A stretch of 62,342 nt of DNA, filler included, from Hausera hauseri (lineage: Eukaryota): NCBI GenBank assembly GCA_046269625.1. It is 11 parts of 11 records of this genome, joined end to end, with 100 filler letters (N's around TTAATTAATTAA, not from the genome) between each part and the next. Parts side by side here need not be neighbours in the genome. Positions count along the whole stretch, not along the records: positions 17,004 to 25,418 come from JBJURY010649885.1; 10 more parts are not named here. One strand, written 5' to 3'. Positions within the stretch are counted from its first letter, which is position 1. Each line of letters starts with the position of its first letter. Below the pieces are notes generated by a model. The model was given only the letters and a program-made list of their open reading frames with translations, did not search any database and was not told the DNA's origin. Positions 1 through 62,342 of this stretch are shown one piece after another. The position numbers and the translations under genes were made by a program.

Positions 1-198
1 AATCCTATTCATGGTAAATTTGATATTGATTACAGTACAAATGTTGAAAATCAATTTGCACACATAACAAAAGAGTTTGGACACAGAAGATTTACTCCGA
101 GACTTCACCCAATTCCTGATGTGCTAAAGACTGACTGTGTGGAAGAAAAATACACCAAACTTGTTTCTTCAGATATGCGATTCAAACATCTGACAGGT
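1..198 (+). pseudogene. Fragment of an unknown protein, paralogous to 1345-1533
   Basis: Frame 1 NPIHGKFDIDYSTNVENQFAHITKEFGHRRFTPRLHPIPDVLKTD aligns by eye with NPVHAKCDAGYVVNEENSFAYMTKEFGLSRFTPRFHAISELLKTD. Confidence 0.65.
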
Positions 199-1056
199 AA
201 CAAAAATTAAAATGTCCGACACAAATTTCAATTAGAGTTTGTCAGATTTGCATTTGTATTTATTAAAGTTGTTCATAAAAAGTTATGGTACTCGAGTTAT
301 AATTTTATTTGAAATTAACGTACATGGTATGGTTAAATGACAAAACATTTTAAACATGTGAATATGCTACTTCGAATTAAACCAGTACATATGCGGACAT
401 AATTAGTATTTTATTAACTCTTATGTTTTACGAGTATGTAGTTAATACACCAGTGTTCCCTGACTTTTAAGGAAACGAATTTTTACACATGTAATTAGAA
501 TATACTGCGAAAGTATAAAGCGCTCAACATATTCTCATCATTCAATCATGATAACACGTTTCGTGAAATTATCATGTAATTACTATGAAATATATTGCAT
601 ATGTACTAGAATTATGACTTTTTGTACCCCATGTTCCCATCTAATGCTTCGATAAACTTTAGTTCAAAAGAGTAATAAAATGGCTTTGTTTCAATTTAGT
701 TTTTAAAAAAGATCACCCGCAAATAGATAATTCGCTGATACTATATGAGTTAATTATTTAACTATTTTATAAACAATATTAAATTTTCCTGCTTGGTGTG
801 ACGTTTTGAAGACTAAACAGAACTAAATCCTTTTCACTGTTTTGAATTAAAGCCCATCAATTTATGGTACGGGAATTCACTTATTTTACAAAAGCATAAT
901 CCTAGTATATGTATAACATGATCTGATCATAAAATTTATTATCATGAATAATGACGGGAATGTATTCATCACCCGTAGTATTCTGCAATTTATAATTGCG
1001 GTTTTATTTATTACAGTATTCACATGAAACCGATCTAACATCTGGATAAATTTAAA

Positions 1057-1905
1057 TTGCATTTGAAATGTAAATCATTTTGCGAATCATTATTCTTTCC
1101 ATCATCATCAGCATCAGCGTCATCAGCATTATCATCATCATCTCCATCATCATCATTAAAAACTTTTAGAGGTTATATTGACGATATCAAATTCCATCGA
1201 CCGCATCTTTACTATGATTATGCTTTTCGCACCAAATCTATCGGTTATGCCTTTCCATACAATAATTTTGCACGACATGCGAAAAATCGGCGTATTGATA
1301 ATGATCATTCTTGACAGCTTTTACCATATTCTCATCACATACTCAATCCCGTCCATGCAAAATGTGATGCTGGGTACGTTGTGAATGAAGAAAATTCATT
1401 TGCCTACATGACTAAAGAATTTGGTCTCAGTCGATTTACGCCGAGGTTTCATGCGATTTCCGAGTTGCTGAAGACTGACGATGTGAAAGGAAAATACATA
1501 GAGAAAGTCTTTTCAGACATGAAATTTAAATAGCAATATTTGTTGGAAAATTTAGCAGGTTCGTCTGGAAGTGATCGTCCATGTTACATGAGGGAACTAC
1601 CCGACGTGCTCAGATTATCGCCAACAGCATGTAGAAATAAATTACTTTCGATATTTTCATCGTCAGGAATAAATAAAAAGGAACACGGTGATTACGAACG
1701 GATATATGACGAAGCACATGCTTATCATTTCAGAATTTGCTGCAGAACAACACCAAAAATTCACGCTGATAATTCTCTAAACTGTTTTGACTTAACAAAA
1801 CATATGGTTCAGAATTACTGTCAGCGCTTTTATGGCCATAGCAATGACGGTGGTACAGATTTGGATTGGGGTGGTGCATCTAACTACATTATATTTAGAA
1901 TTTGA
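1057..1905 (+). pseudogene. Unknown protein of about 280 aa with two in-frame stops, probably a Polinton accessory gene
   Basis: ORFs 1057-1314 and 1540-1905 and the segment between them share frame 1, with stops at 1312 and 1531. AATAAA follows at about 1915 and the gene lies directly upstream of pPolB. Confidence 0.5.
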
Positions 1906-2101
1906 TTTCATAATAATAAATACTTGTTAATGTTACTGTTGTTTTTTTTCATGTATTGAAAATCATGTTTGCAAATTTCGTTTCATAAACATTACATGAG
2001 AGTAAAAAACAAGCTATTACAATATGAATACATTTTATCTACTTTTGTCAAAAACTCTACTATCATGTCACTTTAATAATTTTGCCATTTAGGATAAAGC
2101 G

Positions 2102-3948
2102 ATGCAGAAACGTCATTTTATTTTGGAAGATCAGAATGTTGAACGATATTCAACTTTAAACGGATCCCATGTTGATTTGCGGATTAACGTTGAACATGAT
2201 GGTTTAATAGACATGAGGCATGTTCCTCAACATCTCATTTTAAGACTAAAAGAAGAAACGGGACGTTTGCGATCGTGCAAAATTCAGTTTGGTGGTTTAG
2301 TTGAGTTTGAGAAATTTATTGAAGGTGACATTAAAAGATGGAGGCTGTCTCATCGTGCACAATCATGGAATGAGGACTTTATTGAACATGTTGGGCAAAT
2401 ACTGAATGAAAAAATTGAAAAATATTCAGAATGTGGCAGTGGATGGAGATTATGCCGGATAATTGAATTCACGTTTACTTTAACAAAAACATCAAACATT
2501 ATATACCTGACAGGAAGATCATATATCGCAACACCTAATGGTCTTTGTAAGTCAAAGTCTACAGTAAATGTTCAAAATTCAGATAATAAGTGTTTTTTAT
2601 ACAGTATTCTTGCTGTTTTGCATTACGGCGATGTACGACATCATCGCAATCGACCATATAATTATCTCCAATATATGCATGAACTCAACTATGAAGAAAG
2701 TGAAATGCCAATGAAATTAGCTGATATTAGTCGGTTTGAGGCTCGAAATCCCAATCTTGCAATTAATGTCTTTGGATACAACAATGATATTAGTGATATG
2801 ATTGATGAGCATCAGGAAGTGTTTAAAAACCCCCATGTTGATGTCTTGTATCGTTCGAAAAATCGTTCATCGTCATCATGTCGAATTGTTAACCTGTTGG
2901 TACTGCAGGGGTCGGACAGATTTCATTACGTAGCTGTGATAAATTTAAATCGACTTTTAAATATTCGCAGTGACGTGATTCGGATTAGTTGTAAATGGTG
3001 CCAAATTTGTTTACATGGTTTTAGATATCAAAAGGCATACGATAACCATGTTAAATTATGCTGTGCTCATGGTGAACATACAACATTGTATGTCATGCCA
3101 TCATCAAAAAATTGTCAGTTTACTGACTTATCTAAGCCTGTGTCTCCGGCTTTTGTTGTGTATTCCGATTTCGAGTCTGTCCTACCACCTTGCAGTGGTA
3201 GGTAAGAGCAAAACACGTTCCTGCAGCTGTAGGTTTAGTGCTTGTTCCGTTAAAGGATTCTAACTTATTGCCACAATATTACCATTTCGTGGGGGATAGT
3301 TGCATTGTAGATTATTTGACATGTTTGGAGTCTATGGCTAAAGATGTCGTGATTCCGTGGTATGATTAGAATGATCATGATCCTTTGTTTTCATTATCTT
3401 CAGAGGAGGAATCTGCGTTTCTTAAAGCCGAATTGTGTTATTTATTCAAAAAGGGGATATTGAATAAAGTTAGAGATCATGACCATTTTACATGTCAGTA
3501 TATAGGCGCTGCAATTATGAGCGAAAAGAATGCAAGTGAACTCCAGGATTTCGATCCTCCGACTTTGCCGAGAAAAGTCTTCTTTACTATAATGTAATGT
3601 TCAAAGACAGGTTCGCATGGTACTTCCGGTTATTTTCCATAATTTTAGAGGTTGATTCCCATCACATTATGAAATATGCCCTTAAGCATTTTCGAAGTTG
3701 GAAACCCAGTGTAATAGCACAAAGCCGAGAAAAGATTTTAGCCATGTTTGCGCGCATTTCTGGTAGTCTGAAAATTAAATTTATCGATTCATATCAACTT
3801 ATGTCCGAGTCATTGGACACCCTTTCTTCAAAGTTGGTACAATGGCCTTTGCCATCAACCGCCTTTTCAGGACAAATTGGTTATAGAAAAGGTATTTATC
3901 TTTACAATTTTGCAACATCATGAACTATATTGGAGAATACAACTGATT
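2102..3948 (+). pseudogene. Polinton/Maverick (adintovirus-like) protein-primed family B DNA polymerase, N-terminal half, frameshifted and cut by the contig end
   Basis: Motifs GSGW, SYIxTP, VNVQNSDNKCFLYSILA, HYVAVINLNRLL, CxxC...H...C, VVYSDFES, VRDHDHFT..YIGAA, KFIDSYQLMSESLDTL and RKGIY occur in the order typical of Polinton pPolB. Confidence 0.85.
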
Positions 3949-4048
3949 NNNNNNNNNNNNNNNNNNNNNNNNNNNNNNNNNNNNNNNNNNNNTTAATTAA
4001 TTAANNNNNNNNNNNNNNNNNNNNNNNNNNNNNNNNNNNNNNNNNNNN
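3949..4048. other. Assembly spacer (N44-TTAATTAATTAA-N44). Identical spacers lie at 8277-8376, 12603-12702, 16904-17003, 25419-25518, 30947-31046, 35966-36065, 43488-43587, 51956-52055 and 57761-57860.
   Basis: The same 100-bp block, with stops in all six frames, occurs ten times and separates unrelated sequences. Confidence 0.99.
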
Positions 4049-4136
4049 GAAACAAGATGCTTCTGAAATCGGCTAAACATAAGAAAATAAAATATGTATA
4101 GCGATTTAAAATTTTGATTTTGTACAAAAAATGGAA

Positions 4137-4217
4137 TACAGTATAACCTCTCTAAAGAGACCACCCATTGGACCATACAAAATCGGTCTTTCAGAGAGGT
4201 GGTCTCTGAATAGAGGT
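4137..4217 (+). mobile_element. Tc1/pogo-type DNA transposon or MITE terminus
   Basis: TA|CAGTATAACCTCTCTAAAGAGACCAC...GTGGTCTCTGAATAGAGGT has a TA target, a CAGT start and an internal palindrome. Confidence 0.5.
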
Positions 4218-5319
4218 AATGGGTAAAGCAAACTTTCATGCAATACATACTACAAAAAAAAATTAAAGTCTATTATTTTTCATGTCTATACAGCTTTAAA
4301 GAAGGAACTAATTAAAGTTTGCTTTGATTTTAACAATTTCTCATTAACAATTTTGGTTTCTAAATTCTTTTATCTGTTTGAACAAATTATTTATTTTAGT
4401 GTGAAATTTGAGCTGATAATAAATGACAATCTCTTTCCAAGTAAAGTTGTAGGAGTCGCTGTTATTTTTAAGTTACTTAACTCTCCACATTTTAGTTGCT
4501 CTTTTTCCGCTCCCTGACACGTGACTTGCCTCACGGATTCTAGATTAAAGAAGGTACGACACTTGCTCTATTATGCAAATGAGTATGCAAAAATTGTTCC
4601 CTGGAATGATATTTATAGGTGTCCGAAAGTTCAGTGAAAGTGAGAGTGTGAGAGTAAGTTGTGCGTAACACGTGAGAATGCTCGTTTAACTCAAATCCTA
4701 AGCTCTAGCGTTCTGCTAGTGTGAGAGTAAGTCGTTCTGACTACTCGAGTTACGTGTGTGGAATTTTACTTTAAATTTTGTAGTACTTAGTCTTGCTCGA
4801 CTCAACGTCGTCTATGTGTATTCATCTCGCCGAATTGGCACTTTTATTTTAAGGGTTTTATCTCAAGCCTGTGTAAAAAGTCATCAGTAAACTTATTTAT
4901 TATTTTACTTACTGCTTCTGTGTTAATAAACCGTATCCTGGTACCTTAAGCTGAAAAACATATGTCTATTTGTATTTGAGAGCAAGGGAATTCTTACAAT
5001 TGTTCTGAGCCGTTTACGATGCTAGTCAGTTGCTGATAAATTCAACTGGCACTCTGACTCTACATCTGAGTTTAGGTTCCCTGCTCTATAGATCACAAAA
5101 CTAAACGGAAATCCTTCCCCAAACTATTGGAACACAATAATGATATTGGTTTTGCGAATTTTACTCGTGTAACTGCAATCGTTGCAATTTTTCAAATGGA
5201 ACTGCTGATCTAGACTAATTAAGGAGAATGCACATTTGTCATTCCCAAAATATTTTTTAAATAAACATATGTCTTTCTTACAGACAGCCAACTGTCAATT
5301 GCTGTTATGAATTGTTTAA

Positions 5320-8276
5320 TTGCAAAATGTTGTATTTCCCGATTCCATGCTCAACCAAAGGCAATCGCATCAGGTATCTTTTGAAAAATTGCTGGGATCT
5401 TCAGGCTTATATTGTAAAACTATTGAGCATCGTCCCTGTCTGATAAGTTACAATTACGGAATATCAAGTCGTAATGTTGAAATAAAGAGATATAAAGGAA
5501 TGCCAAGAGTGAGGAGAACGAAAAGCAACGTGGGCCAAGGTAACAAGAACATTACCAGTCAGACATCGCGAGAATTTCTACGAACTATGAGCATCAGTCC
5601 TGTGGTTTGATAGGGCCAGGAATTTGGGTCGGTGATTCTAGAGCAAGACATCGACACTACCTTCGTTATTTCTGTAAAAAACATGATGTCAGGAACGTTC
5701 CTGTAGCTTCATTTGAAGGGGAATTTAATAATATTGATAGCTATCACGTTTATTTCTCTGTCTCCGTGAATGTTGATGTGAGTTATGTTGTGACGGGGGA
5801 ATGTATGCAAATCTGGATGAGTTAAAGGGACTGAGTGGGGAAATAAAATTAGTGTCAATTTTTTTATTTGGATGATTGTGAGTGTGAATCAACATAAGTT
5901 AATATCTGGGTTAAAGGATTCGACGGCAAAAAGGAAATTAGTTAGGGTGAGGCAATACTTAAGTTAGATGTAAAAATATATGGGCCCAGCGAAAGACTGA
6001 TGAAAGTGAAACCGGGATTTACGCGGAGAGTAATTCAGTTGGGGTAGTTTTCTATTTAAGGAAGAATGTGTATGATGTTACAAAAAATTTACCGTATTAT
6101 ATCGATATAGATTTTCCAGTTAGAACCGTGTGCAAAAGAATCACACCGCAAAGAAATTCGGTATAATGTAAATGGTACAGAGTTATATTCAAAGCCGAGT
6201 TATTTCTTTGAAATTCCACCGAGAATGCATACATTGTCACGAAATTACGGGAAATACAGGGACTAGGATAGTTATTTATATTTTATTAAAAATACAATTC
6301 CATCCAAAATTTCTTGTTCTGGATTTCGAGCCTCTGAAAAGTAACAACAGAATAAAGGGTGTCTTCCTAGTTTTGTAGTCTGTTGTAGAATTTCCGTTGA
6401 ACGAAAAAATTTGCCTAGTTTGAATCTTTTTTTCATGGATGATATTCAAAATAACGTCATTCTACAGTTATTGCGAAAATCTCCATATAAATTTCGATAT
6501 TTATCATCATATTTGGAAAAAACGAAAATTCGTTTTGATGAACTATATGTAAAATGTCGGCATTATTATCGTTATCTCTGTGAAAGAAATAACATCGGTA
6601 GTGGATTGAAGAATATTGTAAAATTGGTTAGAAATGATTTTAATAATATTGTTAATTATTATTACCGTTTTTGTTTCACATGTGTTTACCTGGGTTGTAT
6701 CATGGGGGTAACTGTGTATATGTCTGGGAGGTTATAATGGATGAATTGGAGAACAAGATCCAAGATAGGCATTTTCTATATGCGATGGAATGGTCCAGCA
6801 AAGGAAGTCAATTTCGCGTTTAAGTATATTAAGGGGAAGGGAGATTTAATTGAGGATAAGAAAATTTATGGCTTCAAATTAAAGGCATTTGAGTTCAGTT
6901 GACAACCGATGGATGTAATTTCAGGTTCTGATATGGATGACACTTTGATAGATGAATTTTTTTTGTTTCATGTATATATATATATACATTGTTGGAGTAA
7001 ATTTACCATATAAAAACTACATAGAATTTCCAATCCTCGTGACCAAACTGTAATAGATTTTGTTGCACGTCAGACATACCCACATGATAAAAAATATTAG
7101 TTGATTTATTTCACGATGCAACAAAAATGCTCGCGGATATATTTTTATTTATTTTACTCAGCAATGTGCATATGACGAATGCATAAAAACAGATATGTTC
7201 AACACGAAAGGTATAACACTGTATAAGCAACTTTAAAGTACAAACATAAATAAATGAAAGAAATATTTTGTAATATGCAATTAAAAAAGTTATCCATAAA
7301 GAAAAGTTACATAGTAGAAGAAAAATATATCTCAAAAAGAAAAGTGTAATTGATAGATGACAAACAAGGCTACCAAGACGCTGAATTTCAACTATAAACA
7401 AAAATCACATAATTTAACAGTATCGAAATGAAAAGATTGAGAAGTTTACCATGTTTTCAAGCTGTTGTTAAATCACCAAACAGTTTTGGATAGGAAATTT
7501 TACATTCCATGCCAAAATTTGTAATACATGACTTTTATGAGGTTTTGCGGAATATTATAGAAGGTCGCATAGATGTAGGTAAAAAGAAACGATTATTTAA
7601 AAATATAAAGATGTGTAAATGGGTTTTATGAATGAATGTACAGTGGCTGGTAAGAGACGAGTACTTCTAGAATGTTAGCCATTGAGACCAGTCAGTCACA
7701 ATTACAAAAAAGGTAAAAAGGCCAAAAGCGAGTGAAGCAGAATTTGGGAACAAAACCAGGACAACAAAGTGGCGAATGATTTGCTTTTATCGCAATTCCA
7801 TCAGTAATTGCAGCACTGAAAGCCATTGTCTTGGCAGTAGCTATTGGATTAGGAACAGAAGCTACAAGGGCTGCAGTACTAAAAATAAAAGAGAACATAG
7901 AATATAAACAATAAATGAGGTATAATTTGCGATTATGGGAAATGTACAACAATCTTTACCGAATTAAAGTTTTAATAGAAAATCATACTGCTATAATAGA
8001 AAAGAAAGAGTAGCAAATGAATAAGTTGTGGTTCGATCCAAAACAATTCAGCTGGTTTCGCAGCAGATTCAAGTCTGATGAAGGGGGTGAAACTATCCAA
8101 AAGCAGGCAAAGAGTTGGTTAAGCGATGAGCTGGCGTACAGTTTGCACAGACTATGAAGAAGCAGTTCCTAACACGGAATTACCAAGCTAAATGTGTTAA
8201 CGAATTTTGACAAATGGGCCTAATGGAAATGATACCTTTTGCTAAAGTAAACAAAAGTTTCAAATATGTCCTTAAT
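5320..8276 (+). mobile_element. Decayed Polinton/Maverick segment with several small degenerate genes, ending in integrase
   Basis: Dense short degenerate ORFs, a basic then Ala/Gly-rich hydrophobic peptide at about 7700-7915, then a Polinton-type integrase start. The left boundary is uncertain. Confidence 0.5.
8017..8276 (+). pseudogene. Polinton retroviral-like integrase, N-terminus
   Basis: MNKLWFDPK..SAGF...KQAKSWLSDELAYSLHR..KKQFLTRNY....NEF*QMGLMEMIPFAKVNKSFKYVL resembles the Polinton integrase pattern YYDP..WL....YTLH.P....F.R....WQ.DL.DM.....N.G.KY.L. Confidence 0.8.
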
Positions 8277-8376
8277 NNNNNNNNNNNNNNNNNNNNNNNN
8301 NNNNNNNNNNNNNNNNNNNNTTAATTAATTAANNNNNNNNNNNNNNNNNNNNNNNNNNNNNNNNNNNNNNNNNNNN

Positions 8377-9850
8377 TGACTACGAAAAAAAAATAACTTG
8401 CAACATAATAGGATCATTTAGACAAAATGCGTCCATTTTTTATCGCACTTTATATACGGTTAAACTGACGGTAAATGATACAAAAAACAAACAAATTGCA
8501 AAAGATGTATATTTATTTGAAATACCTGAAGGCATTGATGATAGAGCATTGCTTTTAAATGTTACCTAGAAAGAATGGGCTATCAAGATGTAGACTTTAT
8601 TATGATTACACAAGGCTCCATATCCATTGCAGCGACGTATGGAAATCCCAAGTTGAAAATCATCAGATGTCACGTAGATACCTATTATTATTCATTTAGT
8701 GTTGGATCGGAAGTAGAATGTACTTATGTAGAAGAAAAATGGAGTCTGTGCTCTTTGTGCACGAAAAATTTTATTGCGTTTCCACGGGGAAATTTTACCA
8801 ATTATTATTTACCGAATCAATTATTATTTACTGAATCAAAATTGGAAATGTACAACACATTTCACGTTCATAATACCATCCCAAATAAAACAGACGTCCA
8901 AATATTTTATAAGCAAAACTTTTGGTCAGTAGATCTACTTCTGATAGAGGACCATGGTAATTTTGGAAAAGTTTATGGCAGTACTGATGATGATGAAAAT
9001 CACTCACTTGAGGACTATAAACAACCGACAGAAAATGAATATCTTTAGAAACCTGATCAAAATGATCACCAGGAACGATTTTCCCAGGAGCTCAGAATCT
9101 ATGCCAAACTAGATGGCAAAAGTGAATCTGGTAATAAAGCAAATATCAACAAACACATTCATGATCGACAAAAAATGCACCCACCGTTACTTCCGACTCC
9201 ATGGATACTTAAATAACAATTGCGACCAAAGTCAAGTCCTACGTCACCGAGTGGATTAGCAAATGGCTATTCACCTCAATCGAACTCCCGGGTGAAACAG
9301 TTGCTCGATTTCAAAATAACATCAAATATAAATGCTCAAACTGAAGACCGTTGTGCAAAACATTGTTTGAAGAGCACTTCAAAATTTCTAATGATTCCAA
9401 AATCTTTATTCCGAAACAAATGCTTATTAACGAACCTCATGTCACTTTGTTCGAGGAGGAAAATGATAGCTTATCACAGAACAAGAACAATTCAGAAACT
9501 GGTTTACATTGCTCTAGTAGTTCTCCAATAAACTTTTCACCTAAGTCATGTAACAATCATCCAACCGCTACACAGTGTTCGGGGTACTCAACTCCGACAT
9601 CTTATTGCTCGACCAATTCCGACGAAATAACACAAGGTAATTGTGACAGTTATTCATATACTCGATCATTTAAAATATCGGACGTTTCACCTGTAATTCA
9701 CATATCATCTCAGAATTATGATGGTCCTTATCGGAAAATTTCTGTTTGTTCCTCATCGAGAAGTCATTCTGGTTTTAATAATTTTGGTCGAAATACAAGG
9801 GATTCTCTGGCTGAGGGACCGAGCGTGCCCGCCCCCGTTACACCACTTCT
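8377..9850 (+). pseudogene. Unknown coding region (Cys/aromatic-rich part, then Ser-rich part) upstream of a UBL-Gag
   Basis: ORFs 8575-9048, 9220-9531 and 9351-9983. The last reads in frame into the ubiquitin-like domain. Confidence 0.45.
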
Positions 9851-10067
9851 TTCTTTTCTCATCTTTTCTAATAATAAACATGTCTATACATTGAGGGTTG
9901 CACACAAACAAACGGCACATATTCATTATTCTGAATTGTCCTTTTTTTCGGCTCCTATTTTTATTGTATGCATAATGGCCTAACTTTGTTACCTTACGAC
10001 TCTGTCATCCTTTACACCCGGGAAATATTCCATGACTCTCATTGTCCATTTTCGCATCCGTGGCGGA
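9850..10067 (+). pseudogene. Ubiquitin-like domain ending RIRGG (copy 1), frameshifted
   Basis: FLIFSNNKHVYTLRVAHKQTAHIHYSEL..FYCMHNGLTLLPYDSV..MTLIVHFRIRGG; RIRGG is at 10053-10067. Confidence 0.7.
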
Positions 10068-12602
10068 TCGGACCCTGACCCTTCCGCCGAATATTTCACT
10101 TAAACCAGATCTGGTCGTCGTCCTGTCGACCCCACACCATCAAAGTATCCGAATCTCCCCTGCACAGATTTTTCCTAGGTAAAACGAACTCGAGCCGCAC
10201 TTGGTTACAGTTTCATTTGCAATGGCTCAAAGCCAATCACATTACAGATTCCTTTCTGCGGGCTAACAGTTTGCTGCTATTACTTCCAGCTAAAATCAAA
10301 CAGCAAAGAAGTAATCTGGCTGGCCTACTCTCTTCTTCAAGGCCCTATGATATGCTGTATAAATCAGTTCTACATATCACCGACCCTTCGATCGACAGCA
10401 TAATTCAGAAATATTTTAATGAACACGCCATCGGAAATCAAAAACCATCGGATTTCTTTAAAACTGCCATCTTGCAATTGAGCTCCTTGGGCGTCACTCC
10501 CACAAACAATGCCGATCTTCTTCGTCGGTATTTTCTTTCATCTTTGCCAACCTCCATCCGAGCGATGCTGATTGTAGTAGACGACCCTACTCGCCTTGAA
10601 AAGCTCGCCTTGTTGGCAGACAAAAGTTTTGATATTCTGCAGTCTAATAGTTCACAGCCAGTAGCCGCAGCAACCGCTCATACACCTTCAGGCAACACTC
10701 TATTTACACAACAACTGCATTTGATGCAGAAGCAGTTCGACACACTCCAACAAGCAATTTCTGCGATCACAGTCAAACTCAGTGATTTATCCGTGCCTCG
10801 AGGAAGCGAAAATTGTATTTCACGCAATCGCAGTTTTTCCAGGCACTCTTATCGTTTCGAATCTAGAGATGGTAAAATGACGTGTTTTATCACAACAAAT
10901 TCCGCAGAGACGCAAGGAAATATGTTTTAGGCTGTCGATTCTACGATGAACGATATGCAGTAGACAATCCAATCTGCATCTATCACGAAAAGTATCAGTC
11001 CAAGGCTAGGTTGTGCTGTGCCAGGATGCAAATATTATAAAAGGAATTCAATTTTCTCTCCATTTTCTTCGCTTTCTCGTACTCATCATTCTTCTTTTCC
11101 TCAACAAGTCTCAAAAAACCAATAATGCCACCAGATGCCACGGCACATTCTGGCACAGGCAATGTCATTCAATCTTCTGGCCGTTTCAACATTGCCTCTT
11201 CAGTCTTTCTGTTGATAGCTGAAATATTATTTGGAGACACATCACAAATAGATTTCCTTATCGATTCAGGAGCTGCCTTTTCACTTCTTTCTTTGTCTTT
11301 CGCTCCTATGTCTAACACAGTTTTCTCTCCTCCAAATTTCACTGCAAGTGGACAACCGTTGCACGTTGCAGGAACCACGGAATTGACTTTCACATTCGCC
11401 AAATTGCCATATAAGTTTGTCTGGAAGTTCCACGTGGCCAACATTAAATCTCCAATAATAGGCTCAGATTTTCTTGCCGCACGTGATTTATTGGTAGATT
11501 GCAAATACAGCTGTCTTCTCGGCAGAAACTCGATTTCAACTTCAAACATGTGTCTCGCAGACAATTTAGCAAGCAATTCATTGCACTCATTACGAAACAT
11601 GTTGAACGTTTCGTCGTCTATTAAAAAAACTTCCGATAAAGTCGGTACGCCTTCAATTATGAACGACAATCATATATCTATTCTGAAACAAAAATCCAAA
11701 TTAGGTGTCGACAGCAGCGATGCCAGTTGCCTCTCTTCAGTCACTTCAGCTGTTCTTTTTAATGATACGCCTCAATCATTCTTATCTTTAGACTCCGATC
11801 TTAGATCAAATATCACAACATCATGCTTTCGAATAGTTAAAAAAAACATGAACTTCAAGCTCGCCCTCAGCTTATCATCAAATAGTAACGGAGCATCAGA
11901 GGCCTATTAAACGGAGGGTCGGAACTTTGTTGCCACGCATACGTAAAGCTGTGGAGCAGGAGTTTAATGAACTGGAAATGTCTGGCATCGTTCGGAAATC
12001 GAATTCTCCATGGGCCTCTCCTCTTTATGTAGTGGTAAAGAAAGATTGAACCTATAGGCCATGTGGCGACTATCGACAATTAAACATTCTAACTATTACA
12101 GATGCCTATCTACTACCACTCATTAAGTATATACTTCATAGCCTCAGCAACACCAATACCTATTCTACTATTGATCTGCACAAGGCCTACCATCAAATCC
12201 CTGTTGCCCCTGATGACATTCCAAAAACTGCTGTCATCACACCATTTGGTCTTTATGAATACATCTCCATACCTTTCGGCCTACGTAGTGCATCTCAGAC
12301 CTTTCAGCGCCACATTGATACCGTTCATTCTGGACTTGATTTTGCTCACCCATACATAGATGACATATTAGTCGCTTCAAGCTCCTCAACACAACATCAT
12401 GAGCATCTTAGAATTATTTTCCACAGATTGCATCAAAGTAACCTGCAAATTAATTTCTACAAATGCAATTTCTTCCAGAAACTCGTAAACTTCATATGCC
12501 ACATAATTAATCCTGAAGGGCATTTGCCCCAGCCTGATCGCTTACAACAATTAAAAAATGTAACGTTGCCAACTACAACTACCGATATGAGGAGTTTTCT
12601 AG
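10068..12602 (+). mobile_element. Ty3/Gypsy gag-protease-RT, decayed and cut by the contig end
   Basis: Gag with IGNQKPSDF and a C-terminal CxxH-type repeat. Protease FLIDSGAAFSLL...IIGSDFL (11125-11910). RT SPWASPL, RPCGDYRQLN, DL.KAYHQIP and YIDDILVAS (about 12350). Confidence 0.92.
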
Positions 12603-13203
12603 NNNNNNNNNNNNNNNNNNNNNNNNNNNNNNNNNNNNNNNNNNNNTTAATTAATTAANNNNNNNNNNNNNNNNNNNNNNNNNNNNNNNNNNNNNNNNNN
12701 NNACCCCCGCCATCTTGCGCCCGACTTGGTCCACCTTGCGCCCACTTTTTTTTTTTCTTTACGTTATAGTCTCCACCAAACTCCTCTGCTCCCAAGCTCC
12801 CAAAATCAGAAGGTCTCGATCACTAATGATGATGATCCACTGCTCGGCTTGCTGCCTAGAGCTCCTACAGTAGCTGAAGGTCTTTGTCACTAATGATGAA
12901 TTTCAACGCCTGCACTGCTAGGTTGCAGGCGTATATAGCTCATATAAGACGTCTGCAGGCCGATACGGTGGATTCTGTACCTATATCACTACTGAGGTTT
13001 GAGGCTCCAAAAGAGAACGATGCGTCTGATTTGCTTAGAGAGCACACCGCTATCTACGTCTATCAAATACTGCATAAAAAGGCCACCCTAGTTAGAAACA
13101 TTCTTCCAAATAAAACATTGCCCGTACTCAACGCGCAACAATCACATTGTAAACATAACACCAAGATATTTTTCGTAGCTACTTCAATTATTTTCGTGAC
13201 GTA

Positions 13204-13473
13204 AGTAGTGTAGTGGGGGAACGGTTAGCATTTCAGGGGGTGTATCAGGGGGTGCGAAATGACTCAAAGAACAAAATACTGTAGGGGGTGCTAGAGGGTG
13301 ATAAATGACTCAAAGAGCAAAATACGGCAGGTGGTGCTAGGTCGGGGTAAGGGGGAGACTACTCTTTTTGGAAAATGTTTTAGGGGCAGACAACTCTTGT
13401 ATATTTTTAATTAGGTAATTAAAGGTAAGGGAGGGGTAAGGGGAGATAACCCGTTATCCCCCACTACACTACT
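13204..13473. mobile_element. 270-bp inverted-repeat mini-element with AGTAGT...ACTACT ends
   Basis: AGTAGTGTAGTGGGGGA at the left and TCCCCCACTACACTACT at the right form a perfect 17-bp inverted repeat. It contains an internal direct repeat (aaatgactcaaaga..aaaatac). Confidence 0.65.
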
Positions 13474-13539
13474 AATTGGAGGTGCATAATTACGTGAGTT
13501 CTTGATTGTTTTTTCTTGTATGAAAGTGTGTCAATTCTT

Positions 13540-14210
13540 GTCTACAAATCATCATCATCATCATGTGCCGTTGGTCGACGGTTCGGACTTGTAGTGTTGT
13601 ATGGGTAGTTGTATAGGGGAAATGTTGCTTTTTTAGTGTCTTGTCTCTTGTTGTGTGGTTCTATCAGTCAGAATCATCATTGCTTGTCTACAAATCAACA
13701 TCATCATCGTATGCCGTTGGTAAATGGTTCTGTACATTTAGTGTTGTGTGGATAGTTGTATAGGTGAAATTTTGCTTTTTAGTGTCTTGTCCCTTGTTGT
13801 GTTGTTCTGTCAGTCAACATCATCATTGCTTGTCTACAAATCAACATCATCATCGTGTGCCGTTGGTCGGAAGTTTGCTGGTTTGTAGGTAATGTTGGTT
13901 ATTTTGTGTCTTGTTGTTCATGTATCTTGGTAAAGTTGTAATGATAGGGAAATTTGGTGTTGGGGAACCGGTTTTATTAGTAATCATCATCATCAGCATG
14001 TGCCGATGGTTGACGGTTCGGACTTGTAGTGTTGTATGGATAGTTGTATAGGGAAATGTTTTGTGTCTTGTTGTTCATGTATCTTGGTAAAGTTGTAGTG
14101 ACAGATGTATTGGGGAAATGTCGTTTGTCAGTCAACACTCTCGTGTGTCGTGGTAAAGTTGTAGTGACAGTTGTATTCGGGAAATGTTGCTTGTTATTAA
14201 TCATCATCGC
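13540..14210. repeat. Degenerate tandem repeat, unit about 145 bp
   Basis: aatca(a/t)catcatcat..tgccg(t/a)tggt recurs at about 13547, 13692, 13838 and 13982. Confidence 0.8.
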
Positions 14211-15019
14211 GTGTTAGCTGGAAACTTAATGTTCGCCGACAACGACCATGTCTTCGACCGCGTCTGCGGACGACACCGAGGAACGATAAGAGGTTTGGCT
14301 GATTTCTTTAGGTTACGACCGTCGTTAATGGACTTTGACAAGGTTTCTACAAGCAAACTTGTCGGGTTAATGGACAAGGAACGACTTTTTGCCGTAAACA
14401 AACCGTACTTCATGTCCGTATAAGACATATTTGTGTCGTTAACAAACGACCTTCGTGTCCGTATGTTGTCCTTATAGTGCGGCCGTCGTACCCGTAAAAT
14501 GTAAAAGTTATCCCTTTAACAACAGGCATCGTGGCCGTACAGTGCAAAAGCCTTGCCGTTTCACTATATACTTGTATACATAAACAGCGGACTTCGTGGA
14601 CGTACAGTGAAAACTTAGTCTGATAACAACGGGCGACGCGTCCGTATAGTGCAAAAGCCGTGTCCGTATTGTGGAAACTTTAGCTCGTTAAGAAACGGGT
14701 GTGTAATTTTGGATGTCGTTAACGACTGGTCTTTGTCATGGCAAAGGTCACTGACAAAGGTCACAAGGCAAACAGGTCAAATCTGCAACTCATCGGGCGG
14801 ACTTGTCGCTAACGATTGGTCGTTGTCATAACAAAGGTCACTGACAAAGGTCGCGATTGGTCGTTGTCGAAAATCACGTCTTTTCCTCGTGGTTGCTGAT
14901 ACGGGTCACTGACAAAGGTTAAAGGTCATCGGTCACGTGTGTAAACGCGTCGTATACAAAACGCTGACTCGGCCTTGTCTGTAAACGCTGTTGCTTACGA
15001 AATAAGTTACAAACAAGTG

Positions 15020-15330
15020 ACAAGGTTAGTAAAAGTTAGTGTTGTTAAGACCAAAATGTTAAGAATTTATGTTTAGTGTTTATATTCAACAATGTTAGTG
15101 AAAAGTTAGTGTTCTTGAAAAAAAAAGAATTTATATTTAATATTTATATTCCACAATGTTAGTAAAAAATGTATCCTGTTAAGAAAAAAATAATTTATGT
15201 TTAATGTTTATATTTCAACAATGTTAGTGAAAATTAATACTGTTAAGAAAAAACGAATTTATGTTTAGTGTTTTGTATTCAACAATGTTAGTGAAAAGTT
15301 AAGAAAAAAATAATTTATTCCTTAGTGTTA
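15020..15330. repeat. AT-rich minisatellite, unit about 63 bp, about 5 copies
   Basis: acaatgttagt(g)aaaa...ttaagaaaaaa..aatttatgttt(a)gtgtt recurs. Confidence 0.85.
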
Positions 15331-15355
15331 ATGGTTATTTTTGTATATTCCACAG

Positions 15356-16100
15356 ATGCCTTCGCACAAACACAGCTGTGGTGAATGCGACAAAAGCTTC
15401 ACAAGGGCTACAACTATGCGTCGTCATAAAGAAAATGTACACGCGAAAATACTTCACTCGTGTCAAATTTGTGGCCAAATGTATAGGCGATCAGACAAAT
15501 TGCAGGTTCATATGAAAAAAGAGCATACATCCATCGAGAATCCCTCTGAGGAAAACACCACTAGTTCGATTGAGCCTAAACTAGATGATGAGCAAAAAAC
15601 CTCGGCTGATTCTAAGCAGCAGAAAGATTCTAATCAGCAGCAAGATGAAGCTGACACTTTAGTTTCTCTACCAGGAGACATCTACAAATTATACAAAGAA
15701 AACTGGGATTCAATAAAAACACATAGTAACATTGACAAGTACATTTCCACTTTCACATATTTCCATAGACCAGATGCAGATCACCGTTTGGATTGGCGTG
15801 GTCTTTTAGACGCTATTTTCAAAAGTCAAACAAATAGGTTCAAGATAAACTACAGCCACCACTTTATGCTCAGACATCACTTAACAGGGGGACTTAGATT
15901 TTATCATGCGTCATCAAACAACGCAACTGTACTAGATACACCTACATTCATCAATAACAGACAGGACTGAAGATTTCTTTAGGACATTAGAACAAGACGA
16001 TCCACTTAGTTTTGCACACCAATACTAAATACAGCATGGAAGTCATTCCGTCATCCAGTTTTAATATTTACCATTTGAATGAGTTTCCTATAGGTTAACA
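15356..16100 (+). pseudogene. Two C2H2 zinc fingers plus the N-terminal domain found in Polinton-type PolB proteins, truncated
   Basis: CGECDKSF...HKENVH and CQICGQMY...HMKKEH, then FKINYSHHFMLRH..TG.LRFYHASSNN..VLDTP.FINN, followed by stops and frameshifts. Confidence 0.7.
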
Positions 16101-16249
16101 TATTGTATACTTTCTCGACTAAAGTTGTAATACAACATGTAGTATTTTCAATATGTGTAATGTTCTTATGTGAATATAATGTGTGTGTTGTTACAATTAG
16201 GCCAACTACGCGTTATCTATTCGAGTACACTTCAGCGGCCATCTGTCTT

Positions 16250-16903
16250 TCGACTTTGCACTTTGATGTCACATGATCCCACTTCCTGTTCTGCCCTTTC
16301 CACTTGACTTTGCCCACATGGACCATTCAGTCGCCATCTTGATTTCACTTGACTTTACCCTCTGAGTTCACCTTCTGCTGTCACATGACCTCACTTCCCA
16401 TTTCACCATCTTCTGCTTGACTTTGCCCACGTGGACCATTCAGTCACCATCTTGACTTCATCTTCTGCTGTCACATGACTCCCATTCCACACTCTTCCGC
16501 CTGCCTTTGATCACAAAAATGTGCCCCGACCTGTCCCTAAACATGAAGAAACCACCCTAAACGACACCCGCACACTTGAGAAACCTGCCTGTAATAGAAA
16601 ATATCGCCCCTTACTTGTCACTAAACACGAAAAAGCCGACCTAAACCACGCCCGCCCACTTGGGAAATGCAACCAAAACAGAAAATATCCCCCTTCCATG
16701 CCTTGACTCACTCACAACGACACACACAAGCGCGAGGAAATCGACCAAAACCACCGTGAGCACTCTAAGAAGCGCGACTTTAACAGAAAATATTCCCCGT
16801 CCATGTCCCGACTCACTCCCAAAGACATGTTCGAGCGCGATGAAGCCGACCTAAACCACCGACAATCCACTTGAGAAACGCGACCATAACAGAAAATATC
16901 CCC
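16250..16903. repeat. Two arrays of degenerate tandem repeats (tcacatgac/ttgactttgcccac units; acagaaaatatcccc units)
   Basis: Units recur at 16250-16510 and 16510-16903; they may be subterminal repeats of the Polinton-like element. Confidence 0.7.
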
Positions 16904-17003
16904 NNNNNNNNNNNNNNNNNNNNNNNNNNNNNNNNNNNNNNNNNNNNTTAATTAATTAANNNNNNNNNNNNNNNNNNNNNNNNNNNNNNNNNNNNNNNNN
17001 NNN

Positions 17004-17601
17004 AGCTTCCAGTGTTACTTTGTGGCTAAGAATGCTCTTCGCCAGTTGTTCAATTTTGTTGAAGTAGGCGTCCGGTTCTGCCCCCTCCTTATTCTGTAAT
17101 TCAAGGCTTCATGCATATCTCCGCACAGCGTTGTGGGTTTTGAAAATGCTTTTCTGAACCGGTTTTGGTATCCTTTCACCTTCTGGTTCACCAGATTGTA
17201 TTTTTCCTGTACATCATCCGCCATCACGCACAGGACCGCAGTTTCTCTGTCCGTCTCCAACATCTTTATGAAGTCGAAGTATCTCGCATTTTCCAATAAG
17301 GGTTTCCACGTTGTCACCTTTCTGGAATTCTATCGGCATCAATTTCTTGAAGGAGTCCCTTGAAGTGTTAATCGCCATGTTAGTAGATCGCATCTCTACC
17401 ATCCCGACCTCAACATCATTTGATGGTTGTACGATTGAATTATCCATAAGATATTTATAAAAGTTTTATATAACAATTATCTTCACTCATTAAATGAGTC
17501 TTATTTTCCTCCTTTCCTGAATTTCCTGACTTTCAATTGGTTGTTTATTGAATTAACTTTGAATTGAATTTAAACATTAATATCCGTTTAAATTCCTCAC
17601 A
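17004..17601 (-). mobile_element. Gypsy 5' end: LTR 17378-17601, primer-binding site (PBS) TGGCGA.., and gag start
   Basis: TG..CA bounded LTR homologous to 54442-54671. Gag GYQNRFRKAFSKPTTLC is homologous to GYQNRLRKTFARSSTLC in ORF 28144-28740. Confidence 0.85.
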
Positions 17602-17807
17602 CCGTCTGTACACCTTGTTGCGTATTTTGCGTAGGTTAATATTTTTTTTACTGTTTGGAATTAAATTTAAACTATCGTCTGATTTATGTCTGTCAATATT
17701 CGTTCTAGATTCAATAGTATGTAGTTATAATACTGAAGGTTTCTGATCGCTAATGTGTCGTTACTTTTGACTAAAGTCAAAGTCTAGGAAGTACAAACTG
17801 GTCCTGT

Positions 17808-18029
17808 TAGGGTCGCCAAATGTTAGTAGTTGAAGGTGGGCCCTATTCAACGCCCAACTATAACAACAAATGAAACTCGAATTGAACAAGAATTTATAAG
17901 CAGGTAAGTCCTAACGTTCTCGTTAGAATGTTTGTACTATTTTATGATGCGTGTACTGCTTCCGGTGCTTTGCGTAGTATAGAAAATTCTCGACTTAACT
18001 ATGAAGTTTAAGACAATTTTAATCTTTAA
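17808..18029 (-). mobile_element. Partial LTR and PBS (TTTGGCGACCC) of a further nested element
   Basis: gggtcgccaaa|tgttagtag junction at 17820/17821. Confidence 0.55.
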
Positions 18030-18666
18030 TGTGGTACAAGTCTCTCTTAAGGAGCGATAAAAAACTATAAGATTTTGAAATTCAAAATTTATTAACAACA
18101 ACTAAGAATACTTACGACAATCGTAGAAATCGCCAGTCGATAAGAATAATACGGAAAATCAAATATCGGTTCGGTTTCTCCACGGAAACTTCTTTCTGAC
18201 AATCAGTTCACTAGTTCTGGTTACTTCTTTGAATTTCTCGATTTCTCTAAGTCTTTATTCTCGAAGTCTTTCTTAACTCTGGATTCTTTGATTTTGATTC
18301 TGATTCTTTTGTTCTTTCTTATTGTCTTCTTCCTATTCTGTTACCTTCGTCGTATTCTGATTCTCTTCTGTCAATTCGATCGTTTTATATACTTTTACGA
18401 TCAGCGATTTTTGTGGAAGTTGTGTGTTTCAATCTGATTTGTAATTAAATAATTTCATATTCGCACATTTTCTTCGTTGCGTACATAATTACATATGCTA
18501 AGTAATTATTAGGTAATCGCTGGTTAAGAATTCTAAATGCTAATTATCATTTTCAATTTCACTTTCGGTTTCGTTTTTCAATTTCGCTTTATTTACATAT
18601 GGATAATTTACTGTTTACAGCTTTTGTACAACATTTCCTACTCTTTCTACAACATTTCTCCTCCCT
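18030..18666 (-). mobile_element. Polypurine tract and 3' LTR of the complex Gypsy element
   Basis: Minus strand AGGGAGGAGAAA|TGTTGTAG at 18666-18647 and AATAAA at about 18090. The distal boundary is approximate. Confidence 0.7.
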
Positions 18667-18676
18667 GAACGGCACT

Positions 18677-19080
18677 CTAGGATGTGCTTATTGAGTCAGA
18701 AGAGGTGTCGCGTAAACGGTTCGTTCGTCCACATAAGTCCGTTTCCGAATCCGATTTTCGGGGTGATTGTGGATCAAAGCGGTATGATGTAGCGGCCTTT
18801 TGGGGAAATATTTCCACTATCCTTTTACTTTCTCCATTAGAAAAATATCTCAATCTTGTAGCTTCGGTCCTACATACTGGGGAAGTCGTTTCACAATTTT
18901 CAGGATCCACGTTTCTAAGCAGTAACGGCAGTATTTATGGGTGCAATCTTTGTTATCCAGTACCATAAATCCTTGGTAGAGATTTGCGTCGCAAACAGGA
19001 CATTCTTCCTTTTCTCCTCCGTCAATGTCTACGAGGTTCGTTCGAATATGAGTCCCTTTTATCTTGGTATAGACATCCAT
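18677..19080 (-). pseudogene. RING-HC finger protein carried by the Gypsy element, frameshifted
   Basis: CPVC-x15-CTHKYCRYC, with PVCR continuing in the adjacent frame. Confidence 0.8.
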
Positions 19081-19156
19081 ATAGCCGTTTTTTGGGGTCT
19101 AAAAAACTTTTCTTAGGGTCATCTGACACGGTGACCAACGTCCATTCAACGATTTC

Positions 19157-20788
19157 TTATTTATCTAAGTCGTGTATTCCGGTTTTCTTGTTCTGCCTTT
19201 TAAGTTGTACTCGGACTTGGGTATCTACTGGAATGGTTAATCTATTGGTACCATTTTTCGACTGGAATATTATGGCTAAGTATCGGCCAATGGTTACATC
19301 CTCTCGGGCATATCCGTTTCCACTTACGATTCTTCTAGGAACGGTGGAGACATAAAACATGGCTTCTTTAATTTTTCCTCTGCTATAATACTCGGCCATA
19401 ACAAGCATTTGGGCGTATTCTTTAATCTGACCGAACTCGGTTACCATGATAGAGGCTGGTTCTTCCCAATTTCTTCGCAGAACGTTTACTTCCGTTCTAG
19501 TTGATCCGCAACTGAGCGTTTCCGTTCCTCGTCCGGTGATTTTTCCGGGTTTGGGCGTTTTCAGTTTGTCTTTGGATTCTATTATTTCTTCTTGGGCCGT
19601 CGGCATTAGGCTGCTAGTGGACGGTTCTATCCCTTCAGCACAGTTTTTATTTGTCTTGGTTTTCTTCTTGCTGATATACTCAAAGAAAGAGGGTTTCATC
19701 TTTTGTCGTCTTCGTAATTCTTCAGCTGGTCTGTACTTGGTTTGGACTCGATCGATTGAGGATTGGCTGTACTTATTTGATCCTTCTGGTTTGAATGGTT
19801 TGGCTGGACTGTTCTGAACGGTTATTCGGAAATTATTATGCCCTTGGGGTTCAATCTCTCTGGATATCGGGTATTCACTAAACCCGTTACGAAATTTCTG
19901 CATTAAGATTTTTGGATTATTGTCAGAGATTACATTCTGTGTAGGGTTTCTGGGTTTCCACCCGTGTTCCCATCGCAGCGATATGTAAATATCTCTTATT
20001 AGTTCCGTGCGTTGGCTTGCCGTCATCAATTTAGGAAATCTAAATTGTTCGCCATTCATGGCTTCAAGCATCATCTTAAACTGTGATTCTCGTGACGCTG
20101 AGGGAAGTAGACATCCTCTTTTCCTCATTAGGGTGTTTCTCACGCGGGTTACAACCGCCGGGTTACGACTTAGTTCACGAATTCCAGCTATGTACTCTTG
20201 TCTAATCCCTAGCCTTTCTAACATTTCGTGTTCTCTAAATCCGGTTATAACGAATCCATACAAGAAATGGTTTATATCTTCTTGGATTTCTAGGAAATCT
20301 TTGCCTTTCTCAAGTTGTAGTTTCGTAATTCCGGTAACGTCAGGAAATGTATCTTTTACTTTAATTCTAGGTGCGATTATTTTGTTTATAATTTCTTTTC
20401 CGTGTATACTTCGGATAGAGACTTCGATTGGGGTGTACCATCGGTCATCCTTCTCTACATAGTTTACGGCTAAAATTCGAGAATTTCGGCCGTCCGGAAC
20501 TAGTCTGAACGATTCTCCATTTTGTTCTATCTCATCTTCCGAGGGTTTCTGTATACATAGTATAGCTGGTAGTGGTCTCATAACTTCGGTCCGTAAGGTT
20601 AATTCAAACATAAGCTTGGTTGGAAGCTCGGCAATTCTGAACTCCAAAGCATAATCCATGAGACTATAGCAACATAACTCGTAGGTGCTAAATTTCCACT
20701 GTTGTCCTCTTTGTGTGCTCCTGCATTGGACTTCTCCGTCAGCGACATGTATGTACAATTGCTGATGCGTCGGTTCATATAGGATCAT
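19157..20788 (-). CDS. 543-aa accessory ORF with a degenerate DEDDh (REX4/ISG20-like) exonuclease domain
   Basis: IEVSIRSIHGKEIINKIIAP...VKD.FPDVTGITKLQLEKGKDFLEIQEDINHFLYGFVITGF resembles the REX4-family pattern RVSIV...G....D.YV.P...V.DY.T.VSGI....L.....F..VQ.....LL.G.ILVGH. Catalytic acidic residues are not clearly retained. Confidence 0.65.
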   Translation of the reverse strand: MILYEPTHQQLYIHVADGEVQCRSTQRGQQWKFSTYELCCYSLMDYALEFRIAELPTKLMFELTLRTEVMRPLPAILCIQKPSEDEIEQNGESFRLVPDGRNSRILAVNYVEKDDRWYTPIEVSIRSIHGKEIINKIIAPRIKVKDTFPDVTGITKLQLEKGKDFLEIQEDINHFLYGFVITGFREHEMLERLGIRQEYIAGIRELSRNPAVVTRVRNTLMRKRGCLLPSASRESQFKMMLEAMNGEQFRFPKLMTASQRTELIRDIYISLRWEHGWKPRNPTQNVISDNNPKILMQKFRNGFSEYPISREIEPQGHNNFRITVQNSPAKPFKPEGSNKYSQSSIDRVQTKYRPAEELRRRQKMKPSFFEYISKKKTKTNKNCAEGIEPSTSSLMPTAQEEIIESKDKLKTPKPGKITGRGTETLSCGSTRTEVNVLRRNWEEPASIMVTEFGQIKEYAQMLVMAEYYSRGKIKEAMFYVSTVPRRIVSGNGYAREDVTIGRYLAIIFQSKNGTNRLTIPVDTQVRVQLKRQNKKTGIHDLDK

Positions 20789-21050
20789 ATCTTTCAGAAG
20801 GTATGCTCATGCATCCTTTGTATCCCGCATCAAGTATAATCGGATTAGTCGATTTTCCTCTAAGCCCCATTTCAATCCATAGTATTTTGCTTTCTTGATC
20901 GATTTCTACATAAATTCTGTTTTTAAGACTTTCTCCAATCTGGCGATATAGACTCTTCAAGGTTGGTTTGAGCACGGTTACATGTTGCTGTAGGAATTCG
21001 TCGATGTCGTATCTGGGATTTTGTACTGAATTCTTCGCCTTTTCGGCCAT
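20775..21050 (-). CDS. Small accessory ORF, possibly the frameshifted N-terminus of the 543-aa ORF
   Basis: The ATG at 21050 is preceded by a splice-acceptor-like tract, and the ORF overlaps the next one by 14 nt. Confidence 0.5.
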   Translation of the reverse strand: MAEKAKNSVQNPRYDIDEFLQQHVTVLKPTLKSLYRQIGESLKNRIYVEIDQESKILWIEMGLRGKSTNPIILDAGYKGCMSIPSERYDPI

Positions 21051-21153
21051 ATTTACTCTACTAAAATAAAAAAAGGTCAATCCTAAGACAGATCATCGTT
21101 TTGAACCAAGATATTTCCTCTGTCTGATGATAGGATAACGCGGTCTGTAACTG

Positions 21154-22480
21154 TCAGGTTATACTATCATAAAGCCCGTCTCGGTACCCTTTTTCCTGTT
21201 TATCCCTCCTTTGATTTTTACGCTGTTTATTACAGTTTTTGGAAACTAAGAAAATCGTCACTGTTAATATGACAAGAAGGAAAGTTGACAAACCGAATAT
21301 AGTTATTATCGGTAAACTATTTGCCTCATTAAGCCCTTTTGTGGCAAGAACATTGCGGGTACTAAGATCTTTATATCGCGTTGCTCTTGATTCGTCATTA
21401 CGAGTCCGCACCGTGAAAGTTTTAGGTCTTCGACCCTTGGCAGTAATTCGGATCACATAATCGTGTTGCGGCAGCAAAGATTTACATTCGATTTCTCGAC
21501 TGTTTTTTAAAATTACGATATGATTAGTGTGTAAAGTTCGGCATTCAATTTTAACTTTGTTGTCTATCAATTCTTCTGTATAAAACAGAATTTTATTATT
21601 TTGCGCCAATACCTTAATTGGTATACTCCCCAATTCTTTCTCGGGTATTTCACTCGAAGTGATCATCGCAGTGGAATTACTCGTACGCGGAACAGTAGAC
21701 ACTTTTCTCGTAGTTGTTGGAAGCGGAAGTTTCCATATTCCGACCTTTGGGCGATATCCTCTCAAATATGTACTTGGTTCGTTTGGGTAAGTATTATACA
21801 GATCAAGTTGCAATTGATAATCGTGTTCTAACGGCAGTCTACAGCACGTAGTAGATCAGCGTCGTGCAATATAAGAATACTCTATGGACGGGGTTGAAAA
21901 GTTTAATGGTATGAACCAAATGGAGATTTGCCTATCTCCTGGTAATTCTATTTTAGTATTAATTCGAATACACTAGTTCTGGAAGTCCTTTTCCATCTCA
22001 ATAATGTTAAAATCTAGTGGTCTCCTAAATGGACCGGTATTCCGAATTTTTTCGTTTGTCTTGGCTTTGTTCGCATCGCCTGGTTCGGGCATTTTTATTT
22101 CAAATTTGGTAATTATGTAGGCCTGGGCTCCGTGCAGGTTATAATAGAACATTTGAAGTTTATATTTATATGTTTGATGGAAATCTTAGTTGCAATATTT
22201 CTGATAGGTTCCATACGGAAAATCACACGTCTTCATTTCGACACCAATCCTATTCATAAATATTATTTGAAACTTTACGCAGTTCTTAACCAATTCGCTT
22301 GCCTTGAACCAGGCACAGGGTTTGCTCCAATCCATATTGTATACTCCAAGTGACTGCAAGTTTTGCATATCCTTTCGTCTTTCTGCATATTGCCGTTTCT
22401 CGGTCAGGGTTATTGATCTTACGTTTGGCATATATGAGGCGATTAATGACAAGGCAAGAACTATTTGTACATATGATATC
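21154..22480 (-). pseudogene. Type I membrane protein with FN3-like repeats, in frame with the integrase tail
   Basis: Signal-like YVQIVLALSLIASY, a single frame with 3 stops, FN3-like LPLEHDYQLQL and LLPQHDYVIRITA, TM IITIFGLSTFLLVILTVTIFLV, and a basic tail ending GLYDSIT. Confidence 0.65.
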
Positions 22481-25418
22481 GGTCTTGTGGCTATCGATGA
22501 CGTTTTCCCTTCTTGCTTGGGTAGTCTCGGATTATCTCTGTCCGAACGCAGATTATAGCGTTTGTTCGGCCTTATTTCCATTCTAGCCACTCTTTGTATT
22601 GATATGACTTTTGCCTTGCCATTTCTATTAATATAAACTGTAGTTGGCGTGATTCTGATAACTTCGTATGGTCCTCTGTTGTTCGGGTACGTTTCAAAGA
22701 TGTACCTTTCTTCGCTACTGGATAGTGCACATATATCCAATTCCCTTGTTCTAGATCGTGTGGTTTAGCCTTTTTGTCATATTGCTTTTTAAATTGTTCT
22801 TCATATTATTTGGATAATTCTTTAGCTATTTTCCAACACTTGTGTAATCTCATCTGTAATACTTCAACAAAGTTTCGCTCTAACTATTTCGTTTTAACTG
22901 TATGTGGTATCATTCCTAAATCTGTGGATAATACAGCTTCTCTGCCATACATCATAAAAATGGAGTAAACCCTGTTGCAGGATGTGGTGTAATGTTTATG
23001 GCAAACTGTGTGCTCTCTAAAAATTCGCCCCAATCTTTCTTGTCCTTCTCAACCACGGTGGATAAGATCCGTATAACTGTTGCATTCATTTGTTCAAACA
23101 ATCCGTTGCACTCAGGATGGTAAGCCGTTGTGGTTAATTGTTCAATCTCGAATATTTTGGTAATTTTCTCAAAGAGCTCACTTGTAAAGTTTCTTCCTCG
23201 GTCTGTCAAAATTTGTTTAGGAGATCCGTATCTACAGTTAATCTTCCTTACTACGGCTTCTGCCAGAGTTTCGGCCTTCTGGTCCATTAATGCTATAAGC
23301 TCGACAAAATGAGTTAATCGATCTACACATGTTAGAATATACTTATTATTTTTGTGAGTTGTAGGTAACGGCCCTACAATATCCATGGACATTGCTTGCA
23401 TTGGTCTGTCCGGCACGTTTATCGGTTTAAGTTCGGCGATGTAGTTCTTCACTTTTCTCTGTTTGGTTGCACATACCTCGCAAGCATTCACCCAATTTTT
23501 TACGTCAATATAAACGCTCAGCCAATAATAATTATTTAATATTCTCTCTAATGTCTTCTTTCATGACATGTGTCCGACTAAGTAATAGTCGTGTTCGTCC
23601 ATTAGTAATTTTGTACGTAATCCTTTTGGTATGACTACTAATTTTCGTCCTTTCCGTTCATAATACAATAAGCTTCCGCGGTTCATGACTCCTGTTGCAC
23701 AGTATTTATGACCATGTCTTTGCAAATGCGTTCGTAGTTGGTTACCCTTTGGCGTTATATTGTTTCCGACAAATTCGATGATTTGTTGTATAATTTTGTC
23801 CTTCTTTTGTCCGTTAGAAATTTTAATTACTTTATCCATTTTTAGAACCCGTTGTTTATCTACTAATTCTTTGAGTTGCGCTTTTCCCATTACAGTGATC
23901 GCGCTTGTTTTGGTTTTGAGTCTTCATAATGCATCGGCATCGACATGTTTGCTTCCGGGTTTGTACTGAAATTCAATATTATATCGTGAGATCTATTCGA
24001 TCCATTTTGTTGAGTCTACATGTCGGATTATTTGCTCTGCCTTTCAAGGTTGTAACGGCTTTACGATCCGTAACAGTTATAGTCTTCTGTCCGTAGACGT
24101 ATACGTTAAAGTATTGTAGAGCTTCTTTTACAGCTAACGTTTCTAATTTTGTAACAGAATAATTCTTCTCAGCTTTTTTTAGTGATCGTCCTCCGTATGC
24201 GATTGGAGGTTCCAATTCTTCATCTTCTCGTTTTTGAGTTATCTCGTACCCAATGCCTTTTTTGCTTGCATCCGTTTTAATTATGAACGGTAGATTAAAA
24301 TCAAGATATCTTAAAATGGGTTCGCTAGTTAAGATTTTCTTCATTTCGTCAAAAGCTTTTTGTTCAACATCATTCCATTTCCATTTAATCCCCTTTTTAA
24401 GCAAGCGATACAAGGGTTTATTTATTTTTGAATTGTCCGGTACATAAGTGGCGTAATATCCTCATAAGCCTAACCAGTGTCTTAACTCTTTCGAATTTTG
24501 AGGTTTCATACAATCTGATATCTTTCTCAACAGTGATTTATCCGGTTTTTATCTTCTTTCTCCAACTATATGTCCAAGATAAGACACAGAGTTTTGAGCA
24601 CATTTACATTTCAATCCGGCTTGTTCTATCCGCATGATCGTGTCTTCAATGTCTTTAGATGTTCTTCTTCCGTTTTGGATGCAACCATTACATCGTCTAG
24701 ATATGCGAACGCGTGTTTTAGTCCCATTAACATCTTATTCATCATTGGGGTAAAAATAGCTGGTTATGTAGTTATTCCGAATGGCATGACGTTGAATTCT
24801 TACACACCGTCGTGCGTTTTAAACGCAGTTTTATAGCGGTCTTCTTCCTCTATCTCTACTTGCCAATATTCAGATTGTAGATCAAGTGTGATGAACCCCT
24901 TTGCTCCGGAAAGCCTATCTAGGGCTTCTTTTACCGATGGTAGTAAAAATGAATCATTCATCATAAATGTGTTTAACGCTCGATAATCGATACAAAATCG
25001 GTGCTTCGTAGTACTTTTCTTCTTAATCATGAGTATAGGGGAATACCACAATCGGTAGCTCGGTCTAATTATGTCGGCCTTTAACATTCGTTTTAGTTCT
25101 TTTGTTATCGCCGGTCTTAACGAGTGTGGAGGAGGATACCATTTCGGCATCTTTTGGTCTTCTAAATCAGTTTTCTCATTGGAGCCAGTCTTTTTCTTAA
25201 GCCGAATTGTTAGTCATAAGGCTTTGACTCTGCCAATGTCCTGTTCGTCTTTAGCGATAACTGAGCTATAATGGCAAAGTAATTCGTAAAATCGGCAGTA
25301 TGACTCGGGCGAAAATTTAGTTTCTACGTGAGGTGGAAATTCGGCACATTTGTAAGGTTTTTCTTCAATCGTTATTGCTGACACTCTATAAGTGTGCCCC
25401 AAAGTTGTGTTACCATAT
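22480..25418 (-). mobile_element. Gypsy pol (RT-RNase H-integrase), decayed
   Basis: RFCIDYRALN, LDLQSEYWQV, YLDD, IKTDASKKGIG, H..H/CxxC, MDIVGPLP, LTDRGRNF, AYHPECNG and GPY. Confidence 0.95.
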
Positions 25419-25518
25419 NNNNNNNNNNNNNNNNNNNNNNNNNNNNNNNNNNNNNNNNNNNNTTAATTAATTAANNNNNNNNNNNNNNNNNNNNNNNNNN
25501 NNNNNNNNNNNNNNNNNN

Positions 25519-28500
25519 TACTGTCTGGACTGCTTCTCGTAGGTTGTCCATGTCATAGTTACTGTCAATGTATTTTATTACCTTTTCTGATTCTGTGTGA
25601 GACAGCATGACATGGTTATGCGTTATCATTTCTACTCGTCTGTTCGTTGGTATCCAAATCTTACCTGTTCGTATTTTTATTATTACATCTTCTAGTATAA
25701 ATCTTCCTTGTTTTCTTCGGGAAATGCTTTCTTTTATTTCTTCTATTTCCTTGCTGTCTTTCTGGTATTGGTGTGTCTGCTGTTTCTTCGACGTTTATTC
25801 CCCAAGTCTTGCTTTTCTGCATTTTGTCGTTGTCGTGTTGTTGTAGACATTGGCTACATGTTTCGCAACTCGCGCGAGATAGCATATCTGCGTTCGCATG
25901 ATCTGTGCATTTTCCTTACTTCAGATTAATATCTAGACTGGAAAGATAGTTGATCCACGTCTAAAATTGGGAGGTTATCGGTTTTTTGTCTTTACCAAAA
26001 ACGTTATTGCCTTGTGGTCCGTTCTCAATGTGAACCGTTTCCCGGATAAGTAATGTTTGAAATGTGGACAGAAATAATACATGGCCAGTAGTTCCTACCG
26101 AGTTATACATTATCCTTCAACGCACCCCAAACTATCCTTCTGTGACAGTACTTCTCCAATTGTGTCGAAGCTTGCGTCCGTATCGAGGATAAATTCTCTC
26201 TTGAAGTCAGAGAAACCTAGTATTGGTAGTGTGGCTAAAGCTCTTTTCATTGACTCGAAAGAATCATTACATTCCTCGGTCCATATTAGTTTCTTGTTAT
26301 TAAGTCCGCATAGTTTCTGCAATGTTTTGGCCTTTACTGCGTAACCTTGGATAAATCTTCTTTAATAGTTGCAGATCCCTAAGAAGCTTCTCAAATTCTT
26401 GACGCATTTTCGTTTTTCAAAGGACTTAATTGCTTCCAGTTTTTATGGGTCTGTCTGTATCCCTTTGTCATTCACTATATGCCCTAAAAATTTTACTTTT
26501 TTCTTGTGGATGTCATATTTCTCTGGGTTTACTCTGAGACCTGCTTCCCTGATCCGCTGCAATACCTTTCCTAGTATCCTATAATGCTCTTCTAGCGTCT
26601 TATAGAAGATTAGTATATTATCTAGGTATACCACTGTTTGTTCAATGTCCCCTAGTACTTTATTCATTAGTTCTTTACAGGTTCCCGGGGCTACTGCTAT
26701 ACCGAATGGCATCCTGTCAAAACAGAATTGCCCTAATTTGGTTGAAAACGCCGCCTTCAATTTGGAGTCTTCCTCTAACTAGACTTGATAGTATGCATTC
26801 CTTAGGTCGATTGGCGTGAAAAACTTTGCCCCGTATTAAACTGTCAAATATCTCTACCACGTTAGGCATGGGGAAGGCCTGTCGTTCCGTTATAACATTC
26901 AGCTGTCTGAAGTCCAGGCATATTCTTACATCGTTCTTGTCTTTCTGCCATACGCATCGGATGGTCTCGTCGATCTTTTTCTCTAGGTTTACTGGTTGCC
27001 TGTGAGGTTTGATATTAATCGGCGCTCCTGTCATGTCTATTCGGTGTTTGATGAGAGATGTGCACCCTATGTCCCACTTGTCGGCCATGAATACCTCTGG
27101 GTATTTCTGTATAATGTTGAGTAGCTCTTTATTGTCACTCACCTGAAGAGCTTCCTTCACCCTGTTGACTCGTTCTTGGTTTGTCACCTTACGGCCGAAT
27201 TTGGCTTTCAGGTTGCATATATCGTGCTGTAATGTTTCCGTTTCCATGCGTTTCCATCCAAGTTCTATTCCGAATGCCTTTTTCAGGTCCACACTACCTA
27301 TTATTTCTACACTACCAGAAATGTCACACGTCTCCTTAGACTCTTAATTTCTACGTCTGTTGTCAGTGTGCCCAGGCAATCTAAGGGGCTATTATTCGCG
27401 CATCGTAGTGTGGTATCTGATTACTCTACGTGTGTATTTATTAGTTTATCCACGGTCTTCTTGATTATAACGTTTACCCTGGCCCCTGTGTCCAATAAGC
27501 AATCTTCCCATCTGTCTTGTATCTTTAATTTGATTCCTGGTCGTACATTAAACATCCTGCATGATATCTATTCGACATACAATTCGTCTAGCGTGAAGAT
27601 CTGTGTATCGTTCCCACTTTCCTCCATTTTGTTGAAGGAAACTTCCTGGAAATTTTCCGTTTTCATAAATTTCGGTACTTTTTCCTGTGTCCTTTTATCC
27701 ATCACCATATCTCCATGTCCCCTTCTTCTTGATCCATCTATACTGTTTGATATACTACTACTATTATACATAACGATATTATGGGAGACTGAATCTATTG
27801 TAGTGCCCCGATTTGCTTCATTTCTATCGAGGTTCTGCCTTTTGGGGCAACTGACTCTTGTTCCGATTCTGTTTCTTCTTTCTCTGTTTGCGACTTCCCC
27901 CTGTCTTCTGTTCAAATTATTCCCTTACCTTCTTTTTACTTTGTATGTATCCCATCCTGGTTCTCTTCTCCTCTCCAGCCTGGTGTATCACTCCTTTTCG
28001 CTATGTCCTCTATGGTGATATCGCGCACTGCTAAGGTTTATACAGTTTTGTCTGATGTGTCCCTGCTGATTACATCCGTAGCATCTTCTTCGTTTTCTTT
28101 CAGGATACTGCCTGTTTATTTGCCCTTCGTTTCCACATCCAAATCATTTAATCGGTCTCTGTGTGGTGCAAATTCTGCTCGTATGTCCTTCCTTCTGGCA
28201 TGTCCAACATTTTAATCCACTGTTTGGTGTTCTAGTTGCCGTCGTGTTGGTTCTAGAAACGGGTTTCCTGTCGTTTCGTCCTGCCACTTCTTGGTAGCTT
28301 CTTCTACCGATCCCTGGATACTCCTTGACCGTGCTGATTTCTTCTGTCTTAATTTTTCTTTCATGTGTCTTCCGTATTTTCTCCTTTATGGTTTTCACGT
28401 CTCGTTTGTCACTGAGGCATATCTCTCTTCTCATCTCTCTATTGTTACAACATTGGAACAAAAGTTCCTCTTTCAGAGTCTCGCGTGAAAGATTGTGTTT

Positions 28501-29143
28501 TATGACTTTATCCAGAAGTTTCTCGATTGCCTCGAAGTAAGCCTCCGGTTCCGCTCCATTCATTCTGTACTCGAGCGCTTCTTTCAGATCTTCGCACAGC
28601 GTTGAGGATCGGGCGAAAGTCTTCCGTAGCCGGTTTTGATATCCAGTTATTTTCGCATCTACTGCCTTGTATCTTTCTAGTGCTTCTTCCTCCAAGAGGC
28701 ATTCAACCATGATTTCTCGCTTCGCCGCCGGGGTGTTCATATATTTAAAGAATTTTTAACATCTTTTAATGAACTTCTCCACGTCGTCGCCTTTTGTGAA
28801 TTTGTTGGGTAACAATTGGTTTGCGAAAATGTGCATTGTGGCGTAAGTCGCCATGTTGGCCGCGGACGCGTCCACGCCGTCCATCTCGTCGCCCAGCTTG
28901 GGTAGGGTTGGAAAATTCTCGCCCCCCTAGTATGGCCGCTAAAGCAGAATTTGATCGTTTGTAATTATTCATTGCAAAGTAAGACCAGTTGTTGAAAATT
29001 TTATTCTTGAGTCTCAAAGTACTCATTTGGAGACAAATTTTCCTACAATTCAAAAATTAAATTATACTTTTAATATTACATTTTTAATTTAAATTCATGA
29101 TCGAATTTTAAAATTTAAAAATGTTCTCAATTATATCCTCACA
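25519..29143 (-). mobile_element. Gypsy element: 5' LTR 28854-29143, PBS, gag with CCHC knuckle, protease, RT, RNase H and partial integrase
   Basis: LTR TG..CA followed by TGGCGAC, CWTCQKEGHTSRIC, LLDTGA (about 27490), RICLDFRQLN, YLDN and LDTDAS; many frameshifts. Confidence 0.93.
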
Positions 29144-29904
29144 CCGCCAAAGATTTAACTTTTTCGACAAACTGGTTCCACTTGCCTTGAAGTTGAATTG
29201 TATAGATTCGCCATTTACAATGTGTTCAATCTTGCATGTAAATGACTTTTCCCTTTATCGTATTTATATTTATATCTCTTTAAACTCTTCTTCCGAAAAT
29301 CGACTGTTATCATTCGTGACGGTTTTAAATTTTGGTTTGACGCCTTGGCTTAAGTAATCGAATGTTTAAGTGTTATTAATTGAGAAATAACGCATATAAA
29401 CAATCGTGCATACAAAATATTCAAATAATAATAATAATAATCTTATCTCTGCAAAGAAATTACGAATTACGATATACGGTTATAACAAACTGATTGTGAA
29501 CAAAAACGAACGACTGTCACACTCACGACCAAGCACACAAAAATAGTGAGGTTATGTATGGTTTGACAGGTTTGCCACATGTTATATAATATCAGTGTTG
29601 TAAACTTAACATTACAAAATGCAAAATATCAAATGAGTCGGTGAGAATGAAAGTGGCGTAAGTCGCTTTATGGCTAATTGGAGAAATTTTATTTAAAATT
29701 TAATAGTTTGTTAAAATTGTTATTGAAAAATCAAATGTAAAAATTGAATATCGGTGCTGCTCCTAGTGGTGAATTTCTGTACTAATGACTGAAGCCACCT
29801 TCATTCTAAACAAAACAGAGGATTTGAAACATTGACTTAATTGAATTTTTAAATTTGATGATTTATGTTATTTCTATTCTCACCTGCAAATATTAAAAAA
29901 AATA

Positions 29905-29995
29905 TCGGAGCAGCGGAGCAGTACAAATTCCCGTGCTCCGGTTCCGCTCCTGTTCCGAGAAAAAATCCGTTGCTCCACCTGCTCCATCTCCGCTT
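29905..29995. repeat. GGAGC/GCTCC palindromic cluster, probably a MITE end
   Basis: ggagcagcggagca ... tgctccggttccgctcc ... tgctccacctgctcc. Confidence 0.45.
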
Positions 29996-30204
29996 CAAAA
30001 CCATGATTCTAACATCCTTATTTTCTTAAATATTAAGTTGTTTTGGTACCCATTTTTATCTTCTATTTCGACATTAATCTTATTTTATATTGGAAACAAG
30101 TGTAATCGCCAAATCCTACCCAAAAGCCACAAATTTTATAGTAGGGTAAAAATGAGGAGTCTGCACCACCACCTCCTCCCCATCCGAAGGGATCAATAAT
30201 TCAA

Positions 30205-30946
30205 TTTTGCACATGGTGCACTATCGATCGGTAGTGTGCTATGCGACGGTGCCGTTAGGCACCGTTGCTATGCACATTTATGCACATTTCACAAATCGAT
30301 CGCTGCATTTTGCAAAATTGCTCGAATTGATCGGGACAATGTGCTAATCGATAGTGTACATCAGTGCACATCGATTGGTGCACAGTGCAAATGAGCATCA
30401 CATGTGCAAGTGTGCAAAAATCAATAATGTCGGATTTCCGATAATTCCAATATTGATGATTAGCACATGGCACCGGGTGAAACCGAAAGCACATACGATG
30501 CACCATGTGAATGTGCAGTTAGAATTTAAATATATTGATTGGTTTTCGAATAATTGCCAACTGGGGCAGAATGCCCATAGGCCTTTCCGTTATAAAATGA
30601 AAATCAATAATATCAATATGACACATACTGGCGGGTAGAGTACTTGATGTACTATCGTTCAGTGAAATACTCGAATCAAGTGTGCTCTTGGATACGGTTG
30701 CTAAGGCACTTTTTCACTTTTCACATATTGGTCACTGCAACGTAAGATTGATGGAATCGATTGGTGTCAAGTGCAGGTAAATAGAGCACATCGAGATGCA
30801 CCTTGATATATACTGTGCAGTGCAAAAGAACATGTGCCAGTATGCAAAAATCAATAATATTGGATTTCCGATAATCCCAATATTGATGATTAGCACTTGG
30901 CACCGGGTGCAATCGAAAGCACACATGATGCACTGTGCCAATGTGC
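30205..30946 (+). repeat. Dispersed repeat with an internal tandem unit of about 430 bp; a reverse-complement copy lies at 36540-37330
   Basis: gcaaaaatcaataat.t.ggatttccgataat.ccaatattgatgattagcac occurs twice here and twice, inverted, in contig 8. Confidence 0.85.
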
Positions 30947-31304
30947 NNNNNNNNNNNNNNNNNNNNNNNNNNNNNNNNNNNNNNNNNNNNTTAATTAATT
31001 AANNNNNNNNNNNNNNNNNNNNNNNNNNNNNNNNNNNNNNNNNNNNTCCCGGTTGAAAAGGTTTCTCACCCGTCTGTGGCGTCGTCGTCCTCACAAATGT
31101 AGAGCTTGCAGTCGGAGCTCAGGATGCACAGAGAGGTCTCCTCATTACGCGCCTGGCCTCCATTGACATCACAGCAGCTGGCATGGGTCACCAAAGGAAT
31201 TTACAAAAGAAATTAACCTGGGTGCTCACAATCAAAGTGTATTGTCCACCCTATATCTATATCAACCACAGTCATGGATAGTTTTGTATTTCCAATTCAT
31301 CTCT

Positions 31305-31405
31305 CTTTGTATTTTTGGAGGAAACCAGAGCACTCAGAGGAAACTCCAGAGACATGGGGAGAACATACTAACCTGAATCAAACCCAGTCATTTGTGCTAC
31401 TCTCT
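31305..31405 (-). mobile_element. V-SINE-like fragment
   Basis: ggaggaaaccagagcactcagaggaaactcca...catggggagaacat...aatcaaacccag resembles, from memory, the reverse complement of the V-SINE core and B box. Confidence 0.55.
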
Positions 31406-31479
31406 AAGCCCCGTATGTAAATATACATACACAAGCAAATAAATATTGCTAGAGATTTTATTTTGTCTCTGCCTACATG

Positions 31480-32300
31480 CCCTTTGTGTAGGTGTTGTAA
31501 CATTTCTTTTCTTCATGTGGATGGACTAATGGATTTTTCTTGATGTAGGAGAACTCCAACCACATTAACGGATAACTCTTCTTTCTTAGCATGAAATTGA
31601 GGGAAAGGTTTTCTTATCGTTGTTGACCATTCGTTTTAATCGATGATACTAACTGTCCATAAAATTGCTTGGTTTCTTGAGTTAAATTATTTCTGTTTTT
31701 ATGCTCTTTTCCATTATCTTCTCACTTTGAATACCGTGACAAGGAAATTTACATTAGGACAATCTGATTACCTAACGATTCAACATGTATGAAGTATTTT
31801 TCTGTAATTGTGCTTTTGGTTTTAAAACGTGTTCCAAGGCTTCATGATCTGTCACTATAAATAATTCCGTACTGTATACAAATTTATGCATCCTTCGCAA
31901 TGCCCAAATAATGACTAAAGCTGCCTTTTGTGTGTTGTAAATAAGATCTTTCGGATTTACTCAAACGTCTTCAGTTCATTATTTCAATCTCGCCTGATGT
32001 TCCTTGTTTGCTTTTGCATATATAATGATATTCACGGACACCTTTCAGACCTTCGAGAATTTGGTCTATTAGCTGTTGAAATATACAAGATGATAGCTTA
32101 ATTCCAAAAGGTAAGAAATTCAAACCGCATTTATCTAAAGGTACTTACAAAAATGTTTTTGGAGATCAAATCTTGAAAAAAATACAGCGACCTTCTAAAT
32201 CTGCGAACATTTCATCAATATCTAACAGTCTGTTTTATGATCTGGGTAATCACAACATATGCGTGGCTGTCTATTGGCTTTGATTTGCTTACAATTTGTA
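31480..32300 (-). mobile_element. Highly decayed Gypsy RT/RNase H remnants
   Basis: Residual LPFGIK...IFQQLIDQIL and ALVIIWALRRMHKFVY...IIVTDHEAL motifs. Confidence 0.6.
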
Positions 32301-33383
32301 GTTACTCACAGGCTGGATTGTACTATACTATATAGAACGTTTTTTTACTTGTTGCTGCAAACCAATTGTTTAAAATATTCCTAATAAATTTTGATATTTC
32401 TTTTCAGTTCATCAATTAAAGTAGAATTTCGTTTAAGCAAAACTGTGAATATGCGAATATGCACCATACAGGAATAAATCTGTCAGAAAACTGTTTGGGG
32501 TGTTCATTTATATGACAAAGTATAATAATAATGATAATAATCGTAATTCACTCTTAGACCACGATTATTTTTTGCATTTTATCAATTGTGGAGATTACAA
32601 TGAGAATTATAATTTCTATCCAACAATTATCAATTTATTAACCGTTTGACCATATGGTAAATTTACTGATTTTTAATAGTTAAACGAAAGTCGTCATATT
32701 GTTAGTTTATTTATTTTGACCATAGCACAAAAAACATTTCATAATTCAGTGGAATTATGAAATATACTTTCCAAATTATGTAAGTTGTATATTTCATAAA
32801 CAATATGCATTGTGCAATCATTACAACAACTTCACAACAAAACACGTACAAAAAATCATCGTTCAGCTTTTTCTGGTTAATTTGAACCTACATAAAATTA
32901 TGAATGTTAAATCTTAACACTTGCAAATTTATTCGTCAAATCTTAGCAAATTAATACAGTACCGAAATCAGCACGAAATTTCACGAATTATTGAGCAATA
33001 TCATCGTCAGACATAATGTATTGCAATCACTTGCTATAAAACACATACGCACCGTATGTGTGTAATATCAGGATTAGTCTACAATTTTCTTTCTTTTTTT
33101 TCCTTTTCCTATAAACACACACACACACAATCCACATTAGGAACAGCTTATTATCGATTATGCTGGTACATGTGTGTACGAATGAAATCATGTATTTCGT
33201 GCAGTTCTGAATGAGGTGCCTCAGAATTTTCGATTATTTTTCTCAAAAAGAAACTGTTATTTTGAAATTTTGTTTTGGTTTCTTTTATAAAAAAATTTTT
33301 TTTGTATTTCTTTTTGAGTTCAACAGCAACACAACAAACTAATTCACTTTCTAAAGGCTTTTTGAGTGCATCTGGATTTTTCC

Positions 33384-33795
33384 ATGGATGATTCATCAGA
33401 AACAGTGTATAACGAGTTACCTGCTGGACGATATGAATTTAAGGACAGCGGAATTTATATTGAGGAATGGTTGAATGAGAAAGCCGTTGGTATTGGCCTA
33501 TTGACGAAAGATAAGAGTCAAGGAGAATTCACGGGATTGTGGAATTCGGGATCGGAAAAATGCGGTGTGTTTCTTTGGCCGAGTGCACCTGGTGCCATGT
33601 ATGAAGGTGAATGGGCGAACAGCAAACGACACGGATACTGGATTTTTGTCAAAGAAGATTGGATTATTATGGGGAAATTTCAGGAAGGATTTATAACGTT
33701 GGGTGTGAAAACGAAAGATAAATCCGTTGGAAAATTTGAAGGAGAATTTGAGGATGGATGTCCGGTTTTTGGAATGGAGACTTACACGGATGGCG
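33384..33795 (+). CDS. JPH: Junctophilin-like MORN-repeat protein, first exon (divergent; later exons not seen)
   Basis: GRYEFKDSGIY..W...KA.G.G.....QGEFTG.W....GVFLWPS...YEGEW.N.KRHG...ETYTDG, followed by a GT donor, parallels the junctophilin N-terminus. Confidence 0.7.
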
Positions 33796-34230
33796 GTATG
33801 TGTTGTGGTTGATTTTAAATTAGTTTCATTATTTACTGATTTCATTTTGAGCTTGATACGGCCATATTTTTAAATGAAGATAAAATTATTGATGGATAAA
33901 TACTGTGTTCTGGTCGTCAAAATGTCTTAAATTTGGGTTTTTACATAAATTTAAAAACAACTTTTACATTGAATTGATTAGACAAATTTTGAAGTAATCA
34001 TAAAGTGTATGTTAGTCTTCTGCACATTTTTTTGTTAATTTCAATTTACCAGTAAAGATGAATTTGCTCGGCAAAGTCGGAGGATAATAAGTTAACAACA
34101 TCATAAAGTAAAATTTGTTTGTGCATGTTAAAGGGAAAGCGATACTGTATTAGTGTTAAATGAACTTCATTGAAGCATACGAAGAGACAGTGTTAATTGG
34201 GATGTTTGTTTTAAAAGTTCAATATTTTGT

Positions 34231-34681
34231 ATGTTATTTTCAAAATTAAAATTTTATGCAGTTGTCCGTCGACGAACTCCAGGCACATACACCACATGGT
34301 ACTGTTTTATTCGATTTCTTTTTAAAAGCAACTCTCCAAAAATTAGGGAAGAATGCGAGAAACAAGTTAAAAATTTTAACAATTCGTTGAAAAGTTTCAG
34401 AACAAGACAAGAGGCTGAAGATTTTATGGCCAAGAATGGTTGAGTTCGGTTTTTCTAAATACTTCGTAATTCCGAGTTATAGCACAGTACAATAACTCTG
34501 TAAATCAAGCGAAACGAAAAATGATAAGCAGTTCAAATACATTCATAAATGAAAATGTTTTACCGAAGAATGTTGTTATTGATAACAACGAATGTTCCAT
34601 TGGTATTTGTTAATTTTGTTTATAAACTTTGGTGTTTCAGCTGTTATTGTGGTTCGACTTGAAGGGCAGAAGAAATTTAAT
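34231..34681 (+). CDS. RNASEH1: RNase H1 N-terminal hybrid-binding domain, spliced; the rest of the gene appears interrupted by a retroelement
   Basis: KFYAV..RTPG.YTTW|EEC.KQV.NF....KSF.T..EAEDF after removing the 48-nt GT-AG intron at 34299-34346. Confidence 0.7.
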
Positions 34682-34721
34682 GTATGCAATGAGGATAACG
34701 AGAGGAATTTGAAATTATTTT

Positions 34722-35525
34722 TTAGTTAGTGTATTTATTTTTTATTTCAATATAGAGTGTGTAAATGTACATGTATACAGACATGCACATAAACAAATTG
34801 ATGAGTGAGTATATTTCTTTCATTATTGGCGACACAAAATCAATGTTCTTAACTTCATCGACTTTCTTAATTATGTTAAAAATCGCATCAAGTTTGTCGG
34901 CAACTCCCATTCGCATTTCCACTTTCGATTGGGCATCTGACAAACAATGGACCAAGAAATAGGATTCCAACTCATTTTCATCCCATTTATGCTTCATTAG
35001 TTGTCCAACCATTTTCTGATAGTTTCATTGCTTCTCTAGTAGTGATACCGCGCTGAAAAATCTTGGATCAATGATGCTGCTTTCTCAAATGTTTGTATTC
35101 ACTTCTTCGTAAATTCTAACTAAATCTGAGGATAAAAATGGAATGATTGCTTTGATCCTGCATTCATCTGTTACTGAATTGGTGTCGAAGATACACTTGA
35201 AATTGATGATAAATTCATCTAAATTCTGGGTTCCATCAAATCTGCGTAGTGAGAGTTCGTGAATTAAGCTAGGGTCACCATATTAAGATCTAGCAATACG
35301 GAATTCATCAAAGTATAATCGTAACACAATAAAGGATCACAATCAAATTCTGCGTTTCAATTCCTAATATTTTTTCAAACTGAAAATAGCATTCATTTAT
35401 ATCAATCACACATTCACCCATACATTAATTAACTGGTCCATTGGAATAAAAATTTACTCATTGCTTCTTTAAAACACGAATCGGACATAAACTTTTGTAA
35501 TTAAATTATCTGAGCCACTACAAAA
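34722..35525 (-). mobile_element. Gypsy 5' LTR, PBS (TGGTGACCC, about 35272-35280) and truncated gag
   Basis: The PBS is followed by LSLRRFDGTQNLDEFIINFK, a gag-like start. LTR limits are approximate. Confidence 0.6.
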
Positions 35526-36065
35526 AGATAAACTGATAATTTCTAATTAACCCGCTCTTTATATTAACATACTTTAATGCAAGTTTGAAACGATCTTTGT
35601 AAAAGACTTATGAACTTAAAAATCATTAAAATTAATCAACCTGTTAAGCGAGTATGACATATACGTGATGTATCCAATAAGTAGTAAGACTCTTATAGAA
35701 AATAGTAAGCGAACACAATGAGACTTGGTAATTACAATAAAGCAAGTCATATAGACGTTATTTCTCAAAATAATTTCCATGCACACCGACACACTTTTCC
35801 AAGCGAACTGCGAGTACCTTGAATGCGTTTTTGAAGACTTCCGGCGGTTTTTCCTCCAAGAAGCCCACCACAGCGGCTCTAAAATCCTCCTTATTGGCAA
35901 ATTGACGACTCCGTAGAATCTTTTTCATGCGGTTAAACAGTTATTCTGAGGTGAGTATGACGTGTNNNNNNNNNNNNNNNNNNNNNNNNNNNNNNNNNNN
36001 NNNNNNNNNTTAATTAATTAANNNNNNNNNNNNNNNNNNNNNNNNNNNNNNNNNNNNNNNNNNNN

Positions 36066-36445
36066 TCATTAGATTCTTCGAATAGTGCATGATTGACTGA
36101 GTTTTCGAGTTTGAATAGCTAAATGTTCGACTTGTAAGCTCGAATTCCATTATATAACATCATATTCCCATTCGGCACACATGCTTTCCTATCCAGCCCC
36201 GCTATTATATTTATCGATTTCCGCTTCACTGGACATCAAATGCACATTTTGCTTAATTCGAAATATTGATTTTTATGCCCATATAGTACATTTTCATGGA
36301 ATAATTTTTATGTACAAAGGGGTTTTCATATACGAGGAATCAATTTTCGGTGTTCGATTTTTCGAGTAGTTCGATATTCGATATTCGAGCCAAAATTTTT
36401 CGAATTTCGAATTTTCGACTTGAAATTCGAGTTCGCCAAAGTCTA
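36066..36445. repeat. TTCGA/TCGAA-rich palindromic MITE-like remnant
   Basis: Dense TTCGA(A/G) motifs ending gagttcgccaaagtcta. Confidence 0.4.
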
Positions 36446-36539
36446 TTTTCTATCTGTCGCCGCTAAATGTTATATCGAATTTTGCTTCCTCAGAGCCTAA
36501 AAACATACTAATTCGCCGAATTTTGCACTTTAGATCGAT

Positions 36540-37330
36540 ATTAATCGATAAATAATGGATAAATTTAAATTCTAACTACACATTCGTATATTACACCATG
36601 TTTCCTTTCGAATGCACCAGGTCACATGTCCCAATCATCTATATTGGATTTATCAAAAATTCCATATTATTGATTTTTGCACACTTGCACACGTGTTTTT
36701 GCACTGCACACCACATATCAACGTGCATTTCGATGTGCTCTATCCATTAGCTTTTCACTCCGATCAATTCAATCAATCATACGATGCACAAGAGCAAAAG
36801 TGTGCAAAGTGAAAAAGTGCCCTGGAAACCGTATACAAAAGTACACATTACTCGAGTATTCCACTGATCGAAAGTACATCACGTACTGCATCCGCCAGTA
36901 CATATGCAATATTCATATTATTAATTTGAAATTTATAGCGGAAAGGCCTGTGGTGGTTCGGTCCCACTTGCGAATTATGTGAAAACCAATCATTCGATTT
37001 AAATTCTATCTGCACATTAATATAGCGCATCATGTGTGCTACCGATTTCACCCGGTGCCGAGTGCTAATCATCAATATTAGATTTATTGGAAATCCAATA
37101 TTATTGATTTTTGCACACTTGTACATGTGCTGCACACCTGCACTGTGCACCAATTGATGCATACTGATGTGCACTATCGACCACCATTTTGTCCAGATCG
37201 ATTCGATCAATACTGCAATGTGCAGCGATCGATTTGTAAAATGTGCCAAAGTGCACCTAGCAACCGTGCCTAGCGATACCGTCACCTAGCATTCTAAAGA
37301 TCGATAGTGCTCCGTGTGCTCTATTGATTG
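36540..37330 (-). repeat. Second copy of the repeat family at 30205-30946
   Basis: Reverse-complement similarity across both tandem units. Confidence 0.85.
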
Positions 37331-37386
37331 GCACATGTTCAGTATCGATTCCTGGGGGGTGGGACCGAACCGCCATTTTTCCCCTA

Positions 37387-39870
37387 TTAACGGTCTACGC
37401 ATGTTAGTATATATTTGTTATTCTTGTGCGTCGTGGGTACTGGTCCCACGATGTACGTCAATATGGCTTTCATTGGTCTATCTGGTACAGCTGTCTGTTT
37501 CAGCTCTGCTATGTAATTCCACATTTTCCTCTGCTTAGTCGCCCATACTTTGCAAGTGCTTACCCAGTTTTTCACATCACTATATCTACTAGGCCAATAG
37601 TATTTGTTTAACGCCCTATCGAACGTCTTCTTCCAGGACATGTGTCCAGTCAAATACGAATCGTGTTCGGCCATTAAAACTTTAGTCTGTAGAGTTTTTT
37701 GAATAACTACTAATATTCTTTCCTTTCGTTCGTAATACAACACTTTTTCATTGTTATTGTTCTTGGAGACACAATATTTATGTCCACGTCGTTGTAAATG
37801 TTTCGCTAACTGGTGCCCTTTTGGCATTACGTCTGCTTCAGCGAAATCCATGATTTGTTGGATAACTTGATCTTTCTTTTGTTCGCTTGAAATTCTAGTT
37901 GCTCCGTCCGACGCTAAGGTTCGTTGTCGATCTACTAACTCTTCGAGCTGGATTTTCTTCATCGTCACAATAGCACTTTGTTTTCATTTTTAATAGTAAC
38001 AACGCATCAGCATCAACATGCTTCACACCAGGTTTATATTGGAATTCAATATTATATCTTGAGATCTCTTCAATTCATCTATTCAACCTACACGTAGGGT
38101 TGTTTGCTCGTCCCTTTAAATTTGTAACTACCTTGTGATCGTAACTATTAATATCTTCAGTCCATAGACGTAAACGTTAAAATGCCTTAAGGCTTCTTTT
38201 ACTGCTAACGTTTTTAGTTCTGTCACTGAATGGTTTTTTTCTGCTTTTTCAGGAAGCGTCTTCCATAAGCAGTTGGATGTTCTAGTTCTTCGTCTTCGCG
38301 TTTCTGTGCCAATTCATATCCGATATCTTCTTTACTTGCGTCTCTTTTAATAATAAACGGTAAGTTAAAATCAGTACTGGTTCGCTATTTAGTATCTTCT
38401 TCATTACGTCGAACGCCTTTTGTTCAACATCGGTTCATCTCCATTTCGTTCGCTTTTTTAATAATCGGTATAATGATTCATTGATTTTTGAGTTCTGCGG
38501 TACGTAGGTAGCATAATATCCACATAGACTTAACCAATGTCTCAGTTCCTTTTGGTTCTGAGATTCCATTCAGTTTGAAATTTTATTCAGTAATGATTTG
38601 GAGGCTTGGATCCTTCTTCGCCAACTATATGGCCAAGATAGGACACGGCGTTTTGGGCCAATTTGCATTTTTTGGGGTTTACTTTTAACCCGGCTTGTTC
38701 TAATCTCATAAGAGTGTATTCAATATCCTTCAGATGCTCCTTTACGTCTTCTGATACAATCATTGCGTCATCTAAATACGTAAATGCATGTTCAAGTCAC
38801 ATTAGCACTTTATTCGTCATCCTGGTTAATATGGCTGGACCAGTGGTAATTCCAAATGGCATAACGTTGAATTCGTATACGCCATCATGAGTTTTAAACA
38901 CTGTTTTATAACGATCTTCATCCTCAATCTCTACTTGCCAATATCCGGATTGTACGTCCAGAGTGGTGAACTATTTTGCTCCTGAGAGCCTGTCTGGAAC
39001 CTCTTTCACAGATGGTAAAGGAAACAAATCTTTCATCATGAGAATATTTAATACTCTATAATCGATACAAAATCGATGTTTTGTGGTACCTTTTTTTAAC
39101 CATAAGAATAGGGGAATACCATGATCTGAAACTTGGCCGGATTATATCGGCCTTTAACATACGTTCTACCTCCTTGGTTACCTCCAGCCTTACAGAATGC
39201 GGCGGCGGATACCATTTTGGCATTTTTTGTTCTTCGAGATCGATTTCATAGTTGGAACCAGGCTTTTTCTTAAGTGGTATAGTGAATTTTAACGTCTTTG
39301 CTCGGCCTGTATCTTCTTAGTCCTTCGCAATGATTGATTTATATCGACATATTAATTCGTAAAACTGGTAATAAGCTTCTGGTGAAAACTTTGTATCGAC
39401 GTGTGATGGAAATTCAGCGTATTTATACGGTTTCTCTTTAACCGTTACTGCTGATACATTGTAGATATGCCCTAGAGTAGTATTAGCATATAACCTCATT
39501 GAAGTATGAGGATTATTCATTATTTTTACAGGTATTCGTCCCGACGCTACTCGGGTTAATATATTGCTCAATATTATATTCGGGTTTAGTGTTTATTTTG
39601 GCTCAAAATATGCTGGTAAATCGTCGTCTTGACAGATTTGTGCAAATAAGAACAATTCCGTTCTGGGAGGAATGTTTTCGTCGACTGCAATCCAGACTTC
39701 TCCGGGTTCCCTCTCTTTATTAATCTTATTTCCTTTCATTGGTCCGAGCTTGATTAACTTCGAGGCATTCAAATCTACCACGATGTTTGGTAGACGTCTC
39801 AATATATCACACCCTAGCACCATATTATTCCATTATAGAAAATTCATATTGGAATATTTGTTCCATTATT
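37387..39870 (-). mobile_element. Gypsy pol (protease C-terminus, RT, RNase H, integrase N-terminus), a close relative of 22480-25418
   Basis: VLGCDIL, HRFCIDYR and YLDD. QLEELVDRQR..QKKDQVIQQI..PKGHQL..HLQRRGHKYC matches QLKELVDKQR..QKKDKIIQQI..PKGNQL..HLQRHGHKYC. Confidence 0.95.
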
Positions 39871-41910
39871 TTAAGATTAGGATTCCACTTAAATTTTGGT
39901 CTTGATTCTTGTCCGAGTATATTACTTTGCGATCATCTACCGGCTGGCGGCATAATTCGGATTTTTCCATGTTTTGGTACATCTTCCGTAGCACGCTGTA
40001 TTGTTTTGTCACTTCATAGGGATCATCGTAACTGAAAGGCTTTCGATAAATTTCCGAACTACAGGAGTTAATAGATCTCTTATTGCTGTCTTCGTATTGC
40101 GGTGCCGAAGGGGGCAGCATTGGTAAAGGCGGCCTAAGCGTCTTACGATTGCTTATCTTGGAGACCGCGTCTCCTCCCTTAGGCTCATCATCATCCGAAT
40201 CATTTCTTCGAAATTTTGTATTTCTTTGTCCTATAAAAAATATAGGTTTTCTCTTTTGTTTCCGATTATAATAACCAACGTATCTCTCCACGTCACTTTT
40301 CCATTTGTTTTCTTTGTAGGCCTTCAAAAATTTTCCAAACAGTGTTATGATCGCGGTCAAAATTTTGCATGAAAATCCGGTTAGAGTAAATATTTCGTTG
40401 TCATTTATGATGGATTGAATTATAACCTTTATAAGTTGTATCAAGAAATAGATGGCTAAAAATCCTGATGCAGCTTGTCCGAAAATTAAAAATCCTCCCC
40501 AGATTTTATATAGTATTTCTGTAGTGACTCTTTGATAATGATTAACGCCAAGTAGGGATTCCCATTTTGCTTGATAGCGAGTGTCATCCATCACCGTTGA
40601 CATAGCTCTATTTAGCTCATGTGTACGCTGTCGAGGGAAGGCTAGGAATTGTCTTAAAGCTTCAATTGCCTTTGGTCGGTAAATCCATTTACTTGCGGTG
40701 TCAGTGAACTTATCATCCGCTATGCATTTTAACAAATTTTTTTAGTTAATTTTCCCCGCGTGAGTATTATTCCTCCATTAGGCAGACTTACCAAATCTGT
40801 CTCACTCCTCTTGAACATAGGTTCGCCTAAACCTGCTTTGCATTCTTTGAAAACAATTGGTTGTGTCGCGTTTTCTAGCAAGACTCTATTGAGTGGCATA
40901 ACCAATCGAGGAACGTTTTGATATATGATTGGCAATTCTTGAATACAACGTTTTTCCTCCACGTTTAGGGATAAATCTCGTTTTTCGCATCCGTAGGTCA
41001 ACAGGACTTCTCCGGTAACTCTTCGAAAATGCCTTCTTTCATTGAAATTACGGGCGATGCTAGTTCTGGATTTGCGTATAATAAGGCTAGTGTGGTCCTC
41101 ATGATTTCCGTATCCAATTTACAGTCACCTGCGATCATCTTGCGGTATAACTCTGCAAGTCCAATTTGCCCTTTATAATAGAAGTAATCATCTCTATTCT
41201 TTAAGTAATCTTTCCGTGGTTTCGTTAAATTTATTTCTTTTATTTTAATAAAGGTACAATCGTTCATAGGTGGTGGGGTCCAAATAACTATTGTATTTCG
41301 GAAAGTACAGGCACCATCTTGGATATGACACTTCTGGTTTTCGGTATATTTTTGTGTAACTCTATGGAACATCACCTATTAATTCCTCATCTCTGTCTTA
41401 TGGAAATCAACTACTACTATTCATGCTTCTCTTCCTTTTCCTGTATTGTATTCACCTCATTTAGACTATCCCGTGTGCATGTTTAATTTCCCAGTTGCTA
41501 CTTTATACACCCGAATTATCATTCCTGGTTTAATTTCTAATTCCATCCCATCCCATCGCAATCTTCCGGTTTCCTTGGCTTGTTTGCATTGTTGTTGATC
41601 TAAATCCATAGGTATTAGCGGTGTCGTTGGATTTGCCATTGACGAATGTCCGTGTATATTTTCACAGTAGAAAATGCTTCGCAATTGTCGTAACATGCAC
41701 TCTATTCCGTCTATTGCGATTAGTTCGCGTTACTGATACAAGAAATACTTTTTCTCAATGGTTACTAATTTGTGGGGTCTGGCATCCTCATATAGCTCCA
41801 GATCTATCAGGGAATATTTTTGACCTATTTTAAACTTATCACAGTCATATACCGTAATTGCGCCGAGTTGTCTTATTAACATAATAAGTTTTATTAGTTT
41901 AATCATCCAA
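39866..41910 (-). pseudogene. Chuvirus-like (class III, gB-related) envelope glycoprotein, frameshifted
   Basis: Signal-like segment then VYDC...YSLIDLE, C..HGHSS, QCKQAKETG, CHIQDGAC....IVIW......C, C........CIQELPI.Y......MP..RVL, and C-terminal TM GGFLIFGQAASGFLAIYFLIQLIK. The Cys spacing is recalled from chuvirus-type G proteins. Confidence 0.7.
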
Positions 41911-43487
41911 TTTGATTCACTATCTCTTGCTGAGTTAGTTGGTATTAGATTCCTTACCATGTTTTCAATTCTAGTGGTCAACTTGTTTCTATCGTCGTCG
42001 TCAAATAGCTTTGACATATTTATCTCACTAGGTTTTTTCCTAGCAGCTTTTCGGATCAATCTAATGGTTCTATTAAATTCATTTTCCTTTAAGGGATTTG
42101 TTTTGATTGCCAAGTACAATATTACTTTCCCTAATTCTTCCTTAGTATTCTCTACTATAATTTTCTCGATTAAAACTTCTTCAGGTAAGTTGCTCTTGTT
42201 CATTTTGAACCGAAATGTTCTCATTATCTTTGCTGCGTCGTATATTGCTTTTTCCTTTTCATCTAACATCTCGTTTCTTGGTCCCGAATAGTTCATTATT
42301 TTTATAATGTTTCTCAGCAACTCGTTTAATTCTTCGCTATCGGAATTAACCGCGGGCATGGATAGGTGCCTTAGTTTTCATATCAGAGTTGCACTTTGGT
42401 CAATATCATCCTTATTTTTCTCGGCCTTCCAACTAGTCGTTTCTGTTTCAGCGCAGTTGGTACTTCTTCACTAATCGGTACTAGATTCTTATCTTATTGT
42501 TTCTTATCTTCCTCACTTTGGAGGTAGTCAAAATACATGACAGGGTCTCGGATTCCCATAATGTGCCCTACACAGTGTTCATTTCTAACTTTTCTTACAG
42601 CCTCATCTTTTGTCTGTTCATCGGTAATTATAGCCACTATTCGATTTTGTTCCTCCGGAATATTTCCAACGTCTGTTAGTAGCTCAGGAAGTATAACCGA
42701 TAATTTACTTAATCTTTCCCACTGTTTTGTAATATACATTGTTTTACTTCTCTAACCGATGTTATCGTTGTACATTTAATTTCTCTCTCTTCCATCCATT
42801 CAGCTTATATTTTTACCTTAATCGTTGGTTCGGGTTTAGCATTTAAGAAATCAGCGTATTTCTTTATCAATAGTCTGAGTACTAAGCTATAAACGGTATT
42901 TTCGCTTTATAGTTTGGTTAATGTAGGGATCAATTGTCTCAGTTTACTCCCCGTTATGTTTACGTTAATCTGTTCAATTAATTCTTTCTCGGCCCGTGCG
43001 GGGTATAAGAGCATCTCCATATCAAATCGTCGATCTGTTGGACGAATATCCATTTGTTGAAGTTGGATGGGTGTTTTGGGGTTTTGGTTGTACACATCTT
43101 CCAAATAGGCATCCCATCCTGAGTCGTCTGTGACGTCTGGTAATCTATAATCTAGTAATACCGTGGACGTACTTCGTATATTCTCGCGGATCTCATTTAA
43201 TCTTGACTGTACTTCTCTCATTAAGTTGGTCCTAAATTCTGCTCCGTTCCCACATGCCAATTGTATTGTTTTTAATGTCGGACCTAGTTCGTCTGTAGGT
43301 AACAACCCTCTTCTTTCATAATCTGTTAATTCGGTCGTTACATGCGTTAACCATCTTTGCACAAATTCTCTTTTACTCGTTAACTCTGACTGCGTGATCT
43401 TATATTTATTTTTATAAGTCTCCAATTCTTTGCCTAATTCATCTAGCTTCGCAGCTCTTTACTTTGTGCGGAGTCGCAACTCTTCTA
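41910..43487 (-). pseudogene. Helical gag-position ORF upstream of the glycoprotein
   Basis: ORFs 42907-43425, 42494-42739 and 41730-42359; the last runs in frame into the glycoprotein signal segment. No diagnostic gag motif was recognised. Confidence 0.45.
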
Positions 43488-43856
43488 NNNNNNNNNNNNN
43501 NNNNNNNNNNNNNNNNNNNNNNNNNNNNNNNTTAATTAATTAANNNNNNNNNNNNNNNNNNNNNNNNNNNNNNNNNNNNNNNNNNNNCGCTATTAACTTT
43601 TGCTCACCTCGTCACGGGCTATCGATATCACTCGGTCCGAACCTCTTCACTCGACCTCTTTTCCGCGGAGGGGGGTTTCCGATTATTTTTAGTAAAATGT
43701 TCAGAATAGCCAATCAGGTGGGGAAAATTGGTCGGCGGACCAATCAGAGAGGTGAGGTAGGGAAGACACTTCTACCTACAGTTTCAAATCGCGAAGTACA
43801 AGAAAAACGAAAATTTGATGGTTTAATATTTTTATTTACTTTAAATATTTGGCACG

Positions 43857-44560
43857 CTACGCATTGATCAACTCAATTCTGAACATCCTTTTGCTTAAAA
43901 GGTCAGATAACCTGATTGTGTAGTAGATTATAAGTGTTTTTTGCTCCTGGATGATGCAATCGGTGCATGTGATCGAATGCCTTTTTTCGGAAGGAGTTAT
44001 GCAGTATTGGTCTTTTCCTACCATGAATTGAGGTATCGAAATATATGCCATCCGGTAAATTGACGAACTTGAAATGGATTAAATCTTCCTTTCAGGGCTG
44101 CTTTTCTCGAAGTTCGTCTGCCTCAATTATTGAAGAAAAAGTCAATGAAGCTACGGGATGCGGTAAGAAATCTGTGAGAATGTTTCGTAATCCCGGAATG
44201 TGTACTATGTCAAAGTGAAAAATGGACAAATAAGAAATTTGGCGTTTTTGTATGAGTGAAGGTTGCTTCATGTTAAGCATGTAGAGGAAAAGTTTATGAT
44301 CAGTCTGAAAAGTGAATGTTCGAGCTTGAAAAATATGCTTAGTGTTTAACTGACATCATTACTGCTAATAATTCTCGATCAAACGTACAGTACCTATGTT
44401 CGACTTCAGAAAATTTTTTGGAGAAGAATTCCAAAAGTTCGTTTCGACCATTAGCATCTTGGTGAAGTACGGCGCCCACTGCGACTGTGGATGCATCTGT
44501 AGTAAGAAATAATTTTGCGCTTGGAACTGGAAAAGCTAGTAATTCTTGTAGTGCCTTAAA
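43857..44560 (-). mobile_element. Gypsy RNase H and integrase zinc-binding remnants
   Basis: LTTDASTVAVGAVLHQ, FDRELLAV, TDHK, HIPG..NILTDFL and AFDH.H.LHHPGAK. Confidence 0.8.
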
Positions 44561-44964
44561 TGTGATCGCACTGGAGGGGTACTAATTGGTGAGGAGATTT
44601 TCTTCATGCAACAACAAACACCGAATAATATTGCTAATCAATATACCAACCAATTCGTAAGCCTCATACCAGTATAAAATTCAGGATTCAGAAATCTTAC
44701 CTGGTGGAACTCTCAGAATAACAAATGAGCATTGTTTGAGTCATTAGATTGTTCGAGAAGCATTCTATCTGGTGCAGTCAAAAACAAAAACAATCTTCCT
44801 GTAGTTCCTATCATAAGTAAAGATAGAAGATTTAAGTATCTCCTCCAAATGTTAATCAAAGACACCGACACATTGTAAAAATCAACGAACGTTGTTGCGG
44901 AACATAAGAAGTTACATTAAGGAACTTTAAAAGTCTAGCATAAACAAAAATCTGACTAACTAAT

Positions 44965-45182
44965 GTATCGTGTACGTGTGTCATATGTATATATATATTA
45001 TGTGTTTCGTGTCAATTTTATTATGTATTAGATAAAAATTATGTACTAAGTGGGTTAGAAAATTAATTATTGATTTCTTGTTTTGAAAGTAAAGAATAAA
45101 TTATCTTTCATCTCGGCTATTCTTTTATCGTCTGGATTTATCTTTTCCCGATATGAAACTACATTTAGTGTCAGAAAGTTCC
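44965..45182 (+). mobile_element. LTR 3' part and PBS immediately upstream of the clathrin retrocopy
   Basis: AATAAA at about 45095, then ...ACTACA|TTTAGTGTCAGAAAGTTCC, which matches the intact PBS TTTGGTGTCAGAAGTTCC at 50296-50279 on the minus strand. Confidence 0.65.
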
Positions 45183-45194
45183 GTAATAGTGCAA

Positions 45195-47500
45195 ATGAGT
45201 AATTCTGTGATGCCTATACGATTTCAGGAGCATTTTCAGCTTTTGACAATCGATAAAAGTGCTGCACCCTGACGATTGAACCGGATAAATTTATTTGCGT
45301 TCGAGAACGAGCAGGTGAAACATTTCAGGTTGTCGTTGCCGATCGAAAAGGGCCCAACAAATTCTATCAAATGGCCAATTTCTGCCGATTCTGCAATAAT
45401 GAATCCGATCAGTAAAGTGATTGCGTCGAAAGCCGGGAAAACTGCAAATATTTAACATTGAATTAAAAAGCAAAATGAAACTTCAATTTATCGGAGGACG
45501 TCATCTTTTGGAAATGGACGTCATTTTCGATGAATACGATTACTCTTGTTACGGAAAGTGTAGTGTTCCATTGGTCAATGGAAGGTGATTCAAGTCCTAT
45601 AAAAATATTTGATCGACATTCGTCGTTAAACGGTTGTCAAATCCTTAATTATCGTTGTAATCCCAGTATGAAATGGCTAATTTTAATCAGTATTTTGGCA
45701 CAGCAAAGTAGAGTTGTTGGTGCTATCCAATTGTACAGCGTTGATAGGAAAGTCAGTCGCACAATCGAAGGTCATGTAGCATCGTTCGCACATAAAAATC
45801 GAAAACACTCCAAATGCATCCACGTCGTTTTGTTTTCCCGTTCGCAGAACACAACAGGGAAAATTGCATACAATTGAAGCTGACCAGACTCCTACCGGAA
45901 ATCAACCGTTCATTAATAAGGCTGTCGATGTTATATTCTCACCGGAAGCAGCAGCTGATTTTCCAGTAGCTATGCATACTTCCAACAAGTACAATATAGT
46001 ATTTCTAATCACCAAATATGGTTACATCCACTTGCACGATATCGAAACCGGAACATACATTTATGTAAATCGCATCATCAGTGAAACAATATTTGTCACA
46101 TCACTGTACGAAGCCACCGCTGAAATTATCGGAGTAAACCGAAAGGGTCAGGTTTTATCTGTTTGGGTTGAGGAAGACACGATCGTTTCTTACATTACAA
46201 ATACTCTAACATGCCCGACTTGGCTTTACGAGTGACTAGCAGAAATAATCTGCCAGGCGGAGTAGACATTTTGGTTCACGATTCAACAACCTTTTCAGTA
46301 GCGATCAGTATTCCGAGGCTGCAAAGGTCGCAGCAAGTGCACTGAAAGGAATGTTAAGAACTGCGCAAGCAATTCAGCGATTTCAGCAAGTGCCTACTCC
46401 AAGAGGCAAATCGCCTTTACTTTAATCATTCGGAATTTTATTAGACCAAGGACAACTTCGCAAATACGAAAGTCTGGAACTCTGTCGACCAGTTATTTTA
46501 CTAGGCAAGAAACGGTTACTCGAAAAGTGGTTAAAGGAAGATAAACTTGAATGCTCCAAAGAACTGGGTGACATTGTTAAAGAGAGTGACCCCACATTGG
46601 CATTGCCCGCTTATTTAAGAGCAAATGTGCCTCAGACGGTTGTTCCGTGTTTTGCAGAAACGGGGCAGTTTCAGAAGATTATTCTGTACTCGAAAAAGGT
46701 TCGATTCACACCAGATTACGTATACCTGCTGAGAAATCTGATGAGAATAAATCTTGACCAGGGTCTACAACTAATTTTGAAGGAAGCTAAATTGACCGAT
46801 CACTTATCTCTCATAATTGTCTGTGATAGATTCAATTTTGCTCACGATTTGGTACTTTATCTGTACCGGAATCTACTGCAGAAGTACATTGAAATATACT
46901 TGCAAAAAATGAACTTCCAGCGACTGCCATTTGTCTTTGGTGGTTTGGTCGATGTCGATTGTTCCGAACAGGTTATTATACAACTCATAATGGTTATCAG
47001 AGGCCGGTTCAGTACCGATGAACTTATTGTCGAAGTCGATAAACGGAATTGACTCCAACTGTTGTGGCCATGGTTAGAATACCGAATCCACGATGGATCC
47101 GTTGGACCGGCAACTCACTATGCACTGGTCAAAGTCTATTGGAATAGAAACAACAACCAGTGACGAACTCTGCAAGAAAACCAGTTTTACAACAGTCGTG
47201 TTGTGGGAAAGTACTGTGAAAAGAGAGATCCCCATTTGGCATGTGTTGCATACAAACGCGGTCAGTGTAATCAGGAATTGATTAAAGTATGTAACAAAAA
47301 CAGTTCCTTTAAAACCGAAGCACGATACTTGGTTTGTTGTAAAGATCCTGATCTTTAGTGTAAGATTTTGGGCGACAGCAATGAATACAGACGTCGGCTA
47401 ATCGTCCAAACAGCATTGTCAGAAACTCTGGTTCCCGAAGAAATCTCCATCGCTGTCAATGCACTTATGGCCGCCGATATGCCCAATGAATTGATTGATG
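45195..47500 (+). pseudogene. CLTC: Clathrin heavy chain processed pseudogene (N-terminal part, intronless, internally deleted)
   Basis: [76 protein letters not shown] and LIIVCDRF; many frameshifts and stops. Confidence 0.96.
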
Positions 47501-48250
47501 AAAAATTCGATGTTCTCAAACTTTCTTATCGGCACTTGTTCAGACAGAATTAAAACTGCTGATATGTACCTCCAGGTCATTGATATTCACATTTACAAAC
47601 TCTCCGTTTTCGTCAGTGATATTGTGACTCAAATTCTTAGACAAGAACTACAAACTCTCATAGCATCTGTTGCTACAACTGAATTGTCGTTCTCTATTGG
47701 AGACCCCGAAGGTTCATTAGAGAATGTGTCTGTTGAACACTTAAAAAAATCGGTGCGTCAACATCATCCAAAAACTCCAATTCCACAAAAAACCCTTCGC
47801 ACCATATTCGACCTTAGTTTCTCAAAAAAGTACGATGTTCCACAAAATCTGTCTCCAAACGATAACGTCGTGAAAGCTGCTCAACGTTATCAGTTTGTTA
47901 TCGACGGGAAAACGGCAACAACGAACTCATTGGACGCACTGCGAGTCAACAGCAACCTCACCGACCGACCGGTAGACGTTCTCTCATCACAGGCATTCAA
48001 ACACAGGTTGGTGAAATTCTTTTCGCTGATTTGCGCCCACCAGTGCGGCCATTTTTTGCGCATATGCAAATCCTTCGTGGCTGACACCAACTTTCATTTA
48101 AAAGGCCTTTAAGTTCAAGAACTCTGGATATTATCTTATCACAATTAATATTTGCCACTACTTTTCCGACTGCACGCTCGAACCTCTTCTTAACCCAAAA
48201 GGTAACCGCCCAAGCTCTCCATGCATGTCAAAGTTCTCCTGGGATTACCT
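47500..48250 (+). pseudogene. Unknown coding region between the clathrin copy and UBL-Gag
   Basis: 205-aa ORF 47495-48112 with no recognised motif. Confidence 0.4.
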
Positions 48251-48254
48251 CACT

Positions 48255-48740
48255 GAAAATTTCCTTCTTGGTATTTATCAATAATCAACTCATACAAACA
48301 ATGCGCACTTACCGACACGGCACAGTCCTTGTACAACTCCTTGTCCCTCCTATTCCACCCTTCTGATTTCTATTTCACACATCATGGTCTCACTGTACAT
48401 CCTCCCGACTCGCTTTTGCCATTCAAATGCCACGAACGTCCGATCATCTATCTCATGCTTACGTCCGCCTTCGGGGTGGATCGGACCCGAATCCATCTTT
48501 CTGGGATGATAAATACACATACATACAATATCTAACGTGTACCAAACTGTCAACAAACACGAGCTTTGTTAAATCTACCTTGTGTGGATTTTTTTCTTGA
48601 TAAAAACAACTCCAGCAAACCATGGGCCCAATTCCACCAACAGTGGCTAAAATCCAACAACATCACCGACTCCTTTGTGCGGGCCAATAGTCTTTTGATA
48701 CTTCTGCCTGCCAACGTCAAGCAGCAGATCAGTAACTGGA
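48255..48740 (+). mobile_element. Ubiquitin-like domain ending RLRGG (copy 2) and truncated Gag N-terminus
   Basis: ISFLVFINNQLIQTMR..SLYNSLS....SDFYFTHHGLTVHPPDSL....HAYVRLRGG|SDP, with RLRGG at 48466-48480. Gag WLKSNNITDSFVRANSLLILLPA matches the gag at 10217. Confidence 0.8.
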
Positions 48741-48793
48741 AGTTTTAAATTGTAATGATATAATAAATAAATAGTTATTCTGACCCCCAACAT

Positions 48794-49207
48794 GGTGCAG
48801 AGCACTAACCACGCTCTGCTACCATAAAATGGATGATATAAAATAGATGCCTCATTATAATTTAGAGGTTTGCTGGGCCCATTATTTGTAAACTTTGTTC
48901 CACAATTCATATTCTCTATTATTATTTGTATTTCTCTTTTCGAGTCCCATAACCCCAGTACCGGTTTCTTTTGTGGAAAACAAATTATCATCTGAGGAGA
49001 ACACCCATCTCCACGTTTATCTCTTTTTATAGTCACTACTACCCCGTCGGATTCATTTGTTCCGAAATTTTTTAGTGTTGACCGAAATTTCATAACATCC
49101 GGTCTATATATCCCCATATACCCTTTACCAAATATATATAGATATAAAAAACATTCAATTTAATTTTTTCATTTTATGGTAGCAGAGCGTGGTTAGTGCT
49201 ATGCACC
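48794..49207. repeat. 38-bp inverted repeat pair containing a tRNA-iMet-type PBS
   Basis: 48794-48831 and 49170-49207 match at 37/38; the core is TGGTAGCAGAGCGTGGTT. Confidence 0.85.
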
Positions 49208-49218
49208 GTTGAAATCGT

Positions 49219-50570
49219 TCATATATTCAATATAAAACATCCAATGTCAAAGTCAACCATCAAATCTCCACCAACCGCGCAATCAGAAAATGGCACAGAA
49301 AATACTGTCAAAATAGCATTTTTTTTCCTCATCGCAATCCAGTCATCGGCAACGCTGGGACTTGCTAAATAAACTTTCTCTGTCCCTAGTTTACCCGACA
49401 AAAGAGACGCCAAATCACTACCATAGAACAACCCATCGGATAAAATCCACTGACCAAACGGACTCGTCATGAGGCCCAAATAGACGGCAAATAAATTTAC
49501 AAACGCCAATGATGCTGACAAAGCAGTTATCAGCATATCCTTTGTCGTATTGTCCAGCAATTCGAATTCTTAATTTTAACTCAGTCGGTTTTTCTGTCTA
49601 TTTGTAATCATTTAGTCCATGAAATACTTCTTTAATTGAAGTATTTTTATTTATTTCGTCAAATGCTTTGAATAAATAATTTCGTGCAGCATTTGTCTGA
49701 TTGTCGTTGGATAATTCCGATGTAATCAACTGATGACACGATTTGAACTGATTGTGTAATTGCTGTCTAACGAATAACTGATTAAAACAACATGTACAAT
49801 CGACACATTTTCCTTCATCTCCACTTGTACACAAAACACGTTTAAAATCTGATTCTCCGCCGCCTTTTTCACATACATGTAAAGGATTTAAAATGACTGG
49901 TTCAGAATATTTATTTTTACAATGAAAACAAACTGTAGGTGATTCCTGTTGAACTTTAAGACTGTCACTTTCTTCATATTCAAAAGAAAAATCTAAATCT
50001 GATATAAATCTGATATGATTGCGAAATTTATCGGGTCGTTATTTCGTGGTTGCTCTGTATAGTAAAATATCGTATAATGGTAATATATCACAACGAATGC
50101 ATTACTTAAAAAGCAACTGCCATGTAAAAAATAAGTTCCGAGGGTGTCCCCAAAAGTTGCCAAAATCACCCACCTTTGTGTTCCAAGTGTGTGGTGGCCG
50201 CGGTATGCGCAGTCCACTTGACTGATTTCTTGATATCTGCCGAACCAGAAATTTGTAATAAATGACTTTGGATTTTCTGGAACTTCTGACACCAAATGTT
50301 GTGACCAGAGTTTTCATTAATTGTAATATGTATCTTTTCTATATCAGACTTATTTACGATTAATATAAAGTGAGTGACCCGATTTTGTTGGTGCTTGGAA
50401 ATACCCTCAGAAAAATTTACTTGCCCCAACGGAGTTTGTTTTTCTATTGGAACGGGGGATTTATTAGTCATTATAAATTTCAAGTTCTTCCAAAAGTATT
50501 TATTTTCAAAGCAATCAACGAATAATTCAAATATTTTTGTATCAAGGATAAATCTGTATTTCAATATTGT
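49219..50570 (-). mobile_element. LTR 3' end and PBS (50296-50279) followed by non-gag Cys-rich and hydrophobic ORFs
   Basis: CACAACA|TTTGGTGTCAGAAG; an open frame at about 50040-49598 with CFHC...C...C...CVDCTCC; ORF 49219-49560 is hydrophobic. Confidence 0.55.
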
Positions 50571-50869
50571 ATATTACAGTTTTCTTTTCAATTTCTTTTG
50601 AATTTCAATTTTTTGTTTTTCTATGCTGGAACCAAGTACTTTAATAAAGCAAAGCGATTCTCGCAATCAAATGGTAACTTCCGGAAGCTATTTCACTAAA
50701 TAATCACATATATACAACATCTACTATTATTACAGTATTAGATATAATGATAAAATATAATGTGGCGAACCGCAACACCTTTGATGGGCACAACACTATT
50801 CCGCACGGCTGAATTGAAAACCGTGAAACCAAAAAAATTAACAAGAAAAATAAACAACAAGAAAAATGC

Positions 50870-51955
50870 TTATGAGGTTTTCGTGTGTATCAGGCGTTGT
50901 ATTTTCTCAGAATTTAGTTGTCTACTGTAGGTACTGAATATCACTGACTTATGATGTCTCAATGTTTTGGTGTCTGGTTGTTGGAGTGGTTTTGGAAGAA
51001 CAATATCAGCTTCTGCACTGTTGGATGTTATCTCCTGCGAATGTAAGTCAGAAGGGAAAGAAGTGACTGAGGGTGTATGATTGATGTTATCTCGTGTAGT
51101 ACTAGAGGATAATGGGTCGAAAGAATAAGGAAGGTTTTCAATGACAAAAGTATAATCTGGAAAAGGAATAGGAGGACAATTGAAAGGTGAAGTAGAAGCA
51201 GAAACAGAAACAGGTACAGAAGGAGATGTAGGAGTCAAAAAGGGAGTTGATGTTTCAATAGGAGAGGTATCATCAACGAAAAAGGCCGGTTTTACGTTGT
51301 TAATATGAACTGCGTTTTCCTTGCCGTGTTTAAGGATGATGGCGTTGTGAGAGTGTAACTGGATCAGTTTATAAGGTCCCAAATACTGTGGTTGAAAACC
51401 GCTCGGCGTTTGATTTTTCAGCCAAACGAATTTTGCTGAATAAAGGTCATCTGGTAAATATGTTTTGTCATTGTGTAGCAACCTACAAAATGTGTCTTTA
51501 CTGGCTGTAACAAAGTGGTTTTGTGCCACTCGTATTGTTTCGTCCGTAGGTGTGTCTTCTAAAGCCGCCAGTTCGAACAAGGACCGTACAGGAGCACCAA
51601 ATAGGGCTTCTGTAGATGAGAATCCTGTAGAAGTGGATATAGTGTTCCGCCAGCCAAGCAGAACAAACGGTAGGAGAGTTGTCCAGTTTGCATTGGATTC
51701 TGCCATAATTTTAAGCGATGCTTTTAGCGTTCGATAAAACCGTTCAAGAAGGCCGTTTGATTGAGGATGACAAGATGTCGTTTAGATGTGGCTTATCCCC
51801 AATCGGTTAACCAGTGATTTAAACAGATTTGATTCAAATTGAGGGCCTTGGTCCGAGACGATGAAACAAGGAGATCCGAACCTACTAATCCACGTACCAA
51901 TGAAAGCATCCGCCATGCTTGGGACCATCGCGACGAACGGTCCATCATGGTCAGA
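50870..51955 (-). mobile_element. Gypsy integrase core and C-terminus
   Basis: IVSDQGPQFES, HPQSNGLLERFYRTLK, LPFVLLGWRN and YLGPYKL. Confidence 0.92.
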
Positions 51956-52496
51956 NNNNNNNNNNNNNNNNNNNNNNNNNNNNNNNNNNNNNNNNNNNNT
52001 TAATTAATTAANNNNNNNNNNNNNNNNNNNNNNNNNNNNNNNNNNNNNNNNNNNNTGAGCAAAAGTTAATAGCGGTTCGGCTTACAGAAATTTAAGGGAG
52101 AGGCGCTAGAAGAAAAAACAAAACTGAAAATGCTCACGTGTAACGCGAAACATGTTGCTAGCACGGAGAAAAATGTGTACAAATGATAAATCAATGTTGG
52201 TGAATTCAATGGACACGGTTGCAACTCAATTAGACCGTGGGAACGTGGGAAAAATCTGTGCGAAAATTTCAAACGGGGAAAATTTCCCCTTACACAAGTC
52301 AAACGGCGATGGAAATGAGTTGATGGAAATTGGTGTCAGAGCATATTTTGGAAAATGGATGAAAAAAAACGTATTTTTAACTTCTAACGATACCCAGATT
52401 CTCCAAGATAGCAAAGAAATGGTTAGTATTGCCGACGAATTTAATATATTTGATTTATCAGTTGATTTAAAACTGTTGTTTTTCATAGTTTGCGAA

Positions 52497-53695
52497 ATGG
52501 TAGCATTAAAAATTTTCAGGTCTTCAAATAATTATTTGATTCGATGTTTTGCATTTCGCGAAAAGCATGTTGAAATAATGCATGAAGTGAATATTCAAAT
52601 AATAAGTGATTCTTACCGAAACAGATTTTCTTACAATTCACCATCACAAAAACTTGATTTACGTGAAACGTGTAGCATTCTTGAGAAATTGAATGTTGAT
52701 ATTTCAAAAATATATAAAAGTAAATTCGTTGAATTCGACCTACCGACGAAGCATGGAAATAATGTTGAAAGCCATCTGGAAAATGCTGCTAAACGGATTA
52801 CTTCGCCTTTTTTGACACTTTTTAACGACGTCATTGGTGATTGGAATATTCCAACAATCCCAAAACAGTGGAAATTCTAAAGTGGATGGATGAAATACGA
52901 TAAAACCAATCAAAGTGCAAGTAAGGTTGACGTTCCAGATGAAGATCTATTATTTTTCGACGTTGAAATAATCACTGATAAAAGTCATCGGGCAGTAATT
53001 GCTGTTGCTTTGGAAGCCAACAATTCGTATTCATGGACGAGTGATCAGATGGTAAAGGGTATTCCACGGAATAATTTCAATATAACAAGCGATGAATTGG
53101 TTCCGATTTCCGATAGAATGAATAAATTTAAGCCGAAATGGATAATTGGGCATTTTGTTAGTCTCGATCGACAACAAATAATGGATGAATACTATATTGC
53201 AAGTAGCGCTATTTGGTTTATCGATACAATGTCGTTACATATTAACATTTGCGGAATGATGTCGTTACAGAGGAGTTTGAAACAGTCATTTGATAAAAAT
53301 CGTGTTGACAATAAATTATGGAGACAATTTTATTTAAATGATCGAGAAGATATTGATGATTTTTCTATTGAAGAAATTAGTGATAATGAAAAGTAGATCA
53401 ATGACGCTTCATTCATTGGCCTACAGGAAGGGTTCACACATTATTATTCCAAAAGTAATATTGCTACATGTAAAAAGTTGCAAGAAGTTTTCCTAAAGGG
53501 TTCTACGGAATTTGTAGTAAAAGATTTTTAAAGTCTAACCACATATTACGCTACCAATGTATTAACGACTGCTTTGATATGTCGAAAATTATGGCCTGAA
53601 TTTCCTGATCGTTTCCCTAATTTGGTAACAGTTGCCAGGGTGCTTGAAATGGGTTCTTTTTATCTTTCAGTTAATGAGAACTGGAACAAATATAG
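52497..53695 (+). pseudogene. POLG: Mitochondrial DNA polymerase gamma catalytic subunit, exonuclease region, intronless decayed copy
   Basis: ExoI FFDVE, ExoII IIGHFVSLDR, FIDTMSLH and FPDRFPNLVT...LEMGSFYLSVNENW.KY. Confidence 0.9.
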
Positions 53696-53714
53696 AAAAA
53701 GTGCCCGAATTCAT

Positions 53715-54858
53715 CTGGATTTATTACCGCAAACGAGACAAACAATAAAAAATCGTTTCGCAACATTTTTGCGATCGTACATGAATTTCGAGGGGAAGTC
53801 GATGTATTCTAAACGAATTTCTGCTATGGCATAAAGGATTGAGCGAAGTTTCGCTGTCGATTATGAGCATTTGGTAGCAACTGAACAGGCATTAGCACAT
53901 TTTGTACCGGAAGCACCATTGTAAATGTTGGAAATATTTGATGAGGTAGCATTTGAAGCCATCAAACACAGATACAAAAAATACGAGAAAATATCAAACA
54001 TTATCCACATACGCATTTGCCATCTACCCTTAATTGAAGAAATAAGATCTCTACGTAAAACTCACATCAATCAGTTAATTCGTGTCTCCGGAGTAGTTGA
54101 AAATTGCATAAATACTTTCCCTCAGTTGAGTCAAGTTTATTAAGGATGCGTCTAATGTTGCTGCGTCGTTGGACCGTTTATACAATCTTAGGTGAATAAG
54201 TAAATTAAACCGACATCTTGTCCAGATTGCCAGCCGATTGGACCTTTTAACATCGATCCTGAACAGACTGTATACAAAAATTATCAAAGAATTACTATTC
54301 AAGAAACTCCAGGACATGTTGTTGCTGGGCAATTGCCACGTAGTCAGAAGACAGTTCTGACGGACGACCTTGTTGATATGTGCAAACCTAGTGACGAAAT
54401 TGATGTTACTGGCATTTTGTGTTTGCAATACGATTCGTCAATGTTAGTAGATGGCGTATCTACCATTCCGACCTCGACGTCATTCGGTGATTGTAAGACT
54501 GAATTATTCATTAGAAATTTATTATAAAAGTTTGTATAACAATTATCTCCTTCACTCATTAAATGATTCTTCTTTTCAAACATTTTTGAATTTCCTGATT
54601 TTATATTGGCTGTTTATTGATTTAACTGAATTGAATTTAAACTTTGATATTCGTTTAAATTCCTGCTCACAGTCACAAAATATCAAACATGGATTTCCTG
54701 CGTTCTATATTTATATCCTCGTCAATAACCTGATAAAAACTGATGAACAACTCATCCTCAGTGGACTAAACGATGAGGAAGTTTCGGTGACTAACGCGTT
54801 GTCAAAGGACGAGAGACTGTTTGAACGTATCGTCAAAAGTATTGGGCCGATCATCTAT
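53715..54858 (+). pseudogene. MCM2: MCM2 N-terminal region, intronless decayed copy
   Basis: IKNRF..FLR, PEAP..MLEIFDEVA, LPLIEEIRSLRK.H.NQLIR.SGVV, CPDCQ..GPF, NYQRITIQE.PG.V.AGQLPRS and HGFP. Confidence 0.93.
54442..54671 (-). mobile_element. Solo LTR inserted in the MCM2 copy
   Basis: TG..CA ends and a 5-bp target duplication GTCAA/GTCAC. It is homologous to LTR 17378-17601, and its removal restores YDSSQNIKHGFP. Confidence 0.9.
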
Positions 54859-54859
54859 G

Positions 54860-56620
54860 AAATGGATGCAATTCCTCCCTCTGCACGATATCTTGCTAAT
54901 AAAACCGATTTCGCGTTCACCGACCCTATTCATTATATCTATAGCTTCAAATTGCGAAACCTTACGCGTTGTAAAACATCAACGGCACAGCAAGTTCTTC
55001 AGATAGATCTCATGATCGTATCCACCAGTTACGTTTTGCTCTGCGTTAAGTAAAACAGTAATATCACCAAGGATTCGGACAAATTTACTTTCTGGACAAA
55101 ACTTTTTTTGAAATCCGATACTCCAGAACACGGAGCACAAACCCTCCGACAATTGTCGAAAGAGCTGTTACAACCACTCGATGGACTGCTGTGCGTTCTG
55201 GAGACTTTGTAAGCAAAGGATCACGAGTGAAGCTGACTACTACGGATTTGGCAGCGTTCGCCGATATGGAACCGGACGGCAAATTTGATTTCTTTGACAC
55301 TGTGGCATTGAAGGAACTTAGCAGTCAGTTAGAACGACTGCAGGAATTACCTCACTCATTTGGATTTTGTCAGTCTGTTGTACCACTCGCCACTGTTCAC
55401 CAAATAGGCGCAGATATATTTGATGTGCGCTTTACAGGAGAATTCCACACTGCCATCGACATGTTCAGAACTGAATTACACCGGCGGTTTGCTCATATCG
55501 TAGACCGCACATCCACAATTGGTGGATCAGATATTAACGAGGGACAGCAACTCGTGTTATATGCTCTTCTGTTTACCATTCGCGACGTTAAGGAATCTTC
55601 CTCTCCTCTGGAACATTTATTCACTGACAGTTCATCTCTGGACATCGATATCATGCTTGTTGACTTAGCTGCCTTTGGTCGTACGGCAACTGCTTCCCCT
55701 GCTACCTCCGGTCCATGAAAGTCTGTCAACAACAATTATTCGCTTGAAGAAACGAGTAAGTCACTGGGATATTGGGGAATAACGATTGAGCACGGCATCA
55801 TTACGATTAACGCGTTTAAAACGATTATAAAGAAGAGTTATTTTGGTAATGACGTTAACTTTAGAACTGATGAAAACGCCGAATTCAAACAAACATTGGC
55901 TCAATCGCGTAATTGTCGGAATTCGATTCGAGAATAGGTTGTTAATCACACCAAGAATTTTGGTCAGCAAGGCTCAGGCACTAAGTCAGGTGTTGTGCAT
56001 CAACAATGATTCATTGTACTTTGGTGCTGCATTCGTCATGAAAGACAATGGCGAACGAATTGGCCTGAAGAGACGGACAGTTACATCAGACGTTCGATTA
56101 CAATTCATTCGACACATAACTTTGCATATAATGCCAACGATGTCCCACCGAATGATTTCGTACTTTCCGGCAATACTCAGATCTTTACGGGATAACACCG
56201 TGTTGAACATGCTCCTCGACGACTTCGGAACCCAAATTATCACTTTCGAACGTAAGCCGATTACTGATACATTTATATTTTCTGTAAATATTTTTAAATT
56301 TCCACTACCCGAAGCTTACCAACTTCTCAAAAGTCGAATTCGTAATTCAATTTGTTTACACTTTTATGGCTTAGTCCAAAAGTTAGTTAGGAAGTAAAAG
56401 GAAGCCACGAAATGTTATCCGAAAATTTCGAAATAGGCTCAAGAGTTCATTCAGCCATTGCGTGATTTCGGGGGGGGGGAGGAACTCGGGCACCCCGTAT
56501 TTTCGTACTCGCCCCGTCGAGGCTAAGATCCCGACCGTCAACCCTGCGCCGGTCGGTCGGGGGAGGGGAGCACCTTCGACGTCGTCCCCAAGTCACGCCC
56601 CAGGCCCACCACTGACCCCA
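54860..56620 (+). pseudogene. Unknown coding region upstream of UBL-Gag
   Basis: Consecutive ORFs 55191-55718, 55843-56397 and 56462-56797 with no recognised family. Confidence 0.5.
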
Positions 56621-56624
56621 CCTC

Positions 56625-57760
56625 CATTCTCTTTTTTTATAATAACATTTACACCTTTCAAACCCACCTTTCTTCTATCCTTGGTTCTTCAGACTTCTTC
56701 CTTACTCATCACGGCGCTATCATTCATATTAACGAAACTTTATCTTTTCCAAATCGAGCTTGCTTCAACATACATCTCCGTATCCGTGGTGGAATGAATT
56801 CCCCACCGATCACTGACACCACGGATACAACCACCACGAAAAAGCCAATACCCATTCTTTATTACTCCAAACCAAACACTCCGCTTTCTTCAATCGATGA
56901 AATTCCCATAAAAACCTTACCAATACTCAACACTGCACTGAATACTTCGTAGGTAACGAAAAGTCCAGTAAAATGTGGCTTCATTTGCACAAACTCTGTC
57001 TCCAGTCTAGTGGTATCACAAAATCCTTATCTAAAGCCCACAGCTTGCTCTATCTCCTCCCGAATTCCATAAAAGCCTCAATACACAATCTGCTAGAGAT
57101 CTTTCAACACCCTGACCCTTATACCCAACTATTCGATGCTGTATTGAAAGAGACCGAATTTTCCATTGACTTTATAATGCAGCATTTCTTCAACGAAAAT
57201 GCACTGGGCACACAAAAACCCAGCGACTTCTTACGCACTTCACTGGCACACTTGCGTATTCTTGGAGTAACTAAGGAACAAAACCCTGATATTCTACGCC
57301 ATTATTTTCTGAATGCCCTACCTATCCAAATACTGGCCTTTCTTACCGTGGTGAAAGACTCCACGCAGCTTGAAAAATTGGCCGAATTGGCCGATAGGAC
57401 ATGCGATGTCCTCCACATAAATTCGCAACCCGTAGTTTCAGCAACAGTTGCTGCTAACGACATATAAACAACTAACACGTGCATAGAACAGCAGCTAAAT
57501 CAGTTACGTGCTAAAAATATTGCATTTCAGGCAACTATCAACAACATAAATAATAAATTAAATGAATTGTCTCTGTCCCGACGAGGGGGTTTTGTCGTTT
57601 CCCGTGCCCGTTCTACGTCACGAAACCGCTCACCATCACCTGCGCGTTCGTCGATCTGCTACTACCACAGCAGATTCAACACTAATGCTCAGAAATGCTG
57701 CCTGGGTTGCCAATTTTACAACAGTAAATTTTCCTCCAACACCGTTATCTGCATTTACCA
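56625..57760 (+). mobile_element. Ubiquitin-like domain ending RIRGG (copy 3) and Gypsy Gag
   Basis: SDFFLTHHGAIIHINETLSFPNRACFNIHLRIRGG, with RIRGG at 56779-56793. Gag has LGTQKPSDFLR, RSRxRSPS and CYYHSRF...A.KC...C. Confidence 0.85.
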
Positions 57761-57860
57761 NNNNNNNNNNNNNNNNNNNNNNNNNNNNNNNNNNNNNNNN
57801 NNNNTTAATTAATTAANNNNNNNNNNNNNNNNNNNNNNNNNNNNNNNNNNNNNNNNNNNN

Positions 57861-58560
57861 TCTTGACCGACAACGGTAAGTGTTTCTCGGGAAGCAAATT
57901 TCGAGAATTTTGCAAGGAATACGGAATTAAGCAAATATTCAGCAGTCCGTTTCAACATCAATAATCTAATGGGTTGGCAGAAAGGGTCATCCGAACGGTT
58001 CGGGATATATTGGTAACAAGTGCAGCAGAAACGTTGGGTAGAGCATGGTGGAAGTCACTACCGAAAATTGAATTTTTGTTAAATGCCACAGTACAAAGCA
58101 CAACGGGACACTCATTGTTTGAAATTGTTTTTAAACGAGAAATCAATTTTCACGCGGCTGGAGAAGTCACAAGACAGATCAATTATGACAAACTGACACA
58201 AAATATTACAAGACATATTACAGAGGAAGCTAACCGAATGGAAAATTTCGAGAGAGAGAAGAGAAGGAAACGAAAATTTGAAATTGGACAGAAAGTTTTC
58301 GCGAAAGTAGACCCTTATTAAAGAAGCCTATCAGTTCGAAGGAGCGTATCAAATAATTGGACAAATTTTGCCGTATCAGTGGGAGTTAAAAAATACGGAA
58401 GACGGTAAGACAATTCGAAGAAAGGTTGAAAAAAGTGAACAAGGATTATAAAAGCGAGGGAAAAGTGATGGGTTAAAAAAATAATTAAAATTATTTATTT
58501 TTCATAAACAAAATTTTCTTTCGATATTTTTAATTAATAAATTACATTAATAACTTTAAC
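57861..58560 (+). mobile_element. Gypsy integrase C-terminal half, polypurine tract and start of the 3' LTR
   Basis: LTDNGKCF, SSPFQHQ*SNGLAERVIRT, FEGAY, and AAAAGCGAGGGAAAAG|TG at about 58465. Confidence 0.85.
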
Positions 58561-59444
58561 TTTTGACGAAATGTGCAATAAGAAGTCAAGTGATATTTCG
58601 GATTTCGATGCGCTGTTTTTAGCGATCAAACCCATCATAACCGTTATTAACTCAAGAAAGTTAAATATAAGCGATGATGATACATTTTGACTTATTAATC
58701 ATTTTCTTATATTAAACCATGTTCATGGTCTCATAAATAACTACAGAGACAGGACGTTTGTTTAAATCTATTATTTTATTTTAGAATTTCTTTCGAAGCA
58801 ACATTTAGTGATATAATGTAAAGTGATGTCTTTTTGAGGACAATAATGTTACGAAATTTTTGATGCTGATATTTCTCAAAATTACTGTCCCCGGAAAGAC
58901 ATCACTTAATTTGATACTGAAACTCATTTAAATAATTATATATTTAGGAAAGTATAAAAATATAACAAAATCTATATAGTACAGCTTCAATGTAGTATAA
59001 AACGGTTTTTTTCTTCCTATAATTACACTCCAATAGGCACTGAAAATTTTCAAATCTGTTTAAGTTATGTCGTAATTAAAACATGCGTGGGAATATGGGG
59101 GAGACTTTTTACGCTACATTGGATTTGTAATATTTAGATTTTATTAAATTTTCATACCTTTCCAAATAAAAAATTTTAAATGAATTAAAAAACGTGCAAA
59201 TTTGTATTAAAATGAAATAACAGATATAAACAAATATCCAGTCGCCGAACTTATTTGTCAGACTTTGTATTACAACAAATGCCCGTAAGTACTAGAAAAT
59301 CTACAAATAAAAATTAAATTTCCCTACATACATACATATCAAAACGACGATTGAAATATATTTACAAAGAGAGAGAGAGAGAGAGAGAGCGAGACAGACA
59401 GACAGAAGAAATAAAACACGCAAACATAACAATAAATGCTAACA

Positions 59445-62099
59445 TCAACGAGGTAACACAAAACACTGCACATTCATACTATCATTTTTTATGGCACCAG
59501 GCAACTTTTTCAATTCGCCAAATGACTGAAACTCCACAAATCCATCAAAACAATCATTGATCAAATTTTCTGGTCGCTCATATGCCGCTCGTCTCGCTCC
59601 AGAATTTTCCCGACTAAATCGTTTCATCAAGGCATTCAATCCCGTTTCCTGATTGACAATTGAAATCTCCACAATCCGTGACATTGGCCACGGTAAATTT
59701 TTGTCATTCGGTCCATTCATCAATTGGAATGCCAACCACAAACCATCGGAGAATTTCGATATCCAAAAATACAATCGCAATTTGTAGCCAGTGGAATTTG
59801 CGTTACTGAAAAATGGTTTGCTGTATTCCCATTTGTTATTCATGAACTTTGTTGTAATGTTAGAAATTTTCCATGAAAATTTTTCCATTTCCCCTCCATT
59901 CGTGCCAAATTCCGTTTGAGACGGTTCCCAATAAATAACTTCGGCATCCTTTTTCTTGTTTTTATTCACGACAGAAAAATCACTCGACGGATTTTCCTAC
60001 AACACAACTCGTTAGTTTCGCAAAATTCCAATGAACCTTGTCGAGTCTCGATGATCTATTCTGCAATTCAAAGTCACTATCAGTGTTGCTGTCACGGAGG
60101 TCGGTGTCTTCATCATAGCGACGTATTTTTAATGGGCTCATTTCGGTTGGTTTTGTTGTTTTGCATATATCAACCCGTTTTTTCTTTAGAAATGCATTGA
60201 CAACACGGTGTTTTGTCTGTGGATATCGATAGAATCAAATCAATTATTTCATATTTCACAATCGTACCTGTTTGTTGTCACTATGATCTGACTTTGACTT
60301 TCGTTGAATATTTGTCAAATCGACCTGAATACAACTCATATTTGATGGAAACAGAAATAGACAAACACATTATCCATTAGAAATAAAATAAATTAAATGG
60401 ATTTATCATTAAATTTTATATGAATTAATAATACTTTTACAAACGAATTACTGTCGTCAAATGTTGGAATTTCGTCTTCTTTCTGAATACTTCTCATTCA
60501 TTTCCCCATTAAATGAAAATGATTAACATTCATCATCAGTCATCAGAATGACAATACACAAATGATTTTGAATATTAAATTAACTGAATACAATTTTAAT
60601 TTGTCAAATTATTAACAACAATTCATTAATAATCAATTATTATTGTAATATTGATATAGAAAATGATGGATGGGTATTTTATGAAAATGTTAAATAAATT
60701 GGACTATTGAATGGGGAGTAGAATGGGGGAGGGGAGGACGTAACTTGGAATTTGAATTTTCAAAATGATTTTTCATTTTGTATTAGATAACACAACGTTT
60801 TGTAAATAATTTTCATAAGAATCCATATCAAAATTACACGTCATTCTAATAGCAAATGCAAAAAGTCCTATCCATTTCTGTGACGGATAAATGCCATTTG
60901 GATAATTGATTATAAATTCTAGATGAGAATTTTGTATGATAACAACCGTATGTTTTATCAATGGATTCATATCATAACAATGTCATATTACTAATTTATT
61001 AAATTCTTTACATTTCATATCAATAATTTTTATAAGTTTACCTACAATTGATTGTATTCGTAATGAAGTTATTATTACCAATAAATAAAATGTTATTTCA
61101 AATATAATTTTCATGTCAAATTATCAAATTGTCCCATAATTCTTATTGAAAATTTAAATCAACATGACAATGAACTTCAACTTCATTCCAAACAATTGTT
61201 TGTTATGTCTATCAAAAAGAAGTCGATGGTCGTTACTTCATTTCCTTTTGTTTAATATCATAGACAATCCATTGCCAAATTGTAATCTTCCTTCTTGTCC
61301 ATCGACGTTTAATCGTAACCCAAAATTTTATTTTACCAATTTCACACTAAATTCCACTCGACTGTTACCATTTCATCATTTCAATAAAAACCCCATCTAA
61401 ACGATACTACAAAATTTGCTCACCCGATCATTCTTCAACGCCGCCAAATCTGACAGAATTTCGTCCTGTTTTCGTCGGAGTTCGGCAATTTCTTTTATCG
61501 ATTCATTCTGAAACAAGAGAAATGGATTTCAAATACAACAAAATATTTACCATTCGTTTTTCTAATGATATAAATTTTCTTTTCCAAATAATATTATCAG
61601 CACCATCGTAATTTTCTTCTCCATCTACAGCTGTTGTCGATTGTTCATTGAATTGATCGTTATTGAAGTGATCTTTCATATGTTCGTACAATTTCTTTAA
61701 TTGCCATTTCTCACCACAATTCTGATACGGGCATTTCACATGCAAATATGACACTTGCATGTTGCCCGGTGCGTCTTTCACAATGTTCTCGTTCACGTTC
61801 AACAATTGTTCGCTACATTCCTCCTTTCCACCTGGACAAATTTTTTCGTCATTGCTCAAGTACTCCGTAATACATGCTGAACAAAATTTGCATCCACATG
61901 GTGCAAAACATGAGTCAATCAATATCTTTTTACAAATGATGCATTTTAAATTATCTGGAATGGTGGATACAAAATGAATATCGTACAATCGCAAAATTCG
62001 AAAAACGTCAGTCATATCTTTTTGATGATAATTTTTCAAATAATGTTTATAATTGTAAATGTCAAACTATATAGGTTTAAAAAGGTTGTGTTTATCCAT
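59445..62099 (-). CDS. TRAF: TRAF-like gene (RING, zinc finger, coiled coil, MATH), spliced and possibly disabled
   Basis: RING CIIC..PCGCKFCSAC..CP and zinc finger CPYQNC..H..DH. MATH FSWKI..YSKPF...GYKLRL..LM.GPND..LPWP. Introns at 61508-61550, 60325-61423 and nearby. In-frame stops near 62068 and 59980. Confidence 0.8.
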
Positions 62100-62342
62100 G
62101 CAGTAATCTGTGTCTAATATTTATATGCACTTCCGTGGTATTGTCGAAGTTCTTCTATATAGCACATAATTTTTGTGTCTTTAAATTCTGATTAATACTT
62201 TATTTTAGTTATCTCTTCAATATTTATTCATTTAAGTCGTTTAAATTTTGTTACTTCGCGGTTATATATATATATATATATATATCGAAATTTGTACCAA
62301 CTGTGCATTTTAAGGCATTATATTAATTATATGTACTAAGAA

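Follow-up and report, generated by a model that had tools for sequence, protein, structure and literature searches.

Contig 5 of the window carries one decayed member of a Ty3/gypsy family present in many copies, with two accessory genes at its 3' end. The window, the whole stretch of 62,342 nucleotides that was analysed, consists of 11 joined contigs of Hausera hauseri (assembly GCA_046269625.1); contig 5 (JBJURY010649885.1) occupies positions 17004-25418, and the element lies on its minus strand. As the best overall explanation we favour, by a slight preference, a decayed gypsy copy in which a gene for an Ig-like membrane protein is accompanied by a counter-defence gene encoding a dead nuclease joined to a RING finger. 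The following features were assigned on contig 5.

24803..25418, minus strand: pre-RT spacer and N-terminal part of the reverse transcriptase (RT; PF00078, E 1.3e-9)
23982..24802, minus strand: remaining RT and RNase H (PF17919, E 8.4e-32), with stops and frame changes
22560..23923, minus strand: RH-IN spacer and integrase zinc finger and core (PF17921, E 2.7e-8; PF00665, E 1.2e-15), broken
21157..22470, minus strand: cargo gene 1, encoding a type I membrane protein (about 440 aa) and sharing its frame with the integrase tail, with three internal stops
18650..21050, minus strand: cargo gene 2, about 800 codons; homolog P0001 aligned over all pieces, combined E 2e-145
19964..20503, minus strand: DnaQ/DEDDh-like domain without canonical catalytic acids, from profile matches and motif alignment
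18870..19032, minus strand: C3HC4 RING finger (PF00097, 22 bits against a cut-off of 21), split by a frame change
18655..18666, minus strand: polypurine tract of 12 nt, a purine run abutting TG at 18654
18030..18654, minus strand: putative 3' LTR of 625 nt, TG...CA, with 6/7 inverted terminal bases

Architecture of the cargo-bearing element

By Pfam analysis, the minus strand of contig 5 encodes RT, RNase H and integrase in the gypsy order, followed by the membrane-protein frame and ORFs of 91, 543 and 76 aa. Near 22674 lies what we take to be the C-terminal GPY module of the integrase. Pol of the Metaviridae is arranged as protease-RT-RNase H-integrase, and about ten purines stand directly 5' of the 3' LTR (PMC7879559). 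The order of RT, RNase H and integrase in contig 5 is the same; the contig starts downstream of the protease, and gag and any 5' glycoprotein lie beyond it. None of pol, the membrane gene or the large gene is intact in this copy. From the signal-peptide-like stretch to the purine tract the cargo measures 3804 nt. An intact homolog of the large gene, P0001, has a frame terminating at the same junction of purine tract and LTR, its last residues matching the translated purine tract and LTR start of the window. This confirms the preliminary description, which had placed about 3.8 kb of cargo inside the element between integrase and 3' LTR. The coding strand is A-rich in both regions (A content 0.36–0.37 in the cargo, 0.39 in pol). 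We regard the anatomy given here as very probably correct.

The ORFs are followed by a purine tract and a putative LTR, as had been noted before: the 12-nt tract at 18666-18655 directly precedes TG at 18654. Contig 5 has three purine runs of at least 11 nt that are followed by TG, and the 18666-18655 run is the one at which the frame of the homolog ends. Among other copies of the element the tract forms the strongest conservation peak, and within the LTR depth peaks at its start, at AATAAA and at its end. The putative LTR contains TATATA at 18391 and AATAAA at 18259. No second LTR was found within contig 5, the 5' end of the element lying beyond the contig; because a single LTR is present, its ends rest on these landmarks and on the conservation peaks among copies. 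Assignment of the LTR to a downstream element by tandem sharing was considered and rejected, as the downstream gag is akin to contig 6 and unlike the contig 5 pol family. Depth contradicts such sharing as well, with 15–700 in most LTR bins against 52,000–153,000 in the downstream leader and gag.

Cargo gene 1 encodes a membrane protein

Hydropathy analysis of cargo gene 1 revealed a signal-peptide-like stretch (22470-22438), a transmembrane helix (21300-21244) and a short basic tail. An AF2 model places an Ig-like beta sandwich at about 21627-21397, with low confidence (pLDDT about 60 in the sandwich), and the protein is thus predicted to have an Ig-like domain. The best Foldseek match of the sandwich had an E of 0.008, with none under 0.001, and Ig, FN3 and other sandwiches matched alike; the best Z was 7.5 (rmsd 3.0, 85 aligned). 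The protein had been described as an FN3 membrane protein. Its membrane character held, and the low-confidence model suggests an Ig-like sandwich; FN3 is not established, the Pfam fn3 match reaching E 0.095 and scoring 13.4 bits where the cut-off is 25. With stops read through as X, no PDB match was obtained at E up to 10. The open frame after the integrase tail suggests that the protein would be made as a Pol extension with an internal signal peptide; alternatively, it may have its own start at an upstream Met.

Cargo gene 2 combines a nuclease-like domain and a RING finger

Four accessory genes had been proposed downstream of integrase. The membrane gene is indeed separate; by alignment to homologs, the other three ORFs (the small one, the 543-aa one and that of the RING) prove to be fragments of one gene, which reduces the number to two. 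The intact homolog P0001 (870 aa) spans all three ORFs, and a further homolog, P0002, links the small ORF to the 543-aa ORF. P0001 lies on a contig of 16,242 nt and P0002 on one of 12,445 nt. Alignment of P0001 by tblastn located three frame changes and three stops in the contig 5 copy, with break points near 20880, 20808, 19158, 19050, 18901 and 18678. The gene is laid out as an N-domain, a pseudo-DEDD domain, a variable linker, a C-domain, the RING finger and a tail that enters the purine tract.

The ORF had been called exonuclease-like, and this name stands in part. A profile, built from 3 sequences only, matched DnaQ (8h18, E 0.001), the PolC exonuclease (2p1j, E 0.004) and SDN1 (E 0.16), and Atlas RNase_T clusters appeared at 0.76, which we treat as a lead only. 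The nearest matches (DnaQ, PolC, SDN1 and RNase T) are of the DEDDh type. No Pfam nuclease match was obtained for P0001 at E up to 10, and its single-sequence AF2 model had a pLDDT of 31. A DEDD (DnaQ-like) fold of this domain is therefore a likely but weak assignment. The canonical catalytic acids are missing: the first DEDD motif is without both acids in 3/3 homologs in either possible register, and the second and third motifs are without the aspartates and the histidine in both homologs that reach them. As the acids are absent from all three homologs, the domain is likely a pseudo-nuclease; because a glutamate three residues past the first-motif asparagine is kept in 3/3 homologs, a non-canonical active site is possible. 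The RING finger of P0001 was recognised at E 2.6e-7 (30.8 bits against a cut-off of 21) with all eight ligand positions present; the copy in the window is split and has lost one zinc ligand. Judged from these alignments, the gene 2 product likely joins a pseudo-nuclease to a C3HC4 RING finger. A thymidylate-synthase-like match at residues 5–50 (E 1.9) was dismissed as chance and is absent among the best 60 of 63 profile matches.

Copies and relatives of the cargo

The cargo is not unique to this locus. From sequencing run X1, 19,180 contig pieces were placed, 15,032 of them less than 95% alike, and diverged copies covered 30/30 bins. Three diverged contigs of about 83–87% identity connect the purine tract with the RING tail, and one contig joins 18865 to 22270, a deletion joint that drops most of the cargo. 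Seventeen further contigs share the purine-tract region and differ upstream of 18707, so that related elements may be without cargo.

Among homologs of cargo gene 2, structured blocks are 38–58% identical, compared to 24% (28/116) in the linker; the nuclease-like domain is 45% identical to P0001 (80/178) and 58% to P0002 (52/89). P0001, P0002 and run X1 may all stem from the window's own host, and this conservation is therefore one across copies. In the RING core, 6/10 differences were synonymous; random changes would be expected to give 19% (p 0.005), and with an expectation of 35% the p value becomes 0.09; the count uses 10 of the 40 listed rows of 84.

A full HMMER scan of 1.84 billion representatives yielded two matches to cargo gene 2 in all, and no cellular homolog among them. 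A word-based search with the 543-aa ORF gave nothing among 7999 candidates. Searches for close pol relatives among proteins of 567–2000 aa (1587 candidates) and 1540–4900 aa (984 candidates) returned only 93 distant proteins, none of which was listed with PF24664 or matched pieces of the glycoprotein or of the membrane protein. When JGI metagenomes and IMG/VR were scanned with cargo and integrase alignments, one distant locus, L001, was found, at 35% identity and without similarity to cargo or glycoprotein.

A sister copy with a glycoprotein

Two features of contig 8 bear on the full extent of the element.

39869..41905, minus strand: class III-type glycoprotein (PF24664; E 1.3e-19, 4.2e-4 and 7.8e-3 on three pieces), broken
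37387..39491, minus strand: contig 8 pol, 71.5% nucleotide identity to 23314-25418

The kinship of the two pol genes, stated in the preliminary description, is borne out by the 71.5% DNA identity over 2131 nt, the alignment running from 39491 downwards; the proteins are 64% identical over 198 aa and 73% over 81 aa. This is far above the 25–42% of the 93 database pol proteins on the integrase query. The contig 8 glycoprotein stands upstream of protease and pol and has a hydrophobic signal and anchor by hydropathy. An open stretch of 157 codons precedes its signal, and its C-terminal piece shares a frame with the protease-spacer region, with stops present. The protease is presumably represented by its C-terminal part, the only part recognisable. 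Pol is interrupted inside integrase by an unrelated repeat common to contig 6.

A composite map had been drawn that began with gag. The 1.6 kb that precede the glycoprotein in contig 8 gave no recognisable gag domain, so that gag in this map is an assumption. Within the same 1.6 kb, the two largest ORFs gave no match to BCL2, BIR, MATH or ankyrin; weak Fis1 and S10 matches (E 0.2–0.5) were dismissed. A single copy with both glycoprotein and 3' cargo was searched for in the window, run X1, JGI, IMG/VR and long proteins, and none was found. The contig 8 pol is cut inside integrase and contig 5 starts after the protease; because neither reaches the other's module, the absence of a composite from these contigs is uninformative.

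Discussion

Several parts of this architecture are already known separately: a glycoprotein before pol, a size of 13 kb, and exonuclease, RING or membrane accessories have been described in errantiviruses, Burro and bdelloid elements. The novelty of a complex, virus-like element is to that extent reduced. Catalogued GAG-ENV-POL errantiviruses with an HSV/gB-type ENV have, like contig 8, a class III-type glycoprotein upstream of pol, and outer LTR spans of 10.5–13.5 kb occur among 30 rows of the supplementary catalogue; in contrast to the present element, the main text of that survey mentions no accessory genes, exonuclease or RING (Chary and Hayashi 2026, PMC13524379). Burro of planarians, with an internal region of up to 25 kb, is larger and richer in host-modulating domains. 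Its Env, which matches mononegavirus glycoproteins, lies between gag and pol and continues their frame; Burro also has ubiquitination-linked domains, and is portrayed as an integrated provirus interfering with host systems (PMC6431247). However, its BCL2, BIR, MATH and ankyrin domains precede env and, with a SUMO-like domain, lie in or before a 4,900-aa ORF1, with none detected here, and the accessible part of its description mentions no pseudo-nuclease-RING or Ig-like gene past integrase (PMC6431247).

Similar in layout to the 3' cargo are Juno and Vesta of bdelloid rotifers, with genes for exonuclease-fold and small membrane proteins 3' of pol; their exonucleases are of the DEDDy type, with invariant residues intact and no RING (Rodriguez et al. 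2017, PMC5408684), whereas the contig 5 element has DEDDh-type matches, a degenerate site, a fused RING, and membrane and nuclease genes together. PML isoform 1 likewise carries a pseudo-exonuclease, PXL, and a RING on one chain, but is a host protein in which RING, B-box and coiled coil come first and PXL last (PMC13659232). Neither PML nor Exuperantia was among the best 60 of 63 PDB profile matches of cargo gene 2, and they serve as no more than a working analogy. Another accessory protein from an LTR element of animals is CERV of C. elegans Cer1, which is translated from a spliced message; the abstract on it mentions neither nuclease fold nor RING (PMC10309623). Neither the dead-nuclease-RING fusion nor the Ig-like protein was found described in the literature covered, with most subscription papers and Repbase outside that scope.

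Catalytically dead DEDD folds act as nucleic-acid binders in Exuperantia and the PML PXL domain (PMC13659232) and in Maelstrom and EXD1 (PMC5408684). The cargo gene 2 product, which as is usual for third ORFs would be expressed from a spliced or internal message, may in the same manner use its dead nuclease as a nucleic-acid-binding module that brings a RING E3 to RNA-protein complexes. It would thereby bind RNA and ubiquitinate host restriction or silencing proteins. We put this counter-defence mechanism forward tentatively, at somewhat below even chances. A rather unlikely alternative is that the protein acts on RNA of the element itself, in export, in splicing balance or in packaging of the long genomic RNA, like CERV or retroviral Rev. 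The dead fold and a basic linker suit RNA binding, and a genomic RNA of at least 12 kb with a spliced 3' gene meets the export problem that CERV solves (PMC10309623); the RING, however, indicates ubiquitination. Export adaptors need no ubiquitination. That the domain is an active, non-canonical exonuclease trimming element RNA, cDNA ends or small RNAs would fit its high conservation, the retained glutamate and the presence of the small-RNA nuclease SDN1 among the matches, but is improbable given the loss of acids from all three motifs, when the bdelloid third ORFs, DEDDy enzymes to which it would compare, retain the invariant residues (PMC5408684). Least credible, and very improbable, is a functionless passenger captured once from host DNA. 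All genes are broken in contig 5 and the deletion joint from 18865 to 22270 exists; against this, a copy with no more than 39% identity retains the full 870-aa frame, identity tracks domain structure, the end of the frame coincides with the purine tract in each of the two copies, and the scan described above gave no cellular homolog.

As to the composite, Env tends to remain with pol (PMC13524379), and we consider it probable that the cargo lineage also carries a class III glycoprotein upstream of pol. The Ig-like protein would then be a second surface protein, acting in attachment or interference beside the fusogen. The competing reading, that glycoprotein-bearing and cargo-bearing copies are different subfamilies and that the Ig-like protein either stands in for the class III envelope or has no relation to it, is a serious one with a little less than an even chance. 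It would account for the failure to find a composite and for the 28% divergence of the two copies; the membrane gene occupies the usual env position, and bdelloid third ORFs are family-specific (PMC5408684). On the other hand, contigs 5 and 8 are mutually far closer than to any of the 93 database pol proteins, neither extends to the other's module, and cargo homologs at 39–56% identity suggest, on sequence grounds, that the cargo does not postdate the split of the two contigs.

Only a small number of the accessory proteins carried by animal LTR retrotransposons have an assigned role. The putative pseudo-nuclease-RING fusion, whose frame has stayed open in a copy with just 39% identity, is a candidate counter-defence or RNA-handling factor, for which P0001 provides a natural intact homolog. 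Similar cargo may sit unannotated in LTR-less entries of the broadest survey: its LTR search extended only 3000 nt beyond POL, so that a cargo of 3.8 kb would hide the LTR, and among 30 of its rows 8/9 flatworm and 4/10 bryozoan entries list none (PMC13524379). Should the composite map be correct, two unrelated surface proteins would be carried by the element, which is relevant to cell choice by class III-envelope gypsy elements. In its widest form, which we consider unlikely, there would be a lineage of complex invertebrate retroviruses of at least 12 kb with a class III fusogen before pol, an Ig-like attachment protein cleaved off the end of Pol and an RNA-tethered ubiquitin ligase, the dead DEDD nuclease joined to RING, dedicated to suppressing small-RNA silencing; it would have escaped notice because surveys search no further than 3 kb beyond pol. 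If true, one gypsy element would combine entry functions divided as in herpesviruses with a counter-defence gene of lentivirus type.

Pol, polypurine tract and LTR of the contig 5 element

The window consists of 11 short contigs separated by spacers. The cargo-bearing Ty3/gypsy copy lies on the minus strand of contig 5 (17004-25418), which begins immediately past the protease of the element. Pfam domains for the RT, the RNase H and the integrase zinc finger and core were identified in gypsy order, every one of them interrupted by stops and frame changes. The preliminary description had placed a polypurine tract and an LTR 3' of the cargo, and both were recovered in the sequence as a 12-nt purine run, the adjoining TG and the LTR landmarks.

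Features of the contig 5 element
18666-18655, minus strand: polypurine tract, a 12-nt purine run 3' of the cargo, with TG next
CA end at 18030, minus strand: putative 3' LTR of 625 nt, TG...CA, its inverted ends agreeing at 6 of 7 bases, with the motifs TATATA (18391) and AATAAA (18259); a single LTR with no partner to compare
21300-21244, minus strand: predicted transmembrane helix, preceded by an ectodomain and followed by a basic tail, from the hydropathy of the gene 1 frame

When assembled contigs of the sequencing run X1 were aligned to contig 5, the maxima of summed contig depth, which does not equal copy number, fell on the purine tract and the start of the LTR (9085 and 10564), on AATAAA (1468) and on the 3' end (3190); values in the rest of the LTR segment were 15-700. 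We take such maxima at the tract, AATAAA and the 3' end to be the pattern expected for LTR landmarks. A 419-nt X1 contig with 3 differences covers 17995-18413, indicating that the junction between the LTR and the next element is present in the raw data. This second LTR element (17004-18029, minus strand) starts directly after the LTR and comprises a CA, a stretch resembling a primer-binding site (17818), a leader 82% identical to contig 10 across 237 nt, and a gag that is broken and akin to the CCHC gag of contig 6 (63% nucleotide identity over 343 nt). Its summed depth in X1 is very high.

Cargo genes

The membrane-protein gene (cargo gene 1) occupies a single frame on the minus strand (22764-21157) with three internal stops. 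The same frame reads the integrase GPY module and then directly, with no stop between, a hydrophobic stretch (22470-22438). No Pfam family scored above the cut-off, and no match was obtained among PDB sequences. When the last 233 aa were modelled from the single sequence (mean pLDDT 55), a beta sandwich formed at residues 77-153, resembling Ig, FN3 and similar folds alike (best Foldseek E 0.008; best structural match with Z 7.5, rmsd 3.0 and 85 aligned residues). From the frame features and the sandwich matches we infer that the product is a type I membrane protein, likely of Ig-like fold. Of the earlier assignment as a membrane protein with FN3, the first part was retained; the second was left tentative, as fn3 stayed below the cut-off (E 0.095) and Ig and FN3 were matched equally.

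A full HMMER scan of 1.84 billion proteins with the 543-aa ORF as query returned two matches, P0001 (870 aa, 39% identity, E 4.6e-101) and the truncated P0002 (333 aa, 56% identity), both ENA singletons encoded on contigs of 16,242 and 12,445 nt, respectively. By tblastn, P0001 spans the 91-aa ORF, the 543-aa ORF, the stretch beyond its stop, the RING and the tail; small and large ORF are united in P0002 too. This coverage indicates that the small, exonuclease-like and RING ORFs, formerly counted as separate genes, are pieces of one: judged by these alignments, cargo gene 2 (21050-18650, minus strand) is a single gene of about 800 codons, broken at six places in the contig 5 copy. Identity to P0001 by block was 43/95, 80/178 (nuclease-like), 19/50, 28/116 (linker) and 39/88. 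P0001 terminates in eight residues identical to those encoded by the purine tract and the start of the LTR in the window. It is thus likely followed by an LTR of this kind, and the closing of its frame on this junction agrees with the cargo being inside the element, as originally proposed.

Copies of the cargo in run X1

X1 contains a fraction of 0.41 of the sampled words and possibly represents the window's own sample or species; it is not independent. In total, 19,180 contig pieces aligned to contig 5, covering 30 of 30 bins (1184 at ≥99% identity, 2964 at 95-99%, 7099 at 90-95% and 7933 below 90%). Among the matches listed, gene 2 holds four of the eight longest pieces, at approximately 79-91% identity, and coverage per place was 2-40 contigs for the cargo versus 20-97 for pol. 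In three diverged contigs the purine tract is joined to the RING tail. The cargo is therefore not unique to this locus, given the diverged X1 contigs over all bins together with P0001 and P0002. Against a uniform family, however, 17 X1 contigs have the purine tract but unlike sequence upstream of 18707, and 37 diverge 7-10 nt inside the LTR. Single contigs lack most of the cargo, with 18865 joined to 22270 or 20367 to 21146, and are likely deletion derivatives of the family.

Contig 8 and the composite map

The pol of the glycoprotein-bearing copy (contig 8, 36066-43487) is, as first described, related to that of contig 5 yet belongs to a distinct, diverged copy (71.5% nucleotide identity over 2131 nt). 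Near the integrase, protein identity between the two was 64-73%, compared to 25-42% for 93 database proteins, indicating that they are sisters. The contig 8 glycoprotein is broken and matches PF24664 (best E 1.3e-19), with 157 open codons before it and the protease-spacer region in frame after it; no gag was recognised upstream by domain searches. About 1.6 kb of coding-like sequence (41905-43487, minus strand) precedes the signal stretch, with pieces of 183 and 215 aa and no recognisable domain. Burro elements carry accessory domains at the position before env (PMC6431247). The contig 8 element is interrupted within the integrase by another repeat, an internally duplicated one (36540-37387 versus 30201-30946, 79% over 749 nt, contigs 8 and 6) that also occurs upstream of the contig 6 element.

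The visible element parts total 11,386 nt; adding a 5' LTR, a leader and gag would bring the whole to more than 12 kb. No copy with both glycoprotein and 3' cargo was found among the window, X1 contigs, JGI metagenomes, IMG/VR and long database proteins, so that the proposed composite gained no direct example in these searches. We nevertheless lean towards its existence in one lineage, because envelopes mostly remain with their pol, as stated in an errantivirus survey (PMC13524379), and because the cargo homologs appear about as diverged as the contig 5/8 split would predict.

Other features of the window

The C-terminal half of another integrase in contig 9 (48650-51781, minus strand) is followed by four unannotated ORFs of 135, 146 (Cys-rich), 116 (hydrophobic) and 170 aa, and by a short repeat that contigs 3 and 10 also contain. 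Three of these ORFs, scanned against Pfam, gave no match at the cut-off; contig 9 possibly holds another LTR family whose 3' cargo differs. In contig 10 (52128-53393, plus strand), the exonuclease domain of a DNA polymerase gamma (PF18136, E 9.6e-40) is interrupted near 52878 by an in-frame stop with no intron at that place, and is possibly a processed or decayed copy. Contig 3 contains a third gypsy-like element (10079-12601, plus strand), with RT pieces (E 6.4e-24) and others resembling gag and protease; unannotated ORFs lie ahead of it (8545-9980). A TRAF-like gene with RING and MATH domains lies in contig 11 (59448-62066, minus strand); MATH is also carried by Burro elements (PMC6431247). 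C2H2 fingers were detected by Pfam in other contigs; together with the RING-MATH gene and the polymerase gamma domain, they suggest that the host is likely an animal. A 370-codon open frame in contig 1 (2093-3202, plus strand) had no Pfam match at E 0.01.

Function of cargo gene 2

A three-sequence profile matched DnaQ (E 0.001), PolC exonuclease (E 0.004) and SDN1 (E 0.16), as well as many RING ligases, and the Atlas placed RNase_T clusters at 0.76 for the nuclease-like domain, a lead only. Counting against a DEDD assignment, a Pfam search of P0001 for a nuclease domain gave none and its structure prediction yielded no usable fold. The term exonuclease-like holds as far as the weak DnaQ-type matches go; the canonical catalytic acids are missing in all homologs. 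Both acids of the first DEDD motif are absent in the window protein, P0001 and P0002, whichever register is used, and in the two proteins long enough to include them the second and third motifs are likewise degenerate, indicating that the loss is older than the decay of the contig 5 copy. A glutamate three residues after the asparagine of the first motif, conserved in all three proteins, counts against a dead nuclease; an active one is the less likely reading. Dead nuclease folds that hold nucleic acid are described for Exuperantia and PML PXL (PMC13659232) and for Maelstrom and EXD1 (PMC5408684).

The RING of P0001 is a complete C3HC4. In the RING core (18940-18988), 6 of 10 listed differences were synonymous, with p 0.005 at 19% expected by chance and p 0.09 at 35%; rows outside this range and 18905, where the frame is unclear, were excluded. 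This count weakly suggests selection on the RING core. Mere passenger DNA is a less likely account of the cargo. In the main rival reading, gene 2 regulates the RNA of the element itself, in the manner of CERV (PMC10309623).

Discussion

GAG-ENV-POL order and gB-type envelopes are recorded for Nematoda, Bryozoa and Platyhelminthes in the survey (PMC13524379). In the 30 entries considered (10 of 10 bryozoan, 9 of 9 flatworm and 11 of 36 nematode), the LTR-to-LTR span reaches 13.5 kb. In the same survey, LTRs were searched for only to 3000 nt past POL and none is given for 8/9 flatworm and 4/10 bryozoan elements, so that cargo of the contig 5 type could sit there unannotated. Burro likewise has env in frame between gag and pol along with ubiquitination and apoptosis domains (PMC6431247), and downstream of pol, bdelloid elements encode either small membrane proteins or DEDDy exonucleases that are intact (PMC5408684). 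DnaQ-like domains are called well-known accessories in a review (PMC6338049), and the ICTV profile permits internal regions >15 kb (PMC7879559). In the open-access literature we found no LTR element described as joining a RING to a dead DEDD domain, nor any Ig-like membrane protein sharing its frame with an integrase.

Most likely, the active element would produce Pol with a C-terminal membrane protein that is freed at an internal signal peptide, while the gene 2 product would come from a separate message. By analogy, the dead nuclease fold of gene 2 would likely hold nucleic acid, and its RING may ubiquitinate nearby host proteins as a counter-defence. Should the composite prove right, the fusogen would have the Ig-like protein as a partner at the surface, just as gD accompanies gB in herpesviruses.

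Follow-up and report, generated by a model that had tools for sequence, protein, structure and literature searches.

A broken Ty3/gypsy copy with the envelope gene before pol

The window analysed here is a 62,342-nucleotide stretch of Hausera hauseri DNA (GCA_046269625.1), composed of 11 pieces of 3.9 to 8.4 kb each. Note that the pieces are joined into one string by N44-TTAATTAATTAA-N44 spacers, so that adjoining pieces are not genomic neighbours. The element that places env before pol occupies the minus strand of the 7.4 kb piece 36066-43487 (JBJURY010015454.1). Read in the coding direction, this copy contains a helical stretch, an internal signal, a chuvirus-type glycoprotein (PF24664), a transmembrane (TM) segment, a protease remnant, a Ty3/gypsy reverse transcriptase (RT), an RNase H and the start of an integrase. 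Its 5' side ends with the piece, at 43487, and its 3' side is broken off at 37387 by a high-copy repeat. The homologous stretches of the copy contain 15 stops, the RT is also broken, and tblastn with the relatives described below revealed at least six changes of frame. The copy is decayed and dead, and can no longer carry out any of the steps that we propose for its family.

The repeat that truncates the integrase (36540-37386, no strand assigned) lies outside the element and matches 30201-30945 at 79% in the opposite orientation. Summed contig depth was 79,000-576,000 for the bins between 36066 and 37305, versus 457-21,034 over the element. Both repeats, 36540-37386 and 30201-30946, are very high-copy and show an internal duplication of about 434 nt; the one at 30201-30946 lies upstream of another gypsy element. 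Along the env-bearing element base composition is even, with an A fraction of 0.37 in the glycoprotein and 0.38 in pol. A search of sequencing runs identified one run that holds the stretch, with no RNA run among the matches listed; among the matches listed for this run, no contig spans env to RT. Scans of viral and metagenome contigs revealed no related locus.

The glycoprotein and its internal signal

ORF 41730-42377 passes, in one frame, from the helical stretch through a hydrophobic signal-like segment into the start of the glycoprotein, exactly as a preliminary description of this DNA had claimed. The signal-like segment (41859-41909, minus strand) has a hydropathy peak of 1.61, and a signal-peptidase site is predicted just before the conserved YDC start of the glycoprotein; this context is the same in all 11 relatives compared. 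The ectodomain itself (40490-41858, minus strand), which is chuvirus-type and gB-like and was delimited with PF24664 and a profile of relatives, is broken by stops and two frame changes, and about 88 residues are missing near 41220, where the two flanking halves abut. PF24664 (Monjiviricetes fusion glycoprotein) matches collinearly in three frames, over profile positions 9-227 (E 1.1e-13), 369-424 (E 4e-4) and 474-605 (E 1.3e-19). In addition, a profile made from 34 natural relatives matches the six frames of the window only at this glycoprotein (iE 1.8e-31, 4.8e-11, 1e-11 and 2.8e-32), and 11 of the 14 family cysteines are kept. Word-seeded searches for longer proteins with the glycoprotein pieces gave no match, which is weak evidence.

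The preliminary description had proposed structure prediction against herpes gB as a check, and this check supported its assignment. The fold was modelled on a relative, P0128, which is 24-35% identical to the window pieces, and not on the broken copy. Built from a 34-row alignment, the model (mean pLDDT 77) has long beta strands and a 48-residue central helix, and every match listed by Foldseek was a herpesvirus gB, the top one being HSV-1 gB (E 2.6e-14). A second aligner gave Z 10.2 and rmsd 7.6 over 403 aligned residues, with modest TM-scores of 0.34 and 0.42. A class III fold is thus the prediction for the family, and homology extends it to the ancestor of the copy.

The region upstream of env

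The helical stretch (41910-42377, minus strand) is in frame with the env signal, in an ORF of 215 aa. Its single-sequence model was all-helical, with a mean pLDDT of 48, and no family match was obtained in Pfam, PDB sequence, Atlas or structure searches; the closest structural match, with 84 residues aligned at Z 6.6 and rmsd 4.9, does not rise above the background expected of a helical model. Further upstream there is a broken coding region clipped by the piece end (42380-43487, minus strand; ORFs 42907-43458 and 42494-42751), which is covered by run contigs like the rest of the piece. The order had been described as gag-env-pol, but no gag is visible in these approximately 1.1 kb: neither Pfam nor a gag profile from the relatives matched in 42380-43487, and a further gag elsewhere in the window escaped the same profile. 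A weak match at 42972-42727 (iE 8e-4, chosen post hoc) corresponds to sequence found ahead of env in three relatives. The region may contain accessory domains, with gag past the piece end, and by analogy with the relatives gag would lie upstream of env in this element. For the two upstream ORFs the Atlas gave no usable match, and PDB sequences gave no match naming the region. The resemblance of 43206-43099 to Bcl-2 lacked significance (iE 3.8), and one of 40 shuffles scored as well as the pairwise match of P0272 to the upstream region (E 0.001).

From the membrane anchor to the integrase

Behind the ectodomain there is a TM segment (about 40462-40406) and a second hydrophobic helix, together occupying 40337-40462 on the minus strand, with hydropathy values of 2.18 and 1.80. 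They are followed by a tail or linker between env and protease (39866-40336, minus strand; ORF 39866-40741), in which a proline-rich motif aligns with P0029. The idea that this TM and tail ORF continues up to the protease-like VLGCDIL region was correct as to the frame, which the two share, but not as to the extent, because the ORF ends 45 nt before VLGCDIL and two stops (39868 and 39835) lie between. In that one frame the TM-to-VLG distance is 221 aa, versus 233 and 256 in two relatives.

What is left of the protease is a remnant of the C-terminal half of a retropepsin, in two frames (39755-39892, minus strand), detected with a profile of natural proteases as weak, collinear matches (iE 0.23 and 0.017); tblastn alignments to the relatives begin at 39832-39820. 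The earlier observation that no D(S/T)G motif is visible at the expected position was reproduced, since none is present in the three minus frames at 39700-40300. YDDPYEV was rejected as the protease site: its distance is about right (the median from the D to the LGxD glycine is 69.5 aa in 72 natural proteases), but it does not align to the protease profile. Between the protease and the RT lies a conserved spacer domain (39425-39751, minus strand), with 19-25% identity to three relatives; PDB sequences gave no dUTPase match and no other match that would name it.

The RT (38602-39320, minus strand; PF00078, E 7.6e-31) is of the Ty3/gypsy type and broken. Its best PDB match is the Ty3 RT (E 2.1e-38), the next group being caulimovirus-type (8r0s, 1e-25). 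The RT thumb/connection and the RNase H follow in several frames (37955-38590, minus strand), as traced by tblastn with P0029, P0035, P0122 and P0123, and the piece retains the zinc finger and first core strands of a truncated integrase (37387-37983, minus strand, one ORF of the same limits; PF17921, E 1.7e-15). Collinear tblastn alignments show that the copy has the PR-RT-RH-IN order of Ty3/gypsy elements (Metaviridae), with the protease as a remnant.

Intact relatives carry the same order in a single frame

A pol-only search among proteins of 1117-3556 residues gave 680 matches, of which 120 were listed. PF24664 was found in two of these 120, P0029 and P0035, which are also the two best RT matches (52%) among the 118 with a full RT. 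Both are single ORFs with the order glycoprotein-PR-RT-RH-IN, and both align collinearly along the window from about 42100 to 37393. A gag is recognisable in some of the relatives: Pfam matches PF03732 at the N-terminus of P0029 and also in P0276, and P0130 has a zinc knuckle. A HMMER search with the glycoprotein end and the RT start produced 178 matches (150 listed), and these, together with cluster members, gave five further glycoprotein-to-RT frames. There are thus seven single-ORF polyproteins (P0029, P0035, P0121, P0122, P0123, P0272 and P0274), whose high RT rank is partly selected, since five of the seven were found with a glycoprotein-bearing query or as its cluster members. They have the same order as the copy, to which their RT is 47-52% identical and their glycoprotein 21-44% by piece; they are intact, with DTG, and form their own RT clade, whereas the copy is broken and lies outside it.

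Among approximately 280 stored proteins, 82 match the glycoprotein, and 18 of these have at least 150 residues behind the glycoprotein end. In all 18 informative relatives a DTG protease continues the chain, and the RT motif is reached in 7. A protein search shows fused forms only, so these counts mean that the fused form is common, universality not being implied. In this sense, env before pol in a single frame is a common layout among unnamed public proteins, and its protease is retained. P0152 was flagged with a protease ahead of its glycoprotein match, and several relatives have a Bcl-2-like domain, ankyrin repeats or at least two protease domains. The database record of P0122 (HBK71150.1) labels this gypsy glycoprotein-pol polyprotein a Flavobacteriaceae hypothetical protein; the sequence is probably eukaryotic DNA in a metagenome bin.

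We also built two quick RT trees, one of which kept 50 of 151 RT rows after thinning plus three window rows. An RT phylogeny had been suggested in the preliminary description. The copy and a sister element from the window were joined with 99-100% support, as a lineage of their own on a long branch, but they sit in an unresolved fork, and in a quick tree the single-frame relatives formed their own clade (98% SH-aLRT) with the copy outside. Since the trees leave the copy and its sister in that fork, we do not place the copy within the single-frame clade. Judged by its RT, which is no more than 52% identical to any sequence found, the copy represents a distinct lineage, and a common origin of its gene order with that of the single-frame relatives is neither shown nor excluded by these sequences.

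One polyprotein or another arrangement

We propose, with a probability of about 0.85, that the locus is a decayed copy of a Ty3/gypsy element with a chuvirus-type env before pol, likely as one polyprotein with a predicted herpes-gB-like fusogen and an aspartic protease of its own. This proposal draws on the domain order, homology and breaks observed in the copy, on the single-frame relatives with DTG, and on the fold predicted for one relative. The placement of the glycoprotein before pol, as first described, stands, with PF24664, RT and integrase collinear; the single polyprotein is found in the intact relatives but, given the 15 stops and at least six frame changes, not as an open frame in the copy. 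The same order could also have been expressed from separate env and pol frames, pol being reached by stop read-through, a ribosomal frameshift or a splice between tail and protease. The stop of the tail ORF at 39868 and the protease-like strand in another frame would suit such an arrangement, and in the parts of their article consulted (PMC13524379) Chary and Hayashi handle GAG, ENV and POL as ORFs, with gaps permitted between ENV and POL. However, the breaks are found throughout the copy, RT included, its one-frame TM-to-VLG spacing is near that of the two relatives, and the glycoprotein runs into the protease without a stop in 18 of 18 informative relatives, in a search that returns fused forms only; we therefore consider separate frames unlikely.

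The absent D(S/T)G had led to the suggestion that processing may depend on host peptidases, or that the site has decayed. A lineage devoid of protease activity would explain the three minus frames without the motif, and note that the run contigs, for which 40 of 192 differences were listed, make other copies legible only short of it. Such a lineage has nevertheless very little chance of being the right explanation. RT, RNase H and integrase lie in the cytosol, where signal peptidase and furin cannot reach them, and a furin-like R-x-K/R-R site is absent from the window glycoprotein pieces and from the P0029 and P0035 ectodomains. Moreover, all 18 informative relatives have DTG behind the glycoprotein, and decay affects the whole copy, not the protease alone. 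With DTG retained in every informative relative and breaks along the whole copy, the missing motif is likely to reflect decay, the second of the two options, rather than host-only processing.

The remaining explanation, a separate chuvirus-derived glycoprotein inserted into an env-less gypsy element, is largely refuted. Fossil chuvirus glycoproteins are frequently found close to gypsy fragments that have not truly captured them (Dezordi 2023, as far as consulted), and named chuvirus glycoproteins do match that of the copy. They do so more weakly than retroelement-borne ones, which outscore them on the C-terminal piece (85-69 bits, versus 61-55 for three named viral proteins), and the N-terminal piece obtained no match from these three. 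Instead of an insertion absent elsewhere, which the preliminary description had named as the outcome that would count against it, we found relatives that share the identical order in one frame. Run contigs are present in every one of the 30 bins of the piece and of the 30 bins across the env-protease junction, and coverage is continuous over both junctions, a supporting observation only, as summed depth is not copy number and the listed contigs never span env to RT. In the junction region 838 of 1065 contigs are less than 95% identical, which fits an old multi-copy family. Collinear relatives, continuous coverage and even composition together make a nested insertion very unlikely.

Relation to known elements

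The order is not undescribed: env before pol is already in print, and the copy is a divergent addition to that group. Ty3/gypsy errantiviruses with GAG-ENV-POL order and an HSV/gB-type ENV have been reported from Nematoda, Bryozoa and Platyhelminthes (Chary and Hayashi, eLife, PMC13524379), and that article also cites Sacco et al. 2022 on GAG-ENV-POL elements. As described in the parts consulted, these errantiviruses share with the copy an env before pol, a Ty3/gypsy RT and a gB-like, chuvirus-related glycoprotein with signal and TM, and the cysteine pattern of the copy resembles, by eye alone, six Schmidtea rows of supplementary file 2 of PMC13524379. In contrast to those elements, the copy is broken and partial, in a piece without gag, LTRs or primer site. 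In the text consulted the word polyprotein has no match, and that text does not state whether the three genes are in one frame.

A single polyprotein has been described for the planarian giant gypsy element Burro/GYPSM1, whose env lies in frame between gag and pol (Arkhipova and Yushenova 2019, PMC6431247, consulted in part). According to that source, the Burro env matches mononegavirus glycoproteins and is likened to gypsy Env, not gB; accessory domains (ubiquitin-like, Bcl-2-like, MATH) precede it, and a dUTPase-like domain lies between PR and RT. Burro-like giants exceed 25 kb and carry MATH, BIR, Bcl-2 and dUTPase (PMC6431247). Compared by description only, the likeness lies in the env in frame between gag and pol, for the relatives, and in the extra domain between PR and RT, for the copy; in P0128, moreover, the sequence ahead of env matches Bcl-2 weakly (E 1e-3), as is the case in Burro. 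The mosquito Anakin elements (Dezordi et al. 2020, PMC7642597, consulted in part) likewise carry a chuvirus-type glycoprotein on an LTR retroelement. They are, however, BEL/Pao elements, whereas the RT of the copy matches Ty3 best and the domain sets of the 120 listed pol matches are of the gypsy type. Our analysis thus adds a divergent, multi-copy lineage to the known env-before-pol group.

A proposed route of expression

Translation would start in the cytosol with gag and the accessory domains. The internal signal would then direct the glycoprotein into the ER lumen, where host signal peptidase would free its N-terminus, and the TM helix would act as stop-transfer, returning the chain to the cytosol. 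There, the DTG protease of the element would set RT, RNase H and integrase free. Budding particles would take the fusogen with them and pass from cell to cell. By this single-polyprotein route env and enzymes would be made one to one, without splicing. The behaviour of signal peptidase and of retropepsins is well established and is, together with the layout of the element, the basis on which we infer this topology and processing; like the particles, a single frame in the copy's own lineage is proposed by analogy with the relatives. A polyprotein of this kind must cross the ER membrane twice in mid-translation, which is testable.

A second membrane protein and other content of the window

Six of the single-frame relatives reach the integrase, and behind it four of them have both signal-like and TM segments, while the other two carry one. 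P0029, P0035, P0122 and P0272 (also P0045 and P0136) have a second signal-plus-TM protein there, in the same frame. It is possible, although doubtful, that this is a two-glycoprotein invertebrate retrovirus, in which the gB-like fusogen before the protease would work with the membrane protein behind the integrase as a receptor-binding partner, like gD or gH/gL for herpes gB. The comparisons made found no homology among the post-integrase membrane proteins of the relatives, and our literature searches found no description of a second membrane protein beside a gB-like fusogen.

The sister element (17004-25418, minus strand), with a pol 71% identical at the DNA level over 2131 nt and an RT 75% identical, may show what followed the integrase in the family of the copy. 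Behind its integrase there is a signal-like segment (about 22490-22440) and a TM protein (21154-21855) with a faint fibronectin-III hint (E 0.18). It also contains a 549-aa ORF (19157-20806) and a RING finger (about 19000-18900).

The window further contains decayed gypsy-type fragments of ordinary gag-pol layout, at 25519-28755, 10079-12658, 50870-51919 and 56901-57760. Two ORFs, at 2093-3923 and 15332-15970, resemble, as judged by eye, Polinton-type DNA polymerase B regions; Pfam gave only C2H2 fingers, in one of them. A clathrin heavy-chain sequence (45479-47052), in several broken frames and with no evident introns, adjoins RNase H remnants and is possibly a retrocopy. The other matches are a fragment of a mitochondrial DNA polymerase exonuclease (52128-53396), a MATH domain (59445-59996) and a RING finger (61503-62066).

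Follow-up and report, generated by a model that had tools for sequence, protein, structure and literature searches.

Probable capture of host-gene fragments ahead of a ubiquitin-like domain and Gag in gypsy-type elements of Hausera hauseri

Three UBL-Gag copies on separate contigs

There are three copies of a ubiquitin-like domain (UBL) followed by Gag in the window, by which we mean the whole 62,342-nucleotide stretch of Hausera hauseri DNA that was analysed. The window consists of 11 separate contigs with artificial N44-TTAATTAATTAA-N44 spacers (880 N) between them, and the copies lie on contig 3 (copy 1, 8377-12602), contig 9 (copy 2, 43588-51955) and contig 10 (copy 3, 52056-57760); they are thus unlinked. 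The contigs are 4-8 kb long and TE-nested, and two of the three copies begin at a contig end within their cargo, the region upstream of the UBL. All three are disrupted by stops and frame breaks, and their likeness to one another in DNA is restricted to short words. Contig 10 carries on one strand, in this order, a piece without identity, fragments of POLG and MCM2, an open reading frame termed X, fragments of piwi and RPB1, a second piece without identity, a leader, the UBL and Gag; on contig 9 the order is an LTR-like stretch, clathrin, ORF Y, UBL and Gag. The identified fragments are all in sense orientation, and features named below are on the plus strand unless stated otherwise. A public run, X1, contains 32% of the sampled contig 10 words; as the run may derive from the source sample itself, we do not count it as independent support, and depth in it hints only weakly at copy number.

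In copy 3, a UBL ending in LRIRGG (56611..56793) leads into a broken Gag (56794..57760) with a CX2HX9CX3C knuckle at 57657. Copy 1 (9831..12602) is also broken; after its UBL (IRGG ending at 10067) come Gag, a protease (RVP, E 0.046) and a reverse transcriptase (RVT_1, E 6.3e-24), in the order of Ty3/gypsy elements. Copy 2 (48217..48730) retains a UBL (LRGG ending at 48480) and a broken start of Gag, truncated by another element; the truncating insertion contains a 56-nt inverted repeat (84%; 48794-48849 / 49152-49207). The only long Gag relative found is P0001, a predicted gene model 64% identical to copy 1, in which an arginine-methyltransferase piece (PRMT5 family, E 9.1e-5) precedes the same UBL-Gag; as P0001 is a prediction, the methyltransferase-UBL fusion may itself be one. 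From its motifs we take the methyltransferase piece to be CARM1. The Gag of P0001 bears two tandem CX2HX9CX3C knuckles (residues 832-880). The elements also show a weak DUF7041 match.

The UBL comprises about 75 residues and terminates in R-[IL]-R-G-G, with its di-glycine, in all three window copies and in P0001. The best match of the P0001 UBL is the Sde2 N-terminal ubiquitin family (PF13019, E 3.2e-4), at 21.5 bits and hence under the Pfam cutoff of 26.4; SDE2 is also its sole PDB match (E 1.5), and the copy 3 UBL found no family in Pfam. The weak match suggests a resemblance to the cleavable SDE2 domain, and falls short of establishing an SDE2 origin.

An initial annotation described the regions before the three UBLs as coding-like on the gag strand, and this is borne out by plus-strand stop-free frames that are longer than in dinucleotide shuffles (longest frame reached by 3, 3 and 0 of 1000 shuffles in the three regions); on the minus strand, 23-33% of shuffles reach the longest frame. 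Likewise, the three upstream regions are mutually dissimilar in DNA and protein (blastn, tblastn) outside UBL and Gag, as had been judged by eye. The boundaries then drawn proved too narrow: 54860 is merely where MCM2 homology ends, and clathrin lies before 47500. It was also claimed that in copies 1 and 3 the last ORF runs in frame into the UBL. For copy 1 this holds, with ORF 9345-9983 entering the UBL before a first stop at 9981; in copy 3, ORF 55831-56397, the last long one, shares the UBL frame and is separated from it by three stops (56395, 56434 and 56524).

Identity of the cargo

Contig 10 starts with a coding-like piece without identity (52056..52496) that overlaps a repeat of very high depth in run X1 (52056-52437); a primer-site-like 12-mer lies at 52331 with no LTR end ahead of it. 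There follows a fragment of the mitochondrial DNA polymerase gamma gene, POLG (52725..53708, human residues about 122-449), which contains stops and may start near 52497, and then a fragment of MCM2 (53724..54861, human residues about 192-490), joined to POLG in one frame without a stop at the junction. The MCM2 piece is interrupted by a 237-bp TG..CA repeat on the minus strand (54441..54677) that is not present in other copies; it is likely to be a solo LTR of another gypsy family, because a second copy (17377-17606) precedes a minus-strand Gag-like ORF. The repeat has very high depth.

Downstream of ORF X (54862..55718) lies a piwi fragment (55725..55992) corresponding to residues about 534-624 of planarian SMEDWI-3, with a frame break near 55905. 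Its two pieces are 52% (55725-55910, from residue 534) and 39% (from 55903) identical to SMEDWI-3, and neither alignment score was reached by any of 500 shuffles. A search of 1.84 billion proteins with 55206-56240, stops read as X and leaving aside piece X-A of ORF X and the UBL-frame reading of 55831-56394, returned a PAZ and Piwi domain protein as its sole match (E 6.9e-8); this relative clusters with Schmidtea mediterranea WI-3, the one fact from which the host is taken to be an animal, and likely a planarian-type flatworm. The following 163 nt (55993..56155) continue the frame in which the piwi piece ends. They contain a short internal deletion and match RPB1, the largest subunit of RNA polymerase II, at two colinear motifs (19 of 19 PDB matches, best E 0.0015). 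As Pfam and NCBIfam both miss this piece, we grade it as a likely RPB1 fragment. A continuation of RPB1 beyond 56155 in another frame was tested and found unsupported. The next piece (56156..56394) is open in the UBL frame and had no homolog in the searches performed, and the GC-rich (59%) leader (56395..56610), which holds the three stops, does not fold beyond its shuffles (z 0.62).

In copy 2, an LTR-like TG..CA stretch with a primer-site-like motif (44893..45176, starting at 44893 or 44963) ends 19 nt before the ATG that opens a fragment of clathrin heavy chain (45195..47500). The latter runs from the start codon to near residue 1007; an internal deletion, which keeps the frame, takes it from about residue 531 straight to 760. 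The fragments of POLG, clathrin and MCM2 are colinear with their proteins and lack inserts, and alignment to these proteins and to SMEDWI-3 shows the POLG, MCM2, clathrin and piwi identities.

The primer-site-like motif ahead of clathrin presumably resembles a tRNA-Leu site. A second LTR-like end, at 50302 on the minus strand after a gypsy integrase, carries a motif agreeing with this one at 17 of 19 nt and is followed (50302-49222, minus strand) by coding-like ORFs instead of Gag, one of them cysteine-rich, without Pfam matches; this is possibly another cargo-bearing start. Compared with each other, the LTR-like stretches of contig 9 agree at their ends and not in their interiors, where 287 of 300 shuffles reach the same score, and this pairing was rejected.

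The cargo of copy 1 (8377..9830) consists of coding-like pieces with host-like codon choice, the last ORF of which enters the UBL; no host gene was identified in it.

ORF X, which runs from ATG to TGA and is split into two open pieces by a break of frame near 55205, makes up 49% of 54860-56620, and ORF Y occupies 47564..48112. For ORF X, a protein search near its length gave 756 candidates and none at E<=1, and for Y a search confined to 112-359 aa (132 candidates) gave no homolog. No homolog of X-B was present among the 1.84 billion representative proteins, and neither X-B nor the copy 1 ORF had a match in the atlas. PDB searches were negative for X-B, Y and the copy 1 cargo, as were six-frame Pfam searches for ORFs X and Y and, for all eight cargo queries, PHROGs and NCBIfam; metagenome and viral contigs held no related loci. 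When 23 short cargo pieces were compared with Pfam, the matches were weak, and the best (DYN_lid, E 0.034) was rejected. Single-sequence folds of X-B and Y (pLDDT 36 and 38) are too low for fold comparison. A synonymous-codon classifier, positive for 7 of 8 element pieces and negative for 7 of 10 host pieces in leave-one-out trials, assigned an element-like codon choice to X-B and Y (0.065 and 0.058 per codon) and a host-like choice to piwi-b, RPB1 and the copy 1 cargo. By eye X and Y share colinear motifs; their homology is not significant (p<0.05 in 2 of 20 alignment settings), and no relatives were found from which to build a profile. X and Y may represent an accessory ORF native to the elements, or remains of one.

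The cargo had initially been described as unknown. This no longer applies to about a quarter of 54860-56620 (piwi with 268 nt and, likely, RPB1 with 163 nt, of 1761), and it still applies to the roughly half that is ORF X.

Junctions, sibling copies and divergence

Six of the eight junctions are in frame (P about 0.02 for a chance of 1/3). Those counted as in frame are POLG-MCM2, MCM2-X, X-piwi (with a stop at the joint), piwi-RPB1, RPB1 region-UBL (with three stops) and copy 1 ORF-UBL, and those counted as out of frame are clathrin-Y and Y-UBL; adding the clathrin deletion and a deletion in sibling copies gives 8 of 10 (P 0.003). Homology fixes both frames at only two of the eight junctions, both in frame (P 0.11), and at the others the frame was assigned by which frame is open. 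The frame bias is suggestive, not strong.

Sibling copies were recovered from run X1. Two contigs span the MCM2-to-X junction, with 0 differences in one and 16 in the other, and this junction is thus present in two diverged copies. One diverged contig (35 differences, 16 gaps) reaches from clathrin across 47500 to 47609. A 692-nt contig tracks clathrin over 46775-47055 only, as a parent exon might, with no splice sites seen; three others continue. ORF X is apparently missing from some siblings, since four joints connect MCM2 to piwi or RPB1 and bypass X, albeit in matches of 80% likeness whose flanks are short (30 and 47 letters) and are separated by unknown letters. Two of the four, both MCM2 to piwi, share a 9-mer in the same codon phase, as matched by 46 of 5000 random positions. 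From these sequences, the X-skipping joints point to deletion by template switching at microhomology, and to X being dispensable.

Among the differences listed between copies, 5 of 33 are synonymous in POLG and MCM2, 5 of 18 in clathrin and 4 of 9 in Y, where 27-29% would be expected under neutrality. These counts draw on 40 of 582 and 40 of 498 differences, of which 33 and 27 were used; those outside the tested frames and one clathrin row beside an indel were left out. On this measure the POLG, MCM2 and clathrin pieces look neutral, drifting between copies.

The depth of run X1 on contig 10 is 36-119 over POLG, MCM2 (the inserted repeat excepted), X and piwi, with 79-112 over piwi, and 1200-28000 over UBL-Gag. 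The values for contig 9 are 6-42 across clathrin and the LTR-like stretch (13-24 over the latter), 47-650 over Y and the leader, so that ORF Y is deeper than the clathrin piece, and 2100-3600 over Gag. Because depth is far lower over cargo than over Gag, each cargo seems to mark a small subfamily. The LTR-like stretch ahead of clathrin may belong to another family, because its depth is low compared with Y and Gag and its primer site is not of the tRNA-Trp type.

An exchangeable N-terminal cargo slot had been proposed for these elements. What stands is a variable region ahead of UBL-Gag; what does not is a set of intact, exchangeable ORFs, as the region holds largely captured mRNA debris. Four differing instances (three contigs and P0001), the tendency of junctions to be in frame, the neutral divergence of identified cargo, and an LTR-like and primer-site-like start directly ahead of the clathrin piece all support a variable slot. 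A single homologous ORF, which the initial annotation had weighed against its own proposal, is ruled out as far as the host fragments are concerned; between X and Y the likeness is not significant.

Origin of the cargo and the possible role of the UBL

The reading that we favour is that of decaying CsRn1-like, gypsy-type LTR elements with chains of host fragments ahead of UBL-Gag and a tag that is predicted to be cut. We put the probability of this whole chain at roughly 0.55. That the host fragments were captured into the elements is the firmest part, and we hold it to be very probable. Counting against the whole are the absence of any intact copy and, in copy 3, the three stops that part cargo from UBL.

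Capture would proceed by reverse-transcriptase template switching, copying in co-packaged host mRNAs, so that sense fragments build up over successive rounds. Copies whose 5′ region stays open into UBL-Gag would then survive best, as is suggested by the frame bias at the junctions; a long open ORF might also be kept if a stop would destabilise the RNA, or else if Gag is made from an upstream start. A host deubiquitinase is predicted to cut after the di-glycine, freeing Gag from any upstream load, and the cargo would thereafter drift as a neutral passenger, neutral divergence having been shown for three of its fragments.

Multi-gene capture has a precedent in LTR-mediated retroposition in animals, in which internal ORFs are replaced (Tan et al., 2016, PMC5131818), with maize Bs1 cited there as a related case. 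The retrocopies described share with the present cargo partial host mRNAs, several parents per chimera, microsimilarity at a junction (here the MCM2-to-piwi joint of sibling copies) and further copying; as far as that account goes, they differ from captures that recur 5′ of UBL-Gag, in several diverged lineages, and tend to its frame. Members of the CsRn1 clade are characterised by a single CX2HX9CX3C Gag knuckle and a tRNA-Trp primer site (PMC2582038). The knuckle, the order Gag-protease-RT and the weak DUF7041 match are common to both, whereas the UBL before Gag, the second knuckle (in P0001) and the kilobases of cargo set the present elements apart from the clade as outlined there. A tRNA-Trp-type site after an LTR end was searched for and not found; the one primer-site-like motif ahead of clathrin belongs to a different type and is possibly not cognate.

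For the predicted cleavage, a working analogy is offered by cytopathic pestiviruses, in which inserted host RNA pieces with ubiquitin mark a processing site for hydrolases of the host (PMC8310069, PMC13517609). Host pieces and a UBL precede the viral protein in both cases, and in pestiviruses the cut after the domain sets the N-terminus. In contrast to the recent, near-intact ubiquitin reported for these RNA viruses, the UBL here is old, diverged and fixed in a retrotransposon family, and its cleavage is predicted. SDE2, which is described as being cleaved after its UBL by USP5 (PMC13572447), similarly has an N-terminal UBL followed by a C-terminal product, and is the best UBL match, below cutoff.

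The strongest competitor, which we nevertheless consider rather unlikely, is that these are ordinary LTR-mediated retrocopy chimeras: non-autonomous copies in which host fragments have taken the place of part of the 5′ region. On this view the family has a diverged accessory ORF of its own, seen as X and Y, and the UBL is irrelevant to cargo tolerance. The anatomy of the retrocopies in PMC5131818, so far as set out there, is the same, the host pieces are of low depth relative to Gag, and X-B and Y, besides their element-like codons and motifs colinear by eye, each start with an ATG near the end of host homology. However, the homology between X and Y that this would predict is not significant, and frame retention would not be required of non-autonomous chimeras, yet six of eight junctions are in frame. 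Capture also lies 5′ of the UBL in every identified case.

It is improbable that the host fragments lie outside the elements, through insertion beside processed pseudogenes, or are chimeras of short-read assembly. Short, TE-nested contigs, the lack of a visible 5′ LTR for copies 1 and 3, and the status of P0001 as a gene model would fit such an origin. Between cargo and UBL, however, neither an LTR end nor a primer site was found; four host genes adjoin in one orientation and frame; and separately assembled contigs bridge the junctions in diverged versions, with the reservation that X1 may itself stem from the source sample. Least likely is selection on the piwi fragment, whereby anti-element piRNAs would also hit host piwi-3 mRNA and weaken silencing: the fragment's 268 nt are near the 140-235 bp given for Drosophila telomeric captures (PMC13534243) and the deletion variant drops X while retaining most of the piwi piece, but a piRNA gene supplies one of six identified fragments, the rest being housekeeping, and the piwi piece is frame-broken and as low in depth (79-112) as MCM2.

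In the Drosophila telomeric retrotransposons, piwi, aub and nxf2 have been captured, 8 of 9 captures are of piRNA genes, and there is piRNA evidence (PMC13534243). A short piwi-family fragment inside a retroelement is common to both systems; unlike those LINEs, enriched for piRNA genes as reported, the present elements carry one piwi piece among housekeeping fragments.

Gene capture by LTR elements is known and is mostly regarded as a dead end for the copy concerned. If the tag uncouples Gag from what precedes it, as the capture reading predicts, this would explain how working elements can carry and reshuffle host coding pieces in frame. Going further, and with considerable doubt, an SDE2-like self-releasing tag might constitute a cost-free 5′ landing pad, through which autonomous elements keep shuffling germline mRNA pieces into a translated polyprotein, including a piwi piece usable against the host. 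A piwi-3 fragment in a likely planarian element also offers a starting point for work on transposon counter-silencing in a group that serves as a stem-cell model. Multi-gene LTR capture, the capture of piwi by retroelements and the use of ubiquitin as a signal for processing are known separately; for their combination in a gypsy Gag, the literature searched, mostly without subscription papers and without supplements, contained nothing describing a UBL before Gag together with captured host fragments.

Another comparison is with Burro, a giant gypsy element of planarians with an N-terminal Gag, CCHC knuckles and extra domains after Gag (PMC6431247). It is likewise a flatworm gypsy element with a long polyprotein and host-like domains, including a SUMO/ubiquitin-like one; in the present elements, by contrast with what is described for Burro, the cargo lies ahead of a CHCC Gag and lacks conservation.

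Other elements are present in the window. Two related gypsy elements (72% over 2.1 kb) lie on the minus strand at 36066-43487 and 17004-25418, both with long extra ORFs after integrase; the extra ORF of the contig 8 gypsy element resembles a viral glycoprotein. The ORFs at 2093-3923 and 15332-15970, one of which has zinc-finger-like repeats, are taken by us to resemble regions of a Polinton-type protein-primed DNA polymerase. Finally, RING-like and MATH-like ORFs on the minus strand (59445-62066), which we assume to form a TRAF-type host gene, served as codon training.

Follow-up and report, generated by a model that had tools for sequence, protein, structure and literature searches.

The window and its UBL-Gag copies

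The window analysed here, a stretch of 62,342 nt from Hausera hauseri, consists of eleven contigs, not linked to one another, with N44-TTAATTAATTAA-N44 spacers between them (3949-57860), and adjacency across the spacers is not genuine. It holds three copies, at 10,050, 48,463 and 56,776, of a junction at which a ubiquitin-like domain (UBL) ending in GG is followed by a retrotransposon Gag. The copy at 56,776, which the first-pass annotation had singled out, lies on contig G000:C202858 (window 52056-57760), and all of its features are on the plus strand. A 10-nt match to the TGGTGTCAGA motif, a probable primer-binding site (PBS), presumably of tRNA-Leu type, is found at 52331..52340 (+), where similarity of the contig to sister copy L074 begins at 52327, and the PBS of this copy is probably the one at 52,331. 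Behind it runs a decayed leader cargo (52341..56470, +), a sense-strand mosaic of host genes recognized by Pfam and by pieces common to L074, L035, and L033; it includes matches to the DNA polymerase gamma exonuclease (PF18136, E=9.6e-40) and the MCM OB domain (PF17207, E=3.6e-20), with other pieces unnamed, and ends with an exon fragment of NAA15, the NatA auxiliary subunit (56355..56470, +), which reads in its host frame into the leader and carries two stops. There follow a conserved GC-rich leader block that reads as a Pro/Gly-rich peptide (56475..56600, +), the UBL ending HLRIRGG (56623..56793, +), a Gag N-terminal linker that begins MNSPP (56794..56900, +; family dN/dS 0.49), and a DUF7041-like Gag core with a Cys/His tail (56901..57760, +), the contig stopping inside gag at 57760.

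The first-pass annotation had reported that SDFFLTHHG...HLRIRGG reads without interruption into MNSPPITDTT, and this was borne out: the open reading frame at 56527-56952 passes the end of GG (56793) without a break and continues for 52 codons before a stop at 56,952. Its placement of a frameshift at ~56,930 was not, as the break lay at ~56,900 against every one of the seven sister copies compared pairwise; therefore only ~35 of the 52 post-GG codons, which had been given as about 50, are true Gag linker. The Gag core lies in a different frame from the UBL and has a single internal stop (57465-57467). In addition, 33-36 nt (12 codons) are absent from within the UBL at ~56,645-56,663 (7/7 sister-copy comparisons), the missing stretch being the part that aligns with the second strand of ubiquitin, and a further frame break lies at ~56,598 (5/7 comparisons), so that the family's Pro/Gly-rich leader, which had been noted ahead of the UBL, is out of frame with it in this copy. 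The peptide GPSVPAPVTP, which had been quoted from the first window copy as the same linker, belongs to the leader of the other of two subfamilies (A, which includes the copy at 56,776, and B). The window copy is a decayed member of its family, and it is the best preserved, as had been proposed, only among the three in the window; 16 of the 88 family-A genome copies with both flanks are stop-free from -70 to +200 codons around GG, and are thus open from the UBL through Gag. The copy at 9816..10930 (+) is a decayed family-B copy with leader, a UBL ending HFRIRGG, then Ser, and Gag, and the third, also decayed and of family-B type, has VRLRGG then Ser (48300..48740, +).

Several other features were seen in the window. 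Clathrin heavy-chain fragments (45479-47052, +) lie on the same contig as the UBL copy at 48,463 and are possibly its cargo. An ORF at 39866-40741 (-) matched a Monjiviricetes-type fusion glycoprotein (PF24664, E=1.3e-19); its contig also carries an integrase zinc-binding ORF, and we read it as the env-like gene of a different retroelement. TRAF-like ORFs of the MATH-domain and RING-finger kind are found at 59445-59996 and 61503-62066 (-), and imperfect direct repeats of 60-147 nt are arrayed at 13484-14206.

Anatomy of the element

From 2,705, 9,407, and 6,696 first-look candidates, the genome searches returned 154, 111, and 150 scored matches, respectively, and part of these matches was examined. 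The UBL-Gag junction is genuine, with at least 154 genome matches at E<=0.001 (150 of the 2,705 first-look candidates scored). Copies share a body that extends from ~350 nt before GG to ~5,050 nt past it. The order of pol is protease, RT, RNase H, integrase in sister copies L044, L042, and L060 as read by eye, and the Ty3/gypsy domain order is backed by Pfam in the Pol of L293, an element from outside this genome. When compared with PF23055 (DUF7041), the Gag cores of sister copies had E-values of 0.013-0.04 (14.7-16.3 bits), which is below the 28-bit cut-off, and a profile search tied the same Gag to proteins that match PF23055 with up to E=1e-31 and 109 bits. The DUF7041 Gag clade presumably corresponds to the CsRN1-like Ty3/gypsy elements.

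In six of the six long copies examined, the element body closes with a purine tract (PPT), and an LTR head that starts with TG comes next; the head is conserved over 108 nt and gives way to variable tails. This head was also present 4-6 kb upstream of gag, behind unrelated flank, in L060, L065, and L075. Of 88 family-A copies, 10 carry the PBS motif (12-mer, at most one mismatch) upstream, versus 1 of 88 on the reverse strand; in those 10 it sits 0.85-4.2 kb before the leader. One contig (C139982, with L052 and L291) is 10,949 nt long and, through a 77-nt identical overlap of its ends, closes into a circle that contains the LTR head, 5.5 kb of cargo, and UBL-gag-pol once each. Given the repeated upstream LTR head, the position of the PBS, and this circle, the cargo is therefore inside the element, whose order is LTR head, variable tail, PBS, host-fragment cargo, GC block, UBL-GG, Gag, Pol, and PPT. 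Among the copies examined, no contig was found with both LTRs of one insertion.

We noted some further peculiarities of the element ends. In L060 the PBS motif ~2.8 kb upstream of the leader extends into a tRNA-like complement of ~30 nt. The LTR head is trailed by host-like tails, of which ~30-220 nt are common to PPT-preceded and flank-preceded copies (L044, L278 (L116), L122, and L281; L045 and L283; L049 and L275), and the DNA behind PPT-preceded LTR heads is still sense-biased (12/13). Head-to-tail tandem elements, with one LTR head plus cargo between them, occur at L273, L214/L215, and L220.

We considered whether the GC block might be the 3' end of the LTR and rejected this, as all 18 pattern hits go on into the UBL (17 by BLAST, one by eye) and no NAA15-cargo match enters unrelated flank, 27 of 29 entering the GC block instead. 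With a dN/dS of 0.79 (0.51-1.08), protein constraint on the block is not clear. The GC block (window 56475-56575; L293) is also a weak, degenerate inverted repeat of the LTR head: compared with shuffles, five of six family-A elements ranked at <=23 of 500, one of six family-B elements at <=5 of 500 with one more at 29, L293 at 0 of 500, and L295 (likewise from outside this genome) at 104 of 500. These ranks are suggestive only, and the repeat might allow base pairing between the two RNA ends.

The ubiquitin-like domain

The UBL is protein-coding and under purifying selection in the Gag frame. Over the two subfamilies its dN/dS was 0.24-0.37 in that frame versus 0.7-1.5 in the others. For family A (87 rows, pairwise) we obtained 0.29 (0.19-0.40) versus 0.97 and 1.02, and for family B (24 rows chosen on Gag alone) 0.32 (0.23-0.41) versus 0.75 and 1.36, the intervals being bootstraps over codons that ignore the relatedness of copies; 28 family-A copies likewise chosen on Gag alone gave 0.37 (0.26-0.50). 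The two halves of the UBL are alike in dN/dS (N-half 0.30). For comparison, dN/dS was 0.19 (family A) and 0.09 (family B) in the Gag core, and 0.49 and 0.29, respectively, in the Gag linker.

The fold and identity of the domain were addressed by structure prediction and profile comparison. An AlphaFold model from 60 natural rows had a pLDDT of 68 with the first two strands unformed, and all 40 among the Foldseek matches listed were of ubiquitin/ISG15 type (probability 0.82-1.0, TM 0.48-0.66, E 0.036 or worse), which gives modest support to a beta-grasp fold. Atlas scores of the UBL (0.78-0.82) were within the chance range, and a search of PDB sequences with the UBL profile returned SDE2 among three matches at E=0.26. 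None of 60 UBLs from this genome matched a ubiquitin Pfam family, PF00240 included, at E<=1, nor did we see the tandem GG-M units of polyubiquitin, each copy having a single UBL. What speaks most strongly for the identity of the UBL is homology to UBLs of other genomes: by hhalign the profile of our UBLs matched a profile of 30 other-genome UBLs with a probability of 97.75 (E=1.3e-12), and the 30-UBL profile scored 59 of 60 rows from this genome above the 95th percentile of tail-keeping shuffles. Among those 30 is P0045, which matches Pfam ubiquitin at E=3.7e-23.

The terminal GG is well retained, the two G residues being present in 85 and 87 of 96 family-A copies and in 26 and 28 of 29 family-B copies, counts to be read with the fact that anchor copies had to match the motif partially. 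It was invariant in 23 of 23 aligned proteins from other genomes, where a variable linker lies behind it. The tail in the H. hauseri genome, [LF]R[IL]RGG, is close to that of ubiquitin, and tails before GG vary widely in other genomes. Selection, fold, and homologues thus uphold the part of the first-pass interpretation that saw here a translated UBL fused to Gag through a GG junction of processing type.

Start of translation

The first-pass annotation had also likened a Met directly after GG to polyubiquitin junctions. Directly behind GG, 85 of 96 family-A copies carry Met and 27 of 29 family-B copies carry Ser; in 30 proteins from other genomes this residue was Ser in 14, Met in 4, Asn in 3, Thr in 3, Ala in 2, and others in 4. 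As this residue varies behind a single UBL unit, the polyubiquitin analogy fails. The Met of family A does mean that Gag could also start there. In family B there is no Met near GG; the first in-frame Met is 94-97 residues past GG in 12 of the 16 copies that reach one, a position inside the Gag core and past the constrained linker. Open copies have no stop between the UBL and Gag. A gag that starts at its own ATG with no translated module upstream was therefore not what we found in the UBL clade, in keeping with the first-pass reading; canonical DUF7041 Gags do begin at their own Met (99 of 150 homologues, short at the N-terminus and without GG).

No in-frame Met shared among copies was found in the leader and UBL, where any Met at all occurs in 15 of 65 (family A) and 8 of 13 (family B) copies and positions are scattered, with at most 3 (A) and 4 (B) copies per position. 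We also considered as a rule a start at an xTG overlapping the PBS. This holds for L021, and [ML]VSE was present in 6 of 37 UBL proteins versus 2 of 113 others; we rejected it because the frame opened there was the longest in only 5 of 18 copies from this genome, so no fixed start site was found. Translation, at least of family B, most likely begins further upstream than GG.

Host-gene cargo and its reading frame

Host-gene cargo joined in frame upstream of the UBL went unremarked in the first reading of this DNA. In 65 of 66 contigs, the upstream DNA was richer in ORF on the strand of the element. We compared open frames from a point 45 nt ahead of a leader landmark. The UBL frame was the longest of the three in 67 of 90 copies, with a median open run of 53.5 codons versus 9 and 7 codons in the other two. 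When copies were grouped by cargo, the UBL frame was longest in 22 of 28 clusters (p=1.2e-6), and in family B it was longest in 25 of 33 rows (some duplicated, one family A) and in 6 of 9 clusters (p=0.04); the clusters were formed by single linkage and share descent, and these p-values therefore overstate independence.

Of the 29 genome matches of the NAA15 piece, 27 continue into the leader; the other two are the host gene itself (L263), which contains introns, and a retrocopy. The host exon behind this cargo matched NAA15 at E=5e-23, and the 27 cargo copies are 73-94% identical to it. In the cargo dN/dS was 0.75, 0.73, and 0.71 across the three frames, i.e., there was no frame-specific amino-acid constraint, and of 67 changes present in at least two copies none makes a stop (3.7 expected, for this one 39-codon fragment); counting all changes, 3 of 111 make a stop versus 6.6 expected. 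The open frame can be long: L021 stays open for 1,352 codons, beginning at the PBS and crossing pieces of kinase, MRPS18B, CAD, and p115 before it reaches UBL-GG, and L205 stays open for 1,216 codons across aminopeptidase and AMP-binding fragments (both picked for length). The host genes appear animal-like.

UBL-Gag proteins in other genomes

A word-indexed search that used a natural UBL-Gag ORF as query yielded no homologue from 4,131 candidates. A HMMER profile search over 1.84 billion representatives returned 454 matches. Of the best 150, scripted classification assigned 26 to proteins with a long N-terminus and GG, and 99 to proteins that lack GG and have a short N-terminus beginning at their own Met; 37 were labelled by hand as UBL-bearing. 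Of 40 UBL-Gag-type proteins scanned, 11 matched Pfam ubiquitin at E<=0.01, two of them passing the cut-off, and one (P0045) carries a near-canonical ubiquitin (E=3.7e-23). Host-type fragments lie upstream in several of these relatives as well, e.g., histone H2A, CNOT1, SCC3, and 5'-nucleotidase. The relatives are gene predictions, and two (L293 and L295) were checked at the DNA level: L295 has an uninterrupted leader-UBL-Gag ORF of 1,303 residues, and L293 has one of at least 796 residues followed by an intact Pol of 1,128 residues. In a quick tree of 143 Gag rows, from which 13 of the 150 homologues with truncated cores were left out, most UBL rows stood apart from canonical Gags (support 91). 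P0042/P0115 and P0089, which bear a UBL, were nested among the canonical Gags, so more than one origin of the UBL is possible, i.e., the UBL-Gag arrangement may have arisen more than once.

Discussion

We think it quite probable, judging from the sequence comparisons above, that the window copy is a decayed Ty3/gypsy element whose Gag stood behind captured host fragments and a UBL, likely as one chain that deubiquitinases (DUBs) would have cut after GG. In this scheme cargo would be acquired when the template switches to host mRNAs, as in PMC5131818, and translation would start at whichever start codon the cargo provides and proceed as a single chain from the cargo through the UBL into Gag. 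The cargo peptide would be disposable and need only remain open. Host deubiquitinases would then cut after GG, as with Sde2 or the ubiquitin insertions of pestiviruses, which would release Gag with a fixed N-terminus whatever had been captured upstream. More broadly, we lean somewhat towards the view that such elements form an undescribed, widespread Ty3/gypsy clade, possibly of more than one origin, in which Gag has no fixed start, captured host mRNA is translated, and a DUB-cut UBL resets the N-terminus.

Each part of this scheme has a counterpart among known systems. Like Ty3/gypsy elements (Metaviridae) with a DUF7041 Gag, the elements have a homologous Gag, a PR-RT-RH-IN Pol, a PPT before the TG-starting LTR head, and a PBS; unlike canonical members, which have their own Met and a short N-terminus (99/150), the UBL group has cargo-UBL-GG in front. 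Sde2 is a splicing factor activated by removal of its ubiquitin fold, with Ubp5 and Ubp15 as the DUBs in S. pombe (PMC9508853), and the available text of that report describes a single divergent N-terminal UBL ending in GG, as here, whose removal gives a defined N-terminus. Sde2 differs in being a host gene that, according to the same text, requires Lys after GG (PMC9508853), a residue seen in 0 of 125 copies from this genome and 0 of 30 from others. The host has its own SDE2 gene (L225, G000:C32993), with an LLGG-KGG junction and both Pfam SDE2 domains, and thus encodes one UBL-GG fusion precursor of the sort that DUBs process. The comparison did not show an origin of the element UBL from this gene, the L225 UBL aligning only weakly (hhalign probability 7%). 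In cytopathic pestiviruses, host ubiquitin within the polyprotein signals cellular hydrolases to make an authentic N-terminus, and other host sequence (an S27a piece) can lie upstream, as far as the accessible part of PMC8310069 describes them; those insertions are sporadic RNA-virus recombinants, whereas here the UBL is fixed, old, and diverged behind a changing multi-gene cargo.

On the side of capture, LTR-mediated retroposition (Tan et al. 2016, PMC5131818) is described as placing pieces of host mRNA in LTR elements by template switching, sometimes from several genes and mostly in sense. In the portion of that paper available, discontinuous element parts flank the retrocopies and "in-frame" refers to the parental gene (PMC5131818), whereas the present elements keep gag-pol and have cargo in frame with UBL-Gag. 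The giant gypsy elements Burro/GYPSM1 have a polyprotein with Ubi2/SUMO-like and other host-type domains (PMC6431247); unlike ours they have a typical Gag N-terminus and an internal SUMO-like domain, and the accessible text proposes no GG processing before Gag. Ginger transposons are described with Ulp1/OTU proteases (PMC2836005, in the part available). Gene capture by LTR elements and the processing of ubiquitin fusions are each known, and we did not find their union reported; a search of the literature on ubiquitin or UBLs with retrotransposon gag, whose scope did not extend to subscription journals, Repbase Reports, or supplements, turned up, among the papers listed, no description of a UBL-GG-Gag.

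Other explanations of the arrangement have to be weighed. The UBL might be translated and stay on Gag, or be cut only in part, with a structural or solubility role or one in targeting to the proteasome or p97, the in-frame cargo merely reflecting the need for some upstream start codon. Cleavage is so far a prediction, the whole domain beyond the tail is under selection (N-half dN/dS 0.30), and Burro elements offer an internal SUMO-like domain whose role is given as unknown in the available text (PMC6431247). We nevertheless consider a retained UBL unlikely, since GG is invariant at the domain end in 23 of 23 other-genome proteins and is followed by a variable linker, and Gag would have to bear up to ~1,300 residues of unrelated, copy-specific cargo. 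Gag might instead use its own or a near-cognate start, or splicing, with the UBL a separate upstream product or a relic and the in-frame cargo a by-product of NMD of the genomic RNA. The Met directly after GG in family A (85/96) would suit this, RNA stability alone could select against early stops, and a splice or non-AUG start would be compatible with the data; yet family B has Ser after GG, a constrained linker (0.29), and its first Met only ~95 residues later in the core, open copies lack a stop between the UBL and Gag, and constraint on the UBL is frame-specific, all of which makes an independent Gag start improbable.

It is more improbable still that the cargo-UBL-GG half is the functional product, e.g., a modifier that can be conjugated or a decoy that occupies the ubiquitin enzymes of the host. 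The [LF]R[IL]RGG tail is near that of ubiquitin and P0045 has a near-canonical ubiquitin, against which stand the widely varying tails before GG in other genomes and the one cargo fragment tested, NAA15, in which there was no frame-specific amino-acid constraint. Finally, the assembly is that of a fragmented short-read genome (909,086 contigs) and the window concatenates unlinked contigs, so mosaics and long ORFs could in principle be assembly chimeras. We give this almost no weight, as one and the same joint between cargo and leader is seen in 27 copies that are 73-94% identical to the host exon, the cargo is biased in strand and frame, and the same layout is present in independent metagenome contigs.

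If translation through the cargo with release of Gag at GG is correct, gene capture would be nearly free for an autonomous element, and such elements would be a standing source of translated multi-gene chimeras, in which shuffled host domains would be routinely translated. Cleavage, if it takes place, would explain how the capsid protein can be uniform although kilobases of host sequence rich in AUG lie ahead of gag, and the retrotransposon cycle would gain a dependency on host enzymes, the DUBs.
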